64,000 nucleotides of DNA from Candidatus Hydrogenedentota bacterium (GTDB taxonomy: Bacteria; Hydrogenedentota; Hydrogenedentia; Hydrogenedentales; SLHB01), in the NCBI GenBank assembly GCA_963745075.1, contig CAVUWV010000024.1, forward strand, positions 416,001 to 480,000, given 5' to 3'. Of the stretch, positions 1 through 64,000 are shown piece by piece; position 1 is the first letter of the stretch, and each line of letters begins with the position of its first letter. Made by a program: the position numbers and the translations under genes. Under the pieces are notes generated by a model. That model did no database searches, was not told where the DNA came from, and saw only the letters and a program-made list of their open reading frames with translations.

Positions 1-743
1 CTTCCTCGCCATCCGCCACACGCCACAGCGTGTCCGGCGCATGTCGCGTCCGCCGGACCGGCACACCCGGGCAGTGTCGCTCCAGTGCCTCGCGCAGGTC
101 CGCGTCCATATCGTCCATCGCGCCACACCGCGTCAGAACCACCTGCGTTGCCCGCACCAATGCTCTACCGGTTCGCGCAGGATCCCCCGCGGCACCAGCC
201 GCCCGTTCCCGAAGGGGTTCGTCGCGTCGATCACCACGATATTCTCGTCCCGCTCCAGGCGCACGTACTGAAACCCATCATCCAGAATCAGCGTGTCGCA
301 CCCGAACCGCGCGATAGCTTCCTTCGCTGCCGCAACGCGATCCCCAGACTTCGCAATCACCACCTCCGGCGCTTTCCTCGCGATAAGCGCGGGCTCATCG
401 CCCAACCAATTTCCCACATCGACGCGGCTTCACTTCCCGGCACCACCAGCGCATCGCTCGACTCCTTCCTGGCCCCATACCCCCGCGTTAGCACGGCCAC
501 CTTGTGTCCCGCCGCGATCTCCTGCTGCACGCGCTCGATAACGGCCGGCGTTTTCCCCGTGCCGCCCGCCGTGATGTTCCCGAAACTAATCACCCGCGCG
601 TCGACGCGCTCCCGCGGACCGTGCAGACGCAACCACATGCCCGCGCGTTGCACCGGCGTCGCGGCCGTCAGCAGGGCGGCAATCGGGGCGGGGATGGGCT
701 CGCCATTACGAACCTTCTCGGAAAGGGTTTGAAAGAAACTCAT
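1..743 (-). CDS. lpxK: Tetraacyldisaccharide 4'-kinase (split by frameshifts; runs off window start)
   Basis: VISFGNITAGGTGKTP and VLTRGYG in ORF 357..743; GDEPALIA, ILDDGFQY and GNGRLVPRGILREP in ORF 133..417. Confidence 0.9.
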
Positions 744-1957
744 CGCGGGGCGAAACGTTTGCCGCTGAACTGCCGGACGAGTCCCTTCAGTTCGAGCAGC
801 GTTAACGTGCTTAACGCCTCGGAAATGGAAATGCGGCAGTTCTGGGCGATCTCGTCGACGTAGGAGCCGTCCGGCGCCAGCGCGGACAACACGGCCTTCT
901 CCGCACCCGACGCTTCCACGCGTCGCGGCGGCGGAGTGGGGGATGGGGGAGGCGGTGCGGGTGCAGGTGCCTCCGGGGTCCGCTTGCGTAGAAACACGGT
1001 CTTCGCTCGGGATGGATCCGTCGTCGGACTTGACCGCTCGGTCTCAACCGGAACGCCCACGACTACCCCCGCGCGAATTTCCGCCGGCAACTCCAACTCG
1101 ACCAGAATATCCTCGACCGTCTCCACCAGTTTCGCGCCTTCGCGAATCAGCGAATGGGGACCCTGGCTGTTCGTGATACCCACCTGCCCCGGCACAGCAA
1201 ACACTTCGCGGCCCTGTTCCGCCGCTTGCCGCGCGGTAATCAACGCGCCGCTGGTCAACGGCGCTTCCACGACCAACGTGCCCTGGCTCATGCCGCTGAT
1301 GATGCGGTTGCGATAGGGGAAATGTCCCGGCGACGGCTTCGTGCCCATGGAAAACTGCGACACCACCGCGCCCTGCTGCGTGATTCGCTGCATCAAGTCC
1401 GCGTTTTGGTTGGGATACACCACGTCAACGCCGTTGCCCAGGACCGCGATGGTCCGTCCTCCCGCCGACAACGCACCGCGATGGGCCGCTGTGTCGATGC
1501 CCGTCGCCATGCCGCTTACCACCGTGATACCCCGCGCCGCGAGTTCGCGCCCAAACTTCTCCGCCATGCGCAGCCCATAGGGCGAGGCGCGTCGCGTGCC
1601 GACGATGGCCACACAATACTGGTCCTGTTCCAACAACGCGCCGCGCACGAAGAGCAGCAGGGGAGGGTCATAGATTTCGGCCAGCCGCAACGGATACGCC
1701 GGGTCTTCCATCGTAATCACCGACGCGTCGTACTCGGCCATGGCCCGCTGCTGCCCGTCCACGTCCGCCACGTCGGTGTACTGCGTGATCCGCTGGGCCA
1801 GTTTCGGCCCGACCACCTCTTCCAAGGCCCCCCGGCTCGCCCGCAGCACGTTCGACGGACTGTGAAACCGCGCCAGCAACCGAATAAACAACGCCGTCCC
1901 CACGCCCGGCACCAGCGCCAGCGTCAACCAATCCCGTTGTTCATCCGTCAGTCGCAT
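740..1957 (-). CDS. dprA: DNA-processing protein DprA
   Basis: YPLRLAEIYDPP, VAIVGTRRAS, VVSGMATGIDTAAHRGAL, FPYRNRIISG, SGALITA, C-terminal winged helix; start taken at MRLTDEQ. Confidence 0.95.
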   Translation of the reverse strand: MRLTDEQRDWLTLALVPGVGTALFIRLLARFHSPSNVLRASRGALEEVVGPKLAQRITQYTDVADVDGQQRAMAEYDASVITMEDPAYPLRLAEIYDPPLLLFVRGALLEQDQYCVAIVGTRRASPYGLRMAEKFGRELAARGITVVSGMATGIDTAAHRGALSAGGRTIAVLGNGVDVVYPNQNADLMQRITQQGAVVSQFSMGTKPSPGHFPYRNRIISGMSQGTLVVEAPLTSGALITARQAAEQGREVFAVPGQVGITNSQGPHSLIREGAKLVETVEDILVELELPAEIRAGVVVGVPVETERSSPTTDPSRAKTVFLRKRTPEAPAPAPPPPSPTPPPRRVEASGAEKAVLSALAPDGSYVDEIAQNCRISISEALSTLTLLELKGLVRQFSGKRFAPR

Positions 1958-2061
1958 GACAAAACTATAGCAGGAGCCGAATGCATTGTCGACACGCCCC
2001 AACGGGGCACGAATTCTGCCCAAGGAGGAATCTACATCAAGGAAGCTATCGTTGTTCAAAG

Positions 2062-2172
2062 GGGCACGGGCGTCTCGCCCGTGTGTCTGTAGATTCGACC
2101 AAGCCTATTTCCCATCGCGGCTACCGCGGGAGCACCAATAAGATACACGGGCGGGACGCCCGTGCCCCCTTT
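2062..2172. repeat. REP doublet (GGGGCACGGGCGTCTCGCCCGTG ... CACGGGCGGGACGCCCGTGCCCC)
   Basis: Inverted pair of short palindromes; related copies at ~33487-33510 and 62092-62217. Confidence 0.8.
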
Positions 2173-2317
2173 CATTTCGGACTAATTTGGATATTCTTGC
2201 TCGTCTTTAAGATGTATCCGTCGACTGGGGGCGTCATAGCAGCCGCAATTCCCGAATTCGTTTAGTGTGAAATGCATTTTATCTACTCGTATGATGTAGC
2301 GAAACCATGGAGGCACA

Positions 2318-3896
2318 ATGAAATCATTATCCCGTCGAGATTTCATACGAACTGGTTTAGCCACCACGGCCGCCGCTGGGCTCGGATTTCAAAGCATCAA
2401 ATCCTACGCCGCCGAACCCGCGGCTCCCACGACCCGCCCCAATATCCTCTTCATCTTCAGCGACGATCACGCCTGCAACGCCATCGGCGCATATGGGTCG
2501 AAGATCAACCAGACGCCGAACATTGACCGGATTGCGCGGGAGGGGGCGGTGTTTTGGAACAACACGTGCTGCAACTCGATTTGCGCGCCGAGCCGGGCCG
2601 CCGTCTTGACCGGGAAACACAGCCACGCCAATGGGCTGATGACGAACAAAAACACCTTCGACGGATCGCAGACGACTTTCCCGAAACTGCTGCAACAGGC
2701 GGGCTACGAGACGGCCCTCATCGGCAAATGGCACCTGAAGTCCGACCCGACGGGCTTTGATTACTGGGACATCCTCCCCGGCCAGGGCAAGTACTACAAC
2801 CCCGATTTCATCTCCGCCGACGGTACGCGCCAGGTTTTCGGGTACAACACCGACATCGTTACGGACCTGTCCATCCGCTGGATGCAGGAACAGCGCGACC
2901 CGGACAAACCGTTCCTGCTCATGTGCCAGTACAAGGCGCCGCACCGTACCTGGATGCCGGACGCGAAGCACCTCGACCTCTACGCCGACGAAGACATCCC
3001 CGAACCCTCGAACCTCTTCGACGATTACTCGGGCCGCACCAGTTCCATCACCAGGAACAAGATGCGGATCGCGGACGACCTCATGATGGGGTACGATTTG
3101 AAAGTCTTGCCGCCGGAGGAAGGCCGCGACGCCAACCTGTTCCCCAATACGTCATACACGCAGATGTCGTCCGCCCAGAAGGCCGCGTGGGATGCCGCCT
3201 TCGAACCGCGCAACGAGGCCTTCAAAGCGGCGCATCTCGAGGGGAAAGACCTCGTCCGCTGGAAATACCAGCGCTACATCAAGAACTACCTGCGCAGCAT
3301 CGCCTCCGTCGACGACAACATCGGTCGTCTCCTCGATTACCTCGAATGGTCCGGCCAACTCGACAACACGATCGTCGTCTACAGTTCCGATCAGGGGTTT
3401 TACCTAGGCGAACACGGCATGTTCGACAAGCGCTGGATGTACGAGGAATCGTTGCAAGATGCCGCTCGTCGTGCGTTGGCCCGGCGTCATCAAACCCGGC
3501 ACCAAGCTCGAAGCCCTGACCCAAAACATCGATTTCGCGCCCACCTTCCTGGACGCCGCCGGCATCACGCCGCCCGCCGAAATGCAGGGCATGAGCCTTG
3601 TCCCCCTCATGCGCGACCCCCACGCCCCATGGCGCGACGCCATCTACTACCACTACTACGAAGACGGCGGCGAACATAACGTCGCCCGCCACGAAGGCGT
3701 CCGCACCGCCCGCTACAAACTCATCCACTTCTACGACGTCGACGAATGGGAGTTCTACGACCTCGAACAAGACCCCCACGAAATGCAAAGCCGCTACGAC
3801 GATCCCCCCTACGCGGAGGAGGTGCAGCAGCTGAAAGAAATCCTGGAACGCTTACGGGAGCAATACGAATTACCCGCACGTCAAGGCAAGGTCTAA
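2318..3896 (+). CDS. Tat-exported sulfatase (frameshift near 3455)
   Basis: SRRDFI Tat motif, [17 protein letters not shown] formylglycine motif, GKWHL, SDQG; C-terminus continues in ORF 3459..3896. Confidence 0.92.
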
Positions 3897-3921
3897 GTAT
3901 CGCGAGGTTGGTAAGGTCCGG

Positions 3922-4167
3922 TCATGTGGGGAAGATCTTTCTGATGATTTCCTCACGATTCATTCCGAAATGGCTGGCAACGTCCGCCAAGATCGAGGAA
4001 AGGGTACCGACCCTGAGAGGATTGTGGTTAGGAATGGTGACGTGGTGCTCACCTTGCTGCCGCGTGGTCAGGCGCATGTGACTTCCCGTTTGGCGGGTGA
4101 TTTCGTAGTCAAGAGCCTTGAGTGCCTTCGCCAATTCGTTCCCTGAGATATTGCGAGGCAGTCTCAA
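3922..4167 (-). CDS. hicA: HicA-family toxin
   Basis: RQTGSHMRL...HVTIPNHNPLRVGTLSSIL signature. Confidence 0.88.
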   Translation of the reverse strand: MRLPRNISGNELAKALKALDYEITRQTGSHMRLTTRQQGEHHVTIPNHNPLRVGTLSSILADVASHFGMNREEIIRKIFPT

Positions 4168-4370
4168 ACGGTGATGACCTCTTCTCGAACGAAGTGCAAT
4201 CGCACTATCGCCGGTGCCTTGCCCTCGTCAAAGTGGCACCGAACCGCGTCCCGCACGTTCTCGTGCAATTCCGGCAACGAGTCGCCTTCGGTGAATATGG
4301 ATTCCCCCAACGCCCGGGCGATGTACCCGCCTTCAGGCGATTCCTCGACGAGAATAATCAGTTCGCTCAT
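4164..4370 (-). CDS. hicB: HicB-like antitoxin (short form)
   Basis: EESPEGGYIARALGESIFTEGDSLPELHENVRDAVRCHF; overlaps hicA start. Confidence 0.75.
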   Translation of the reverse strand: MSELIILVEESPEGGYIARALGESIFTEGDSLPELHENVRDAVRCHFDEGKAPAIVRLHFVREEVITV

Positions 4371-4612
4371 GGCTACCTCACTGGTTCCATTGAAGTTTGC
4401 CATATAAGTGCCCGTTTCGCAAATGGTTGTCCAAATGCTAAAGTCATACGGGAGTATGCATGGGTGTAGGGAAGAGGGCATCTTGCGGAAACCTTGGAAC
4501 TTCTCCGGGAATACTACCAAATGCCGCAGCCGGAAGGGGTGAACGTCGGAATCCGGATTTTACGGATGAGACGGACCCCGCGGATCTGCGTACCTTTGGT
4601 ACGGAGACCATC

Positions 4613-5662
4613 ATGAATGCACACTTACCGTTGGGATTTCTATGCTTGAGCGCGTTTATGCTGTCGGGCACTTTGGTTAGTCACGCAGAAAATGTCTCAA
4701 AGCAAGAAAAGACCAGAATCACCTTTCCAATAACGCCCGAAGCAGTAGCCGCAGAAATTGACAAAGGTGGTCCTCGCGTGGTGTTCGAGATCTATGACGA
4801 CAACGAAGCTTGGAGCAAATTCCTCGAAAAGACTGCGTCAGGAAAACGCGAATGGTTGGAAATCGCTCTTCGCTGCATGGATGCAGCCGACGCGCACCCC
4901 AGCGAGGAATTGCACGCCGCTTTTGGCGCTGCACTGAAGGACAATCCCGAAGCGTGCCTTGAACTTGCACAAACTACGAAAGCGACACTTCATAGTTCCC
5001 TGTTCGCGACATTTCCGGCCTACGACTACCCGACACTGGATGTGCCACAGGCCGAACTGAAAGCCCGGATTGACGCCGTGACGGCGGTATCAAGGGACGA
5101 TCTTGCGAGTATCAAGGAAGAATGTCTGGCTGACCTTCGAAACGAACTCAAAGCTGTGCGGAAAGAGTTCGGAGCACTCGAAAGTGAACTACCGGAAGAC
5201 AGTCCGCATTACTTACGTTGTGAAGTCGAGGTGGGCCCGTCGAAGCGAACTCCAGAGGATCCGCTTTGCAGGGAGCTTCTATCCGGTCCGAAACACCTTC
5301 GCGAAGCGAATGGCCAAGATTCTGGCAGTGAGATTTTGGAGTTCTATCGCCTCATGGTCTTCGATTCTGACGACGACATCTACACGACCGATGAGGAGCT
5401 TCTCGTGTTTGAACGTGTGAGCGACATTTATCGTGGTCCAATGCAGTGGAAGCGCGATCCGGCGACCGCGCTGAAGTCCGTGCGAGGTGCAGAAGAGCAG
5501 GTACCTTCTGACCTATCCGGCGTCGATGTAATTGGCTGGAACGCGTGGAACTGTGTCCTCATCAAGCTAAACGAGGCTCACTATCTTCTCACAATAACGG
5601 CCCCTGATACAGTTGAAGCCCGCAAAATCGTGGTAGGGACATCGAGCGCAACTGCACGCTGA
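4613..5662 (+). CDS. Hypothetical exported protein
   Basis: Long ORF with signal-peptide-like N-terminus (MNAHLPLGFLCLSAFMLSGTLVSHA), lower GC than its neighbours. Confidence 0.7.
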   Translation: MNAHLPLGFLCLSAFMLSGTLVSHAENVSKQEKTRITFPITPEAVAAEIDKGGPRVVFEIYDDNEAWSKFLEKTASGKREWLEIALRCMDAADAHPSEELHAAFGAALKDNPEACLELAQTTKATLHSSLFATFPAYDYPTLDVPQAELKARIDAVTAVSRDDLASIKEECLADLRNELKAVRKEFGALESELPEDSPHYLRCEVEVGPSKRTPEDPLCRELLSGPKHLREANGQDSGSEILEFYRLMVFDSDDDIYTTDEELLVFERVSDIYRGPMQWKRDPATALKSVRGAEEQVPSDLSGVDVIGWNAWNCVLIKLNEAHYLLTITAPDTVEARKIVVGTSSATAR

Positions 5663-5764
5663 AAGTGTGCCGCAACTCTCCCATGGGATTCTTGCGGACG
5701 TTGAACCCGTGCGCAACGGCAAGAAAGAGCCATAAGTTGTCTAATTTGGTGAGCCAGGACGGAT

Positions 5765-5836
5765 TATGGAACGCGGATCTTACGGAACACACTGATCCGC
5801 ACCGATCCGCTGCATCCGCGAAATCCGCGTTCCATT
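5765..5836. repeat. Inverted repeat ATGGAACGCGGAT...ATCCGCGTTCCAT
   Basis: Same left arm recurs five times in 34.3-35.1 kb. Confidence 0.75.
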
Positions 5837-5853
5837 GTTTTCCTGAGACGGGC

Positions 5854-7656
5854 CTACTTCCCTACCTGAAACCGGTAATTCCAACGCCGGTTCGGCGCGC
5901 TGTCGCCGTTGACGCCGAGTTCCTGGATGCCGTCGAAACTCTGGATGTTGTCGGCCCAGTGGAAGTCGAAGGAAGGCGTGCCGCTCGCTTCGCCGATGAG
6001 GTCACGCGGCACCGCCAACTCAAGTGCGTTGCCCTTGGCCTGATACTTCGCGGTCCCGATTTGCTTCCACGCGCCGTTGTTCCATCGCTGCACAGCTGTT
6101 TCAGAGTCGTTCAAAACCTCGTGGTTGACAAGAATATCGTACCCGAGCCAGCCCGTGGAGGCGTCCTGGTCGGTGTCGACAAGTAGCAGCATCCACATGG
6201 GATCGGTGTGCGGCGTGATCGGGTCGGCGGTCTCGACGTAGAAATAGACCTGCCCATCGTCGTACGCCGCTTTCGACCGCACGATGTCATTCCGGCCGCT
6301 GTCGTTCGCGTAGATCAGCTTGCCGTAGCCGGGGTGGTTCCGGTGAATCACGTCGCCGACGGTGTCGCGGAATTCCGGTTGCACCGTCTCCCAGTCCCCA
6401 AACTCGCCGTCAATAGTTATTTCAGATGGACCCGTGGCCACAGGCAACGGCCGTACCCCCTTGAACCGCCGAATCCAGCTCGCGAGTTGATAGTAGTAGT
6501 TGTCGGTGTGGCCGCCCGCCATGGGCTCGCAGTCGCGGCTGTATTCCTGCGTATACTCATCGACAAAGAGGCCGCCGGGGAAATAACAGTCCTTGTCGGT
6601 ATATTTCGACCACTCGGTGTAGCGTCCGGCGACCCACTCGTTCCAACCGGTAACGAAGATGAACTTCGGGTCGACCTCCATCGCCCGCTTCCACTGCTCC
6701 TCGAAGTTCAGGCCGAGGTTCACCGCGCCCTCCCGCGTGTCTTTCGCGCCGTCGTGCCAGCTCCGGCCCATGGCGCCCCGCTTGTCGGACATGGGGGCCG
6801 GACCCGGCGTGTTGGGCAGCGCATTCTGTCCGACGCCCACGCTCATCTGCTCGGCCTCGCCCGCGCTGTTGCGGAAGACGTGTTGCGGATAGACCTCCAG
6901 CCAGCTCCACTGGTCCGGACCGCTCGGGCCGTCCCAGTAATCCGGCATCGGACGCCGGAACGTGAAGAAGTCCAGCATCTCCGGGTCCTTGACGAACTCC
7001 TTGTTGGCCAGCACGAAGGGTTTGCCGTCCCACCGGAACCATAAGTCGCTCCAAAGGCCCGGTTTATACAAATCGTTCCAGATGCGGTCGAGTACCGGCA
7101 TCGGGTCCCAGAACGGACAGATAAACCCGATGTACGGCGTTTTGTTCCCTTCCGCGCGCATCTTTGTGTATTCGCGGCACAAGGCTTCGTACTCGTCCCT
7201 CCACGTGAACGGCGCGTTGGTTGTATCGAAGAGCACCACATCCACGCCCGCATCGCTCAGCATGCTCGCGTGTTTCCGGATGACGAAGGGGTCCGTCATC
7301 AGGTAATACCCTAATTCCGGCTCGCCCCAATGATACGGACTGCCGTTGCTCGGCCAATCGACCTTGCCGTCTTTCGCCGTGGCGAGCAGCTTAGTGACGT
7401 CGTTCGGACCATCCGCGCCTCGGGGAATGTGCCACGTCCAATAGAAAATGCCGACCCACTTATCCTTCTGTGGCGCCCCCGCCTCGACTGGACCCGGCAT
7501 GGTTCGCCCCAACGCATCCGTCGCGACCCACGTGTCCGCGTACAAATCGCGGTACGCATTCGCCGGCTGGGCGTATGCGGTAGCTCCCGTGGATGTTAGT
7601 CCCAATAAGGTCAGAATCAGAACGCACGTCTTTACGTCCATCGTGTTGAACTCCAT
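5854..7656 (-). CDS. Secreted glycoside hydrolase-like protein (GH99/GH71-like barrel plus C-terminal beta domain)
   Basis: Signal peptide; VGIFYWTWH, HWGEPELGYY, AGVDVVLFD, FVTGWNEW, EYSRDCEP. Confidence 0.7.
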   Translation of the reverse strand: MEFNTMDVKTCVLILTLLGLTSTGATAYAQPANAYRDLYADTWVATDALGRTMPGPVEAGAPQKDKWVGIFYWTWHIPRGADGPNDVTKLLATAKDGKVDWPSNGSPYHWGEPELGYYLMTDPFVIRKHASMLSDAGVDVVLFDTTNAPFTWRDEYEALCREYTKMRAEGNKTPYIGFICPFWDPMPVLDRIWNDLYKPGLWSDLWFRWDGKPFVLANKEFVKDPEMLDFFTFRRPMPDYWDGPSGPDQWSWLEVYPQHVFRNSAGEAEQMSVGVGQNALPNTPGPAPMSDKRGAMGRSWHDGAKDTREGAVNLGLNFEEQWKRAMEVDPKFIFVTGWNEWVAGRYTEWSKYTDKDCYFPGGLFVDEYTQEYSRDCEPMAGGHTDNYYYQLASWIRRFKGVRPLPVATGPSEITIDGEFGDWETVQPEFRDTVGDVIHRNHPGYGKLIYANDSGRNDIVRSKAAYDDGQVYFYVETADPITPHTDPMWMLLLVDTDQDASTGWLGYDILVNHEVLNDSETAVQRWNNGAWKQIGTAKYQAKGNALELAVPRDLIGEASGTPSFDFHWADNIQSFDGIQELGVNGDSAPNRRWNYRFQVGK

Positions 7657-7726
7657 GGCTGATCAAATGTTGCCCATAATTCCGAGCTAGGCCGGACGAC
7701 CTCCCACAAATTTCCATCGTCGGAAG

Positions 7727-7890
7727 AGAACATCCCCCTTGATCCCCCTTCAAAGGGGGAAAACGCGCAACGCTTTGCGTTGCGCTTGGGGGCAGCTTTG
7801 CATCTTCGCCTCGAAGCAGATGCCGATCCTCAGTCCACAAAATGTGTTTGCCCAATTCCCCCTTTGAAGGGGGATCAAGGGGGATGTTCT
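7727..7890. repeat. Composite REP pair (AACATCCCCCTTGATCCCCCTTCAAAGGGGG + GCAACGCTTTGCGTTGC + inverted copy)
   Basis: Near-identical composites at ~42117-42290, 58939-59106 and 61343-61511. Confidence 0.9.
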
Positions 7891-7997
7891 TTATCTCTTG
7901 CGAGTGTCCCGATAATACGGCGCCTTACACCCGCAAGCAAAAGAAAAACCGGGGACGAACCTCAAGTCCATCCCCGGTTCCACGGTCAACACAATCG

Positions 7998-9059
7998 CTA
8001 CAACTTAATCAGAATGTTCTTCTTCCTCAGATATAACGCCGTGCCGTAGCAGACGCCATAGACGACGAACCACCCGATCCACAGCCATACCACGCTGAGT
8101 TCCTTTGGCATGAACCGGAATCCGCTTTCGAAGATGCACCATTGGAGCAGGTAGATGAAGAGCGGATTGATACCCAGCGTGGTGAGATGGGGGATGGTGA
8201 TCTTCAACACATCACACACCAGGTAGAATCCCAGCAAATGCAAGAAGCAGATCGACGACGCCCAGAATGCGTAGGGCATCGTCGTCCAGTTCTTCGAGAA
8301 TGCCCAGTACTCCTTCACATCGCCCCACGGGGCGCGAAGCGCCCAGCCGGCAATGCCGAAGATAAGGGCCCAGCCAAGCAGACCCAGCACGATCTTCTTC
8401 GTATCCCGTGTCATCATGATGTCGTACCCGATGGTGCCTGCAAGCAGCATCATGAGCCAGCTCCAGTGGCCGAGCGGTCCGCCGTTGATGGGGCATTCGA
8501 GCAACGTCGGCCCCATCGGGATTAAATTCCAAATCATCGGAATCGGGTGTTCGTCGCTGTAAAAGCCCGGAACCCGCGCCAACCAGTCGCCGTAGGACGT
8601 CCACGTGAACGACAGTTGGAACAATCCGAGAAACACCAACCCGTACAGCACCCGGACGCTCGGTTTCCGGTCCACGATCCAGATCGCGAGCAGACCGGCA
8701 AGGCCGATATTTGTCAGGGCGTCCCACAAATACCCCGTGTAGAAGAAGAACGCGATCAGGACGAGAAGCAGGTAACGCTTGATAAGACCCTTTCGCGCGT
8801 CGGGGATACCGACCTTCTCCGCACGCCGCTTGAACGACAGCCGCATCCCCATCCCCACCACGAACATGAAGATGGGCGCGATGGTGTCCGCGTACGACAT
8901 CCCGTCGCCACCGCCGGGGTGGTGCAACTGCGACCAGGTGTTGTCGAAGTCGCCGAAGTAATCGACCAACAGCATGCCGAAAATGGCATACCCCCGGAAT
9001 TGGTCGATGGATGAAATTCGTGCCTTGGGTATGACAGGAGTCGCTTTCGCGTCAGACAT
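7998..9059 (-). CDS. Heparan-alpha-glucosaminide N-acetyltransferase-like (DUF5009) membrane protein
   Basis: RISSIDQFRGYAIFGMLLV, ADTIAPIFMFVVGM, LGINPLFIYL; multiple TM segments. Confidence 0.8.
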   Translation of the reverse strand: MSDAKATPVIPKARISSIDQFRGYAIFGMLLVDYFGDFDNTWSQLHHPGGGDGMSYADTIAPIFMFVVGMGMRLSFKRRAEKVGIPDARKGLIKRYLLLVLIAFFFYTGYLWDALTNIGLAGLLAIWIVDRKPSVRVLYGLVFLGLFQLSFTWTSYGDWLARVPGFYSDEHPIPMIWNLIPMGPTLLECPINGGPLGHWSWLMMLLAGTIGYDIMMTRDTKKIVLGLLGWALIFGIAGWALRAPWGDVKEYWAFSKNWTTMPYAFWASSICFLHLLGFYLVCDVLKITIPHLTTLGINPLFIYLLQWCIFESGFRFMPKELSVVWLWIGWFVVYGVCYGTALYLRKKNILIKL

Positions 9060-9317
9060 AGTGGATAGTCCTTCCCCAATTCGCTCAGGCAAACGATTCG
9101 TGATGGTACCAAACGAGCGAGACGAATCCAAAGGCTGTAGGCTGTGAGCTGGAGACGCCCGGGCTCGATCGGAGAGCCTTATGAACTGGACGGATCAGCC
9201 CGATCCGACCGATTGGACCCCTCCGTCCGTCCAGTCCATCACGTCCATACTGTCCATCTCTTCTCGACACTCCGGCTACGGTGGGCCAAAGTGTCCCGAG
9301 TCGATGATACGGCCACG

Positions 9318-10055
9318 TTACCCGTTTCCAGATTCCACTGACTCGAGGAAACCGCGAGCCGACGCCGCGATTTGCTGGAGCGCCGCGCCCTCCGCGTCGT
9401 GATACGCCCGGTCCATCGTCTCGCGGAAATTGAGATCGTCCTCCGTCCGCGCTGCCTGCACTTGTTCAAACGCGACCGTCGTAAACGGCACGGTGCCGCT
9501 CCGTACATCCAGTATGGCCGCCTCGACCGTGCAGTACGCCTTCATCTGATCTTCCCGGATGGACCGGTATTTCTCGTACGAACCCGTTTCTACCCGATAC
9601 ACCAGCAAGAGATCTGCCTGAAACCGTGCCGCCGCTTCCCGCAGATACGGCACCCCCAGCCGCTCCGGCACGAGGATGCCCGGTAACGCGGCGGCATACG
9701 CGATACACGGCGACTGCCGTAAGGACTCCAGAAACGCTTCCGTCGTGTCTCGGTCGAGAATGGGGGAGTCCTCGCTCCAATACCGCTGCTGCGTCCCAAC
9801 CTTCATGACCGCCAAGCGAGGCTGGGCCGGCAATACGACTCCCGCCGATAGGATGCGTTCGATATCCTCATTGCTCAACACCGCCTGATCGGACGGAAAC
9901 AGCGACCCCGTCGATTCCTTCGCGCCACCGTAAGCAGGCCGGACGGCATACGGATCGTACGTCGAATAGGCCGGTTTCGTGGACATGCAGCCGGTCGCCG
10001 TCGCGATCGCGAGCCCCACCGCTATGCAAAAGCACACCCCACGCACGCTGATCAT
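9318..10055 (-). CDS. Hypothetical lipoprotein
   Basis: Lipobox ATATGC after a hydrophobic stretch; LREAAARFQADLLLVY and AAILDVRSG. Confidence 0.7.
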   Translation of the reverse strand: MISVRGVCFCIAVGLAIATATGCMSTKPAYSTYDPYAVRPAYGGAKESTGSLFPSDQAVLSNEDIERILSAGVVLPAQPRLAVMKVGTQQRYWSEDSPILDRDTTEAFLESLRQSPCIAYAAALPGILVPERLGVPYLREAAARFQADLLLVYRVETGSYEKYRSIREDQMKAYCTVEAAILDVRSGTVPFTTVAFEQVQAARTEDDLNFRETMDRAYHDAEGAALQQIAASARGFLESVESGNG

Positions 10056-10283
10056 AGAAATACCCTCCTCCAGCAGCCCCTGCGGCTCCCGGCATACAAT
10101 GATAATGCTCAGTGGAGACAAAGGGTTGCACGGAATTACAACGCAAATTGTTTCACGTAGTTTCAGGCGCGCAGTACCGCGCTCGAAGTGCCTGAGTACC
10201 AGGCTGGAGAGCGACAAGCGAGTTTTGCCGTCAGAGTACCGTACTGCTAAACTTGTCATTGCCTGGTCCACGGAGATCGATCC

Positions 10284-11123
10284 ATGTTTCGACTCGCGAC
10301 TCCATTCATCTTGTCCATTCCTATCGTGATTTACGCACCTGTCGCCCAAGCCTGCACGATCTTCATGGCCGAGGGCGATGGCGTCGTTCTCGCAGGTAAC
10401 AACGAAGACTACTACCTCGACGTAACGTCCATGATGTGGGTGACGAAGGGTAAGAAGGGCGAGCACGGCCGCGTCTGTTTCGGGTTTAAACGAAAACCAT
10501 TCTCCCGGTTCGCGCAAGGCGGTATGAATGACGCCGGTCTATTCTTCGACGCGGCCGTGACCCCCCGCGGTCCGGAACCCGTCGGCGATGGTAAGGCAAA
10601 GGCCCCTTCCAACATGGGGGACCGTATGTTGGCGGAGTGCGCAACGGTCTCAGAAGCCGTCGCTTGGCTCGGAAAGTACAAACTGAATCTATTGCGTGCG
10701 TCCCACTTGCTGCTTGCCGACGCAACGGGGGACGCTGCCGTAGTCGAACTGGTGGACGGCGCCATGAAAGTCTTTCCCAAGGAAGGTTCCTATCAAGTCG
10801 TCACAAACTTTGCCTTGGCGAACCCTGGCGCCGGGAACTATCCGTGCATACGATACGCGATGGCGAACCAGGTACTCGGCGCACACCGCGAGGTTTCCAT
10901 TGAACTGGTTCGTAACATCCTTCAAGGCGCCGCGCTCCCCAGGACGCACATCGACGAGGAGAATCGTGACGGCGGCACGCTATACTCCAACGTGTATGAC
11001 CTCACACACCGCATCGTCCACATTTACCGGGAAAGGGAATTTGATGCGCCAATCGCAATAGACCTGCGCGACTATATCAAACGAGGGAGCAAGACGTATC
11101 GGCTCGACGAACTCTCAGAATAA
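10284..11123 (+). CDS. Ntn-hydrolase (choloylglycine hydrolase/peptidase C45-like)
   Basis: Signal peptide ending AQA then N-terminal Cys (CTIF), LAGNNED, GGMNDAGL, TLYSNVYDL. Confidence 0.82.
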   Translation: MFRLATPFILSIPIVIYAPVAQACTIFMAEGDGVVLAGNNEDYYLDVTSMMWVTKGKKGEHGRVCFGFKRKPFSRFAQGGMNDAGLFFDAAVTPRGPEPVGDGKAKAPSNMGDRMLAECATVSEAVAWLGKYKLNLLRASHLLLADATGDAAVVELVDGAMKVFPKEGSYQVVTNFALANPGAGNYPCIRYAMANQVLGAHREVSIELVRNILQGAALPRTHIDEENRDGGTLYSNVYDLTHRIVHIYREREFDAPIAIDLRDYIKRGSKTYRLDELSE

Positions 11124-11134
11124 ATAATCGGGCT

Positions 11135-11827
11135 TCATTCGTGTAGTTCACCACGCCACTTTCGCAAAAACCGCACGTGCTGGACCGTCTTCATGCGGTA
11201 GTTCTTCCACCAAGAGAATCTTTCGCTGGACGTGCTCACGGCGTGATGCACGATACTACCCGGCACCAGCGCATGTTTAATGCCGTGTTTCTTCAGTGTC
11301 ATCGCGTAATCGTGATCTTGATACCAGAATTCAAACTGTTCATCGAACAGTTCGCACTCTTCGACCACGGATCGGTGCATCACCAGGCACCACCCTGCCA
11401 CCTCCCGCGTGCCGCGATGACCCAGGATGTACTCCTTGTCGGGATCGAGGTTACGCGCGGGATGCCATACCGGCTCCCACGGCGAGAAGGACAGGATGTC
11501 CGGATGCTTCTCATGCACACGCATCAGCGCCGAGAACCAGCCCTCCGTAAACTCCACGTCATTGTTGCTTACCACGATCCACTCGTGCCGGCAATTCAAA
11601 AGTCCCAGATTGAGGAACCGATTGTAGCGGAACCGTTCCTTCGGCACGATGAGGTCAACTTCCGGATAGACAAACCCCTGACGGTGAATTCGCCGGTTCG
11701 ATTCCACGAGATGCACCGCAAATCGAAACGAATCCTCGGACCGGCATAGCGTGTCGATGGCGTGACACGTCATCTCATGTATCGCTTCACTCACGGTGTT
11801 GCTCAGCATGATTACATCGACGTGCAT
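11135..11827 (-). CDS. Glycosyltransferase family 2
   Basis: NLGL, VSNNDVEF, FDEQFEFWYQDHDY, VHHAVS. Confidence 0.82.
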   Translation of the reverse strand: MHVDVIMLSNTVSEAIHEMTCHAIDTLCRSEDSFRFAVHLVESNRRIHRQGFVYPEVDLIVPKERFRYNRFLNLGLLNCRHEWIVVSNNDVEFTEGWFSALMRVHEKHPDILSFSPWEPVWHPARNLDPDKEYILGHRGTREVAGWCLVMHRSVVEECELFDEQFEFWYQDHDYAMTLKKHGIKHALVPGSIVHHAVSTSSERFSWWKNYRMKTVQHVRFLRKWRGELHE

Positions 11828-11987
11828 GCAGGCTGCTCCCTCGTCGTTACAGAACTCGATAGCCGGTCGCAGTATAGCGGAGGCCCTAAACGAATTCCCG
11901 GCATGCCCCCGCCGCCTTGTGTCCGAATCGCGTACCGGTCTCCGTGCGACATTTCGGCGTCAATACCTCGAAAACCGCACGTCATGT

Positions 11988-12017
11988 TTGACTTTTAAGT
12001 GCTGAAATTGCTAAGGT
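11988..12017 (+). promoter_or_regulatory. Putative sigma70 promoter of the trp operon
   Basis: TTGACT-N18-TAAGGT with TG extension, ~80 nt upstream of trpD. Confidence 0.45.
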
Positions 12018-12096
12018 TCGGCGCTTTCGTGGCAGGTTATTCCATGCGTCTTCTTCCCGCGCGAAACGTACACACGACCCCTGGCAAGGCGGCCCC

Positions 12097-13130
<1,034 letters not shown>

Positions 13131-13134
<4 letters not shown>

Positions 13135-13913
13135 TTCTCGACGACATCTGCGCGCACAAACGGGAAGAGGTGGAGGCCCAACGCAAGAAGGTTCCACTCG
13201 TCGAACTGGAAGAGCGCATCGAACAGCGGCGGAAGCCCCGGGGCTTCCGCGACGCCTTGCGCAAGCCGGGTATCAGTCTCATTGCGGAAGTAAAACGCGC
13301 GTCACCCACCATGGGGACCGTCCTGGCTGATGTCGACCCCGCCGAGTTGGCGGGCGTCTACACCCAAGGAGGTGCGCGCGCTGTGAGCGTGTTGACAGAC
13401 GAACGCTTCTTCAGCGGCTCGCTGAACGACCTCACGTCGGTTCATCAGGCCGTTTCCGTGCCCTGCCTGCGCAAGGAATTCGTCATTGACGAGTATCAGA
13501 TTTACGAAGCGCGCGCCGCTGACGCGGATGCCATTCTGCTGATTGTGCGTATCCTGTCGGACAGCCAATTGACCGAGTACCAGAAGCTGGCCCAATCCCT
13601 CGGCATGGGCGTGCTCGTGGAAACCCACGACGCCGACGAAATCGAACGCGCTATGAAGTGCGGAGCGCATATCATTGGGGTTAATAACCGCGACCTGTCC
13701 ACGTTCACCGTCGACATCAACACTACCCTGGCACTGAAGAAGATGGTGCCGGGAGGATACGTGCTCGTCAGCGAGAGCGGCATCCATACGCGGGAACACG
13801 TACGCCGCCTTGAAGACGGCGGCATCGACGCCATCCTCGTCGGCGAAGCGCTGGTCAAGAGCGGCAACATTACCGCCAAAATTCGCGAATTGTTGGGCAA
13901 CGACGAGCGTTAG
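13131..13913 (+). CDS. trpC: Indole-3-glycerol phosphate synthase
   Basis: IAEVKRASP, SVLTDERFFSG, LRKEF, GVNNRDL, VSESGI. Confidence 0.97.
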
Positions 13914-13937
13914 GATGAGTGGGCAGGAGTCTCCGGC

Positions 13938-14576
13938 GTGTCTGACTACGCACCGAAGGTAAAAATTTGCGGTGTCACGACGCGCGACGATGCCCTGGCA
14001 TGCTGTGACGCAGGGGTCGATGCCATCGGCTTCAACTTCGCGCCCGAAGCGAAGAAACGTGGCCGGTATATCGATCCCGACGACGCGTTGGCGATTATCG
14101 ACCAGCTACCACCGTTCGTGTTGAGCGTGGCCGTTTGCGTGAATGAACCGCTGACGCGGATTACGGATTTCTTGTCCTTTGTGGATCGGGTTCAGTTACA
14201 CGGCGAGGAGTCGCCCGAAACCTGCGCGCCCTTCGGGTACCGCGCGATCAAGGTGTTTCGTGCGTCGCCGGAGTTCCGTGTGGAAACAATGTCGCACTAT
14301 CACGTCGGCGCGTATCTCTTGGATGCGTGGGTTCCGGATGCCCGCGGCGGTACCGGCAGGACCGCGGACTGGCAGCTTGCGCGGCAGGCAGTTGAATTGG
14401 GCAAGCCCATCATCCTGGCGGGGGGGCTGACCCCGGCAAACGTGGCCGATGCGGTGCGGCAAGTCCGCCCCTACGGCGTGGACACGGCGGGCGGCGTCGA
14501 ATCGGCGCCCGGAAAGAAAGATCATGCAGCCATTAAAGACTTTGTCCGAAATGCAAAAAGCGTATCCCTATCCTGA
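13938..14576 (+). CDS. trpF: Phosphoribosylanthranilate isomerase
   Basis: [35 protein letters not shown]. Confidence 0.96.
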
Positions 14577-15762
14577 CGAGCGGGGACGCTACGGGCAATT
14601 CGGCGGGCGTTACGTCCCCGAGACGCTCATGCATCCGCTGTTGGAACTCGAACGGGCCTATGCGGAGGCGAAGGAGGACCCCGAGTTCCAGTCGGTCCTT
14701 TTGAAATACCAGGCGGACTACGTGGGCCGTCCCACGCCCCTGTACTTCGCCGCGCGGCTCACCGAACACTTCGGCGGCGCCAAGGTGTACCTCAAGCGCG
14801 AAGACCTTGCCCACACGGGCGCGCACAAGATCAACAACGCCCTGGGGCAGGTGTTGCTCGCCAAACGGATGGGCAAGACTCGCATCATCGCCGAAACCGG
14901 TGCGGGGCAGCACGGCGTCGCCACGGCGACGGCCTGCGCCTTGTTGGGGCTCGACTGCGAAATCTACATGGGCACGGAAGACATGGAGCGTCAGGCGCTG
15001 AACGTCTTCCGCATGCGTCTCCTGGGAAGCAAAGTCACCGCCGTTCCCAACGGTACGCGGACCTTGAAAGACGCCATCAACGAGGCCATGCGCGATTGGG
15101 TCTCGAACGTCGGCGATACCCACTACGTGCTCGGTACGGTCGAAGGCCCCCACCCCTATCCGGTGATTTGCCGCGATTTCCAAAGCATCATCGGACGCGA
15201 AGTCCGCGCGCAGATCATGGAACACGAAAACCGCTTACCCGACCTGCTGATTGCCTGCGTCGGTGGCGGCAGTAACGCCATCGGGCTCTTCTTCGATTTC
15301 ATTCTGGAAGAACAGATCAAAATGATTGGCGTCGAAGCCGGGGGATACGGTCCCGAGACCGGCAAACACGCAGCTCGCTTCGCCGGAGGCGTCGTGGGCA
15401 TGCTGCACGGCGCAATGAGCTACGTGCTCCAGGATACCGACGGCCAGATCATGGGGACCCACAGCGTCTCTGCCGGTCTCGATTATCCCAGCATCGGTCC
15501 CGAGCACGCCTACTGGCGCAGCATCGGCCGCGTCGAATATGCATACGCCAAGGACGACGAGGCCCTGGAAGCCTTCCAACTGATCAGCCGCCTCGAAGGG
15601 ATTATCCCGGCCCTCGAGAGCGCCCACGCCATCGCCCATGCGGCCAAAGTCGTTCCCAAAATGTCCAAGGACGAAATCGTGATCGTCAACATGTCCGGGC
15701 GCGGCGACAAAGACGTGCAGCAGGCCGCCCGGTTCATTCTGGGCGAGGAGGAAAAGTCGTGA
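14551..15762 (+). CDS. trpB: Tryptophan synthase beta chain
   Basis: [44 protein letters not shown]. Confidence 0.98.
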
Positions 15763-16577
15763 ACCGTATCGACGCCCGATTCAAATGGTTGGCCGAACAA
15801 GGGCACTCCGCCTTCATTCCCTACATCACAGCCGGCGATCCGACCCTGGACATGACCGCCAAGGTCGTGCTCGAATTGGAAAAGGCCGGCGCCGATGTGA
15901 TCGAATTGGGCATTCCCTTCTCCGACCCCATCGCGGACGGCGTCGTGAACCAGGAGGCCGCATTTCGAGCGCTCAAACACCATGTCAGCCTGCACGACGT
16001 GGTGAAGATGGTCGGGGACCTGCGGAAATCCACCGAGATTCCCTTGCTGCTCTTCACGTATTACAATCCCGTGCTGGCCTACGGCGTTGAAGCCTTTGCC
16101 AAGGATTGCAGAGCGGCTGGAGTCGACGGCGTCTTGTGCGTGGACCTGCCTCCAGAGGAAGATACCGCGTATAAGCGCTGCCTCGACGAAGCGGGCATCG
16201 CGACCGTGTTTCTCATCGCCCCGACCAGCACGGACGACCGCATCGAACTGCTGGCCAAGAGTTCGACCGGCTTCGTCTACTACGTGTCCCGTACCGGCGT
16301 AACCGGAGTCCGTGCCGCCATGGAAACGAGCGTCAAAGGCATGGTCGACAGGATCAAGCAACATACAAAGACGCCCGTCGCCGTCGGGTTCGGCATCTCG
16401 AAACCGGAACACGCTGCCGAAGTGGCCGGGTACGCCGACGGCGTTATCGTAGGCAGCGCCATCGTCCGGATGATAGGGGAGTTGGGGGAGTCGCCGAACA
16501 TGCCGGAGAAGGTGGGGGCCTTCGTGAAGTCCCTCGCGGATGCAACCAAGTCGGGAAAGGCAAAGGCACCTGCTTGA
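15759..16577 (+). CDS. trpA: Tryptophan synthase alpha chain
   Basis: [41 protein letters not shown]. Confidence 0.98.
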
Positions 16578-16608
16578 GGTGCGGCTCAAGCACTTCATTG
16601 GGGAAAAC

Positions 16609-17484
16609 ATGAACACAAACGATCTCGACCTCCAAACGCTGGATACGCTGTTCTACATCGTCTCCTTTGTCACGGGCGCCATGGTGGGCAGCTTCCTGAA
16701 CGTCTGCGTGTACCGTCTCCCGGCCGGCTTGTCCGTGGTGTCGCCGCGCTCGCGGTGTCCGAAATGCGAATCGCCCATCGCCTGGTACGACAACATCCCG
16801 ATGGTGAGCTGGTTGCTGCTGGGCGCAAAATGCCGCAACTGCAAAGCGCCCATCAGTTGGCAGTATCCGCTCGTCGAAGGCATTACCGCGCTCTTGTTTC
16901 TTGCTGTCTATTGGCGGTTCGGCCTTCATCTGGCAACCCCCATTTACATGCTCCTGGCCGCCTCCATGGTCCTGGTGACGTTCGTCGACCTCACCGACTG
17001 GACGATCCCGAATGAAGTGACGCTCCCCGGCATTCCCATTGGCGTCGTTTGCGCCCTCCTCGCCATGTTCTATCCCCATAGCGGTCTTTTCGTGTTAGGC
17101 GGTTTCGATCCCATCTTCAATTCGTTGATCGGGCTCTTCGTGGGCGGCGGCATTCTGTATGCCCTCGACAAAATCACCATGATCGTCCTGAAAAAACGCG
17201 GTATGGGATTCGGCGACGTAAAACTGCTCGCCATGTTGGGCGCATTCTTCGGATACCCCGGTGTTATCCTTATCATCATGATCGCATCGCTCATCGGTAG
17301 CGTGGTCGGCATTGCGATGGTCGCCGCGCAGCGCGGCCAGAAGAGTCTCGAAACCGAGGAGGGCGAGCAGACCGGCCATTACCTGCCGTTCGGCCCGTAT
17401 CTCGCCCTCGGCGGCGTCCTGGTGATGTTGTTCGGGCTCGACATTTACAACTGGTACTTCAGCTATTTCAGTCTGACGCAGTAA
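16609..17484 (+). CDS. pilD: Prepilin peptidase (A24)
   Basis: GSFLNVCVYRLP, two CxxC, GMGFGDVKL, LPFGPYLA. Confidence 0.94.
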   Translation: MNTNDLDLQTLDTLFYIVSFVTGAMVGSFLNVCVYRLPAGLSVVSPRSRCPKCESPIAWYDNIPMVSWLLLGAKCRNCKAPISWQYPLVEGITALLFLAVYWRFGLHLATPIYMLLAASMVLVTFVDLTDWTIPNEVTLPGIPIGVVCALLAMFYPHSGLFVLGGFDPIFNSLIGLFVGGGILYALDKITMIVLKKRGMGFGDVKLLAMLGAFFGYPGVILIIMIASLIGSVVGIAMVAAQRGQKSLETEEGEQTGHYLPFGPYLALGGVLVMLFGLDIYNWYFSYFSLTQ

Positions 17485-17499
17485 GAGGAGACTCTAGTC

Positions 17500-18675
17500 T
17501 TGCTACGGTTCTTGACAGCGGGCGAATCCCATGGCCGCGGGGTGTTTTGCATGATGGACGGGTTTCCCGCCGGACTCCGGGTCCAACCCGACGACATCAA
17601 CTTCTGGCTCGCGGAACGTCAAAAAGGTTACGGCCGCGGCGGTCGCCAACGGATCGAGAAAGACGAAGTCGACATGCTCGCAGGCATGCGCGGCGGCATC
17701 ACCTTGGGCGGACCCATCCTCATGGCCGTCTGGAACCGCGACTTCAAAAACTGGACCGATGCCATGGATCCCTGGATGCCGTCGAAAGGGTCCCGCGCTA
17801 CGAAAATCGTCGAACCCCGCCCCGGCCACGCGGACCTGGTCGGCGCGATGAAATATGAACACGACGACTGCCGCAATGTGCTCGAGCGCGCGTCCGCACG
17901 GGAAACCGCCGGTCGCGTGGCGGCAGGAGCGCTGTGCCGGAAACTCCTCGCCGAGTTCGGCGTCGACATGGCCGCCCACGTCACCCGCATCGGAAACGTG
18001 GCGGCGAAGACCGATAAGGTCGCATCGGAAGACATCCACAAATTATCCATGAAGTCTCCGGTACGATGCTGCGACAAAGCGGCCGGCGCGAAGATGATCG
18101 ACGCCATCAAAAAGGCCAAGCGGGAAAAGGACTCCCTCGGCGGGGAAGTCGAAGTCCGCGCATGGGGTCTGCCGCCCGGCGTCGGCACCTTCGTGCAGTG
18201 GGATCGCAAGCTCGACGCCCGGATCGCACAGGCCATGTTGAGCATTCAGGCGGTCAAAGGCGTCGACGTGGGCATCGGCTTTCGCGGCGCCTCCCGTCCC
18301 GGAAGCAAGTACCACGACGAGATCGTGTTTTCCGATGAAGAACGCATTGGCGGGCACTACCGACGCCTGAGCAACAACCTCGGCGGCACCGAAGGCAGCA
18401 TGACCACCGGCGAAGACTTGGTGGTCCGCGTTGCCAAGAAACCCATTTCCACCCTCATGAAGCCGCTCCGCAGTGTCAACATGGAGACCCGCGAACCGGC
18501 CCTCGCCGTGCTCGAACGCAGCGACACCTGCGCCGTTCCCGCGTTGGCCATCATTGTCGAGTGCGCGCTCGCCATCGTCCTGGCGGAATTCTTTATCGAA
18601 AAATTCGGTGGTGACACGGTCAATGAGATGAAGCGCAATTTCGATGCCTACATCGCCTCCGTCAACCAACGATGA
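17500..18675 (+). CDS. aroC: Chorismate synthase
   Basis: TAGESHG, PRPGHAD, ERASARETA, NNLGGTEG, ERSDTC. Confidence 0.97.
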   Translation: MLRFLTAGESHGRGVFCMMDGFPAGLRVQPDDINFWLAERQKGYGRGGRQRIEKDEVDMLAGMRGGITLGGPILMAVWNRDFKNWTDAMDPWMPSKGSRATKIVEPRPGHADLVGAMKYEHDDCRNVLERASARETAGRVAAGALCRKLLAEFGVDMAAHVTRIGNVAAKTDKVASEDIHKLSMKSPVRCCDKAAGAKMIDAIKKAKREKDSLGGEVEVRAWGLPPGVGTFVQWDRKLDARIAQAMLSIQAVKGVDVGIGFRGASRPGSKYHDEIVFSDEERIGGHYRRLSNNLGGTEGSMTTGEDLVVRVAKKPISTLMKPLRSVNMETREPALAVLERSDTCAVPALAIIVECALAIVLAEFFIEKFGGDTVNEMKRNFDAYIASVNQR

Positions 18676-19667
18676 CGGGGACGCTCGGGACGGCAGACGT
18701 TTTCCCGATCGCCCTGCCTACGCCCTTTCTCGTCGGACCGGTGAACGCCTATCTCGTCCGCGGCGATCGATTGACCCTCATCGATACCGGACCCGCGACG
18801 GACAGCGCCTACGAAACCCTCGTCGCAGGATTGCGCGCGCATCACGTGCAGCCTTCCGATTTGGAAGCCATTCTGGTGACCCACGGTCACGTGGACCACG
18901 TCGGAAATCTCGCGCGATTGGTCGAGGAATCCGGTGCTACCGCCTACGGCCATGACAGCGCCGCCGTACGTCCGGAAGACTGGGATGCAAAAGAGCAACG
19001 GTCCCATGAGTTCATACTTGCTTCGCTGAAGTCTTTCGGTGCTCCCCAGTCCATTCTGGACGCCACCACCCAGACCCGCGCCGGGTTCAAGTCGATGGCA
19101 TCGCATGTGCCCCTGGATCACCTGCTTGAACATGAAGACCGCGCTCTCGAGTTCTCCGTACACCATGTCCCGGGCCACTCCGCGTCGGACACGCTGTATG
19201 TCAACGATGCGAGCGGTATAGCGTTCACCGGCGACCACCTGCTGAGACGCGTCAGCCCGACCCCCTTGCTCCGGGCAGCGGAAGATGGCAAAAGCCGCGC
19301 GCGGAGCCTGCTCGAATATCAGAAATCGCTCGCGTACACGCGGGCGCTCCCTATCACGACCTGCTATCCGGGTCATGGCGAGCCATTCACCAGCCACGCC
19401 GCCGTGATTGACCGGTGGCTGGCCCGCTTGGAAAAGCGTACGGCAAAGGTTTTGGAGTTCCTGAACGATGGGCCGTTGACCCCTATGGACGTCTGCTCGC
19501 GGCTGTATCCCGACCTGAACAGCGAAACCGTGTACATCGGACTGGCCGTTGCCATCGGCCACCTCGACGTCCTCGAAGTCCGGGGCCATGTCACTTGCCA
19601 TCAGACCAACGGTGTTTTACGCTACGAGGTTGTGAAGGAAACCATCGACAAGAGGCAAACACCGTGA
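18672..19667 (+). CDS. MBL-fold metallo-hydrolase
   Basis: LIDTG, THGHVDHVG, PGHS, TGDH, PGHG. Confidence 0.9.
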   Translation: MTGTLGTADVFPIALPTPFLVGPVNAYLVRGDRLTLIDTGPATDSAYETLVAGLRAHHVQPSDLEAILVTHGHVDHVGNLARLVEESGATAYGHDSAAVRPEDWDAKEQRSHEFILASLKSFGAPQSILDATTQTRAGFKSMASHVPLDHLLEHEDRALEFSVHHVPGHSASDTLYVNDASGIAFTGDHLLRRVSPTPLLRAAEDGKSRARSLLEYQKSLAYTRALPITTCYPGHGEPFTSHAAVIDRWLARLEKRTAKVLEFLNDGPLTPMDVCSRLYPDLNSETVYIGLAVAIGHLDVLEVRGHVTCHQTNGVLRYEVVKETIDKRQTP

Positions 19668-20749
19668 ATCGAGACCGACTTGGACCTATCCGTTTTCACG
19701 AGCAGTACTTTGAGCGCATCTGGGGCGGCCGGCGATTGGAATCCATGTTCGGGAAGAAACTCCCGGCTGATGTTCCCATCGGCGAAGCGTGGATGATTTC
19801 GGACCATCCCAGCGCGGAAAGCGTCGTCGCCGAAGGTCCGTTCCAGGGAAGGACCCTGCACGCGCTCCTGGACGATGATGCCGAAGCCATTCTCGGCTCG
19901 CGCGCCCGCCTCACCATTCACGGGAGATTTCCGCTCCTCCTGAAGATTCTCGATTCCACCGACTGGCTGTCCGTTCAGGTGCATCCCGACGACCCCTGCG
20001 CGACGCGCCTGGGCGAACCCGACGTCGGCAAGACCGAAATGTGGCACGTATTGCACGCCGACCCGGGCAGTCAACTCATCTGCGGATTGGACCCTCGCGT
20101 CAACGCCGACGAGTTCATCGATGCGGCCCGGAATGGCCAACTCGATGAATTGCTGCCACGATTTCAAGTCGTTCCCGGCGACTCGGTGTTCGTCCGCGCC
20201 GGTACCGTGCATGCCATCGGGGCCGGCATCGTGCTCGCCGAAATCCAGCAAAACAGCGACCTCACCTATCGCATTTTCGACTGGAACCGTGTCGATTCAT
20301 CCGGCGTAGCACGCGCCCTGCACCTGGACCAGTCACGCGAGGCGACCCACTTCGGGTCGGGGCATGGCGGTAAAGCGGTCCCTCTCAAACTTCTCGACGG
20401 ACCCGACGGGGGAGAGCGCTCTATGCTCGCCGCGTGCGAATACTTCGCCGCCGAGCGTGTCCGATTCGCATCGAAATGGCGGCGCCAGATCCGCGCCGAG
20501 TCCTTCCACCAGATCCTTTGCATCGACGGCAATGCCCGAATCGGCGCCGGCGCCGGCGCTGCTGACCTCGAACCCGGCCTCGCCTGCCTCATTCCAGGAA
20601 GCCTGCCCGAGTTTGTCGTGGAAGGGACCGGTACCATTCTCGATTACTACGTGCCCGACCTCACAAGCGATGTCGAAGTGCCACTCCGGGCCGCCGGTCA
20701 CGCGGACGCCCTGGTCCAGAGTCTTCCAGGCAAACGGCCGACAGCGTAA
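19664..20749 (+). CDS. manA: Type I mannose-6-phosphate isomerase
   Basis: ERIWGG, GEAW, FPLLLKILD, LSVQVHPDD, GKTEMW, EIQQNSDLTYRIFDW. Confidence 0.92.
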   Translation: MNRDRLGPIRFHEQYFERIWGGRRLESMFGKKLPADVPIGEAWMISDHPSAESVVAEGPFQGRTLHALLDDDAEAILGSRARLTIHGRFPLLLKILDSTDWLSVQVHPDDPCATRLGEPDVGKTEMWHVLHADPGSQLICGLDPRVNADEFIDAARNGQLDELLPRFQVVPGDSVFVRAGTVHAIGAGIVLAEIQQNSDLTYRIFDWNRVDSSGVARALHLDQSREATHFGSGHGGKAVPLKLLDGPDGGERSMLAACEYFAAERVRFASKWRRQIRAESFHQILCIDGNARIGAGAGAADLEPGLACLIPGSLPEFVVEGTGTILDYYVPDLTSDVEVPLRAAGHADALVQSLPGKRPTA

Positions 20750-20910
20750 ACGGAATTGACGCCCACCCCAATAATCCGGACCTCTTGCACCCGCATCTGT
20801 CTCATATTGGAACGCACTGGCTCTTTCTTCCCATTGACTACTACCTTACTGACAAATCAAAGTTTAATGGTGCTCGGTTAGCTTGAATGCCAAGGGCAGG
20901 AAGGTCAGCG

Positions 20911-21510
20911 ATGCGGCGCGAGGATGCAAAGCTGGTCCAGCTCTGCCTGGACGGTGACACGGAAGCATTCGGCCGGCTCGTCGATTTCTACCAAGGCGCG
21001 GTCTACGCCACGGCCTATTATTACGTCGGCCGACACGGCGCGGCGGAAGACATCGCTCAGGAGTCCTTCCTGCAGGCCTATCGAAGCCTGCGCCGGTTGC
21101 GTGACCCAAACCGATTTGGTCCGTGGGTCCGCGAAATCACCTGCCGGACCGCTGCCAACTGGCTCCGAAAACACGCGCCGCGGTTGAAGCACGAAACCCC
21201 GCTGCCGCATAAGCGAACCGTTTCCATCGAGGATGCCCGGCAAGGGCCCGCGGCCCGGCTCGAACGGCTCGAGCAATACGACCGCGTTCGCCAGGCAATC
21301 GACGAATTGCCCGAGCGGTACCGGCCGGTGGTGGTGCTACGGTACCTCCAGGAACTGAGCTACCAGGAGATTGGCGATTTTACCGGCGATAGTGTCGACG
21401 AGGTTCGCGCCATTTTGCAGCGCGCGGGCCGGATGTTGCGAGACTTGCTCGTCGGAGATAAGACCGAATTGGATGAGGATAATCGGCAGTGGCCTCGTGC
21501 ACGCGAATAG
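20911..21510 (+). CDS. ECF RNA polymerase sigma factor
   Basis: AEDIAQESFLQAY region 2; LPERYRPVVVLRYLQELSYQEIG region 4. Confidence 0.93.
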   Translation: MRREDAKLVQLCLDGDTEAFGRLVDFYQGAVYATAYYYVGRHGAAEDIAQESFLQAYRSLRRLRDPNRFGPWVREITCRTAANWLRKHAPRLKHETPLPHKRTVSIEDARQGPAARLERLEQYDRVRQAIDELPERYRPVVVLRYLQELSYQEIGDFTGDSVDEVRAILQRAGRMLRDLLVGDKTELDEDNRQWPRARE

Positions 21511-22811
21511 AGAATAGCCTCCAAACCCGGATCGACGGCGAACTCGGCGATGCGGAGCGCGTGATTCTCGAACAGCATATCGCCGAGTGTCCCCACTGCG
21601 CCCAGTTGCTGCGCGACCATCAGTGGCTTTCCGCCCTGTTGTTCGAAGCCTTCTCCGTCGATCGGCTGACGCACCCGATCCGGCAGGCAGTCTTGGAACG
21701 GCTCCCCGAAATGGAAGTTCCGCCTCCCGAAATCGAGGATCTCAACTGGCGTGCCAAGCATCCCAACAAATGGTCCCATCGTATGGCGCACGTGGTCCCG
21801 GTGGCCGCGGTGGCTATCCTCGTATTCCTGACCATTATCCTGCGGTTCAGCTATCCGGACGACCCGTCCTATTTCAACGTGTACCGGCCCGAACGGCCAG
21901 CCGTGGGGGTTGTCACCCAGTTGCATGGCGAACCCATGCGAATTGCCCTGGAAGAAACACGCCGGATGCCGACCGCTTTGACAACCTTGGCCCGTCCCGG
22001 CGACCGCTTTGAAACGACCGCAGGCACCCAAATGATGCTGTCGCTCGCGGGGCCCACACTGGTGAAGCTGGACGAAAACACTCGGCTCAAGGTGTCCGAC
22101 GCTCGTCGGCTCAGTGTCGAGAGCGGGACTATCTGGCTCGATGTCGCCCACGATGGCAGTCTCTTCAAAGTACTGACCCCCGCCGGGATGGTTACCGTAT
22201 TTGGCACGGTCTTCAGCGTCCGCGTGGACGGCGATCGGATGACCGTAACGGTTGAATCCGGCCATGTCCAGGTAGAAAGCGGCGAGCATTTGTACCAGTT
22301 GCACGACAACCAGCAGGTCATGGTCAGCCCATCGGAAGCGCCTGCCGGACCGCATGAAGTCGACGCTTCGGAAGTTCATCGCTGGGCCGCTGCCATCCAA
22401 CCGGACCAGACGGCACAAGCGTTCTTTGAGGAAATCGTCGATGAATCGGCGAACTCGGAGGAACTCCCCGGTCGAATCGCCTTTGTGATCGACACCTTAC
22501 AGGACGGTCGGACCAGCGAAGTCGATGCCATCAGGATTTATTGGGATACCAACAACTTGCCCGAAAATGGCGCTTCGTACGACGTGACGGTTTCTGACGG
22601 GTCGGGACGCTTGCTTCGCCAGGCACGCCTGACCGCCGACCTTATCCGAAACCGAAAGGACGGATACTTCGATGTGATTCTGGATGAACCGATTCGACGG
22701 GTCCGCACACTCGTCGTTCGACTGATCCCCGATCTGAAATCAGGGCTGGAGGAAATCGATTCGTTCGAAGTGAAAGCGCGGACACGAGCCGAACAGTTGA
22801 AGCTCCAATAG
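21489..22811 (+). CDS. Anti-sigma factor (zf-HC2 + TM + FecR-like domain)
   Basis: HIAECPHC zinc motif, TM helix, TPAGMVTVFGTVFSV...VTVESGHV FecR-like segment; overlaps ECF gene. Confidence 0.85.
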   Translation: MASCTRIENSLQTRIDGELGDAERVILEQHIAECPHCAQLLRDHQWLSALLFEAFSVDRLTHPIRQAVLERLPEMEVPPPEIEDLNWRAKHPNKWSHRMAHVVPVAAVAILVFLTIILRFSYPDDPSYFNVYRPERPAVGVVTQLHGEPMRIALEETRRMPTALTTLARPGDRFETTAGTQMMLSLAGPTLVKLDENTRLKVSDARRLSVESGTIWLDVAHDGSLFKVLTPAGMVTVFGTVFSVRVDGDRMTVTVESGHVQVESGEHLYQLHDNQQVMVSPSEAPAGPHEVDASEVHRWAAAIQPDQTAQAFFEEIVDESANSEELPGRIAFVIDTLQDGRTSEVDAIRIYWDTNNLPENGASYDVTVSDGSGRLLRQARLTADLIRNRKDGYFDVILDEPIRRVRTLVVRLIPDLKSGLEEIDSFEVKARTRAEQLKLQ

Positions 22812-22994
22812 TTGAATTTTGCTCAGGCCGGAGAGGCGAAGTGGCGAGGAGATTACGTTACAAGTCTACCTCAAGTCACTCCTTCCCCAAGAGTAACTGC
22901 AGCCAGGAATCCTTGTTGCTTCGCCTCTCCGCTGACCCTTATTAAACCAGCCCGCCGGGACGCTCGGTCATTAGTCCCGGTGGGTTGGGATTGC

Positions 22995-23032
22995 AAAAAT
23001 AAAGACCGTAGCCGTCGGGGTCGGCTACGGTC
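22995..23032 (-). terminator. Rho-independent terminator (minus strand)
   Basis: 11-bp stem GACCGTAGCCG/CGGCTACGGTC followed by TTTATTTTT on the minus strand. Confidence 0.75.
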
Positions 23033-23102
23033 CTAAAACCACAGACTCAGCCACAAAATACGTACTAGCTGCTCGGTAAGCTGGTGCGTACGCCTTGTCT
23101 GC
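22995..23102 (-). ncRNA. Candidate ~110-nt small RNA
   Basis: Lies between a minus-strand promoter and terminator; nested stems; no convincing ORF. Confidence 0.45.
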
Positions 23103-23108
23103 ACACAA

Positions 23109-23137
23109 ATTGTACCATCGATTTTTCAAATCCGCAA
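23109..23137 (-). promoter_or_regulatory. Sigma70-like promoter TTGCGG-N17-TACAAT with extended -10 TG
   Basis: Direct motif match with 17-nt spacer. Confidence 0.6.
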
Positions 23138-23581
23138 ACGCACAATACGCTACCCAATTCCTTTTTTCACTTTGCTTGCATTGCTGAATTTGCGGGTTTT
23201 TCGTTCCTGCGACGCGCGCGCTGCCCATTGGATCTGCATCCACCAACTTGCTCGCCCGGAAAGACCGTTTGGAATTGCAGCACGTACCCCATATTGACAA
23301 CGTGACGTACTCCACTCCGAATGCTTCACCTCGCGAAAGAAGACGATGACCGGGGTGACCCGTGTAGAAAAAGCGCCCGGGGGACGATGGTTGGCAATCG
23401 GGTGTGACGGTTCCTCCTTGACTCGTAATCGGCCCCACGCCATAATGTGGCCAGTGCGCCAGATCGCTGCAAATGGACGTTTTATGCTTACGATTCATCG
23501 CCAATCGAGTCGCGTTCGCTCGGGTCCGTTCCTCGTTGATTCTGGCGCGTTGAAACTTTCCCAAACCACAAGGAAATCCCC

Positions 23582-25651
23582 ATGGAGTTCAGTCTTTCCC
23601 GGATAGCCGCACGGTTGACCGTATTGTGTCTTGCTGTAATGCTTTTGGTGGGTCCGCCCGTCGCCGCGCAGGAGGTGCCCGATTCCATCCGCTCGGCCGT
23701 CGACGTTGCCATTGCCAAGGTCAAACCCGCCCTCGTCCGAATCGCGGTAGTCTGGACCGATTACCGCGACGGCCGCGAAACCAAATACGAAGCCACCGGC
23801 AGCGGCACCATTATCACCGGCGAGGGCCATATCGTCACCAATCACCACGTTGCCGGACATGCGACGCGCATGTTCTGCACCTTGTCCACCCGCGAAGTCA
23901 TCGAGGCCGAATTGGTCGGCAGCGACCCGCAAACCGACATCGCGGTAATTAAGCTCAAGTCCGACGGTTCCCGCATCTTCCCTACGGCCACATTCGGCGA
24001 CTCGGACGCAATGCGCGTCGGAGACTACGTGCTTGCTATGGGAAGTCCCATGGCGCTGTCGCAGTCTGTGACCCTCGGTATCGTGAGCAATACCGAACTC
24101 GTGATTCCCGGGCGCATGGGCCGCTGGGGCGCGTTTACGCTGGACGGAGAAGACGTGGGATCCCTCGTCCGTTGGATCGGCCACGACGCCGACATTTACG
24201 GCGGCAATTCCGGCGGGCCGCTCGTTAACCTGCGCGGCGAAATCGTCGGGATTAACGAAATCCGAATCGGATTGAGCGGCGCGATCCCGGGCAACCTGGC
24301 CAAACGCGTGGCCCACGAACTGATCGAACACGGCCAAGTCACACGGAGTTGGCTCGGATTGGCCGTGCAACCGCAACTCCGTTCCTCCGACCTACGCCGC
24401 GGCGTGCTCGTGCGCGAAGCCCTGAAGGATTCGCCCGCAGACAAAGCCGGGTTCAAGTCCGGAGATCTGCTGACGAAGATAAACGGGACCGAGGTCAACG
24501 TGCGGTTTGAAGAGCAATTGCCCGAATTCAACGCGTTAGTCGCCGGTCTTCCCGTTGGCAAGCCCGTGGATGCGGTCGTGTTGCGGGACGGCAAGGAAGT
24601 CACCTTGACCGTGACACCGACCAAATATGAGAAAGTCGAACCGAAAGAACAGGAGTTCAAACAATGGGGCATCACGGGACGTGACCTCTCCTTCGTGAAT
24701 GCCAAGGAAATGCAACGCGACTCGACCGACGGCGTTTACGTCACCACCTTGAACCCGGGAGGCCCCGCCGGTGAAGCCAAACCGTCGTTGAACCGGGGCG
24801 ATGTCATCGTTTCCGTCAACGGCAACCATATCAAGGATGTGGCGACGTTGCGGGATCTCACCAGTCAGATCACCGAAGGCAAAAAGGAACCCACGCCCGC
24901 TATGGTGGAATTCGAACGCAAGGCTTCCAAGTACGTCACCGTCGTACAAGTGGGAATCAAGGAACTCCTCGAGCCTGCCAAGGAAGTTCAAAAAGCCTGG
25001 CTGCCGATCAGCACGCAGGTGATTACGCGTGACATGGCGAAGGAAATCGGTATGCCGGATTTGACCGGACACCGCATCACGCAAGTCTACCCCGGGACCA
25101 CGGCAGAAGCGGCGGGCCTGCAAGTGGGCGATCTGATTTACGCGATCGACGGTGAACCCATGGAGGCCTCCCGTCCGGAAGACTACGAAGAACTGGATAC
25201 CTGGATCCGACAGTACAAGATCGGCAGCACGGCCGAGATTAGCCTGTACCGTAACGGCGAAAAGATGACCGTTCCCGTCGAACTCGTAACCACCCCGCGG
25301 CTCAGCCGCGAGATGAAGTCATACGACGATTTGAATTTCGAATTCACCGTCCGCGATATCACCTTCCTCGACAAAGTGAATGAGAAATGGGATCTCGACA
25401 AGACCGGCGTCCTGGTTACGAAGGTCGAGCCCGGCAGTTGGGCGGCGCTCGGTGAACTGGATGTCGGCGATCTGATCGTGAGTGTTGACGGCGTACCCGT
25501 TCCCGATGTCGATACCCTGGAAGCCCGCATGAAAGAGATCCAGGATGGCAAGAAGAAGAACGTCGTGTTCCTGGTTGAACGCGGCATTCACCGTGCATTC
25601 CTCGAGTTTGAACCCGAGTGGGACGCCACCGCGTCCGAAGGAAAGGAGTAA
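23582..25651 (+). CDS. HtrA/DegP-like serine protease with multiple PDZ domains
   Basis: Triad motifs VTNHHV, TDIAVI, GGNSGGP; four GD(L/V)(L/I) PDZ-type segments. Confidence 0.92.
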   Translation: MEFSLSRIAARLTVLCLAVMLLVGPPVAAQEVPDSIRSAVDVAIAKVKPALVRIAVVWTDYRDGRETKYEATGSGTIITGEGHIVTNHHVAGHATRMFCTLSTREVIEAELVGSDPQTDIAVIKLKSDGSRIFPTATFGDSDAMRVGDYVLAMGSPMALSQSVTLGIVSNTELVIPGRMGRWGAFTLDGEDVGSLVRWIGHDADIYGGNSGGPLVNLRGEIVGINEIRIGLSGAIPGNLAKRVAHELIEHGQVTRSWLGLAVQPQLRSSDLRRGVLVREALKDSPADKAGFKSGDLLTKINGTEVNVRFEEQLPEFNALVAGLPVGKPVDAVVLRDGKEVTLTVTPTKYEKVEPKEQEFKQWGITGRDLSFVNAKEMQRDSTDGVYVTTLNPGGPAGEAKPSLNRGDVIVSVNGNHIKDVATLRDLTSQITEGKKEPTPAMVEFERKASKYVTVVQVGIKELLEPAKEVQKAWLPISTQVITRDMAKEIGMPDLTGHRITQVYPGTTAEAAGLQVGDLIYAIDGEPMEASRPEDYEELDTWIRQYKIGSTAEISLYRNGEKMTVPVELVTTPRLSREMKSYDDLNFEFTVRDITFLDKVNEKWDLDKTGVLVTKVEPGSWAALGELDVGDLIVSVDGVPVPDVDTLEARMKEIQDGKKKNVVFLVERGIHRAFLEFEPEWDATASEGKE

Positions 25652-25654
25652 CTC

Positions 25655-26596
25655 ATGACCCGGAGTCTGATGGGCCTCGTGATAGCCGTTGCGCTTGCGA
25701 TGGAGAGTTCCGTGGTATCCGCGGACGAACTCGCGCAGCAAGGGCGGAAGGTGCTGGATCAGTACAAAAAGAGCGTCGTGACCATCAATCTGGTCATCAA
25801 ACAGCAGTATTCAATGCCCGGTTTCGGCTCGCAGGATCAAGAATCCAAGGAAGAAGCAACCGGCACGGTCATCGATTCCTCGGGGTTAACCGTCGTGGCA
25901 CTTAGCACGACCGATCCCACCAGCATGATTCAGGGCATGATGGAAATGAGCGGCGACGATATGCAGGGATTCCAGATGTCCAGCCAGGTGACGGATCTCA
26001 AGATCCTCATGGACGACGGAACGGAGATCCCGGGGCAGATCGTCCTGCGCGATAAGGATCTCGATCTCGCCTTCATCCGGCCCAAGGAGCCGCTGAAGGA
26101 GCCGATGACCGCCATCAATCTGAAGGATGCGACGACGCCGGAAATCCTCGACCCCGTCTTCACCCTCGCCAAGTTGGGCCGGGTCGCGGGCCGTGAATAC
26201 GCGGTGTCAATCGAGCGCATAAACGCGATCGTCTCCAAACCCCGCACCTTCTATATTCCCGGAAACGATCCGACCCAGACCGACCTCGGGTCTCCCGTAT
26301 TCAACACGGAAGGCAAGGCCGTCGGCGTGTTTGTTATGCGCACGGTCAAAGGTTCCGGCGGCGGCATGATGTCCATGATGCGCGGCATGAACGATACGTC
26401 AATGGCGATCATCGTGCCCGCCTCGGATATCGCCGATGTCGCCCAGCAGGCCCCCGAGAAAGCCGAAGAGGTTGAGGAAGCCCCGGCCGCCGAGGAAGCT
26501 CCCGCCAAAGAGGAGGCCCCGGCGAAGGAGGAAGCTCCGGCCACGGAAGGAGCCGGAGAAGCGGCCGCGCCCTCGGGCGAGACCGGCAACGGCTAA
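25655..26596 (+). CDS. Trypsin-fold protein with degenerate active site and acidic E/A/P tail
   Basis: ATGTVID, DLDLAFIR, DLGSPVFN align with HtrA motifs but His and Ser are missing. Confidence 0.7.
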   Translation: MTRSLMGLVIAVALAMESSVVSADELAQQGRKVLDQYKKSVVTINLVIKQQYSMPGFGSQDQESKEEATGTVIDSSGLTVVALSTTDPTSMIQGMMEMSGDDMQGFQMSSQVTDLKILMDDGTEIPGQIVLRDKDLDLAFIRPKEPLKEPMTAINLKDATTPEILDPVFTLAKLGRVAGREYAVSIERINAIVSKPRTFYIPGNDPTQTDLGSPVFNTEGKAVGVFVMRTVKGSGGGMMSMMRGMNDTSMAIIVPASDIADVAQQAPEKAEEVEEAPAAEEAPAKEEAPAKEEAPATEGAGEAAAPSGETGNG

Positions 26597-26598
26597 TC

Positions 26599-27726
26599 GT
26601 GATTCGAAACCGCAATGTTGGGACGTGCCTCGCGGCGGTCGCGGTCACGGTAGCCTGCGCTCTGTCCGCCGCCGCGGGTATCGTGCCGGACGAGTCCTTG
26701 GCGGTGCTCGATTTGCCTCCGGGAGATGCGAACCCGCGCAATTCCGAGGGCGATTTCGTACCACTGAACGATGGGCGTATTCTCTTCGTCTATACCCATT
26801 TCACCGGCAGCGGGAGTGACTTCGGGTCCGCGCATCTCGCGGGCCGCTACACGTCCGACCGCGGGAAGACGTGGACGGACGACGCGATCGTCGTTCCGAA
26901 TGAAGGCGGGATGAACGTCATGTCCGTGTCGCTCCTGCGGCTCGCGAACGGCGAAATCGCGTTGTTGTACCTTCGCAAAAACTCACGGTCCGATTGCCGG
27001 CCCGTGCTCCGGATCTCGACAGATGAGGCGACGACTTGGAGCGACCCCGTCGAGATTGTCGATACCCTCGGCTATTTCGTCGTGAACAACGACCGCCTCG
27101 TCCAGTTGAAGAACGGCCGTTTGCTCGTGCCCACCGCGCGCCACAGCCTGCCCGGTAAGGAATTCCAGGGGCGCGGCGCAGCCCTGTGCTACCGCTCCGA
27201 CGATTCCGGTCACACGTGGCGGCCCAGCGATACCATTCTCGAAGCGCCCGAAGACAGCAAGACCGGTCTGCAGGAACCGCTCGTGGTCGAGTTGTCCGAT
27301 GGCCGGGTCTGGATGTTGGCACGCACCGACCAGGGATGCCAGATGCAATCGTTCAGTGACGACGGCGGGATTACGTGGTCACCGGTAAACCGCACGGATA
27401 TCATTTCTCCCGTGTCGCCCGCGACCGTCGAGCGAATACCCGGGACGGACGACGTGTTGATGGTCTGGAACGACCATCGTGGTATCGACCCGGCGCTTGC
27501 CGGCAAGCGCACGCCTCTGACGGCGGCTGTTTCGCACGATGACGGCGCCACGTGGGAGCACCGGCTCGTGCTCGAGGATCTCCCCACGGGGTGGTACTGC
27601 TATACGGCCATGCTTTTTACCGGCAACGACGTGCTGCTCGAGTACTGCGCGGGCGATACCGCGCACGAAGGCGGCTTGAGCCGCGCGCGGATCGTGCGCG
27701 TGCCGATCGATCGGTTTAGGGACTAG
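26599..27726 (+). CDS. Sialidase-family (BNR/Asp-box) protein
   Basis: Asp-boxes SDRGKTW, STDEATTW, SDDSGHTW, SDDGGITW, SHDDGATW. Confidence 0.88.
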   Translation: MIRNRNVGTCLAAVAVTVACALSAAAGIVPDESLAVLDLPPGDANPRNSEGDFVPLNDGRILFVYTHFTGSGSDFGSAHLAGRYTSDRGKTWTDDAIVVPNEGGMNVMSVSLLRLANGEIALLYLRKNSRSDCRPVLRISTDEATTWSDPVEIVDTLGYFVVNNDRLVQLKNGRLLVPTARHSLPGKEFQGRGAALCYRSDDSGHTWRPSDTILEAPEDSKTGLQEPLVVELSDGRVWMLARTDQGCQMQSFSDDGGITWSPVNRTDIISPVSPATVERIPGTDDVLMVWNDHRGIDPALAGKRTPLTAAVSHDDGATWEHRLVLEDLPTGWYCYTAMLFTGNDVLLEYCAGDTAHEGGLSRARIVRVPIDRFRD

Positions 27727-27867
27727 CGGAACCCAACCGAAATTCGGGAAATGTTTGGGACGCCCCGGCTGTTGCATAGCAGGCGGCAGGGGATTGTGCA
27801 GCGGGCGTGCTGTCGCGCATAAGCTTGTCCCGGCGTAAGTGCACAGCAGTGGCGGTATGGACGAATC

Positions 27868-28608
27868 ATGGAGCATCTGGCAGGGAAGACCGCGCTCGTA
27901 ACGGGCGCCGCACATCGCATCGGCCGCGCAATTGCCACGGCGCTGGCCGATGCCGGCGCGAACGTCGTGGTTCATTACCAGTCGTCGCGTGTGGAAGCCG
28001 AGCGACTCGTAGGTGACCTTGCGAGCGCGGGCGTTCAGGGGTGGACCGTTCGCGCGGACCTCAGCAAACCCGCGGAGTCGGCCGCCCTCATCGAACGGAC
28101 GCTATCCAAGACGGGCGGTCTGGACATTCTCGTGAACAACGCATCAACGTTTCCCGAGTCCACCTTGACCGATTTCGCATCGCAAGATTTGCACGCCAGC
28201 ATTGACGTAAATGCACTGGGCCCGTTCATGCTGGCGCGATCGTTTCATCAACTTGGTCGCGGCGGCGTCGTAGTGAACCTGTTGGACTGCATGATCGCGG
28301 ATTACGACCGCAAACATGTGGCCTATCATCTGAGCAAGCGAATGCTGTTTTCGTTGACCCGCATGATGGCTGTCGAGTTCGCGCCGGACGTCAGGGTCAA
28401 CGGCGTGGCGCCGGGACTCGTGCTGCCGCCGCCCGGGAAAGACGATTCATACCTCGCCGGCTTGGCGTCGTCGAACCCCTTGAACGCCGTGGGCACCGTC
28501 GACGACGTGGCGGAGGCGGTGGTATTCTTGGCACGCAGCACCTTTGTCACCGGGCAGGTGATTTATGTAGACGGCGGACGCAACCTGCGGGGAGCACTGT
28601 ATGGCTGA
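27868..28608 (+). CDS. SDR oxidoreductase, pteridine reductase-like
   Basis: TGAAHRIG, LVNNAS, YHLSK; heads the folate cluster. Confidence 0.85.
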   Translation: MEHLAGKTALVTGAAHRIGRAIATALADAGANVVVHYQSSRVEAERLVGDLASAGVQGWTVRADLSKPAESAALIERTLSKTGGLDILVNNASTFPESTLTDFASQDLHASIDVNALGPFMLARSFHQLGRGGVVVNLLDCMIADYDRKHVAYHLSKRMLFSLTRMMAVEFAPDVRVNGVAPGLVLPPPGKDDSYLAGLASSNPLNAVGTVDDVAEAVVFLARSTFVTGQVIYVDGGRNLRGALYG

Positions 28609-28978
28609 CCGGTCTTGGGACCAGATTCACATCCGAGATTTGACGTGCCGCTGCATCGTGGGAATCAACCCCGAAGAGCGGACGAATCTGCAGGATGTGA
28701 TCGTCAACGTGACGCTATATGCCAATCTGCGCGAAGCATGCGTCACGGACCGCATCGACGATACGATCGATTACAAGTCCGTGAAGCTGGCTGTGCTGGC
28801 TATGATTGAAAAATCGACGTATCATCTCATTGAACGGTTGGCCGAGCGCATCGCCGAAGTCTGCTTCGAGGATACGCGCATCGAGGCGGTGCGGGTCTCC
28901 GTCGACAAGCCCGGCGCATTGCGTTTTGCCCGCAGCGTGGCCGTGGAGATTTACCGGGAGCGTGAAACAAAGCATTGA
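28601..28978 (+). CDS. folB: Dihydroneopterin aldolase
   Basis: IVGINPEER...Q, TIDY, LIERLAERIA, VDKPGA. Confidence 0.93.
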   Translation: MADRSWDQIHIRDLTCRCIVGINPEERTNLQDVIVNVTLYANLREACVTDRIDDTIDYKSVKLAVLAMIEKSTYHLIERLAERIAEVCFEDTRIEAVRVSVDKPGALRFARSVAVEIYRERETKH

Positions 28979-29504
28979 TCCAAAGGTTCGAGCGGATGTG
29001 TTCGTCTCGATCGCGTCCAACATCCATCCCGAACGAAACATCCCTGACGCGTTGGAACGGCTCGCGCGTCAGGTGCGGATTCTCGGCATATCGACCTTTT
29101 ACCGGAATTCGCCGCTCGACCGCCCGGAGCAGCCCGAATATTTGAACGGCGTATGCGCGATCCAAACGAAGCGGGCGCCGCGCGCGCTCAAGTTCGAATG
29201 CCTGCGGACCATCGAGGCGGAATTGGGCCGGGTGCGAACCGGAGATAAGTTCGCCGCGCGGACCATCGATCTGGACATCGCCGTGTACGGCAGCGTGACG
29301 CTTCGGGAGACGGACTTAGTCGTGCCCGATCCCGAGATATACGAACGCCCATTTCTAGCCTGGCCCTTGTATGAACTGGCCCCGGCCCTGGTGCTGCCGG
29401 ATTCCGGCCGCGCCCTGGCGGAGGTCGTTCGATCGTTTACGAAAGCAGGGTTGACGCCGGAAGAACCATTTACGGCGGATTTACGAAAGAGGTTGCGACT
29501 ATGA
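28962..29504 (+). CDS. folK: HPPK (6-hydroxymethyl-dihydropterin diphosphokinase)
   Basis: [32 protein letters not shown]. Confidence 0.92.
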
Positions 29505-30067
29505 ACGTGGAACGTGTGGCGCAGTTGGTTCGAGAACTGCTCGTCGAAATCGGCGAAGATCCCAATCGCGAGGGCTTGCTAAAGACGCCCCAGCGCGTTG
29601 CCCAGGCCTACGAGTACCTTACCTCGGGATACCGGACCGATCTCAGCGAAATCATCAACGGCGCCGTCTTCGAGTCCCACGCCAACAACATGATCATCTC
29701 GCGCGACATCGAAGTCTACAGCATGTGCGAACACCACATCCTGCCCTTCTTCGGAAAGACCCACATCGGTTACATCGCGCGCAAAAAAGTCCTCGGCATC
29801 AGCAAGTTGTCCCGTATCGTCGACTATTACGCCCGCCGCCTTCAGATCCAGGAACGGCTCACCGCCGAGATCGCCCGCGAGATCATGGACGTGACCGATG
29901 CCGAAGGCGTCGGCGTCGTCATGGAGTGCCGCCATATGTGCATGATGATGCGCGGTGTCGAAAAGCAGAACTCCATCATGACCACCTCGTCCGTCCTCGG
30001 TAGCTTCCTCGAAGAAGACGCCGCCCGCATGGAATTCCTCAGTCTCATCGGCCGCCACGTTACCTGA
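29501..30067 (+). CDS. folE: GTP cyclohydrolase I
   Basis: [39 protein letters not shown]. Confidence 0.97.
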
Positions 30068-30170
30068 CGCGAAACCAGCCAGGACACATAGGCCGAGTGA
30101 GGGATCCGTCGAATCCCCGCGTCCATACCGTCCATCAAGTCCATATCGTCCATAGCCGTAGCGCGCCGCC

Positions 30171-30958
30171 TCATAACGCCAGCAGCAACACCCGAACCCC
30201 GACAAACGCCAGCGCAACCGCCAACGCCCGCACGATCAGCGCCCCCGCAGACGTTCCGACAGCGCCGCCCCAATTTGCGCGCCGATGACGACGCCAATTG
30301 CCAGGCACATCGTGCGGTGAATCCCTTCCGAGTAAGGCCCCCGTCACAACGTGGACCGCCGTGCCGGTCAGCGCAGTGATGGCCAAAATGAAGTGGGAGG
30401 TAGCGGTAGCGTAATGGACGGGGAAGTTCAGCACGTGAACCATCGCGGGCACGTGGACGATGCCCCCGCCGAATCCCAGAAGTCCGGACAGGTACCCGAC
30501 CAGAAAACTAATCGAAACCCCGAGCCAAACGTTGTACTGGATCGACTTTGGGTCATATCCGCCGGAAGTATTGTCCATTCAGTTTCCTTCGGCTTGCTCG
30601 GCCGCCACAGGAGATACCCGGACATCGTCAACATGAGCACCCCGCAAATCGCATCGAAGGCGTGACGAGGAACGTAATACGTGGAAAGCGCCCCCAACAC
30701 CGCCCCCGGCATCGCCGCCGCCGAAAACTGCAACCCCGCGCGATAATGAATGCGGTGTTTCCGGCCGTACGCCCACGAGCCCGACAGCGCGTTAAAGAAG
30801 ACTACCGCCAACGAGATGCTCGTAATCGTCTCGGGGTTTGCGTCGGGGTAGAGGATCAGCAACATCGGGACCAGAATGAAACCGCCGCCCGCCCCGATCA
30901 GCGTCCCAAACGCGCCGATCAACAATCCCAACGGCACCAGCCACAGATACTCAAACAT
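30171..30958 (-). CDS. TauE/SafE sulfite exporter family protein (frameshifted)
   Basis: GTLIGAGGGFILVP in 30428..30958; SGLLGFGGGIVHVP and ATATSHF in 30171..30578. Confidence 0.85.
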
Positions 30959-31322
30959 TCCATCACTCCGCCGGGATTGAAATTCTCACCCGCGAACGGT
31001 CATTCCACACCTATCACGGACATCTATCTGTCAATATCGTGCCGTGGCTGCGCCGTCCCAGTCAACGATGCCCCACCCGGCGGACCCACGCATTCATAGT
31101 CGCCGACCGCGCCAACTGACAAACCGATGGATTTCGTCTTCCCGTTCCCCGTACACTTGCCACGGGGGAATGACCTGCATTTTTTTGGGGGGATCCATGC
31201 TACGACACCGGGGGAAAGCCGCACTTTATGGCCGTGTACCAAGCGCACGGCGATGTCCCACTGGGACCGCCACGCTCCAGCGTGGCAAACGATGGCAACC
31301 GAATCCCAACTCCTCAAGCGGG

Positions 31323-31396
31323 CCATTCGTTTCGGTTATTTCCCATTTCGGTCATTCGAATTTGTTTCGGATTTCGAGCTTCGGATTTCGAATTTG
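31323..31396. repeat. Heptamer-type repeat element (TTTCGGATTTCGAGCTTCGGATTTCGAATTT)
   Basis: Reverse-complement copy at ~37254-37305. Confidence 0.7.
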
Positions 31397-31454
31397 TCTT
31401 TATCCCCAACCTTAACACGCTTCGCATTGCACCTGCCCACGGAGGTCGCCCCCA

Positions 31455-32570
31455 ATGGTAGCTGCCAACCCGCTGCTCGGAACCCTCCTCCACGCCTTCG
31501 GCGCCATGGCCGCAGCGCTGTGTTACACGCCCCAACAGAAACTCCGCGGCTGGTCCTGGCAGACCTACTGGCTCGCACAGGCCTTCCTCTGCTGGTTTGC
31601 CTTGCCTATCATCGGCGCGTACCTGACCATTCCCCACTTGGGGGAGGTGCTCCGAGCGGCCCCGAGGGACGCGATGGAGATCACCTTCGTCCTGGGCATC
31701 ATCTACGGCATCGGCGGAACCGCCTTCGGCCTTGCCATTCGGTACATCGGCTACTCCCTGACTTATGCGATTGCCATCGGCATCTCCTGCGTGCTCGGCA
31801 CCCTCACCGGTCCCCTCATCAGCGGCGCGCTCCGCGAACTGCTCACCAAGACCGGTTCCGGCTGGGTTATGAGCGGCATCTTCATCGGCGTCGCGGGCAC
31901 CCTCCTCTGCGGTTGGGCCGGACGCCTCAAAGAACGCGAACTCGAAAAGGACGCCGCTGCCAGCCAGTCCTTCTCCCTGACGAAAGGCCTCCTGCTGTGC
32001 CTCCTCGCGGGCGTCTTCTCCGCCGTCTACGGCATCGCCGTCAACGACACCGGCCGTCCCATCGCCGATACCGCCGCCGAATTCGGCGCGGGCTACTGGC
32101 AGACCAACGTCGTCTACATCTTCTCCAACAGCGGCGCCTTCCTGACCACCTTGCTCTACACCCTCTGGCTGGGCCGGCGCGAAAAGACCTTTGGTGAATT
32201 CCGGCGTGTGCGGGAAACCACGCAAGACGCCCTCCCCGCGAAGTCGCCGTGGAAGAACCGCGCCGACGCCGCGGCGCGCTGCCCATGAACTACGCCATGG
32301 CCCTCCTCACCGGCTGCCTCTGGTACTCCCAATTCCTCTTCTACGGCCTCGGCCACGTCCGCATGGGCGAATTCGAATTCTCCAGCTGGGCCATTCACAT
32401 GATCATGCTCATCCTCTTCAGCAGCCTCACCGGCATCGTCCTCAAGCGAATGGCACGGCCGCCGGAGACTGACCAAAGCCCTGATCACCCTGGCCTTCAT
32501 CATCCTCGTCGCAGCGGTGATTATCATCACGTACGGCAACTACCTCGGCGAACAAGCCGCGGGCGGGTGA
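31455..32570 (+). CDS. rhaT: L-rhamnose/H+ symporter RhaT-like (frameshifted)
   Basis: PQQKLRGWSWQTYW, GIGGTAFGLAIRYIGYSL, LWYSQFLFYGLG, SSWAIHM. Confidence 0.8.
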
Positions 32571-32590
32571 CGCACCCCGCGAAACGCCCC

Positions 32591-32671
32591 ATGTAGCGCA
32601 GGCGTCCCGCCTGCAATGTCGCTAGATTATGTTGAACCAACAAGAATGCAGGCGAGACGCCTGCGCTACAT
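32591..32671. repeat. GTAG-type REP doublet (REPIN) ATGTAGCGCAGGCGTCCCGCCTGCA...TGCAGGCGAGACGCCTGCGCTACAT
   Basis: Also at 38333-38410 (doublet) and 61308-61333 (single). Confidence 0.88.
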
Positions 32672-32767
32672 TCCGTGTCCCTTTCGTATAGGGTTTCGGG
32701 TAGAGACTCTTAATCGTACCGTCCCCATGGGATTGAAGAATCAACGCGGCTGGAAGCCGCGTCTACG

Positions 32768-33679
32768 CTATTGCTCTGTCTGGTCGTCGGCCGATTTGCC
32801 GGTGTAGGTGGCTTCGGCGTGGGCGCGCTCGGGGGAGCCGATGGGGTACGCCTCGGGCGGGACTTTGCCGGTTCGGACGGCGTCGAGGTAGTCCTGGAGG
32901 AGTTTGGCGGATTCGGGGGACAGGTCTACTTGGTTGGGGGCGTCGGTGGTTGCGGGATCTCCTTGTTCGTTTTCGGGTTGGGGCGGGAGGTGGAGGTGGC
33001 CGAGGATGGCTTCGGCGAGTTCTTGGGAGACGGATTGTTTGGCGGGGCGGTAGCTGGCTAGGACGTGGTCGCGTTCGGACGTGGCGAATGCTTCGTCGAT
33101 GCGGCCGGCTTCGTCGAAGGCTTCGCACATTTCGATGTCGCGGCCTTGGCCTCCGGCGAGGGTGGCGCGTTGGATGTAGGCTTTGGCGTGGGTCTCGGGG
33201 GTTTGGGGCGGGAGTTGGGCGTCGGCCAGGGAATCGGGGTCGAGGCCGGTGTCGTGTTGGGCGCGTTGGGCGTGGCGGAGGACGCCGTCGGCGGAGGGGG
33301 GTGCACCCATGTTGTTTTGACGGAACAAGGGGGTGTTGGGCTGGGCGTAGAGGAGTTTTAGGGTGTGGCGGTATTCGCGCATAAGGCGGGTGAAGGCGAG
33401 GAGGGTGTTGGGGTTAAGGGTTTCGGGAGGACCAGAACAAGAGGAAGAACACAGGCTAGAAGCCTGTGCTCCAGAGGATGAAGAACACGGGCGGGACGCC
33501 CATGCCCCAGGGGGGGAAGCCCATACTTCCGGGGCCTGGGCCAAATGGGTGGTGGCGGCGTTGACGAGGACTTGGAGCATGGCGACGTTGTGGGCGGTGT
33601 GGATGCCCATGGGGTTGGGGTGGGGTTGGGATTCGACGATGGCGAGGGCGTCGGTTAGGACGGTGTTGTATTCGGCCAA
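32768..33679 (-). CDS. Hypothetical protein downstream of the HGGxSTG gene
   Basis: 303-aa ORF with C-ending codons; contains an in-frame REP-derived segment; start uncertain. Confidence 0.55.
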   Translation of the reverse strand: MAEYNTVLTDALAIVESQPHPNPMGIHTAHNVAMLQVLVNAATTHLAQAPEVWASPPGAWASRPCSSSSGAQASSLCSSSCSGPPETLNPNTLLAFTRLMREYRHTLKLLYAQPNTPLFRQNNMGAPPSADGVLRHAQRAQHDTGLDPDSLADAQLPPQTPETHAKAYIQRATLAGGQGRDIEMCEAFDEAGRIDEAFATSERDHVLASYRPAKQSVSQELAEAILGHLHLPPQPENEQGDPATTDAPNQVDLSPESAKLLQDYLDAVRTGKVPPEAYPIGSPERAHAEATYTGKSADDQTEQ

Positions 33680-33821
33680 CTGATAAACGCAGGTGGCTGG
33701 CGATTGCGGGGGCGCGGGGTCGGGGGAATGGGACGTATAGGACGAAGAATCGCACGGATCGGACCGATCGGTCGGGTGGGGAAACTCTGAAGATGGGTCC
33801 CCGCCTGCGCGGGGATGACGG

Positions 33822-34154
33822 TTAACGCGGTGTGTCGTGGGTGTTGGCGAGGGGGCAATTCTCCCAGTGGGGGCAGGCGTTGGTGCAGGGTCTCAGGCGG
33901 CGGGAGTAGAGGCCGTGGATGTGGGCGTTGCGGTTGCCGGGGGGTGCGCCGGTGAGGTCGAAGCCGCCGTGGAATTGGCAGCGTCCGGAGGGGTGGTCGG
34001 ATTCGTTGCAGCAGGGCGTGCCGTCGGGGAGGCGTGCGCCGCAGATTCGGTGGTTGAGTTCGGTTTCTTTGGCGTTGACGGTGGCGATCCAGTCGTTGGT
34101 CCAGGAGCGGGCGCAGGGGGTGCCGAGATTCGTGAGGGTGGGGTTGGTTGGCAT
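33822..34154 (-). CDS. HGGxSTG-domain protein (phage small-terminase-associated family)
   Basis: ICGARLPDGTPC...GRCQFHGGFDLTGAPPGNRNAHIHGLYS; AAGGAA RBS before MPTNP. Confidence 0.75.
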   Translation of the reverse strand: MPTNPTLTNLGTPCARSWTNDWIATVNAKETELNHRICGARLPDGTPCCNESDHPSGRCQFHGGFDLTGAPPGNRNAHIHGLYSRRLRPCTNACPHWENCPLANTHDTPR

Positions 34155-34224
34155 GGGTGGATTCCTTCTTATAAGGGTAGGCGGAAATGTCCTTATAGAT
34201 ATTGCGCGGGGGGTTGCAGTCGAA

Positions 34225-35320
34225 GAGGACCTCACCACGAAGGCGCGAAGGATACGAAGATGGGATGGGGAAATAATGAATCAAAGAACTATGAATGGCT
34301 GGCGTAGGGAAATGAAGAAAGACAAAACAATGGAACGCGGATTTGGCGGATGGTGCGGATTGGCGCGGATTTTCTGTCGGGGAGGGGGAAGAGGATACTC
34401 ACCGCGAAGACGCGAAGGGCGCGAAGATGGGAGGGCTGGAGTCTGGAATCACTGGGAGCGCCTGGCACCAGCCTAGCGAGGGTCAGAGGGGAAATGAAGA
34501 AGGTCAGAACAATGGAACGCGGATTTGGCGGATGGTGCGGATTGGCGCGGATTTTCTGTCGGGGAGGGGGAAGAGGATCTCACCGCGAAGACGCGAAGGG
34601 CGCGAAGATGGGAGTCTGGAGTCTGGAATCACTGGGAGCGCCTGGCACCAGCCTAGCGAGGGTCGGAGAGGGGAAATTGCGAATTAGGAATTACGAATTA
34701 GGAATTGGGGAGGAGGCGGGAGGCTGGCGTGAAATTGTGAAGGAGAGAACAATGGAACGCGGATTTGGCGGATGGTGGGGAAGAGGATCTCACCACGAAG
34801 TGCACGAAGGACACGAAGATGAGAGGGGGAAATGATGAATTGAAGAATTTTTAATGGCTGGGGGCACGGAAATGAAGCAATGGAACGCGGATTTGACGGA
34901 TGATGCGGATTGGCGCGGATCTTTTATTGGGGAGGGGTCGAAGAGGATCTTACCGCGAAGACGCGAAGGGCGCGAAGATGGGAGGGCTGGGGGCAGGGAA
35001 ATCAAGAAAGATAGAACAATGGAACGCGGATTTGGCGGATGGTGCGGATTGGCGCGGATCTTTTGTTGGGGAGGGGTCGAAGAGGATCTTACCGCGAAGG
35101 CGCGAAGGACGCGAAGATGGGAGGGCTGGAGTCTGAAATCACTGGGAGCGCCTGGCACCAGCCTGGCGAGGGTCGGAGGGGGAAACGTTTGCGGGTTTAG
35201 GGAAGTCTGTAGTCCGTAGCCTGGAGGAACAAAGGCGAAGAGTGAAGAGGATTTGTCCGCAGATGGCGTGGATTGGCGCGGATGAAGAGAAGAGTGTGGG
35301 TCCACAGATTTCACAGATTC
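34225..35320 (+). repeat. Modular tandem array of co-oriented repeat arms
   Basis: AATGGAACGCGGATTT at ~34329, 34511, 34751, 34879, 35017, interleaved with CCGCGAAGACGCGAAGGGCGCGAAG and ACTGGGAGCGCCTGGCACCAGCC. Confidence 0.9.
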
Positions 35321-35715
35321 TCACATATGTACTATGAAACGGGATTCATATTGGCCCCGTTAGGGGCTTCGGATTTTAGCCCAGGGTGGAGCGAGGCACG
35401 AGCGGAACCCTGGGTCCAAGGACCCCTTCGCGATCAAGCCCTGGAAAGGGCGGAGGAACCGGTCGCACCCGTTGAATGAACTGCGACAGAAATTCACGAT
35501 TTTGATTGTGAGTAGTACAGATTTACACCGATTTAGGAGGTAAGAAAGGCATTTGAGATTTGAGGAGGGAATCACTGGGAGCGGCTGGCCGTCATCCTAG
35601 CGAACGCGGGGACAGCCTGGCGGGTTGGGATGGGAAATGGGGAATTGGGAATTACGAATTAGGAATGGCTGGGCGGGGTCGGGATGTGTGATTTGCCCGG
35701 AATTTCGTAGTCTGT

Positions 35716-35854
35716 GGAGCCGTTGAAAAACCCTGCCCCATTGCGACGACACCACAATTTGGGTTTCAAGATTGACCTACAAGCGGCGATCTCCCTTGAA
35801 GATGAATCTAAGCAGGGTCATTTACGGACCTGCCGGGACTTTTTCAACGGCTCC
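35716..35854. mobile_element. 139-bp MITE with 15-bp TIR and 5-bp TSD
   Basis: GGAGCCGTTGAAAAA / TTTTTCAACGGCTCC flanked by TCTGT at 35711-15 and 35855-59. Confidence 0.85.
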
Positions 35855-35894
35855 TCTGTCCCTTAATTTCCTTGGGGTAGTTTGGCAGGGCAGT

Positions 35895-36905
35895 TCACCC
35901 TGACTGATCATCATGTTTGTCATCGACGGCTTCCGCGCCGCCCCAATACCTAGCGACCGTTTCGCTCACATTGTCGTAGGTCGGAAACATATAAGCCCGA
36001 TTCCTTTTTTCCTTGTAAAGCAGGTCCGACAGTTTCGAAACCTCTCGGTTTGGAAGAGTAAGTTTTACAAGAACAGGCGGATCAACGACGTGGGACGCCA
36101 TTACTCGCTGGATTACGTCTTCTAAACACGGCCATTTCCTGTCACGCTCAAAATCATTATATGCCTTGTCGTAGTAAGTGAAGACACCATCCTGTGCGTG
36201 AATGAACTCAAATCCATGGTGATGTACTGCGAATTTCTTGATGTGTCGGTGGCGCAATCCCTTGAGCGTAGCTAGATCAAGCGCCCACACCGCAATTCGG
36301 TCCGGCGGTTGCTCATTACTATCACTTCTGCAACCCGGCTCTCGGGTCGCAAAATAGGCAGCTACCAATGGATCAAGAGTCCAGTCTAATAACATTGTTG
36401 GGATGCCGTGGTGTTGAGCGAAAGCCATCGCCTGTGTTGGAAACTTGAAGTGTGACTTGATCTCGGAAATTGTCTGAACCCGATCAACGTATCCGTCTGA
36501 ATCGAAGAACCAATCGTCAGGTATGTATAGACCAACGGCATTACACAATGATCCGAAGTCGTTCACAGCTTGTAACTGCGCCGCCAAATCGACGATGGCT
36601 CGGAAGTCGATTTGCGAGCGGTCCTTTTGCTTGCGATCCCACTCGGCACCGATTTCACTTTCAAATCTGTCGAGTAATTGCTTGTATGGGGAGGTGCGAA
36701 CATCTTCGCGCCATGCTGGGGGGCGTAACGTCCAAGTGCTATCTCTATGGCCCCTGAACAGCCAAGGGCATGTAAGGCCCGGCCCCCACCTTTCGACGTT
36801 CGTAATCCTTAGCTCATTGAGAAACTCGTCAGCACTATCAAGCGGAACGATTTTAATTACGTTCGAATACGTCGCGTGGATGTCGTCAGCGCTATCAATG
36901 CCCAT
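35895..36905 (-). CDS. FRG-domain protein
   Basis: WLFRGHRDSTWTLRP, AQHHGIPTMLLDWTLDPLVAAYFA, AQDGVF; lower GC. Confidence 0.9.
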   Translation of the reverse strand: MGIDSADDIHATYSNVIKIVPLDSADEFLNELRITNVERWGPGLTCPWLFRGHRDSTWTLRPPAWREDVRTSPYKQLLDRFESEIGAEWDRKQKDRSQIDFRAIVDLAAQLQAVNDFGSLCNAVGLYIPDDWFFDSDGYVDRVQTISEIKSHFKFPTQAMAFAQHHGIPTMLLDWTLDPLVAAYFATREPGCRSDSNEQPPDRIAVWALDLATLKGLRHRHIKKFAVHHHGFEFIHAQDGVFTYYDKAYNDFERDRKWPCLEDVIQRVMASHVVDPPVLVKLTLPNREVSKLSDLLYKEKRNRAYMFPTYDNVSETVARYWGGAEAVDDKHDDQSG

Positions 36906-37364
36906 CGTTGTCTACCCTCTTAGCCCCTTTCGTGTCTTTCCGTCCAGATGACAATATAGGTCCCCAATTGTGGCGTCAATACACCTTTCGGACACACAAC
37001 CAACACACTTTCCCGAAACCGCCGAAACCTGCCGGATTGCGTGTTGCCACTGTTGCCCTGTAATCGTTAAAAAAGGACTTGCGCCTGGCCGTCCGTATTA
37101 CACGGGCCTACACGGACGGAGGACCTGGGCGGGGACTGGAGGAAGATGGGTCCCCGCGTTCGCGAGGATGACGGGGTTGGAGATTGCGGATTGCGGACTG
37201 CGGATTGCGGATTTGAAGAGCACGGACTTGCACGGGTCGGCGTAGCCGCAGCTAAATTCGAAATCCGAAGCACGAAATCCGAAACAAGTTTGAATGACCG
37301 AATAAGGAATGAGCGAAACGCGCTTTTGGCTGATGGCGAGCGAGGTGCCGGGGGCACATGTCGC

Positions 37365-37924
37365 GGCGGCCAGGCTGGTGCCTGGCGGTCCCAGTGGTGC
37401 GGAAGACGCCCGGCGTGGAAGCCGGGCGCTACGGTGTGGAGGCTAGTTGATGGGGTGTAGCGTCGGCCTTTTCGATGGTTGGTTTGGGCTTCGAGGCGGC
37501 CAGGCTGGAGCCTGGCGGTCCCAGTGGTGCGGAAGACGCCCGGCGTGGAAGCCGGGCGCTACGGTGTGGAGGCTAGTTGATGGGGTGTAGCGTCGGCCTT
37601 TTTCGATGGTTGGTTTGGGCTTCGAGGCGGCCAGGCTGGTGCCTGGCGGTCCCAGTGGTGCGGAAGACGCCCGGCGTGGAAGCCGGGCGCTACGGTGTGG
37701 AGGCTAGTTGATGGGGTGTAGCGTCGGCCTTTTTCGATGGTTGGTCTGGGCTTCGAGGCGGCCAGGCTGGTGCCTGGCGGTCCCGGTGGTACGGAGAACA
37801 GCGCGGCGTGGAAGCTGGACGCTACGGTGTGGAGGCTAGTTGATGGGGTGTAGCGTCGGCCTTTTTCGATGGTTGGTTTGGGCTTCGAGGCGGCCAGGCT
37901 GGTGCCTGGCGCTCCCAGTGGTGC
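37365..37924 (+). repeat. Tandem repeat, ~131-bp unit x 4.3 (BIME-like)
   Basis: Units start at 37365, 37495, 37626, 37757, 37889; each has CCAGGCTGGTGCCTGG and a CCCGGCGTGGAAGCCGGGCGCTAC-type palindrome. Confidence 0.92.
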
Positions 37925-38518
37925 AACGGGGGGCGGTTTATTTATGGGGGAGGTTTGTGACGTGTGACTTTTGGAGATTGGGATGTTGGATCGATTGGTT
38001 GCGCGGGTTGGAGCGGTTGGGACTGATCAGGAGTTTTGCCCTTTCAGGGCGTTGCGTGGGGGCGGTGCTTGTTTCCCAGGGCGTTGCCCTGGGCTTTCCT
38101 GTTGTGGCCCGTTGGGCCGGAATGTAGAGATTCCAGGTGTAGGCTGGTAGCGCGCACCATAACCAACGGCCCCGGAGTAATCCCCAAGATGCCGCGCATT
38201 TCCAGTGGCCTGGGCTTTCCTGTTGTGGCCCGTCGGGCCAGGATGTAGGAATTGCAGGTGCAGGTTGGAAGTCTGCACCACAACCCAACCGCGGAGTGGT
38301 CCGTGTCCGTCCGTGCCTATCCGTGTAGCCGGATGTAGCGCAGGCGTCCCCGCCTGCAATTCCTGAGATAAAACCGCGAAGAATGCAGGCGGGGACGCCT
38401 GCGCTACATCCGCTGCTCAACCCCGAGAGTGAACCCCAAAATGCCACGGAAATCCAACCGGCTAGCGGCCTTCGCCAACTGCCTTCCGAAGCTCGACAAT
38501 CAAGGTAAGCCCGTGTCC

Positions 38519-40057
38519 ATGGGTGTCGGTCCGTGTCCGTCGATCGAGTCGCGGGCGGTGTTTGCGTGTGAGTATTTGCGGGATCGGCGGGGGCGGCCGT
38601 GGGTGCCGTGGGAGTATCAGCGTCTGTCCTTGGAATCGCAGCGCACCTCGGAAGGTGCATTGCGATGGGCGGGATGTGGGGAAGACGTCGGAAATTGAAA
38701 TCATTGCGGCGTGGGCTTCGGTGATGCGGCCGAATTCGCAGATGTTGATTGCGACGCAGTGTGAGAATCATTTGTTTCCGTTGATGGACCGGATCGTGCG
38801 GGTGTTTGAAAGCGATTCATGGAAAGAGGGACAGACCGGTCTATGGAAGAAAGAGGGAATGAAAGAGGGACATGGGCGTGGAAAAGAGGGACAGACACGT
38901 CTCGGAAAGAAGAGGGACAGACCCGGCTCCCTTCGGTCGCTGGGGTCAGTCCCTTGGTGGAGGTGAAACGGACGCCGTCGTGGTGTTTGCGGTTTGCGAA
39001 CGGGTTTGTGTTGTGGGGGCGGATCGCGGGGCCGCATGGGATGAATTTCCAGGGGCTGCACGTGGATTGGCAGATCGTGGATGAGGCGCAGGAGATGACG
39101 GATGCGGCGTGGGAGGAGATGTTTCAGGCGTTGAACGCCGGCGGGTGGCGCTGGGTGTATGGGGTGCCGAACGGGTTGCGGAACACGTTTCACCGGATGA
39201 CGACGGACCCGGACGCGGAACAGTACAACTGGCCGTCGTCGTCGAATCCGGCATGGTCGGCGGCGAAGGACGCCGAACTGGCGCGGTTGTACGGGGGCAA
39301 GGATTCGCCGGGGTACGTGCATCGCGTGTTGGGGCAACACGGATCGCCGGCGTATGCGGTGTTCGATCTGAACGCGTATCTCGCGTGTGTGGACGAGGGG
39401 ATCGAGTGGTTCGAGGCGTCGCTGGGGGAGGACGACCCCTTCGAGGCGCCGTCGGGGGTGGCGAAGGGGACCTATTACCTGGGCTGCGACCTGGGGTACG
39501 TGCGGGACCCGTCGGAGTTTGTGATCTACCGGAGTGCGCCGCCGGATTTGGTGAACGTGGGGCGGGTGCACTTGCACGGGGTCAATTACCACCGGCAGCA
39601 GGGCATCATCGAGGAGCTGGATCGCGCGTACGACTTCCGGGCCATCGGCATCGATGCGGGGAACAACGGGAGCGCGGTGGCGCATAACCTGAAGAACATC
39701 GACGTGGACTGGCACGAGAAGGTCATGGCCTTTGAGTTCGGCGGCGTCACGGAGACGGGGACGTTTCCGGACGGGACGCCGGACCGGCGTCCGACGAAGC
39801 TGTTCATGACGGAGTTGTTGCAGCGGCGGATGGCGGACCGGACCATTGCTTTTCCGCCGCTGGCGGATCGGGAGTCGCAGTACGCGGGGCACACGTACAC
39901 CGCCGGGATGCGGGGTCAGGTCCTGTTCGACAAGGGGAACGACCATATCATCGACGCGGATCGGTGTGCGGTGCTGGCGCATTACCTCGACACGCAGGAG
40001 GTGGGCGCGCGCAACGTCGGTGGATACTATCCCGGTCTCCGGCTGGAGGCGTTTTAG
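38519..40057 (+). CDS. Phage terminase large subunit-like ATPase/nuclease (frameshifted, with repeat insertion)
   Basis: PWEYQ, Walker A GRDVGKT, Walker B QIVDEAQ, GVPNG, RNase H-like GCDLG, GIDAG, NDHIIDA across ORFs 38429, 38523 and 38819; start uncertain. Confidence 0.8.
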
Positions 40058-40147
40058 TGTCGCGAGGAACGAGTACGAGCAGTCAGGGGCTCAGAACTGG
40101 TGGCTGTTGAACACTCAGGAATCATCCCCGCACTTCCTGTGTTCTTA

Positions 40148-40179
40148 TACTTGACTTTAGTTATCCAATAAGTCATAAT
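40148..40179 (+). promoter_or_regulatory. Sigma70 promoter TTGACT-N17-CATAAT with overlapping inverted repeat
   Basis: TGACTT...AAGTCA dyad upstream of the sulfite reductase gene. Confidence 0.6.
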
Positions 40180-40325
40180 TCCGGTCCCGGAGGATGTGGG
40201 GACGGTTGTAGGATTGCCCGGAAGTCTGCTAGACTACGGCTTTTGTACGGAACCAACGGTTTCGTGCGCAAGGACACCGCGAACATCCCAAGGGGTTGGA
40301 ATCCGGATAGTTAGGAGTAATTGGC

Positions 40326-42088
40326 ATGGCAGAGCAGCACAACGCGGAAAAGCAGGAAACCAAGCGGTCCGCGGTTGAAAAGATTAAGGATACAAGCGAA
40401 GGGCTCTATGGTCCCATCGGGCAGGAGCTTGGGGACGGCACGCCGAAGTTCGGCGAGGAGTCCATCCAGCTCTTGAAGCATCATGGCACCTACCAGCAGG
40501 ACGACCGGGACACCCGGACCGAGCGCAAGAAGGCGAAGGAGCCGTGGGACTACAAGTTCATGGTGCGGACCAAGTTTCCCGGCGGGAACATCACGGCGGA
40601 GCAGTATCTGATCTGCGACGACCTGTCGGCGAAACACGGACAGAACGACCTGCGGGTAACGTCGCGCCAGTGCTTCCAGTTCCACGGCGTCGTCAAAGGC
40701 AAACTTTACCCGCTTTTGCATGAATTGAACCGTCTCGCGAAGATAACGACCATGGGCGCTTGCGGCAACGTCGTGCGCAACACCATGGCCTGCCCGGTGA
40801 TCGACATCGACCCGAAATACGCGGCGTACGGGACCGACCTGATTCAGAAAGCAAAAGAGATCAGCGCCCACTTCTTGCCGAAGACCACGGCCTACTACGA
40901 CCTTTGGGTTAACGACGAGAAGGTGGACGTCAACGAAGACGGCACGATCCGCGTGAAACCGCGCGACGAAAAACCGGCCGAAGAGCCCATCTACGGGAAG
41001 ACCTATCTGCCCCGGAAATTCAAGATCGGGCTCACCGTCGATTTCGACAATGCCATCGACGTCTACACGCAGGACGTCGGCGTCATCGCCGTTACGGAAA
41101 ACGGGAAGATCATTGGGTACGAAGTGCTCACCGGCGGCGGACTCGGCTACACGCATCGCAAAGCGGAGACCTACTCCCGCTTGGGCACTCCCTTTGCCTT
41201 CGTGCAAGAGGACGAACTGATCCCATTGCTCGAAGCCATCGTCAAGGTCCAGCGGGACCATGGCGGCCGTGCCGACCGCAAGCACGCGCGCATGAAATAC
41301 CTCATCGACGACTGGGGTTTTGACAAGTTCAAGCAGACGGTCTTCGAGTACGCGGGCCGCAGCTATCCCGAGCCGAAGGGCATCACGCCCACCGACCAGC
41401 CGGACTACCTGGGTTGGCACAAGCAGGTTCAGGACGGTTTGAACTACGTGGGCATCTGGGTTGAGAACGGGCGCATTCGCGATTTCGAGGGCAGCTTCCA
41501 GTTCCGCACGGGCCTGCGCGAGATCGTCAGCCGCTTCAATCCGGACATTCGCCTGACGCCCCATCACAACGTCGTGCTCGCCAACATCCGCGACGAAGAC
41601 GTGGACGAAGTACAGGCGATACTGGACAAGCACCATATTCCGACCGACAAAGGCGTTTCCGCCGTTCGCCGGTTGGAAATGGCCTGCCCGGCCTTGCCGT
41701 TCTGCGGGCTGGCCCTGGCCGAAGCCGAACGGGCTATGCCGGACATCATCGAGAAAATCGAAGCCGCCGGCCACGCGGATGCGGGCGTGATCATCCGCAT
41801 GAGCGGCTGCCCGAACAACTGCTCCGGCCTCGGACCGCCGAGGTGGGCATTATCGGGAGCGGCTCGGATCGTTACGTCATTTACACCGGCGGCGACTACT
41901 TGGGCACACGCCTGAACGAGCCGCTCGCGGAAAAAGTAAAGATCGACGACGTCGCGCCGATGGTCTCGGCGTTGCTGTCCGCATGGAAATCCAATCGAAA
42001 CGATGGCGAGCGCTTCGGCGACTGGTCGTTCCGGATCGGTATCGAGGGTCTGAAACCGTACGTCGAGTCCGCCGCGCCGTCGGCATAG
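40326..42088 (+). CDS. cysI: Sulfite reductase hemoprotein (frameshift near 41830)
   Basis: HGTYQQDDRD, TSRQCFQFHG, ACGNVVRN, LPRKFK, ACPALPFC, SGCPNNC; tail in 41843..42088. Confidence 0.9.
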
Positions 42089-42334
42089 ATTCGCCGACAA
42101 GACGCTGCAAGGCGGGAAGAACATCCCCCTTGATCCCCCTTTAAAGGGGGAAATGAGCAACGCTTTGCGTTGCTAATAGGGCGACTCTCTGTTTCCTGCG
42201 GAACACGAGGCGGTTTTCCAGTCAGAGACTGTAGCCGAGCGGTATTCCCCCTTCGAACGGGGTGGCCCGCAGGGCCGGGGGATGTTCGTTATCATAACGC
42301 GCAGGCTCGAAGCGAGTACTATTGAGGACAGCAG

Positions 42335-43069
42335 ATGGCATTGGTACACGAAAGCGAGAATCTAGACCGGCTGAACACGTTGGGTCCGGAGGAACTGATC
42401 GCTTGGGCGGCCGCCGAATTTGGCGACCGCGCCGGGATCATTACCAGCTTCCAGAATACCGGCTGCGTCATGGTCGACATGGCCAGCCGCGTTGCGCCCG
42501 CCACGCGTGTGCTTACCGTGGACACGCTACGCCTGCCCGACGAGACCTATGCTTTCATGGACACTATCGAGAATCGGTATCGCATCGAGATCGAGCGGTT
42601 CAGACCCGATCCCGAGCGCGTCGAACGGATGATCGACCAGCACGGCGAGTATCTTTTTTTTGACAGCAAGCCCAAGCAGGAATACTGCTGCCGAGTCCGG
42701 AAAGTCGAGCCAAATCAACGCGCTCTGGCGACGGTAGATGTATGGATTACCGGACTCCGTCACGACCAGTCCGAGGCCCGGAAAGAGACCCCGAAGGCCT
42801 CCGTCATCATGCAGGGCGACCACCGTATCATCAAGCTGGCGCCGTTGGTTGACTGGACGGAAGACCAAGTGCGCCAGTACATCGCAGACCACGACGTACC
42901 GTACAGCCCCTTGTATGATATGGGTTACACGAGCATCGGGTGCAAAATCTGCACCACCCCGACCAAGCCATGGGAAGACAAGCGGGCCGGCCGTTGGCGC
43001 TGGTTCAACCAGTCGCAAGACGGGAGTCACAAGGAATGCGGCATCCACCTTGGCGGCAGTGGGATCTAG
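42335..43069 (+). CDS. cysH: PAPS/APS reductase
   Basis: CCRVRKVEP, WITGLRHDQS, GYTSIGCKICT, RAGRW, KECGIH; CC/CxxC indicates the Fe-S APS-reductase type. Confidence 0.95.
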   Translation: MALVHESENLDRLNTLGPEELIAWAAAEFGDRAGIITSFQNTGCVMVDMASRVAPATRVLTVDTLRLPDETYAFMDTIENRYRIEIERFRPDPERVERMIDQHGEYLFFDSKPKQEYCCRVRKVEPNQRALATVDVWITGLRHDQSEARKETPKASVIMQGDHRIIKLAPLVDWTEDQVRQYIADHDVPYSPLYDMGYTSIGCKICTTPTKPWEDKRAGRWRWFNQSQDGSHKECGIHLGGSGI

Positions 43070-43139
43070 TTGCGCGAGGTTGTATCGTAACGGCGTTACA
43101 GACCGTTACGGTCTGTAACAGGTTTTTACGATCTACGTA

Positions 43140-43182
43140 TACGTCCCGGGTATACCGAACCTACCCGGGACGTACTCTTTTC
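43140..43182 (+). terminator. Probable terminator after cysH
   Basis: 13-bp stem TACGTCCCGGGTA/TACCCGGGACGTA followed by CTCTTTTC. Confidence 0.6.
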
Positions 43183-43343
43183 AACGCTAGTCCGCGGTAG
43201 GGCGCAGCAGGCCAATCGCTTACACGAGCGTGGCCGACCGTCTTCCCCGTTTGGCACCATTCCTGTTACTGTCTCTCCTCTACGGATGGCTGTGTTCCCT
43301 CGCAAACGTCACTAGGTGTCCGTTACGAAATCGGAGAGAAACC

Positions 43344-43865
43344 ATGAAATGTACAACGTATCGGGAGGCCATTGCGCGATATGGGGACGTGGACGTGCCG
43401 AGTTGCACGTGGCGGGGCGAAGCGCAGTGGATGGTTCTCTTCGATGTTCCGCAGGACATTGCCTCTTCGTGGATCAACGCGGCATCGGGACGCGGCATGC
43501 CGACCCGGCGCATTTACTGCAATCAGGACTTGGTGGGCCCCTTGCGTCGAGCCTTGGAGAACATCCGCAACGCCGGCTTGACCGCTGAACTCAAGACCTT
43601 CGACGGCTGCTTCGACATACGGCTTGTCGGGCGTGGTTCCGGAAAGGTTTCCACGCATGCGTACGGACTGGCAATCGACATCAATGCGGCCGAGAATCCC
43701 CAAGGGGCGCCGCCCACGCTCTCCCTCGAATTGGTTCACTGCTGGGAAGACGCCGGTTTCGATTGGGGTGGACGATTCCAGCGATCGGATGGGATGCACT
43801 TCTCCTACGCCTGGGAAACGACCCACAATCCGGTGTTTGACAAAGCGGTTCGCCAGCGCGTATAG
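43344..43865 (+). CDS. M15-family zinc peptidase (peptidoglycan hydrolase)
   Basis: STHAYGLAIDIN, WGGRF..DGMHF. Confidence 0.85.
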   Translation: MKCTTYREAIARYGDVDVPSCTWRGEAQWMVLFDVPQDIASSWINAASGRGMPTRRIYCNQDLVGPLRRALENIRNAGLTAELKTFDGCFDIRLVGRGSGKVSTHAYGLAIDINAAENPQGAPPTLSLELVHCWEDAGFDWGGRFQRSDGMHFSYAWETTHNPVFDKAVRQRV

Positions 43866-43967
43866 CCTTGCCTCAGCGCGTTGAACGATTGCAACAGCAG
43901 GTGCCAGATAGTTAACATCCGCTGTCGCCGTGTAACATGTGCCGAGTAAATCCAAGAGGAACCTCCC

Positions 43968-44792
43968 GTGAGCCGTCCAGTCCTGCGATTATTCGATGGG
44001 TTCGATCACACCAACCCGGAGCTTCGCGACGAGGTTCGCGAACTTCAAGAACTCCTGACCCAAGCCGGATACGAACTGAATGCCGACGGTCTCTTCGGCC
44101 GCGAAACCGAGATGATGGTCAAACGGCTGCAACGGGATCGCGGCCTCGATGATGACGGCATCGTCGCGAACAGATCGTGGGCCGCGTTGCTCGACACGGG
44201 CGTTCCCGAGGTCGGTGATAGTCTCGACACCAGCTATCCCCGCGACCATGCCCCGCTGAATCCCCAGCTTGAACTGGTGGATACGTACCGCACCTGGATC
44301 GAAGAAGGTGCGCAACGCACCGGGGTCCGACCGGCCATCATCTGCGGTATCGGATCCCGCGAATCCGACTGGGGGCTGGGCCTGACGCCGGCCGGACCCA
44401 CGGGCACCGGAGATAGGAATCCCCGATCAAAGTCGAAACCGTTCCGGACGGGACCGTTGCCGCCGGATGGGGGAGGGTTTGGGCGCGGTCTGATGCAGAT
44501 CGATTTCGACGCCCACGAATTCGCGCGTACCGGTCCCTGGCACCAGCCCGAGGCCAATATCTATTACGGCTGCATGGTGTTGAAGGGTTCCCTGAGCGTG
44601 ATTCGCCGACGCACCGATCTGGAGGGGGTGCCGCAGTTGCGGGCGGGCATCGCCGGGTACAACTGCGGCGCGGGCAATGTCCTGAAGGCGCTCGAACAAG
44701 GGCGCGATGTCGACTACTATACCGCGCATCGGGACTACTCGCGCGAAGTGCTGAATCGCGCCGGCTGGTTCCACCTGCACGGCTGGGCCTGA
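43968..44792 (+). CDS. Peptidoglycan-binding domain + goose-type lysozyme (GH23)
   Basis: VRELQELL...DGLFG...DGIV; GIGSRES, GRGLMQID, AGYNCG, DYSREVLNRA. Confidence 0.85.
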   Translation: MSRPVLRLFDGFDHTNPELRDEVRELQELLTQAGYELNADGLFGRETEMMVKRLQRDRGLDDDGIVANRSWAALLDTGVPEVGDSLDTSYPRDHAPLNPQLELVDTYRTWIEEGAQRTGVRPAIICGIGSRESDWGLGLTPAGPTGTGDRNPRSKSKPFRTGPLPPDGGGFGRGLMQIDFDAHEFARTGPWHQPEANIYYGCMVLKGSLSVIRRRTDLEGVPQLRAGIAGYNCGAGNVLKALEQGRDVDYYTAHRDYSREVLNRAGWFHLHGWA

Positions 44793-44795
44793 GAT

Positions 44796-45737
44796 TCAGG
44801 AATCCGTGTAGTCCGACCGCCGGTCCCGCCGCCGCGCGAGTTCGCTCGCATAACGATAGCCGAGGGTGGAAGCGTATTCCGTTGCCCAGTCGGTCAGGCG
44901 GGTTTGGCCTGCCGGAGGCGATTCCACGTAGAGCAATCCCTCCATGAGCCCTTGAATCTCTTCGCGCGTGATGACGACATCATGAAGCAGTTTGCCCATC
45001 ATCCAGCCGGATGCATAGCCCAAAGCCGGGGGCATAGACAGGATGGGACGTTCTTTGCCGATGATCTTGCCCACCGTCCGGACCAGTTCGCGGAACGTGA
45101 ACGTCTCCGGACCAATCGCATCGATGACGGCATCTTCATTTGCTGCTCCTTGTTGCACCGCGAGCGCGGCCAGGTCGTCAACGTAGATCGGCTGTAGTTT
45201 GTATTTGCCGTCACCGAACACGCCGAACACGGGAAAGCGGCGCAGTATCCAGGCGATGTTGTTGATGAGAATGTCTTCCTTCCCGAACAACACCGTGGGT
45301 CGCAGGATCGCGTACGACATCCCCGATTCCTTCAAGGCCCGCTCCAGCCGAGCCTTTCCGATGAAGTACTCGAGCGGGGAATCCTCCGACGGATTCGTGA
45401 TGCTGATATGCACGATGCGGCGTACCCCAGCGCCCTTGGCCGCATCGAAGAGGGTCAGCGTATTCTCCACCGCGTCGGCGTGCGTAAAGCTCTTGTGATT
45501 GAACCGCACCCAATAGGTGTTGTAGAGCACGTCAACGCCCTGCAGTGACTTCGCGAGTCGATCGGGTTCATCGAAGTGAAAGGGGAACGGCCGAACGTCT
45601 TTCCCGAATGGATTCCGGCGGTCCAACGAATTGGTCAACGTGATAACCGGAACGCCGCGCGCGAGCAAACGCTTGGCAATATACTTGCCCGAGTACCCGA
45701 AGGCGCCAGTCACCGCATGTATCCCGCTATCGTTCAT
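44796..45737 (-). CDS. NAD(P)-binding epimerase/NDUFA9-like protein
   Basis: VTGAFGYSG, ILRPTVLFG, QPIYVDDLA. Confidence 0.88.
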   Translation of the reverse strand: MNDSGIHAVTGAFGYSGKYIAKRLLARGVPVITLTNSLDRRNPFGKDVRPFPFHFDEPDRLAKSLQGVDVLYNTYWVRFNHKSFTHADAVENTLTLFDAAKGAGVRRIVHISITNPSEDSPLEYFIGKARLERALKESGMSYAILRPTVLFGKEDILINNIAWILRRFPVFGVFGDGKYKLQPIYVDDLAALAVQQGAANEDAVIDAIGPETFTFRELVRTVGKIIGKERPILSMPPALGYASGWMMGKLLHDVVITREEIQGLMEGLLYVESPPAGQTRLTDWATEYASTLGYRYASELARRRDRRSDYTDS

Positions 45738-45749
45738 ATGGTGATTCCG

Positions 45750-46900
45750 CTATGGCTTCTCCGCGGCGCGCAGGGAGGACGGCATCGCCGGCACCGGAAT
45801 CCGTTCGCCCGTGTCGGTCACCTTCTCACCATCCACCCGGTAAAGCCAGAGTTCACGAAGCGGGTGGCATTGAACGATGATGTATTTGCCATCCGGCGAG
45901 AAGGCTACGCCCTCTGGAATAGGCCCGGTCGGCAAGGATCTGAACCTTTTCAAAGGTCGAACCGCGCCGCGCGAGAATGGCCAATTGTCCTCCGTCTGCG
46001 TGCAGGGGATTGTCTGGGGGGATATTCGAACCAGCCATGAGCACGACCGCGACCAGTCGACTGTCGGGACTGATCTCCATGGACTCCGGATTCGAGCCGA
46101 AAGGCACGTAGTCGGTCGTATGCGGCGGGTCGGCCTTCAAATCTACGACCGTCAGCGCGTCGGTATCTGGATATCCCTGGCCCGAACCGGCGGTCAGCGC
46201 GAACTTGCCGTCCGGGCTGATTACGCAACGGTACGGATTGCCGCACACCGAGAACTTGGTGTCCGTCGTGACGAGCTTGCCATTCTCGATCTTCAACAAC
46301 GCGAGATAGCCGCCCCCGTTGATACTGGCGATCGCCAAGGTCCCATCCGGACTGATGGAGACATCCGACACTTCGTCTTTCGGGATCGCAGACCTTGACC
46401 GTTTGTTCGACGGCGACTTTCTTACCGTTGATGGACAGTTTGGAGATGGTTCCCGCAGCGCGGTTCGCCACCAGCGCGAAACTTCCGTCCCGCGCGATGG
46501 ACATGCCCGAGGGTTGCGGGTCGGTCTTTATGTCTTCAATCACCTTGGGCGGATTGGCCGTGAGGTCGAGCACGTGAACGATATTGTCGGGAATCCATTG
46601 CCCAGGCTTGTCCGGGTCGGGCAGCGTTGAACTCGCGATGAGCGCGAGCTTTTCGTCCGGCGTAATGGCGATATTCGACGGCGGTCCGATCACGCTGTTC
46701 CGCACGTTCGCCACGTTCGTTACCTTCGGCGGAAAGGTGGAGAAATCCAGAATCGTCAGCGAATCCGGCGGTGCGTCCGGCAACACCACGGCCGTGCCGC
46801 TGCTGAGGTCGATTTTGGCTTCATTCCCGGAGATGACGATTTGACCGTTTGCGGCCAGCGCTATTAAAGCGGCGATCAAAATGGTTCCCGCGATTCTCAT
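45750..46900 (-). CDS. YncE-like beta-propeller protein (two frameshifts)
   Basis: Repeats IAITPDE, SISPDG, ISPDGK, FSPDGK across three frames; signal peptide. Confidence 0.75.
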
Positions 46901-47069
46901 GACTGCTCCCTCAGGGTTGTAACTTGTCGGATTTAATCTAATTGACGAATCATAGCGCATAAAACCGGTGTCAACAACTCCGATTGGATTCTGATGGTCC
47001 AATTACGGCGAAGGGCCAGATGCTGTTGCCGGATTGCCGGGGCATTGAGTCCCGGATAATGGAGAAAAG

Positions 47070-47226
47070 ACCACAGCCGAGGGCGGCTGTGCCACACGCC
47101 TACCTGATAAGACCAAATCCCTGTTCCCCCGTCGCAGGTTCGGCCCGTTTCAGAGACATCGACGGGGATTCCCAAAAACCGAGTAATCACCAAGCGAGTG
47201 TGGCACAGCCGCCCTCGGCTGTGGTC
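47070..47226. repeat. REP doublet CCACAGCCGAGGGCGGCTGTGCCAC / GTGGCACAGCCGCCCTCGGCTGTGG
   Basis: Perfect inverted copies ~105 bp apart. Confidence 0.85.
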
Positions 47227-47227
47227 T

Positions 47228-48106
47228 TTACTGCCGGATGACTGCCAGCAGCATCACGGCAACATAAAGACTGCTCGCGCCCAATTGCCGCAGGCCTAAC
47301 TGCGTGGGCTTGACGCCCGCCGGAGGCCGGATGGTCGCGTGCACGATATCCGCGACCGGCACCAGATACGCCGCCGCGACCAGCCAGGGCACCAACCCGG
47401 CCAAGGCAGTAATACCGGCAACCAGCAAGCACGCTCCGGCCAAAGGAATCGTCGTCGCCAGAACCGTCCGGGCATGCTCCACGTCGCCGAGCATTTTGGT
47501 GCGCCGGAGTTCCAGGATTTTGGATACGTGCACGACCGTCGTCACGGAGTGAAGTGTCACCAATACCCAGAGGATCCACGGTTCGGCGATGCCGGTGCCG
47601 CCGCAGGTCCAGTAGGCAGCTGGGAGCGCGAGGGCCAGCACCGCGGCCGTCGCGTATTCCATCCCCCGCTGGTGCCGTTCACTCTTGCGGCTGACGAGGT
47701 AGAAGTACTGGAGCAGCAACGGCATCGCGACGACACCCAGGAGCAACACCTTCGCGTGGCCAAGGAAGACGAGTCCCGCGGCCCCGATTGCGCAGAACAT
47801 GCCGTACAAACAGGTCCAGAACAACGCGGGGGGGAGGTCCGACCGTGGGCGTAGTCCGCTGAGCACCTTGACCGCCAAGGTCAAGGGTTGGCGCATCAGA
47901 TACGCCGCCAGTGCCGTAACAATCAGCACCAGCAAGTCTACGCGCAAAACGCCACCCGCCGCCGCGCCGATCAACAACGGCCCAATCCACCACACCCACG
48001 CGCCATGCTCCGGCGGGATAGCGTAATGTTTGCGCAAAACGCGGCGGAAGCCGCTTGGTCTACGAACGGGTCCGTCCCGTTTCGTTTTGTCGCGTTCGTT
48101 TGTCAA
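47228..48106 (-). CDS. YwiC-like membrane protein
   Basis: IPPEHGAW N-terminal motif, many TMs, LGLRQ tail. Confidence 0.78.
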   Translation of the reverse strand: MTNERDKTKRDGPVRRPSGFRRVLRKHYAIPPEHGAWVWWIGPLLIGAAAGGVLRVDLLVLIVTALAAYLMRQPLTLAVKVLSGLRPRSDLPPALFWTCLYGMFCAIGAAGLVFLGHAKVLLLGVVAMPLLLQYFYLVSRKSERHQRGMEYATAAVLALALPAAYWTCGGTGIAEPWILWVLVTLHSVTTVVHVSKILELRRTKMLGDVEHARTVLATTIPLAGACLLVAGITALAGLVPWLVAAAYLVPVADIVHATIRPPAGVKPTQLGLRQLGASSLYVAVMLLAVIRQ

Positions 48107-48118
48107 CGTTGCGCGTCG

Positions 48119-49537
48119 CTACTTGTTTTGTCCCGACGTAAACGCCAAATCGTCGAAATAGACGTCCACGCAATGTCCGCCCTGGTTGTAACTCAGTACA
48201 CCGAACCGATCGAAGGTGGCGCCACCCTCACGTATACCGGGGGGCAGGTCCATGGCCGCTTGCTGACCGTCGAGCGTGGCAATGATTTGGCCTTGGCCGT
48301 TGTTGGCTTTGGGATCGTAGGTGAGCGTCCAGGTGTGGGGCGTGCTGTCCGCGTGAATGACGGGACCTTCGTTCATCGTTGCGCCGGCACCCTTGGCATT
48401 GGCGAAGGAGGGCCGGAAGTAGTGGCCGATCCGGCTGGGGCCTTCGATAAACACGCCGAGGAAGTTCGAGGGCGGCGTGCCGATGGGCGTTTGACTGTTG
48501 TACCAACCAATGAGGACGCCGCTGTCGGCCGACCCGAGTTCCAGGTCGACTTTGCCGGACGCGTGGAGTTCGTCATCCAGGTTTAGCGGTTGAACCGGCG
48601 TGCCGTACCAGAGCGAGTTCTCGGGACGGTTGTTCTCGATGCGCCAAACGATCCCGCCGATCTCGCCGGGTTTGCCGCCGGCGTGGTTCGTCTCGCGAAA
48701 TCCGAAATCGTGATAGGGACGCACGCCGCGGTCCACAAACGTCAGTTCATTGTTCTCTCCTTCCCATTGCGGGTCGTCGTTGAACGCGTAGGTTTCGCCG
48801 TTGACGACGAGATCGTCGAACCAGACCTCCATACCGTCACCGGAGATCTGCTGGTTGAACACACCGAAGCGGTCGAAGATGGCGCCGTCTTCCTTGTGAC
48901 CCTCGGCAAGCGCGGCACGATACTCGACGCCGTCGAGTGTAAAGACCATTTCGCCGCGGCCGTCCGCGCCGTCCGGGTTGTACTCGAAGGTATACGTGTG
49001 CGGCGTGCCGTCCGCCTTGTGCATGGGCGTCTTCGTGGTTTGATACCGGCCCTCGAAGGTGGTCCCGTCACCGGTCATCCAGTGCTGCGTCCCGTACTCG
49101 AAAAAGATGCGAAACGCATTGCTCTCGCCGTCGATCCGGACCGCCAGCGAATTCGGCGTGCGCCACCCGCGCGACGCGCTGTTGAACCACCCGATCAACA
49201 CGCCGCTGCCGCCTTCGGAATGGGTGACCGCAAACTCCCCGGACACGTTTAAATGGTCGTTCAGCGTCTTGGTTTCGGTAGGCAACGCGTAAAAACACGG
49301 CGTCAACGAACGGAAGATCGTTCCACCGATTTCGCCCGGTTCACCGCCCGCATGGTTCGACTCCTGAAAGCGAAAGTCCTGCGTTTTCTCCTTCCCGGCA
49401 TCCGGCGGCGGCACGTTGTTATGTCCTTCCCACCCGGGATCGCGGTCGAAGGACTCATGCATCAGGACGGGCGCGGCCCATCCGCTCAGCGGGACCGCCA
49501 GAAGCATCAAACCCATCCATTTGAATACCGTATTCAT
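48119..49537 (-). CDS. Hypothetical secreted protein with internal duplication
   Basis: Signal peptide; two copies of NHAGG.PGEIGG...GVLIGW...FDRFGV. Confidence 0.8.
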   Translation of the reverse strand: MNTVFKWMGLMLLAVPLSGWAAPVLMHESFDRDPGWEGHNNVPPPDAGKEKTQDFRFQESNHAGGEPGEIGGTIFRSLTPCFYALPTETKTLNDHLNVSGEFAVTHSEGGSGVLIGWFNSASRGWRTPNSLAVRIDGESNAFRIFFEYGTQHWMTGDGTTFEGRYQTTKTPMHKADGTPHTYTFEYNPDGADGRGEMVFTLDGVEYRAALAEGHKEDGAIFDRFGVFNQQISGDGMEVWFDDLVVNGETYAFNDDPQWEGENNELTFVDRGVRPYHDFGFRETNHAGGKPGEIGGIVWRIENNRPENSLWYGTPVQPLNLDDELHASGKVDLELGSADSGVLIGWYNSQTPIGTPPSNFLGVFIEGPSRIGHYFRPSFANAKGAGATMNEGPVIHADSTPHTWTLTYDPKANNGQGQIIATLDGQQAAMDLPPGIREGGATFDRFGVLSYNQGGHCVDVYFDDLAFTSGQNK

Positions 49538-49720
49538 ATGCCACACCTTCTAATCTTTGCCACCGTATTCCGCCTACCTTAGACGATTGCCTCGCGCTAG
49601 TGCCAGCCGTGGCGGCCAACCTCGGAGTTGGCGTCATGCGATGTGAATTACGCTCTTGGCATCCATTTCCGGTCATTTTCGGATGCGCCGCACCGCGATC
49701 ACTGTCCCGGGACCGTTCAC

Positions 49721-49757
49721 GTCAACGGTTGACAACGCGCGCGCGGCGTATTAGTAT
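49721..49757 (+). promoter_or_regulatory. Sigma70 promoter TTGACA-N17-TAGTAT with GTCAAC-G-GTTGAC dyad
   Basis: Direct motif match. Confidence 0.6.
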
Positions 49758-49966
49758 TTAATCGTGAATGCAATCACGATTGAATCCTGGCGCTTGGGGG
49801 AGGACCCAACCGAAGTGTGTTGGTTGTGCCACGGGGGGGACGATCGCGTGTGAGCGTTAGCCGAGATCCTAGCGCGGGGCCGCGGTGGTGTGGTGTCTTT
49901 CTGAATCCAACGCTCCGCGCGTCGACGCCATACCGAATCATTACGCCCTCAAGCCATAGTCCGAGC

Positions 49967-51291
49967 CAGGGCAATCGCATTAAAAGTCATACCTGCATGA
50001 GGAGTTCCTCGAGGTAGTCGTTGTTCCATGCGGCTTGCTTTCGTTTTCCCTTTACGCCGCGTTTACTGGACTTGTTTCTCTTGACGGTGTTGAGGGCAAT
50101 CTTGCGGATGGTGTTCATGTTTTCGGCGGCGTGTCCGATTCGTATTCGGGACTGGTCTTCGTTGAAGGCCACGTCGAGCACCCAATGCAGGCTGTTCTCG
50201 ATGCCCCAGTGGCTTCGGATGCTTTGTGCAATGGTGGCCACATCCTCATCCTTGGCGCTGGTGATGAAGTAGCGGTCTTCGACGGACGTGTCTGCCTTAA
50301 GGGTCCGTGTGGCGCGGCACATCACCATGCCACGCAATCCAGGCCATTTGTCGGCCGTGCCCAGACCCGCGATGTCCTGGGTATACCAGTACTGGCGCTG
50401 CTCGATGCGCCCGTGCCCCTTGTCCAGCGTCTCGTGGTAGTGGTGCTCCATGTGGGCGAAGCCGTCGGCCATGGCGTGCTTGAATTCCATTTCGACGTCC
50501 TCGGCCAGGGTCTCCTGGTTGCCTTTTACGGCCAGCAAGTAGTCGGCGTGGGCGTCGATGATGGTCTTGGCGATCCCGCGCTGACATCCCATCGCGTCGA
50601 TGGTGACCAGACAGCCCTTCAGGTCCAACTGGCGTACGAGTTCGGGAATGGCGGTGATCTCGTTGGACTTCTCGTCCACCGTAACCTGCCCCAAGGCCAA
50701 GGAAGATTCGCGTGCCCACGCGCTCACTACATGGATGGCCTTCTTTCCCCTGCCCTGGTCATGGGAACGCCGGGCCGTCTTGCCGTCGATGGCTACTAGG
50801 CCCCGGACCCGCCCCTGAATGGCTTTCACCCACTCCCGGAAGGCTTCCTCGAATTGGTCGGGGTCCAGCAAGCTGAAGACCCGGCCAAAGGTGTCGTGAG
50901 AGGGGATACCATTGGGGAGCTTGAGGAAGGTGCGCAGCCAATCCTGCTTGGCGTGGCCGAAGTCGGCGATCTCCGTCCAGCTATCGGCGCCGGCGATGGC
51001 GGCACAGACGGCGATGGCCATGATGTCGAGCAAGCTATGCTGCTTCTTGCGGTCCAAGCGGGGGTCCTCGACGCGCCCGAAACACGAAATGAATACGCTG
51101 CCATTTTCCGTCATTGGGTTCAATCTCCCTCGTGGTTTGGTTTCCGGGGAGAGGATATGTTTTCAGATAGTTATATATCAAACTACTATTACTTCGCAGA
51201 TCGATCCCTCCTGGGAATTCAAGCGGAATACACGGGGTCACGGACGCGGAGGTGTAGCTAGCGGCGCAGAACTTTTAATGCGATTGCCCTA
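49967..51291 (-). mobile_element. ISAs1-family insertion sequence, complete
   Basis: 21-bp IRs CAGGGCAATCGCATTAAAAGT (20/21 match); 10-bp TSD TAGTCCGAGC at 49957-66 and 51292-301. Confidence 0.96.
49987..51114 (-). CDS. ISAs1-family transposase
   Basis: GIPSHDTF, AIDGK, KSNEITAIP, TIDAMGCQ, VKGNQ, HWGIENSLHWVLDV. Confidence 0.97.
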   Translation of the reverse strand: MTENGSVFISCFGRVEDPRLDRKKQHSLLDIMAIAVCAAIAGADSWTEIADFGHAKQDWLRTFLKLPNGIPSHDTFGRVFSLLDPDQFEEAFREWVKAIQGRVRGLVAIDGKTARRSHDQGRGKKAIHVVSAWARESSLALGQVTVDEKSNEITAIPELVRQLDLKGCLVTIDAMGCQRGIAKTIIDAHADYLLAVKGNQETLAEDVEMEFKHAMADGFAHMEHHYHETLDKGHGRIEQRQYWYTQDIAGLGTADKWPGLRGMVMCRATRTLKADTSVEDRYFITSAKDEDVATIAQSIRSHWGIENSLHWVLDVAFNEDQSRIRIGHAAENMNTIRKIALNTVKRNKSSKRGVKGKRKQAAWNNDYLEELLMQV

Positions 51292-51428
51292 TAGTCCGAG
51301 CGAGATGCCGTTGTACTTGCTTTGATCGTCACCACGCGTATGCGGAGTCTTGCGTCTGGTCCATTTTGTTGTTGTTCGCGATCGGGCGCATCACCGTCCT
51401 GCGTGGACCACGGTAGGGAGGGGTCAAC

Positions 51429-54374
51429 ATGCGAGGAACGTCGGATTACAAACCCATTTTTTCAATCGGACAGCGTGTCGGGCGATACACACTCAATTTT
51501 GCGATCGTGGTTATCGCACTGGCGCCCTGCATGCCCTCCCGCGGAGCGGACGGCGACTTCGTCTGGGCGGGGGCCTTGGGCGGTCCCGACTTTGATTATG
51601 GACGTGACGTTGCCGCGGACGATTCCGGCAATGTGTACGCTACGGGCGAGTTTAAGGGTACGGCGGATTTCGACCCTGGCGCGGGGACCTATAACCTGAC
51701 CTCGCTGGGCGGAACCGACATCTATGTGTGCAAGCTGGACAATACCGGCGACCTCGCATGGGCCGTGGCTTTCGGCGCCGCCATCGACGACGACGTGGGA
51801 GAGGCCATTGCGCTGGACGACAGCGGCAATGTCCTGGTCGCGGGATACTTTGCCGGTACGGTGGACTTCGATCCCGGCCCTGGCACGTTCAACCTTACTT
51901 CGGCGAGCAATTCCATAGACGTCTTTGTGCTTAAGCTGGACAACGATGGCAACTTCGTCTGGGCTCGCGCAGTGGGAAGCCCCGACGGGGTCGGAAACCA
52001 TAACGACCGGGCCTACGCAATCGGATGCGACGGCAGCGGAAACGTATACACGACAGGCCGTTTCCAAAGCACCGTCGATTTCGATCCGGGCGCGGGAACG
52101 CAGAATCTTACCTCGAATGGCAACCACGACATCTTCGTGCTTAAATTGGACGGCAACGGCGACTACGTATGGGCCAAGGGCATCGGAGGAATCGCGGAAG
52201 ACTACAGTTTTGCCATTACCGTGAACGGCGTCGGAAACGTTTTCCTGACCGGGACCTTTGCGGGCACGGTCGATTTCGATCCCGGCCCGGGAACATCTAC
52301 TCTGACCGCATACAACTCGAGCTTTGACGCCTATGTGTGCCGGTTGGACGCGACCGGCGCCTTCCTCTGGGCCGGCCAACTGGGCGGTTCCGGCTACGAC
52401 AGCGGGCAAAGCATTGCCGTGGATTCTCAGGGTAACGTCTACTCGACAGGCAGCTTCGTTGACACTGCGGACTTCGATCCCGGTCCCGGTACGTACAACA
52501 TTACATCCAGTTATTCCGCGGCCTACCTATCCAAACTGGACGCCTCCGGTAACTTCATCTGGGCCAGGGCCTTCCTTGGCGAGATCTCGACCGGCAATGG
52601 GATCGCCGCTGCCGGACGCGATTACATCTACATTACCGGGTACTTCAACGGGCCGGTGAACTTCGATCCAGGCTTCAGCGATTTCAGCATGACCTCGTCG
52701 GGCACGGACGCCTATGTCGCCAAATTGAATACGGCGGGTGGCTTCGGCTGGGCTAAACAGCTCGTTGGCGGACCATCGTCGCCTTACGGGGTCAGCCGTG
52801 GTACCGAAATCGCCACCAACGCCAATGGGGACATCTATACGACCGGATACTTCAGTTACGAGGTGGATTTCGACCCGGGTCCAGGGACTTTTCCCATCGA
52901 CACGGGCTCGAGCAGTTCCTATACGAATGCCTTTCTACTCGGACTGGAGGGACTGGTTCCGGAAATAGGGGTTCCGGAGGTATTCGCCGTCACCGCACTT
53001 GACGCGTCTCCCACGAACGCGGTGAGCGTGCACTACGGCGTCACGTTCAGCGAACCTGTCAACGGCGTGGACACGAGCGATTTTGCGGTCACTGCCGTGG
53101 GTGTCACTGGCGCCAGTGTGACAGCGGTCTCCGGAGCTGATGATTTTTATACGGTGACCGTAGGCACCGGCGTGGGAGACGGCGCGATCCGCCTTGACGT
53201 GGTGGACGATGACAGCATTACCGCGTCGGATGACACGATGCCGCTGGGAGGCGCCGGAGCAGACAACGGCAGTTATTCCACCGGCGAGCGCTATACGATA
53301 GATAAGAGCGCGCCCACGGCGACCATCGGGGTCCCCAGCTCCAGTATCACGGCAAACGGACCGGTAACCTACACTGTGACGTATACGGGCGCTGACAGTG
53401 TGACGCTGGTTGCCGGCGACGTGTCGCTGAACTCAGCCGGTGACGCGACCGGAGATGTAGCCGTATCGGGTTCAGGCAATCACACCCGGACCGTCGCGAT
53501 CGGCAATATCACCGGCAATGGCACACTTGGCATATCTATCGGTGCCGGGACCGCGACCGACTTCGCCGGCAACTCCGTGGCTGCGGCCGGACCCAGTGCC
53601 ACGTTTGATGTGGATAGCGCGGCCATTGCGGTGAACATCGGCCCGCCGTCCGTCACACAAACGGATACGGGACCCGTCAGCTATGTTGTGACCTACGACA
53701 ATGTATCGAGCGTGACGCTGAGTCCGGCCGACGTAATCTTGAACGGCACCGGCAACGCGAACGCGTTGATTGCCGTAGGTCCGGTGGTGAAGGCGAAACA
53801 AACCCTGCAACGGCAGGTGACGCTGTCGAGCATTACCGGCAACGGTACCTTGGGCATTTCCATTGCCGCCGGCACGGCGTCGGACGGGTTGGGGCACAGC
53901 GCACCTTCGGCCGGTCCGAGTGCCATGGTTTATGTGGACAACGCGGACCCGGACGTGGACAGCATCGTTCTGTCGCTGACGAAGGGATTGCAGGTCGACC
54001 ACATCGTTACGTTCACGGAAGCCGTGACCGGCGTCGATGTGACGGATTTTACCTTGACCACGACGGGGGCCGTGACCGGCGCCTTTGTTGCCGGTGTAAG
54101 CGGCAGCGGCGCGGTGTACACGGTAACCGTGGATTCGGGCACGGGCAATGGAACGATCCGTCTCGACGTGATCGACGACGATACGATACTCGACAACGTG
54201 GGCAACCCGCTCGGCGGCCTCGGCGCCGGAAACGGCAATTTCCTGGAGGGTCAAATGTACAGCACCGGAACGGGCACGGCCGTGCCGCTCGACTGGCGTT
54301 GGATCTTTGCAGCGCTGCTTGCGGTCGGCGGCGCCGTTATTGGGCGAATGAGGAAGATTCCGCGCAAGACGTGA
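51429..54374 (+). CDS. Large surface protein: SBBP beta-propeller repeats + Ig-like domains + C-terminal anchor
   Basis: Repeated DxSGNVYxTGxFxGTxDFDPG; FSEPV/FTEAVTGV Ig-like domains; VPLDW-TM-basic tail. Confidence 0.88.
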   Translation: MRGTSDYKPIFSIGQRVGRYTLNFAIVVIALAPCMPSRGADGDFVWAGALGGPDFDYGRDVAADDSGNVYATGEFKGTADFDPGAGTYNLTSLGGTDIYVCKLDNTGDLAWAVAFGAAIDDDVGEAIALDDSGNVLVAGYFAGTVDFDPGPGTFNLTSASNSIDVFVLKLDNDGNFVWARAVGSPDGVGNHNDRAYAIGCDGSGNVYTTGRFQSTVDFDPGAGTQNLTSNGNHDIFVLKLDGNGDYVWAKGIGGIAEDYSFAITVNGVGNVFLTGTFAGTVDFDPGPGTSTLTAYNSSFDAYVCRLDATGAFLWAGQLGGSGYDSGQSIAVDSQGNVYSTGSFVDTADFDPGPGTYNITSSYSAAYLSKLDASGNFIWARAFLGEISTGNGIAAAGRDYIYITGYFNGPVNFDPGFSDFSMTSSGTDAYVAKLNTAGGFGWAKQLVGGPSSPYGVSRGTEIATNANGDIYTTGYFSYEVDFDPGPGTFPIDTGSSSSYTNAFLLGLEGLVPEIGVPEVFAVTALDASPTNAVSVHYGVTFSEPVNGVDTSDFAVTAVGVTGASVTAVSGADDFYTVTVGTGVGDGAIRLDVVDDDSITASDDTMPLGGAGADNGSYSTGERYTIDKSAPTATIGVPSSSITANGPVTYTVTYTGADSVTLVAGDVSLNSAGDATGDVAVSGSGNHTRTVAIGNITGNGTLGISIGAGTATDFAGNSVAAAGPSATFDVDSAAIAVNIGPPSVTQTDTGPVSYVVTYDNVSSVTLSPADVILNGTGNANALIAVGPVVKAKQTLQRQVTLSSITGNGTLGISIAAGTASDGLGHSAPSAGPSAMVYVDNADPDVDSIVLSLTKGLQVDHIVTFTEAVTGVDVTDFTLTTTGAVTGAFVAGVSGSGAVYTVTVDSGTGNGTIRLDVIDDDTILDNVGNPLGGLGAGNGNFLEGQMYSTGTGTAVPLDWRWIFAALLAVGGAVIGRMRKIPRKT

Positions 54375-54688
54375 CACGCTGAAGCGACAGGAAGTTTTAG
54401 CAGCCTCCGGTGCGAGCAACGTGTCGTGTATTCGGCGCTGTCGCCGGGGTGGCCGTCTGTAGAACTACGGTCAACTGACCAATGTTGCGGCGCCAGGATG
54501 GTTCGCTGCTCCTCCATCGCCGGAGGCGCTTGCCTTCACCATCGCGCCCGCATTATCACGCGTTGCTCCATGCCGTTCATTGAGTCCATATTGCCCATCT
54601 CAAGTTTCGGCGGCCCCGTTGTGCCGTGCGTCTTCCAACTGCTAGGCTGACAGCTGTTAATTGCTTTCAACGTTTGGGGGAACTCGGA

Positions 54689-57600
54689 ATGCGCTACGCT
54701 CTTGCCGTAATCGGTTTCGTTATGGTGGCCTGGCTGGCAATGCCCGCTCGGGCGCAGGATGATGCGTTGTCCTACGACGAACTCTATCAGGGGTTCGCGA
54801 CGCCGGACCATGCCAAGTGGGGGGAAGTGCCGCTGTGGTGGTGGGAAGGCGAACGGATGACGAAGGAACGCGTCACGGCGGAGTTGGAGACGCTGGCCGC
54901 GCAGGGGGTGAAGGCGGTCTGTCCCATTCAACGCTCGCCGGGACGCTGCGATCCCCAGTCGTTCAGCCCGGAGTGGTGGGACCTCTTCGCGTACACGAAC
55001 GCGGAGTGTAAACGGCTCGGCATGTCGTTGTGGGCGTACGACCAGGTCGGCTACGGTCACTACGGCTGGCTCGAGAAAGCGGCAGCCCACGTCGCCGACC
55101 CCCGCACGAAGCGCGTGGTGGTGCTGACCGGAGAAGGAACGGCCGGCGCGGCGATTCATATTGACCTGCCCGACGGAGACGTGTTGAGCGCGCGGGCGTA
55201 TCCGCTGCGCGACGGCGTTGCCGACGACGCGGACAGCATCGACGTGACCGGCAGCGTGGCGGGCAAGCGTTTTGATTGGACGCCCCCGAGCGGAACGTGG
55301 CACGTTGCCGTGCTGATGATAGAACCCTTCCAGAGTTTCTATCTCAGCGATACCTCCGGCGACGCGTTTATCGACATGTTCTACGGCAAGCTCGAGCGCA
55401 CCCTCGGCGCGGATTCCATGGGCACGAGTTTCGCCGGCGTGTTCCAGGACGAACATCCGCCCACACCGCGCGACATCTATACCGAGGAACTGGCGCAGGC
55501 GTTTCAGGCGCGCTACGGGTACAACATCTTGCGCGCAATTCCTGCGCTGCATTTCGATGTGGGACCGCTCACGCCGAAGTATCGCACCGACTTTTTAGAC
55601 GTCTATCTCAATACCGTGGAGCAGGATTATTGGAAGCGCGTCTACGATTGGACCCGCGACCGCGGGCTTCTCACCAGTCACGACAACTGGGGACGCAACA
55701 ACATCTACCAGCAGAGCCAGGGGTACATCGACTACTTCCGTTCGCAGCGCTGGTTCTCGGCGCCGGGTAACGACGATTCCGGCCAACATCCCATCACCGA
55801 ACGCAACTATTACGACACAAAGATCGCCGCGTCCATCGCGCGCTTGTACGATCGGCCGCGCGTGTGGGAGGAAGCCTTCCATTCGAGCGGTTGGGGTCGC
55901 ACCACCGACCAAACCTTGTCGTGGCTGTCGGCCGACATGGCCTTCGGCACGAACCTCTACGACGAACACGGCCTCTACTATGCGACCCGCGCCAGCACCT
56001 GGGAACACGCCGCGCCGGACCCCCATTGGCGGCAACCGTACTGGCGGTACTACCACGTCATCTCGGACTTTGTGTCGCGCTCCTGCTATCTCATGTCGCA
56101 AGGCCACGCCGTGGTGGACGTGGGTGTGCATTATCCCGTCGTGAGTCTGCTGGCCGGCGAACCGCCCGAAACCGAAGGTCCCGATTACAACGGCTACATG
56201 GCGCTATCGAAGTCCATCTTCTTCGCCGGGATCGACAACGACATCATCGACGACGACTCGATTCTGAACGGCAAGGTGAATGACGGTGCGATCGCACGAT
56301 GGGCGGCAACGGCTACCAGGCCCTCGTATTCGGACCCGAGACCACCATGCGGCGCGCCGTGCTCCAAAAGGCTCTGAAACTGGTCCAAACCGGCGGTACT
56401 GTGATCTTTGTCCAGAAGCTACCCATCGCAACCACCGAAGGCGGGCGCGACGACGCAGAACTTAAGGCCTTGCTCCAACAACTACTCGGCCCCAACGCGG
56501 AGGCGGGCACGACCGAAATGTTTGAAAAGACGTTCGATGGCGGCGGGTATTGCGCGTTCATGCCTGCGGCGGACGAACTGCCTAACCTGGTGACGGAACA
56601 TATCACGCGCGATTTCGTGCCGACGGGTGGAATGGTTTTCGAGACCCATCGTCGCGTAGGCGATACGGATGTCTACCTCGTGCAGAGCACGGAAGCCGAA
56701 CCGTTCGCGTTGGAGGCGCGTTGTCGCGTTGACGGCGTGCCGGAATTGTGGGATCCCTTCACGGGGGACGTTTCTTCCGTGGATGCGTTTGAACGCGCGG
56801 ATGGTTTCACGACAATTCGTCAGCCAATGGAAGGCAATACCGCAACGTTCTTCGTGATTCGTCCGGGCGAGGCGCAATCGGGCAAGCATAGCATCGATCG
56901 GGATGCGATTCAGGAACGCGTGTTGCCCGAGGAATGGGAGTTCTCGGTTATTCCGACGCGCGACAACAAGTGGGGCGAATTCCGCTGGCCGCCGTCGGAT
57001 GAATTGATCGGACCCGAAGTGCGCACGCTCCGCTACCGCGAGGAGAACGGCACGGATGGTGTGGCTGCCGGATGGACTGCGAACGATTTCGACGATGCCG
57101 ACTGGCAAAGCACGTTGTACAGCACGGGTCCGTACTGGCTGATGCATCCCTGCGACGCGGGTGATAGTGCGATCGTGCCCGGCGTGCTTAAAACTCTTTC
57201 GGACGTTGCCGCGGGGTCGGAATGGCAAGAAGTAGATTTCTCCAAGACCATCGGTCTGGCCAAGGCCGCGCCATGGGGAGGACATTCCGGGTATCCCGAT
57301 GGACACATCGACAAAAGCTTCATCGATCTGCCGGAAGGACGGAAGCTGCTCTTCACGCGTCTTCGCGTGTCGAAGGCGCAACGTCGAGGATTGCGCGTCG
57401 AACTGAGTAATTCGACCCCGCGCCTGTGGGTGAACGGCGAAGAGCAACCCTTCGAAGAGGCCGTCGGCAACCTCCCGCTACGGGAAGGGGAGAACACGGT
57501 TCTGCTCGATCTCCCCGATGGTGGACATGGCCGTCTCTTCGTGCAGGCCGATCCGCCGACGGTATCGTCCATGGCCGAAGCGGCGCAGGCCGGCGCAACG

Positions 57601-58818
57601 CCGGAAATCGCAAACGCGTCGTGGATCTGGTCCGGCAGCACGCAAGCCTGCTACGTGCGCAAGACGTTTGAATTGGACGACACACCGAAAGACGCGCGGC
57701 TGACAGTCAGCGCCTTCAGCGGATACCGGCTTTTCGTGAACGGCACGAAGGTCGAAGAAGAGATCGGCCCATGGTCGGATTGGCACAAGCCTGAGACGTT
57801 CACCGTTACGCCGCTGCTGCACAAGGGACGCAACGTCATCGCCGTTTGGGGACAACTTTTCGCGGGGCAGAACGTGAACAAGGGCGAAGAGGCGTTCCAG
57901 AGCCGGGGCATTGTGCTCGCACTGAAAGCGCGAACGGAAGGTGGAAACGAAGTCAGTATCGTCACCGATGGTTCGTGGGTCGGCACGGCCGATGACTTTA
58001 CGGACTGGGAAGCAGTCTCATACGACGACAGCGGATGGTCGCCAGTCAGCGTTCGCGGGCATATGGGCGACGCGCCGTGGGGTATGGATGTTGTCAACAA
58101 CGTAGGTTCGATAACCGAACCAAAGCGGCCGCTGTCTATCGACCTGGCGAGCCCGTATCTGGAATGTTTTGATGAAGTGCCCGACCTTGTGTACGACGTG
58201 AAACGCGCGAACGACCCGCGCGTCGGATGGTATCGCTTCGAAGCCCCGCCGGGACTGCGTGCCCTTACGCTGCCCACCGACGCGGTCGCGCGCGTGTGGA
58301 TTGATGGAACGGAAGTTTCCGTTCGCGGGACGACCGCGGACGTTTCGGTGCCGCCGTCCGGCGTGTCCCAAGTGGCTATTCGGCTCGAAATGCAACCGGG
58401 CGCGTACGCGGGTGCGGCTTTCGCAACGCCGATTGGGCTTACGCTGAAAGGAGGCGCCATTGGTCTTGGCCTGTGGGCCAACTATGCATTGCCGACCTAT
58501 TCCGGGATCGGCGTGTATATGCAGACCGTCAACATGGAGAAGCCCGAGCGCGATTCGAAGACATGGCTGGATTTGGGGCAGGTGCTGGTCGCGGCCGAAG
58601 CGCTGGTGAATGGCGAAAGTGCTGGCGTGCGCGTGGCGCGTCCCTTCAAGTTCGATATCAGCAAATTGATTCGCGAAGGCGACAACACGATCGAGGTTCG
58701 CGTGGCGAATACGATTGCGCCGCACTACACGACAATCCCGGCGATGAATCTTGGCCCTACGGACTCGGGGTTGTTGGGTCCCGTGTGCATCCTGTACACC
58801 GCGCCGCCTTCCTCGTAA
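54689..58818 (+). CDS. Large secreted glycosyl hydrolase (GH106-like), frameshift near 56297
   Basis: PLWWWEG, LWAYDQ, FQDE, EAFHSSGW; WIW...RKTF module; LDLG...NTIEVRVANT...SGLLGPV. Confidence 0.8.
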
Positions 58819-59196
58819 TCGTGCGTCGTGGTCGAGACGTGGTACAAACATCGCCGATGAGTTGTCGATTTTCGATGACGGCGGCTGCATACAAAGGTCA
58901 CCAACAGAGGATATCTCTGCGGGACAGCTGAACCACGCGAAGAACATCCCCCTTGATCCCCCTTCAACGGGGGAAACGTGATCGGGCACGTCTATTGACG
59001 TATGCGTCGTGACTGGCCTGAACCCACGCTAAAGCCAGAACTACGGCGCAACGCAAAGCGTTGCGAGACCTTCCCCCTTTGAAGGGGGATCAAGGGGGAT
59101 GTTCTTCAGTGTTCGTGTTAACCTGTACGAAACATGACCACGAGACGTGCTGCAGGTTAAACCAATTGAGCCGAGTCAAGCATCCGGAGGCGACCA

Positions 59197-61308
59197 TTGA
59201 TATACCGACCAATTCTTCTTTACCTCATTGCCATTTTTTCTGCGCACGCCGCGGATCTTCCGCCGGTTGACGCATTGCCGGATCAGCCGAATCTTCCCGA
59301 TCCGTTTGTGATGATGGACGGCACGCACATCGAGACGCCGGAGCAGTGGTACGACTTGCGGCGGCCGGAACTGAAGCTGCTGTTTCAGCACTACGTCTAC
59401 GGGTACCTGCCGCCGCCCACGCCGATCCAGGCGAAGGTATTGCAGGAGAACGACGACGTATTCGGCGGGAAGGCGACGCTGAAACAAATCGAAATCAGTT
59501 TTCCCGCGCTTCCCGATAACGCGCCGCGAATTCATCTTGCGCTTTTCGTGCCGAACAAGGGTAAGCCCGCGCCGTGCTTTCTTGCGTTGAACAAATGCGG
59601 GAACCATACGGTCACCGACTATGCCGGCACGCTCGTCTTTGACGACGTTTGGCGGCACTCCGCCTGTCCGCCCATGGAAGAGTTGCGCGGCTGGAAAAAG
59701 GACCACTGGTGCGTCGAACAGAAGATCGATCGCGGCTACGCATTCGCCACGTTTCACGAGAGCGACATCGATCCCGACCAGGACGATTTTACCGACGGTA
59801 TTCATCCCTTTTTTACCGATCTTCCGGGGCCGGAGGCGTCGAAGTGGGGGACCATCTCCGCCTGGGCCTGGGGACTGCAGCGTTGTCTCGATTACCTCGT
59901 CGACGATCCGGATGTCGACGGTGCAAAGGTCATCGTGACCGGCCATTCCCGGCGCGGCAAGACGGCGTTGTGGGCGGCCGCGTACGACGACCGGTTCGCC
60001 ATTGCCATGCCGCACCAATCCGGCACCGGCGGCATGGCACTGAGCCGCAACAACGACGAAGAAACCGTCGAACGCATCAACACCCATTTCCCGCATTGGT
60101 TCTGCGACACGTTCAAGGAGTTCAACGGCCGCGAGTCGAAATTGCCCATCGACCAGCACCTGCTCGTCGCCCTCGTGGCACCGCGACCCGTTCTCGATAC
60201 CGCCGGGTTGCAGGACACCTGGGCCAACTACGAAAGCGCCCTGCGCAATCTCAAGGCAGCAGATCCCGTCTACGAGTTCCTCGGTAAACCCGGTCTTGTT
60301 GGCGACGGCATGGTCGTGGGCGACGAACCCATCGACGGCGCCGATTTCGGCACTTTGCTCCAGTACCGCCGCGATACGAAACACCTGTTTGAAGCCGGCT
60401 ACTGGGACAAGATGATGGACTTCGCGGATCTCCATTTCGGGCGTACGACGCGCGGCGCGGCGGCTCCCGAGTTTCCTCGTGCGCTCGTCGAGTTCAAAGC
60501 CTTCGAAGGCAATCCCGTGTTTGCGGGAAGTGGCCCCGGTCATTGGGACGAGCGTATTCGCGAACGCGGGTGGATTCGCTATGAGGGCGGCCAGTACCAC
60601 CTCTGGTACACGGGCTATGCGGGGTCGGAGGACGCGACCAAGAAGCTCGGTTACGCCACGTCGCCCGACGGCATCACGTGGACCCGCTATCCCGGCAACC
60701 CCATCTACGACGACCATTGGGTCGAAGACATGATGGTCGTGAAACACGACGGGACCTATTACATGTTCGCGGAAGGCAAGGGCGATCACGCCCACCTGCT
60801 CACGTCGACGGACCGGATCCACTGGACCCGCCAGGGCGCGCTCGACATCCGCATGACCAACGGCGACCCAATCCCGCCCGGTCCTTTCGGCACGCCGACC
60901 GTATTCATCGAAGACGGCACGTGGTACCTGCTCTACGAACGCGACGACGTAGCCGTCTGGCTCGCCACGTCCACCGACGGGAAGACGTGGACCCACGTCC
61001 AGGACGAGCCCGTGCTCGTCCCCGGTCCCGACGACTACGATGCCGGCATGATCGCCGTGAACCAGGTCGTCAAACGCGACGGCCGCTACTACGCCTACTA
61101 CCACGGCCTCGTCCGCGACTCCAACCCCCAGGAGTGGACCACCTGCATCGCCGCCTCGGACGACCTCCTCCACTGGACCAAGTACCCCGGCAACCCCATC
61201 CTCCGCGACAACAAGTCCAGCGCGGTGCTGGTCGATGGGCCGGATGGGCTTCGGCTGTACACGATGCATCCGGCTGTGTGCTTGCATACCCCGGCCAAGT
61301 CGCCATGA
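59197..61308 (+). CDS. CE15 glucuronoyl-esterase-like domain fused to a beta-propeller glycosidase domain
   Basis: LPDPF, WGTISAWAWG, GHSRRGK, PIDQHLLVALVAPR; then YATSPDGITW, SDDLLHW blades. Confidence 0.82.
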   Translation: MIYRPILLYLIAIFSAHAADLPPVDALPDQPNLPDPFVMMDGTHIETPEQWYDLRRPELKLLFQHYVYGYLPPPTPIQAKVLQENDDVFGGKATLKQIEISFPALPDNAPRIHLALFVPNKGKPAPCFLALNKCGNHTVTDYAGTLVFDDVWRHSACPPMEELRGWKKDHWCVEQKIDRGYAFATFHESDIDPDQDDFTDGIHPFFTDLPGPEASKWGTISAWAWGLQRCLDYLVDDPDVDGAKVIVTGHSRRGKTALWAAAYDDRFAIAMPHQSGTGGMALSRNNDEETVERINTHFPHWFCDTFKEFNGRESKLPIDQHLLVALVAPRPVLDTAGLQDTWANYESALRNLKAADPVYEFLGKPGLVGDGMVVGDEPIDGADFGTLLQYRRDTKHLFEAGYWDKMMDFADLHFGRTTRGAAAPEFPRALVEFKAFEGNPVFAGSGPGHWDERIRERGWIRYEGGQYHLWYTGYAGSEDATKKLGYATSPDGITWTRYPGNPIYDDHWVEDMMVVKHDGTYYMFAEGKGDHAHLLTSTDRIHWTRQGALDIRMTNGDPIPPGPFGTPTVFIEDGTWYLLYERDDVAVWLATSTDGKTWTHVQDEPVLVPGPDDYDAGMIAVNQVVKRDGRYYAYYHGLVRDSNPQEWTTCIAASDDLLHWTKYPGNPILRDNKSSAVLVDGPDGLRLYTMHPAVCLHTPAKSP

Positions 61309-62308
61309 TGTAGCGCAGGCGTCCCGCCTGCATTCCTTGGTAGAAGAACATCCCCCTTGATCCCCCTTCAAAGGGGGAGCCGTACGCAACGCTTTGCGTT
61401 GCGTTTTGCGGTTGGCCCGAATCCAGTTTCGGAGCAATTCACAACGTCCATCACTTCAATCTCGTGCATGCAGAACTCCCCCTTTGAAGGGGGATCAAGG
61501 GGGATGTTCTTTGTTTCCTACCAGTCCACTTGACCGGCCAGCGAGGAACACCTTGACTGCACACGTTTCCTCGCGTCTTCTCCTCGACCAATCCGCGATC
61601 CGCAATCCGAGAGGGTGCACCCCCCCTTTGCTTTTTGACGATTCAAGGGGGTGTGCGCCGGGGGTGTGGGCGTGCTTGGTGTTGGTTGTCATGGGCGGCG
61701 TTCTCCTTGTAAATATCAGTGGGGTAGAGGGTTGCAAGGGAAGTAGGCCGGAGGCTGGAGTCCTTGGACTGGTGGAATCGGGGGGGGTGCACCCCCTTTT
61801 TGCTTTTTGACGATTCAAGGGGGGGTGTCGAGTCCGGTCCCCGCGTTCCCCGTGTTCCCCGCGTTCGCGAGGACGAGGAGGAGGATGACGGGTGTGTTCG
61901 GCGATGTTTGGCATGGGCAGAGTGCTCCTTATAAATATTGCGCGGGGCGTTGCAGCGGGAATTAGGCCGGAGTCCGGAGTCGGGAGCCTGGAGGGGGGAG
62001 GGGCGCGGTCAGGACATAGGTAACACTTGAGTGTCCACCGATGGCGCTGATTCCACAGATTAACACGAATTCAAGAAATGGATCGTTGGAAGGGAGCATG
62101 GGCGTCTCGCCCGTGGTGGGGGCGGGGTTGCGCGGCGGTTGGAGATGGGCTGCGTAATGGGGTCACGATTGGGGTGCGGTGAAGCGAAGAGCAACGGGCG
62201 AGACGCCCGTTCTCCCTTGAACCATCCAGTCTGATTCCGATCATCATTTCTGGACCCGCCCGTTCGACTGTCTTCAGCCCCCGGGCGTTCCGCGACGCCG
62301 ACGCTCCC

Positions 62309-63150
62309 CTACACCATCGGCATACTCGCGACAGCGTCGAGCGGGCACCGGTACTGGATGGCGCCGAAGGGGGTTTCGTTGAGATGTTTCGTCATCTTCC
62401 AGGGGGTCATGTCGTCGCGGGCGAGGTGGAACTTGCACGAATTCATCATGCCGTTCATGGACCCGAGCACCGACCGGCTCGCCGTTTTCGCGAGGATGAC
62501 GCTGTCCGTATACGGCGCGATGCACCGTTCGTAGACGAGGCCAGATCCGCAGACCACAGCCCGAACCCCTGCCGTCCCTCTCCCTCTAAACCGCAATCGG
62601 CCCTTCTAGCTTCCAGTCTCCCGACTCCGGACCCCAGCCTGTTATCTGGACCCGCTCCGCCGTAAACACGTTCGCGTACCAGACGAGATGGGGCCGCGTC
62701 TCCGAAGCCACCGTCCCCAACTCCTGCACGCGGAACTTCGCCTCTTGCCTCGGTAATTCGTAGTCTGTCCCTGAATTTTGTGTTCCAGGGGGTCATGTCG
62801 TCGCGGGCGAGGTGGAACTTGCACGAATTCATCATGCCGTTCATGGACCCGAGCACCGACCGGCTCGCCGTTTTCGCGAGGATGACGCTGTCCGTATACG
62901 GCGCGATGCACCGTTCGTAGACGAGGCCAGATCCGCAGACCACAGCCCGAACCCCTGCCGTCCCTCTCCCTCTAAACCGCAATCGGCCCTTCTAGCTTAG
63001 TCTCCCGGACTCCGGACCCCAGCCTGTTATCTGGACCCGTCCGCCGTAAACACGTTCGCGTACCAGACGAATGGGGCCGCGTCTCCGAAGCCACCGTCCC
63101 AAACTCCTGCACGCGGAACTTGCCTCATGCCTCGGTAATTCGTAGTCTGT
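62309..63150 (-). pseudogene. DUF6933-like protein fragments, duplicated and frameshifted
   Basis: WYANVFTAD and AKTASRSVLGSMN...LNETPFGAI motifs recognised from memory of the family. Confidence 0.45.
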
Positions 63151-63151
63151 C
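62398..63151 (+). repeat. ~370-bp direct duplication
   Basis: 62398-62768 is nearly identical to 62783-63151, differing mainly by small indels. Confidence 0.92.
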
Positions 63152-63557
63152 GGAAGCGGAATTTTGCGTATTGTGGGAACTCTGGATCTTCCACCGTGTG
63201 GTTCAAGGCCGCCGTGATAAAGTTTTCGGCTAACCCCAAACTGGATTTATCGCTATACGGCCGATCCGAATGAAGGATAAACAAACCCATGGAATGCGAG
63301 ACTACCCAACCCAAACGCGCAGGGGCGGCCACGGCCGCCCCCGCTCATTACGTCGGCGGCCCCCCATGGCGCTCGGGGTGCTTCCACGGGCGGGACGCCC
63401 TGTCCCCAGGCGGGCAAAGACAGTATGGACCCCATACCCACCGAACCGTCAAGTACGAACCACTCAACCAAACGTTGCTTCCGGCACCGGGCTGGAAGAT
63501 AATCGAAAGTGCGAAAAGTGTTACCCATGTCCTGACACTCAAGTGTTACCTATGTCC

Positions 63558-64000
63558 TGATCGCCTTCGCCGTGTAGCTCTTCCAACTGTGCACGATTCC
63601 GGACCAAGTCATACCCGGTCATGGGTCGAAACAGGACATGGACATGATTCGGCATCACGACGAAAGCACCGAGCACGTAGCGGTTCCCATGAAAATAGCG
63701 CAAGGCCCCGGCGACGACTTCCGCGCAGTCCGGCCGCCGCAACACGCAGGAGCCGTAGCCCGCGTCCAGCCATTCATTCAAACGTGCGCGGCGCCGGGCG
63801 CGATACGCCTTCTTGGTCACGTCATCCCAAGGTTCCGGATGCCGAGCCAGCCACGCATTGCGTTCGGCTTGCCACTGGGCGAGCTTGGATTGCGGCAACG
63901 AATCCGCCAACCGCCAGGTCACGAATTGCCAGACTCCGTCCTGCTGCCAATGGGGAAGATTTCGCTCATGCCGGGCAATCTCCCCAGCCGGATTCAGAAA
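63558..64000 (-). pseudogene. REP-associated tyrosine transposase (RAYT), 3'-truncated; start outside the window
   Basis: RNLPHW, FVTWRLADSLP, VVMPNHVH (HUH), then SWKSYTAKAI abutting the IS481-type end. Confidence 0.85.

Follow-up and report, generated by a model that had tools for sequence, protein, structure and literature searches.

What is a large terminase gene doing in a stretch of bacterial DNA that holds no portal, capsid or integrase, back to back with a gene of the HGGxSTG type? The question arose from a 64-kb window (64,000 nucleotides) of a Candidatus Hydrogenedentota genome, G000, which an initial annotation had read as an orphan packaging module. Its description of a TerL-like gene and an HGG gene pointing apart, with an FRG-domain gene and repeats (34.2-35.7 kb and 37.3-38.0 kb) between them, was borne out by coordinates, motifs and a PF08867 match (Table 1). 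The lack of virion and integration genes held for the window, where the integrase profile PF00589 had 0 matches within 64 kb, but not for the genome, whose sole portal and capsid lie on contig C8. Nor is the module an orphan: a further, intact terminase pair, with the large subunit TerL-A on C8, is present in the genome, as is a portal-capsid-tail-tip cluster.

Table 1. Features of the terminase cassette and related elements in the window
Feature	Position	Strand	Remarks
TerS-like gene (HGG zinc motif)	32768..34154	-	single frame break near 33822-33850
P2 cis site within the TerS-like gene	33298..33333	-	candidate pac-like site
Promoter-like motif P1 of the TerS-like gene	34193..34218	-	18.2 bits
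Mosaic of intergenic repeats found genome-wide	34219..35700	no strand	
FRG-domain gene, variable cargo slot	35895..36905	-	PF08867; candidate defence gene
131-nt repeat, five tandem copies	37339..37993	+	
P1 promoter-like motif facing TerL-B	37922..37947	+	18.0 bits; ~600 nt 5' of start
TerL-B, large terminase paralog	38519..40057	+	Walker and nuclease motifs; frame-broken
Two tandem miniatures	61610..61954	-	each with P1, ribosome-binding site, start codon and P2

The large terminase of the window, TerL-B, has a Walker A-like CDGRDVGKT, a Walker B IVDEAQ and the nuclease motifs GCDLG, IDAG and DHIIDADRC, and combines an N-terminal ATPase with a C-terminal RNase H-like nuclease bearing an acidic triad. 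These catalytic motifs were present in 48 TerL-A rows and 7 TerL-B rows of our alignment, a further 3 TerL-B rows being without the N-terminal part. No TerL-family match was obtained for these proteins in Pfam or NCBIfam, nor any PDB match with a single TerL sequence. The profile check proposed initially nonetheless came out positive when intact relatives were used, matching solved ATPase (4zni, E 9.7e-5) and nuclease (5m1f and 5tge, E ~1e-3) domains of TerL; Atlas assigns TerL to the Terminase_6N/6C clusters (0.99). The window copy is broken near 38642 and again within a repeat-derived insert (~38823-38945). Together, the TerS-like and TerL-B genes hold 3 frame breaks in 2.9 kb, as against ~0.15 per kb elsewhere in the assembly. 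Assembly error may be a source of these breaks, or this copy may be a pseudogene.

G000 carries three TerL copies: TerL-A on C8, the window copy and one on contig C1. TerL-B forms a single clade nested in TerL-A (10 rows; support 100/100), and within genus g1 it is likewise one clade. The nearest relative of the window TerL is a host gene (~70%), compared with 33-36% for prophage-like TerLs. The ratio dN/dS was 0.098 between the window and C1 copies, 0.08-0.34 over all 21 TerL-B pairs and 0.08-0.11 among the closest, indicating that purifying selection acts on TerL-B. The gene is intact in G003, G004, G015, G021, G098 and G101. We therefore rejected a prophage scar as the main reading, in agreement with the initial annotation.

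To what system does TerL-A belong? The host genes encode caudoviricete-derived proteins (portal E 4e-47, major head E 4e-52, Dit E 3e-12), although the PF04860 profile alone finds no portal in the genome. TerL occurs in 56/61 genomes, and in 90/95 genomes of the phylum; portal occurs in 58/61. TerS, TerL, portal, capsid and tail tip are co-linear in G047 and G022. The TerL and portal loci are linked in these two and in G026 and G057, 130 kb apart in G000 and more than 1 Mb apart in G051. In trees of 39 genomes, 13 of 36 splits were common with RpoB, as against 0.31 at random; Mantel rho against RpoB was 0.66 for TerL-A and 0.71 for portal, with 6 and 0 conflicting well-supported split pairs, respectively. 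By these phylogenies, the host TerS-like/TerL-A operon and the head cluster are vertically inherited across the phylum. Gene transfer agents (GTAs) are viriforms as defined in PMC9662315, and the host system displays GTA traits: caudoviricete origin, endogenization over several loci and host-congruent inheritance. Because no tape-measure gene scored above cut-off in this genome, delivery of DNA by the host particle is uncertain. The putative host TerS, assigned by gene position only, has 160 aa and is without the added zinc domains of the long TerS-like protein; its model gave no Foldseek match at E <0.7, and its family profile found 324 unnamed relatives and no named one. Literature searches on gene transfer agents and on terminases in this phylum returned nothing relevant. 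The original idea holds in that the module belongs to a domesticated or hijacking packaging system, but the domesticated GTA-like motor is the one on C8; the copy in the window is a paralog derived from it and patchy in occurrence.

The partner of TerL-B required more correction. The HGG ORF (33822-34154, minus strand), initially taken as a gene of its own, forms one frame-broken gene with a 303-aa ORF at 32768-33679. Intact paralogs of 453-577 aa consist of the HGG zinc motif, a second Cys cluster, a helix-hairpin-helix core and a long C-terminal domain. On NF041373 (HGG_STG; cut-off 29) the window ORF scores 28.8 bits, and relatives lie above (35.8, 30.1) or below it (18.9, 20.2); matches to TerS PHROGs and NF040601 are weak and sub-cut-off. 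The structure model shows the helix-hairpin-helix core, and all 8 of its named BFVD matches (probability at least 0.93), other than one annotated as an RNA methyltransferase, are small terminases, none at E <0.001. Foldseek against PDB gave no match, and when the HGG and host TerS families were aligned with HHalign the result was not significant (probability 0.2). The predicted complex of TerL-B with TerS-like residues 168-462 scored 0.37 against 0.00 for the best control, with contact agreement between runs of at least 18% and partner pLDDT of at least 57. This is weak support: the mark was reached by 116/157 solved and 2/215 mismatched pairs, yet at 0.60 or less by only 18/157 solved pairs plus both mismatches. 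Architecture and terL linkage fit a small terminase, with family and fold matches remaining sub-threshold. Selection on the core is weak (dN/dS 0.24-0.84). A search on HGGxSTG found nothing in the literature.

TerL-B was paired with the multi-copy TerS-like gene in 7/7 copies with assembled surroundings. The divergent order, regarded at first as unusual, is real but no one-off: it recurs in G000, G021, G098 and G101, four genera with different cargo in each, beside co-oriented pairs (C1 of G000, and G003) and a fusion into one 947-aa ORF (G015). Cargo across cassettes is defence-like, comprising FRG, dCTP deaminase, BrnT and KAP NTPase genes. The FRG gene of the window (PF08867 E 6e-18; PADLOC PDC-S15 E 1e-26) has an 88% copy on contig C12; an early suggestion of defence fits this cargo gene but not the terminase. 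The HGG gene is found in 17/61 genomes at varying sites, with up to six matches per genome, and many copies are solo, without TerL-B. TerL-B itself is patchy in the host clade, no full copy occurring in G001, G002 or G012. Cassettes vary in copy number and position, with frequent rearrangements and fragments. Orthologous positions are empty in other genomes, and a TerS-like gene has moved with one neighbour gene between G003 and G000 loci. The window cassette therefore lacks the vertical, single-locus character of a GTA. In our reading, the cassette is a mobile second terminase pair, with the host's domesticated, phage-derived motor as its source.

In the cassette loci we saw neither an integrase nor a replication gene, and neither an att site nor a target duplication. 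One cassette contains a Y1 transposase (PF01797). No neighbour gene was common to the 22 loci compared, and hence no enzyme for spread to new sites can be named. Little-diverged genes were commoner at 10 kb or less (16/94 vs 1/115), using a threshold fixed after the data were seen and genes that, within one region, are not independent. The excess was not directional (9/33 upstream, 7/61 downstream), so that directional transfer from P2 was not seen in this test. We did not take low dS to demonstrate horizontal transfer, because portal also shows low dS (0.49) and codon skew is confounding. Strand skew is extreme, suggesting an odd mutational regime. RpoB phylogeny groups the four TerL-B genera as a single host clade, with support of 1.00 for three of them and 0.70 for the other; given this host clade and the single g1 clade of TerL-B, the copies may also have descended vertically after a duplication.

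Two cis signals tie the parts together. P1 (TGCAAC-N-purine-rich) is promoter-like and common to the TerS-like gene, TerL-B, portal and host TerS genes; it also lies 5' of TerL-B in G021, G098 and G101. The 18.2 bits of P1 before the window's TerS-like gene come from a matrix trained solely on portal upstream sites from other genomes. P1 reached at least 13 bits upstream of 15/23 HGG genes, 9/24 host TerS genes and 0/29 rpoB genes, and at 17 bits the genome held 43 matches against 13-15 in shuffles. Two D5-type primase ORFs with P1 lie elsewhere in the genome, outside cassettes. At P2, CCCCCTTG-N3-CGTCAAA then GGGTGCACCCC, the TerS-like gene has an 18-bp site that is fixed at the DNA level: its Leu codon is TTG in 15/15 copies, compared with 0/81 at six other conserved Leu columns, and its Arg codon is CGT in 14/14 compared with 4/86. 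The exact pattern occurs in 9/61 genomes, precisely those of the four TerL-B genera (reversed control, 0); seven distant short-type TerS-like copies are without it.

Some two dozen non-coding miniatures also carry P2; two of them lie at 61.6-62.0 kb, where the initial annotation had correctly placed dispersed cis copies. Those at 61610..61954 have no conserved ORF, and miniature copies of P2 stand in any reading frame (9/11/2). Miniatures too are present or absent at orthologous positions, and some share a locus in G000 and G003. A role as promoters of host genes was rejected, there being no orientation bias (15/28 face a convergent gene vs ~47% background). Hairpin folding of P2 reached z < -2 in 15/41 (median z -1.3).

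We propose that the TerS-like/TerL-B pair is a minimal satellite that redirects packaging by the host particle to its own site, a reading to which we give even odds. P1 would act as promoter, inducing the cassette together with the host GTA-like particle genes, and the zinc domains added in the long TerS-like protein would bind P2. TerL-B would cut there, TerL-A doing so for solo TerS-like copies. Host-made heads filled from P2 would over-represent the element, its cargo and flanks, with miniatures as non-autonomous riders; entry to new sites, at a guess, would proceed by recombination through the abundant intergenic repeats. More tentatively, and somewhat against the odds, the cassette might be the first GTA satellite: a two-gene packaging-drive element with a captured GTA motor and promoter and a TerS re-armed with sequence specificity. 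Pac-like miniatures would then be seeded on the chromosome, and the "random" particle biased towards the element and defence cargo.

Other readings must be weighed against this proposal. A second motor of benefit to the host, arising by clade-level duplication and packaging variable defence-rich regions site-specifically from starts (the miniatures) that the host maintains, would account for the restriction of TerL-B, long TerS-like genes and P2 to four related genera, the purifying selection, the defence-like cargo and the miniatures shared by G000 and G003. We think it unlikely, given the patchiness, shifting copy number and frequent fragments of the cassette, and given that TerL-B groups with genus g8 TerL-A, where an AU test rejects a TerL-B-free TerL-A clade g1+g8+g11 (p 0.019), a grouping and test both subject to a long-branch caveat. 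Should the HGG protein instead be a regulator or decoy, such as a packaging inhibitor or anti-terminator with P2 as its DNA or RNA binding site, one would understand the many copies without TerL-B, the modest P2 hairpin and the promoter-like motif that every miniature keeps, needless for a pac site. But miniatures do not prefer to face a downstream gene, and fusion with a catalytically intact TerL suits a motor subunit, making this quite improbable.

We see only a small chance that the cassettes are duplicates in decay, with no present function, at hot spots where repeats promote recombination. Frame breaks occur in both TerL-B copies of G000 and in three of four HGG copies, selection on the HGG core is weak and the mutational regime appears odd. 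Yet rpoB of G000 is also split, twice, relatives in two metagenomes are without the 38642 break and carry the insert in frame, TerL-B is constrained and intact in six genomes, and P2 is constrained at the DNA level. Slighter still is the prospect of a satellite of some phage rather than of the domesticated particle. The phylum does have prophages and other TerL-bearing elements, and known satellites rely on phage helpers (PMC10085698); against this, TerL-B descends from domesticated TerL-A, the cassette shares the portal promoter motif and viral contigs yielded no relative of the HGG gene with the two short patterns searched.

Our satellite proposal invites comparison with known systems. P22 and SPP1, with pac-type terminases, reportedly carry the pac site inside terS. 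Like them, the cassette has a conserved DNA site inside its TerS-like gene and a TerL paired with that gene; it differs in having no virion or replication genes, often divergent terS and terL, and copies of the site at some two dozen places on the chromosome. MITEs and REP elements (the latter with RAYT transposases) are short, non-coding and non-autonomous and keep the cis signals of their parent. So do the miniatures, and one cassette has the Y1 transposase; however, we saw neither terminal inverted repeats nor a target duplication, and their parent codes for packaging proteins rather than a transposase. In PICI/SaPI satellites, the element's own TerS redirects packaging to element DNA (PMC10085698). 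The cassette is proposed to share this, and its variable slot likewise holds accessory defence genes. Unlike a PICI, it has neither an integrase nor a regulator, and neither a primase-replicase nor a capsid-size gene; its TerL was taken over from its helper, which is likely a host-owned particle, and solo TerS copies and miniatures are dispersed over the chromosome. RcGTA gp1 (PMC6854486) is a short TerS-position protein with no domain for DNA binding at its N terminus, and no GTA packaging start sites were known according to that paper. The host system is like RcGTA in its phage-derived genes, several endogenized loci, vertical descent and apparently its short TerS without such a domain, but is of an unrelated lineage and has no identified tail tube or tape measure. 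The window cassette is patchy and bears a site, the reverse of packaging at random.

In theory, cheats should be able to exploit a particle that the host makes and that fills with DNA at random. If the satellite reading is true, the cassette is a parasite of a GTA-like system; our search of titles and abstract openings in the open-access literature found no described GTA parasite or satellite. On TerLs ~70% identical, the two systems offer a matched pair, one TerS being short and without a DNA-binding domain, the other long, with zinc motifs and a candidate site, so that the cause of random GTA packaging becomes testable in vitro, without host culture. Finally, the common P1 is a separate line of evidence that one system unites the phylum's scattered terminase and head genes.

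The genes that the initial annotation had proposed are real. Repeat mosaics fill the spaces between the TerL-like gene, the FRG gene and the HGG gene of the window, the last being a small terminase (TerS)-like gene with an HGG zinc motif, and the TerL assignment follows from the gene's own motifs, profile matches to solved ATPase and nuclease domains, and the Atlas. Contrary to that annotation, the terminase module is no orphan. Our genome, G000, contains three TerL genes, so that the window TerL is not single-copy, and one of these, TerL-A on contig C8, is intact (488 aa) and follows a 160-aa ORF, the host TerS by its position. The search for an unlinked portal/capsid cluster also succeeded: a portal/capsid/tail-tip cluster, the presumed helper, lies on C8, 130 kb from TerL-A.

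Positions of the genes and elements discussed
Feature	Location	Strand	Remark
TerL-like gene (TerL-B)	window 38519-40057	+	motifs, profile matches, Atlas
HGG-motif ORF	window 33822-34154	-	
FRG gene	window 35895-36905	-	
rhaT gene	window 31455-32472		
Repeat-derived TerL-B insert	window 38823-38945		also L001, L189
Extreme strand skew	window 30000-40100		also L001, L003, L004, L050, L051
M15 peptidase and peptidoglycan-binding/SLT genes	window 43230-44792		endolysin PHROG matches
Second FRG copy	L005 5300-9400 (G000:C12 137-141 kb)		
Y1 (IS200-like) transposase	L050 8277-8729		
AlbA_2/HATPase and AEP-TOTE/ResIII genes	L050 13858-17793		
3D-domain lipoprotein gene	L046 7107-7589		also L031, L032, L034
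D5/P4-type primase-helicase ORFs	L204 ~7920-9320 (G000:C20); G000:C24 ~14600-16100		
Elements with distant TerL	L041 8857-12400; L042 4900-10900		
Helper cluster	G000:C8		portal, protease-like, scaffold, decoration, capsid, connector, Dit, hub, holin-like

TerL is present in 56 of 61 relatives and in 90 of 95 genomes of the phylum, portal in 58/61, and the 160-aa-type ORF is kept before TerL-A in 25 of the 30 loci examined. The TerS-TerL pair precedes the head cluster in G022 and G047 (the latter a single contig) and lies within 10 kb of portal in G026, G031 and G057. In trees of the 39 genomes that have all three genes, TerL-A and portal match RpoB far beyond chance, with six (TerL-A) and zero (portal) split pairs in conflict with it. 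The dN/dS of TerL-A is 0.03–0.14 for close pairs and up to 0.56 for distant ones, where dS is saturated. This proximity, the congruent trees and the low dN/dS indicate that TerL-A is the motor of the cluster. By the genomic criteria of PMC9662315, the helper would class as a GTA; no tail tube was identified for its predicted particle. In several families, a 3D-domain lipoprotein gene sits between host TerS and TerL-A.

The window TerL, about 70% identical to TerL-A, falls into a separate clade, TerL-B (10 rows, support 100/100, in a tree of 37 rows picked from the genera concerned and outgroups). TerL-B is not evolving neutrally, as its dN/dS is 0.08–0.34 across all 21 pairs of the first seven copies. 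Three of the ten copies lie at contig ends, and the remaining seven are all paired with an HGG gene. The two genes are divergent in G000, G021, G098 and G101 (where the contig covers only the first HGG codons), co-oriented on G000:C1 and in G003, and fused in G015; of two 5' fragments of TerL-B, that of G099 adjoins an HGG gene and that of G012 does not. The cargo between divergent genes differs, comprising FRG (PADLOC candidate PDC-S15), dCTP-deaminase-like, BrnT or PifA-like KAP NTPase genes; dCTP deaminases have a role in defence. HGG genes are found solo as well: the gene is in 17/61 genomes, all 17 with portal, and no neighbour gene was common to the 22 loci compared. Among the best 120 of 184 homologs, most of which are unnamed, all that carry names are from Hydrogenedentes/Hydrogenedentota. 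At L050, a Y1 transposase lies between HGG and TerL-B, and the genes downstream show little divergence from their G000 copies. Strand skew is extreme around the cassette (HGG gene, cargo and TerL-B): the coding strand of long-type HGG genes is rich in C, TerL-B is G-rich in either orientation, and the skew reverses at the HGG 3' end and reaches into the adjoining rhaT gene.

The window copies of TerL-B and HGG contain three frame breaks within 2.9 kb. The HGG ORF and an adjoining 303-aa ORF are a single gene, since the paralogs on C36 and those of relatives consist of one ORF each (453–577 aa). The G000 assembly is error-prone: rpoB on C8 is interrupted twice, and nine frameshifts were counted in ~54 kb aligned with congeners, two of them in TerL-B copies. 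The split rhaT gene is, like rpoB, a sign of indel errors. At window 62397-62998, a 216-nt sequence is duplicated exactly in tandem at a distance of 386 nt, which may be an assembly artefact. A long ORF region at window 51549-52890 contains coding repeats (DFDPG-like units) spaced by about 198 nt. An extra base at 38642 is absent from contigs of relatives in two metagenomes, in which the TerL-B insert stays in frame by arithmetic on alignment gaps; this repeat-derived insert varies in length within one loop, and the intact G101 TerL-B has an in-frame insert at the same place. Because three breaks in 2.9 kb exceed the background rate, the window copy has possibly decayed recently.

A TGCAAC motif, P1, resembling ECF-type -35 boxes, lies upstream of portal in 34/47 loci and of host TerS in 28/37, by a loose pattern whose counts include some genomes twice. 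With a matrix derived from 25 portal sites in genomes other than G000 (its construction sets the first six letters), the top G000 matches include miniatures, the four HGG genes (16.3–24.3 bits), host TerS (22.8), the decoration gene (21.5) and portal (17.1); rpoB regions gave 0/29 and TerL regions 4/62, two of these four being TerL-B. From its position, P1 is probably a promoter. It also precedes two near-identical primase-helicase ORFs, which may form an amplification module or be a further rider on the P1 regulon. The SLT gene of the window has P1 at 43890 (19.8 bits), as found in 6/6 scored loci; in genera g1 and g8, it and the M15 gene may serve the particle regulon as lysis genes.

An 18-bp site, P2, lies inside 12/12 long-type HGG genes checked and 0/7 distant ones, its codons fixed contrary to the gene's strong C-ending bias, in copies that are mutually related and anchored by the site pattern. 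P2 occurs in all three frames among 22 promoter-start-P2 units and is thus not a peptide. In P22 and SPP1, the pac site lies within terS. In G000, P2 cores number 41, spread over 28 loci; four are in HGG genes, and 33 have TGCAAC at most 330 nt upstream; the miniatures are short non-coding units carrying P1, a start and P2. The exact pattern occurs in 9/61 genomes, from the same four genera as TerL-B. One HGG gene and two or more miniatures of G003 occupy positions that are vacant in G000; no target duplication was visible. Three miniature loci are common to both genomes. The second FRG copy (88% protein identity) lies between a miniature and a TerL-B-type P1, in a cassette shell lacking both terminase genes.

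Around P2 in G003, 16/94 genes differ from G000 by a synonymous difference of at most 0.5, a threshold picked after seeing the results, versus 1/115 control genes; such genes occur in 9/13 regions versus 1/10 controls (14 P2 regions, one without orthologs, seven element genes left out). They show no directional bias about P2 and, given also the post-hoc threshold, are compatible with hitch-hiking as well as with a preference for exchange hot spots. TerL-B and HGG have lower G000-G003 dS (0.3–0.5) than host genes (~0.9–1.6), a comparison confounded by codon skew, since portal is likewise low (0.49).

In the HGG protein model (pLDDT 68, 14 rows), N-terminal parts rich in Cys and His accompany a helix-hairpin-helix core. 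Small terminases and phage proteins without a name predominate among its high-probability viral fold matches, and no match is significant. The predicted complex with TerL-B scored 0.37 versus 0.00 for the best control, which is weak support, and because TerS-TerL is a textbook pair, likeness may ease a pass. The HGG and host TerS families gave no significant alignment.

The earlier view of a domesticated packaging system rather than a prophage scar thus holds in that this is no scar, but the GTA-like motor is TerL-A, and the window cassette is likely a parasite of that motor's system. We give an even chance to its being a minimal satellite, which would be switched on together with the host particle genes and would skew the particle's packaging. 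Its predicted role resembles that of the PICI small terminase (PMC10085698); on integrase and replication the cassette differs and falls outside the PICIs.

Two further elements (L041, L042) carry HNH and replication genes and a TerL 42–44% identical to TerL-A, with no portal or capsid nearby. The former has a host-TerS-like gene, the latter a homolog of the cluster's connector, and they are possibly a second satellite type or an ancestral lineage.
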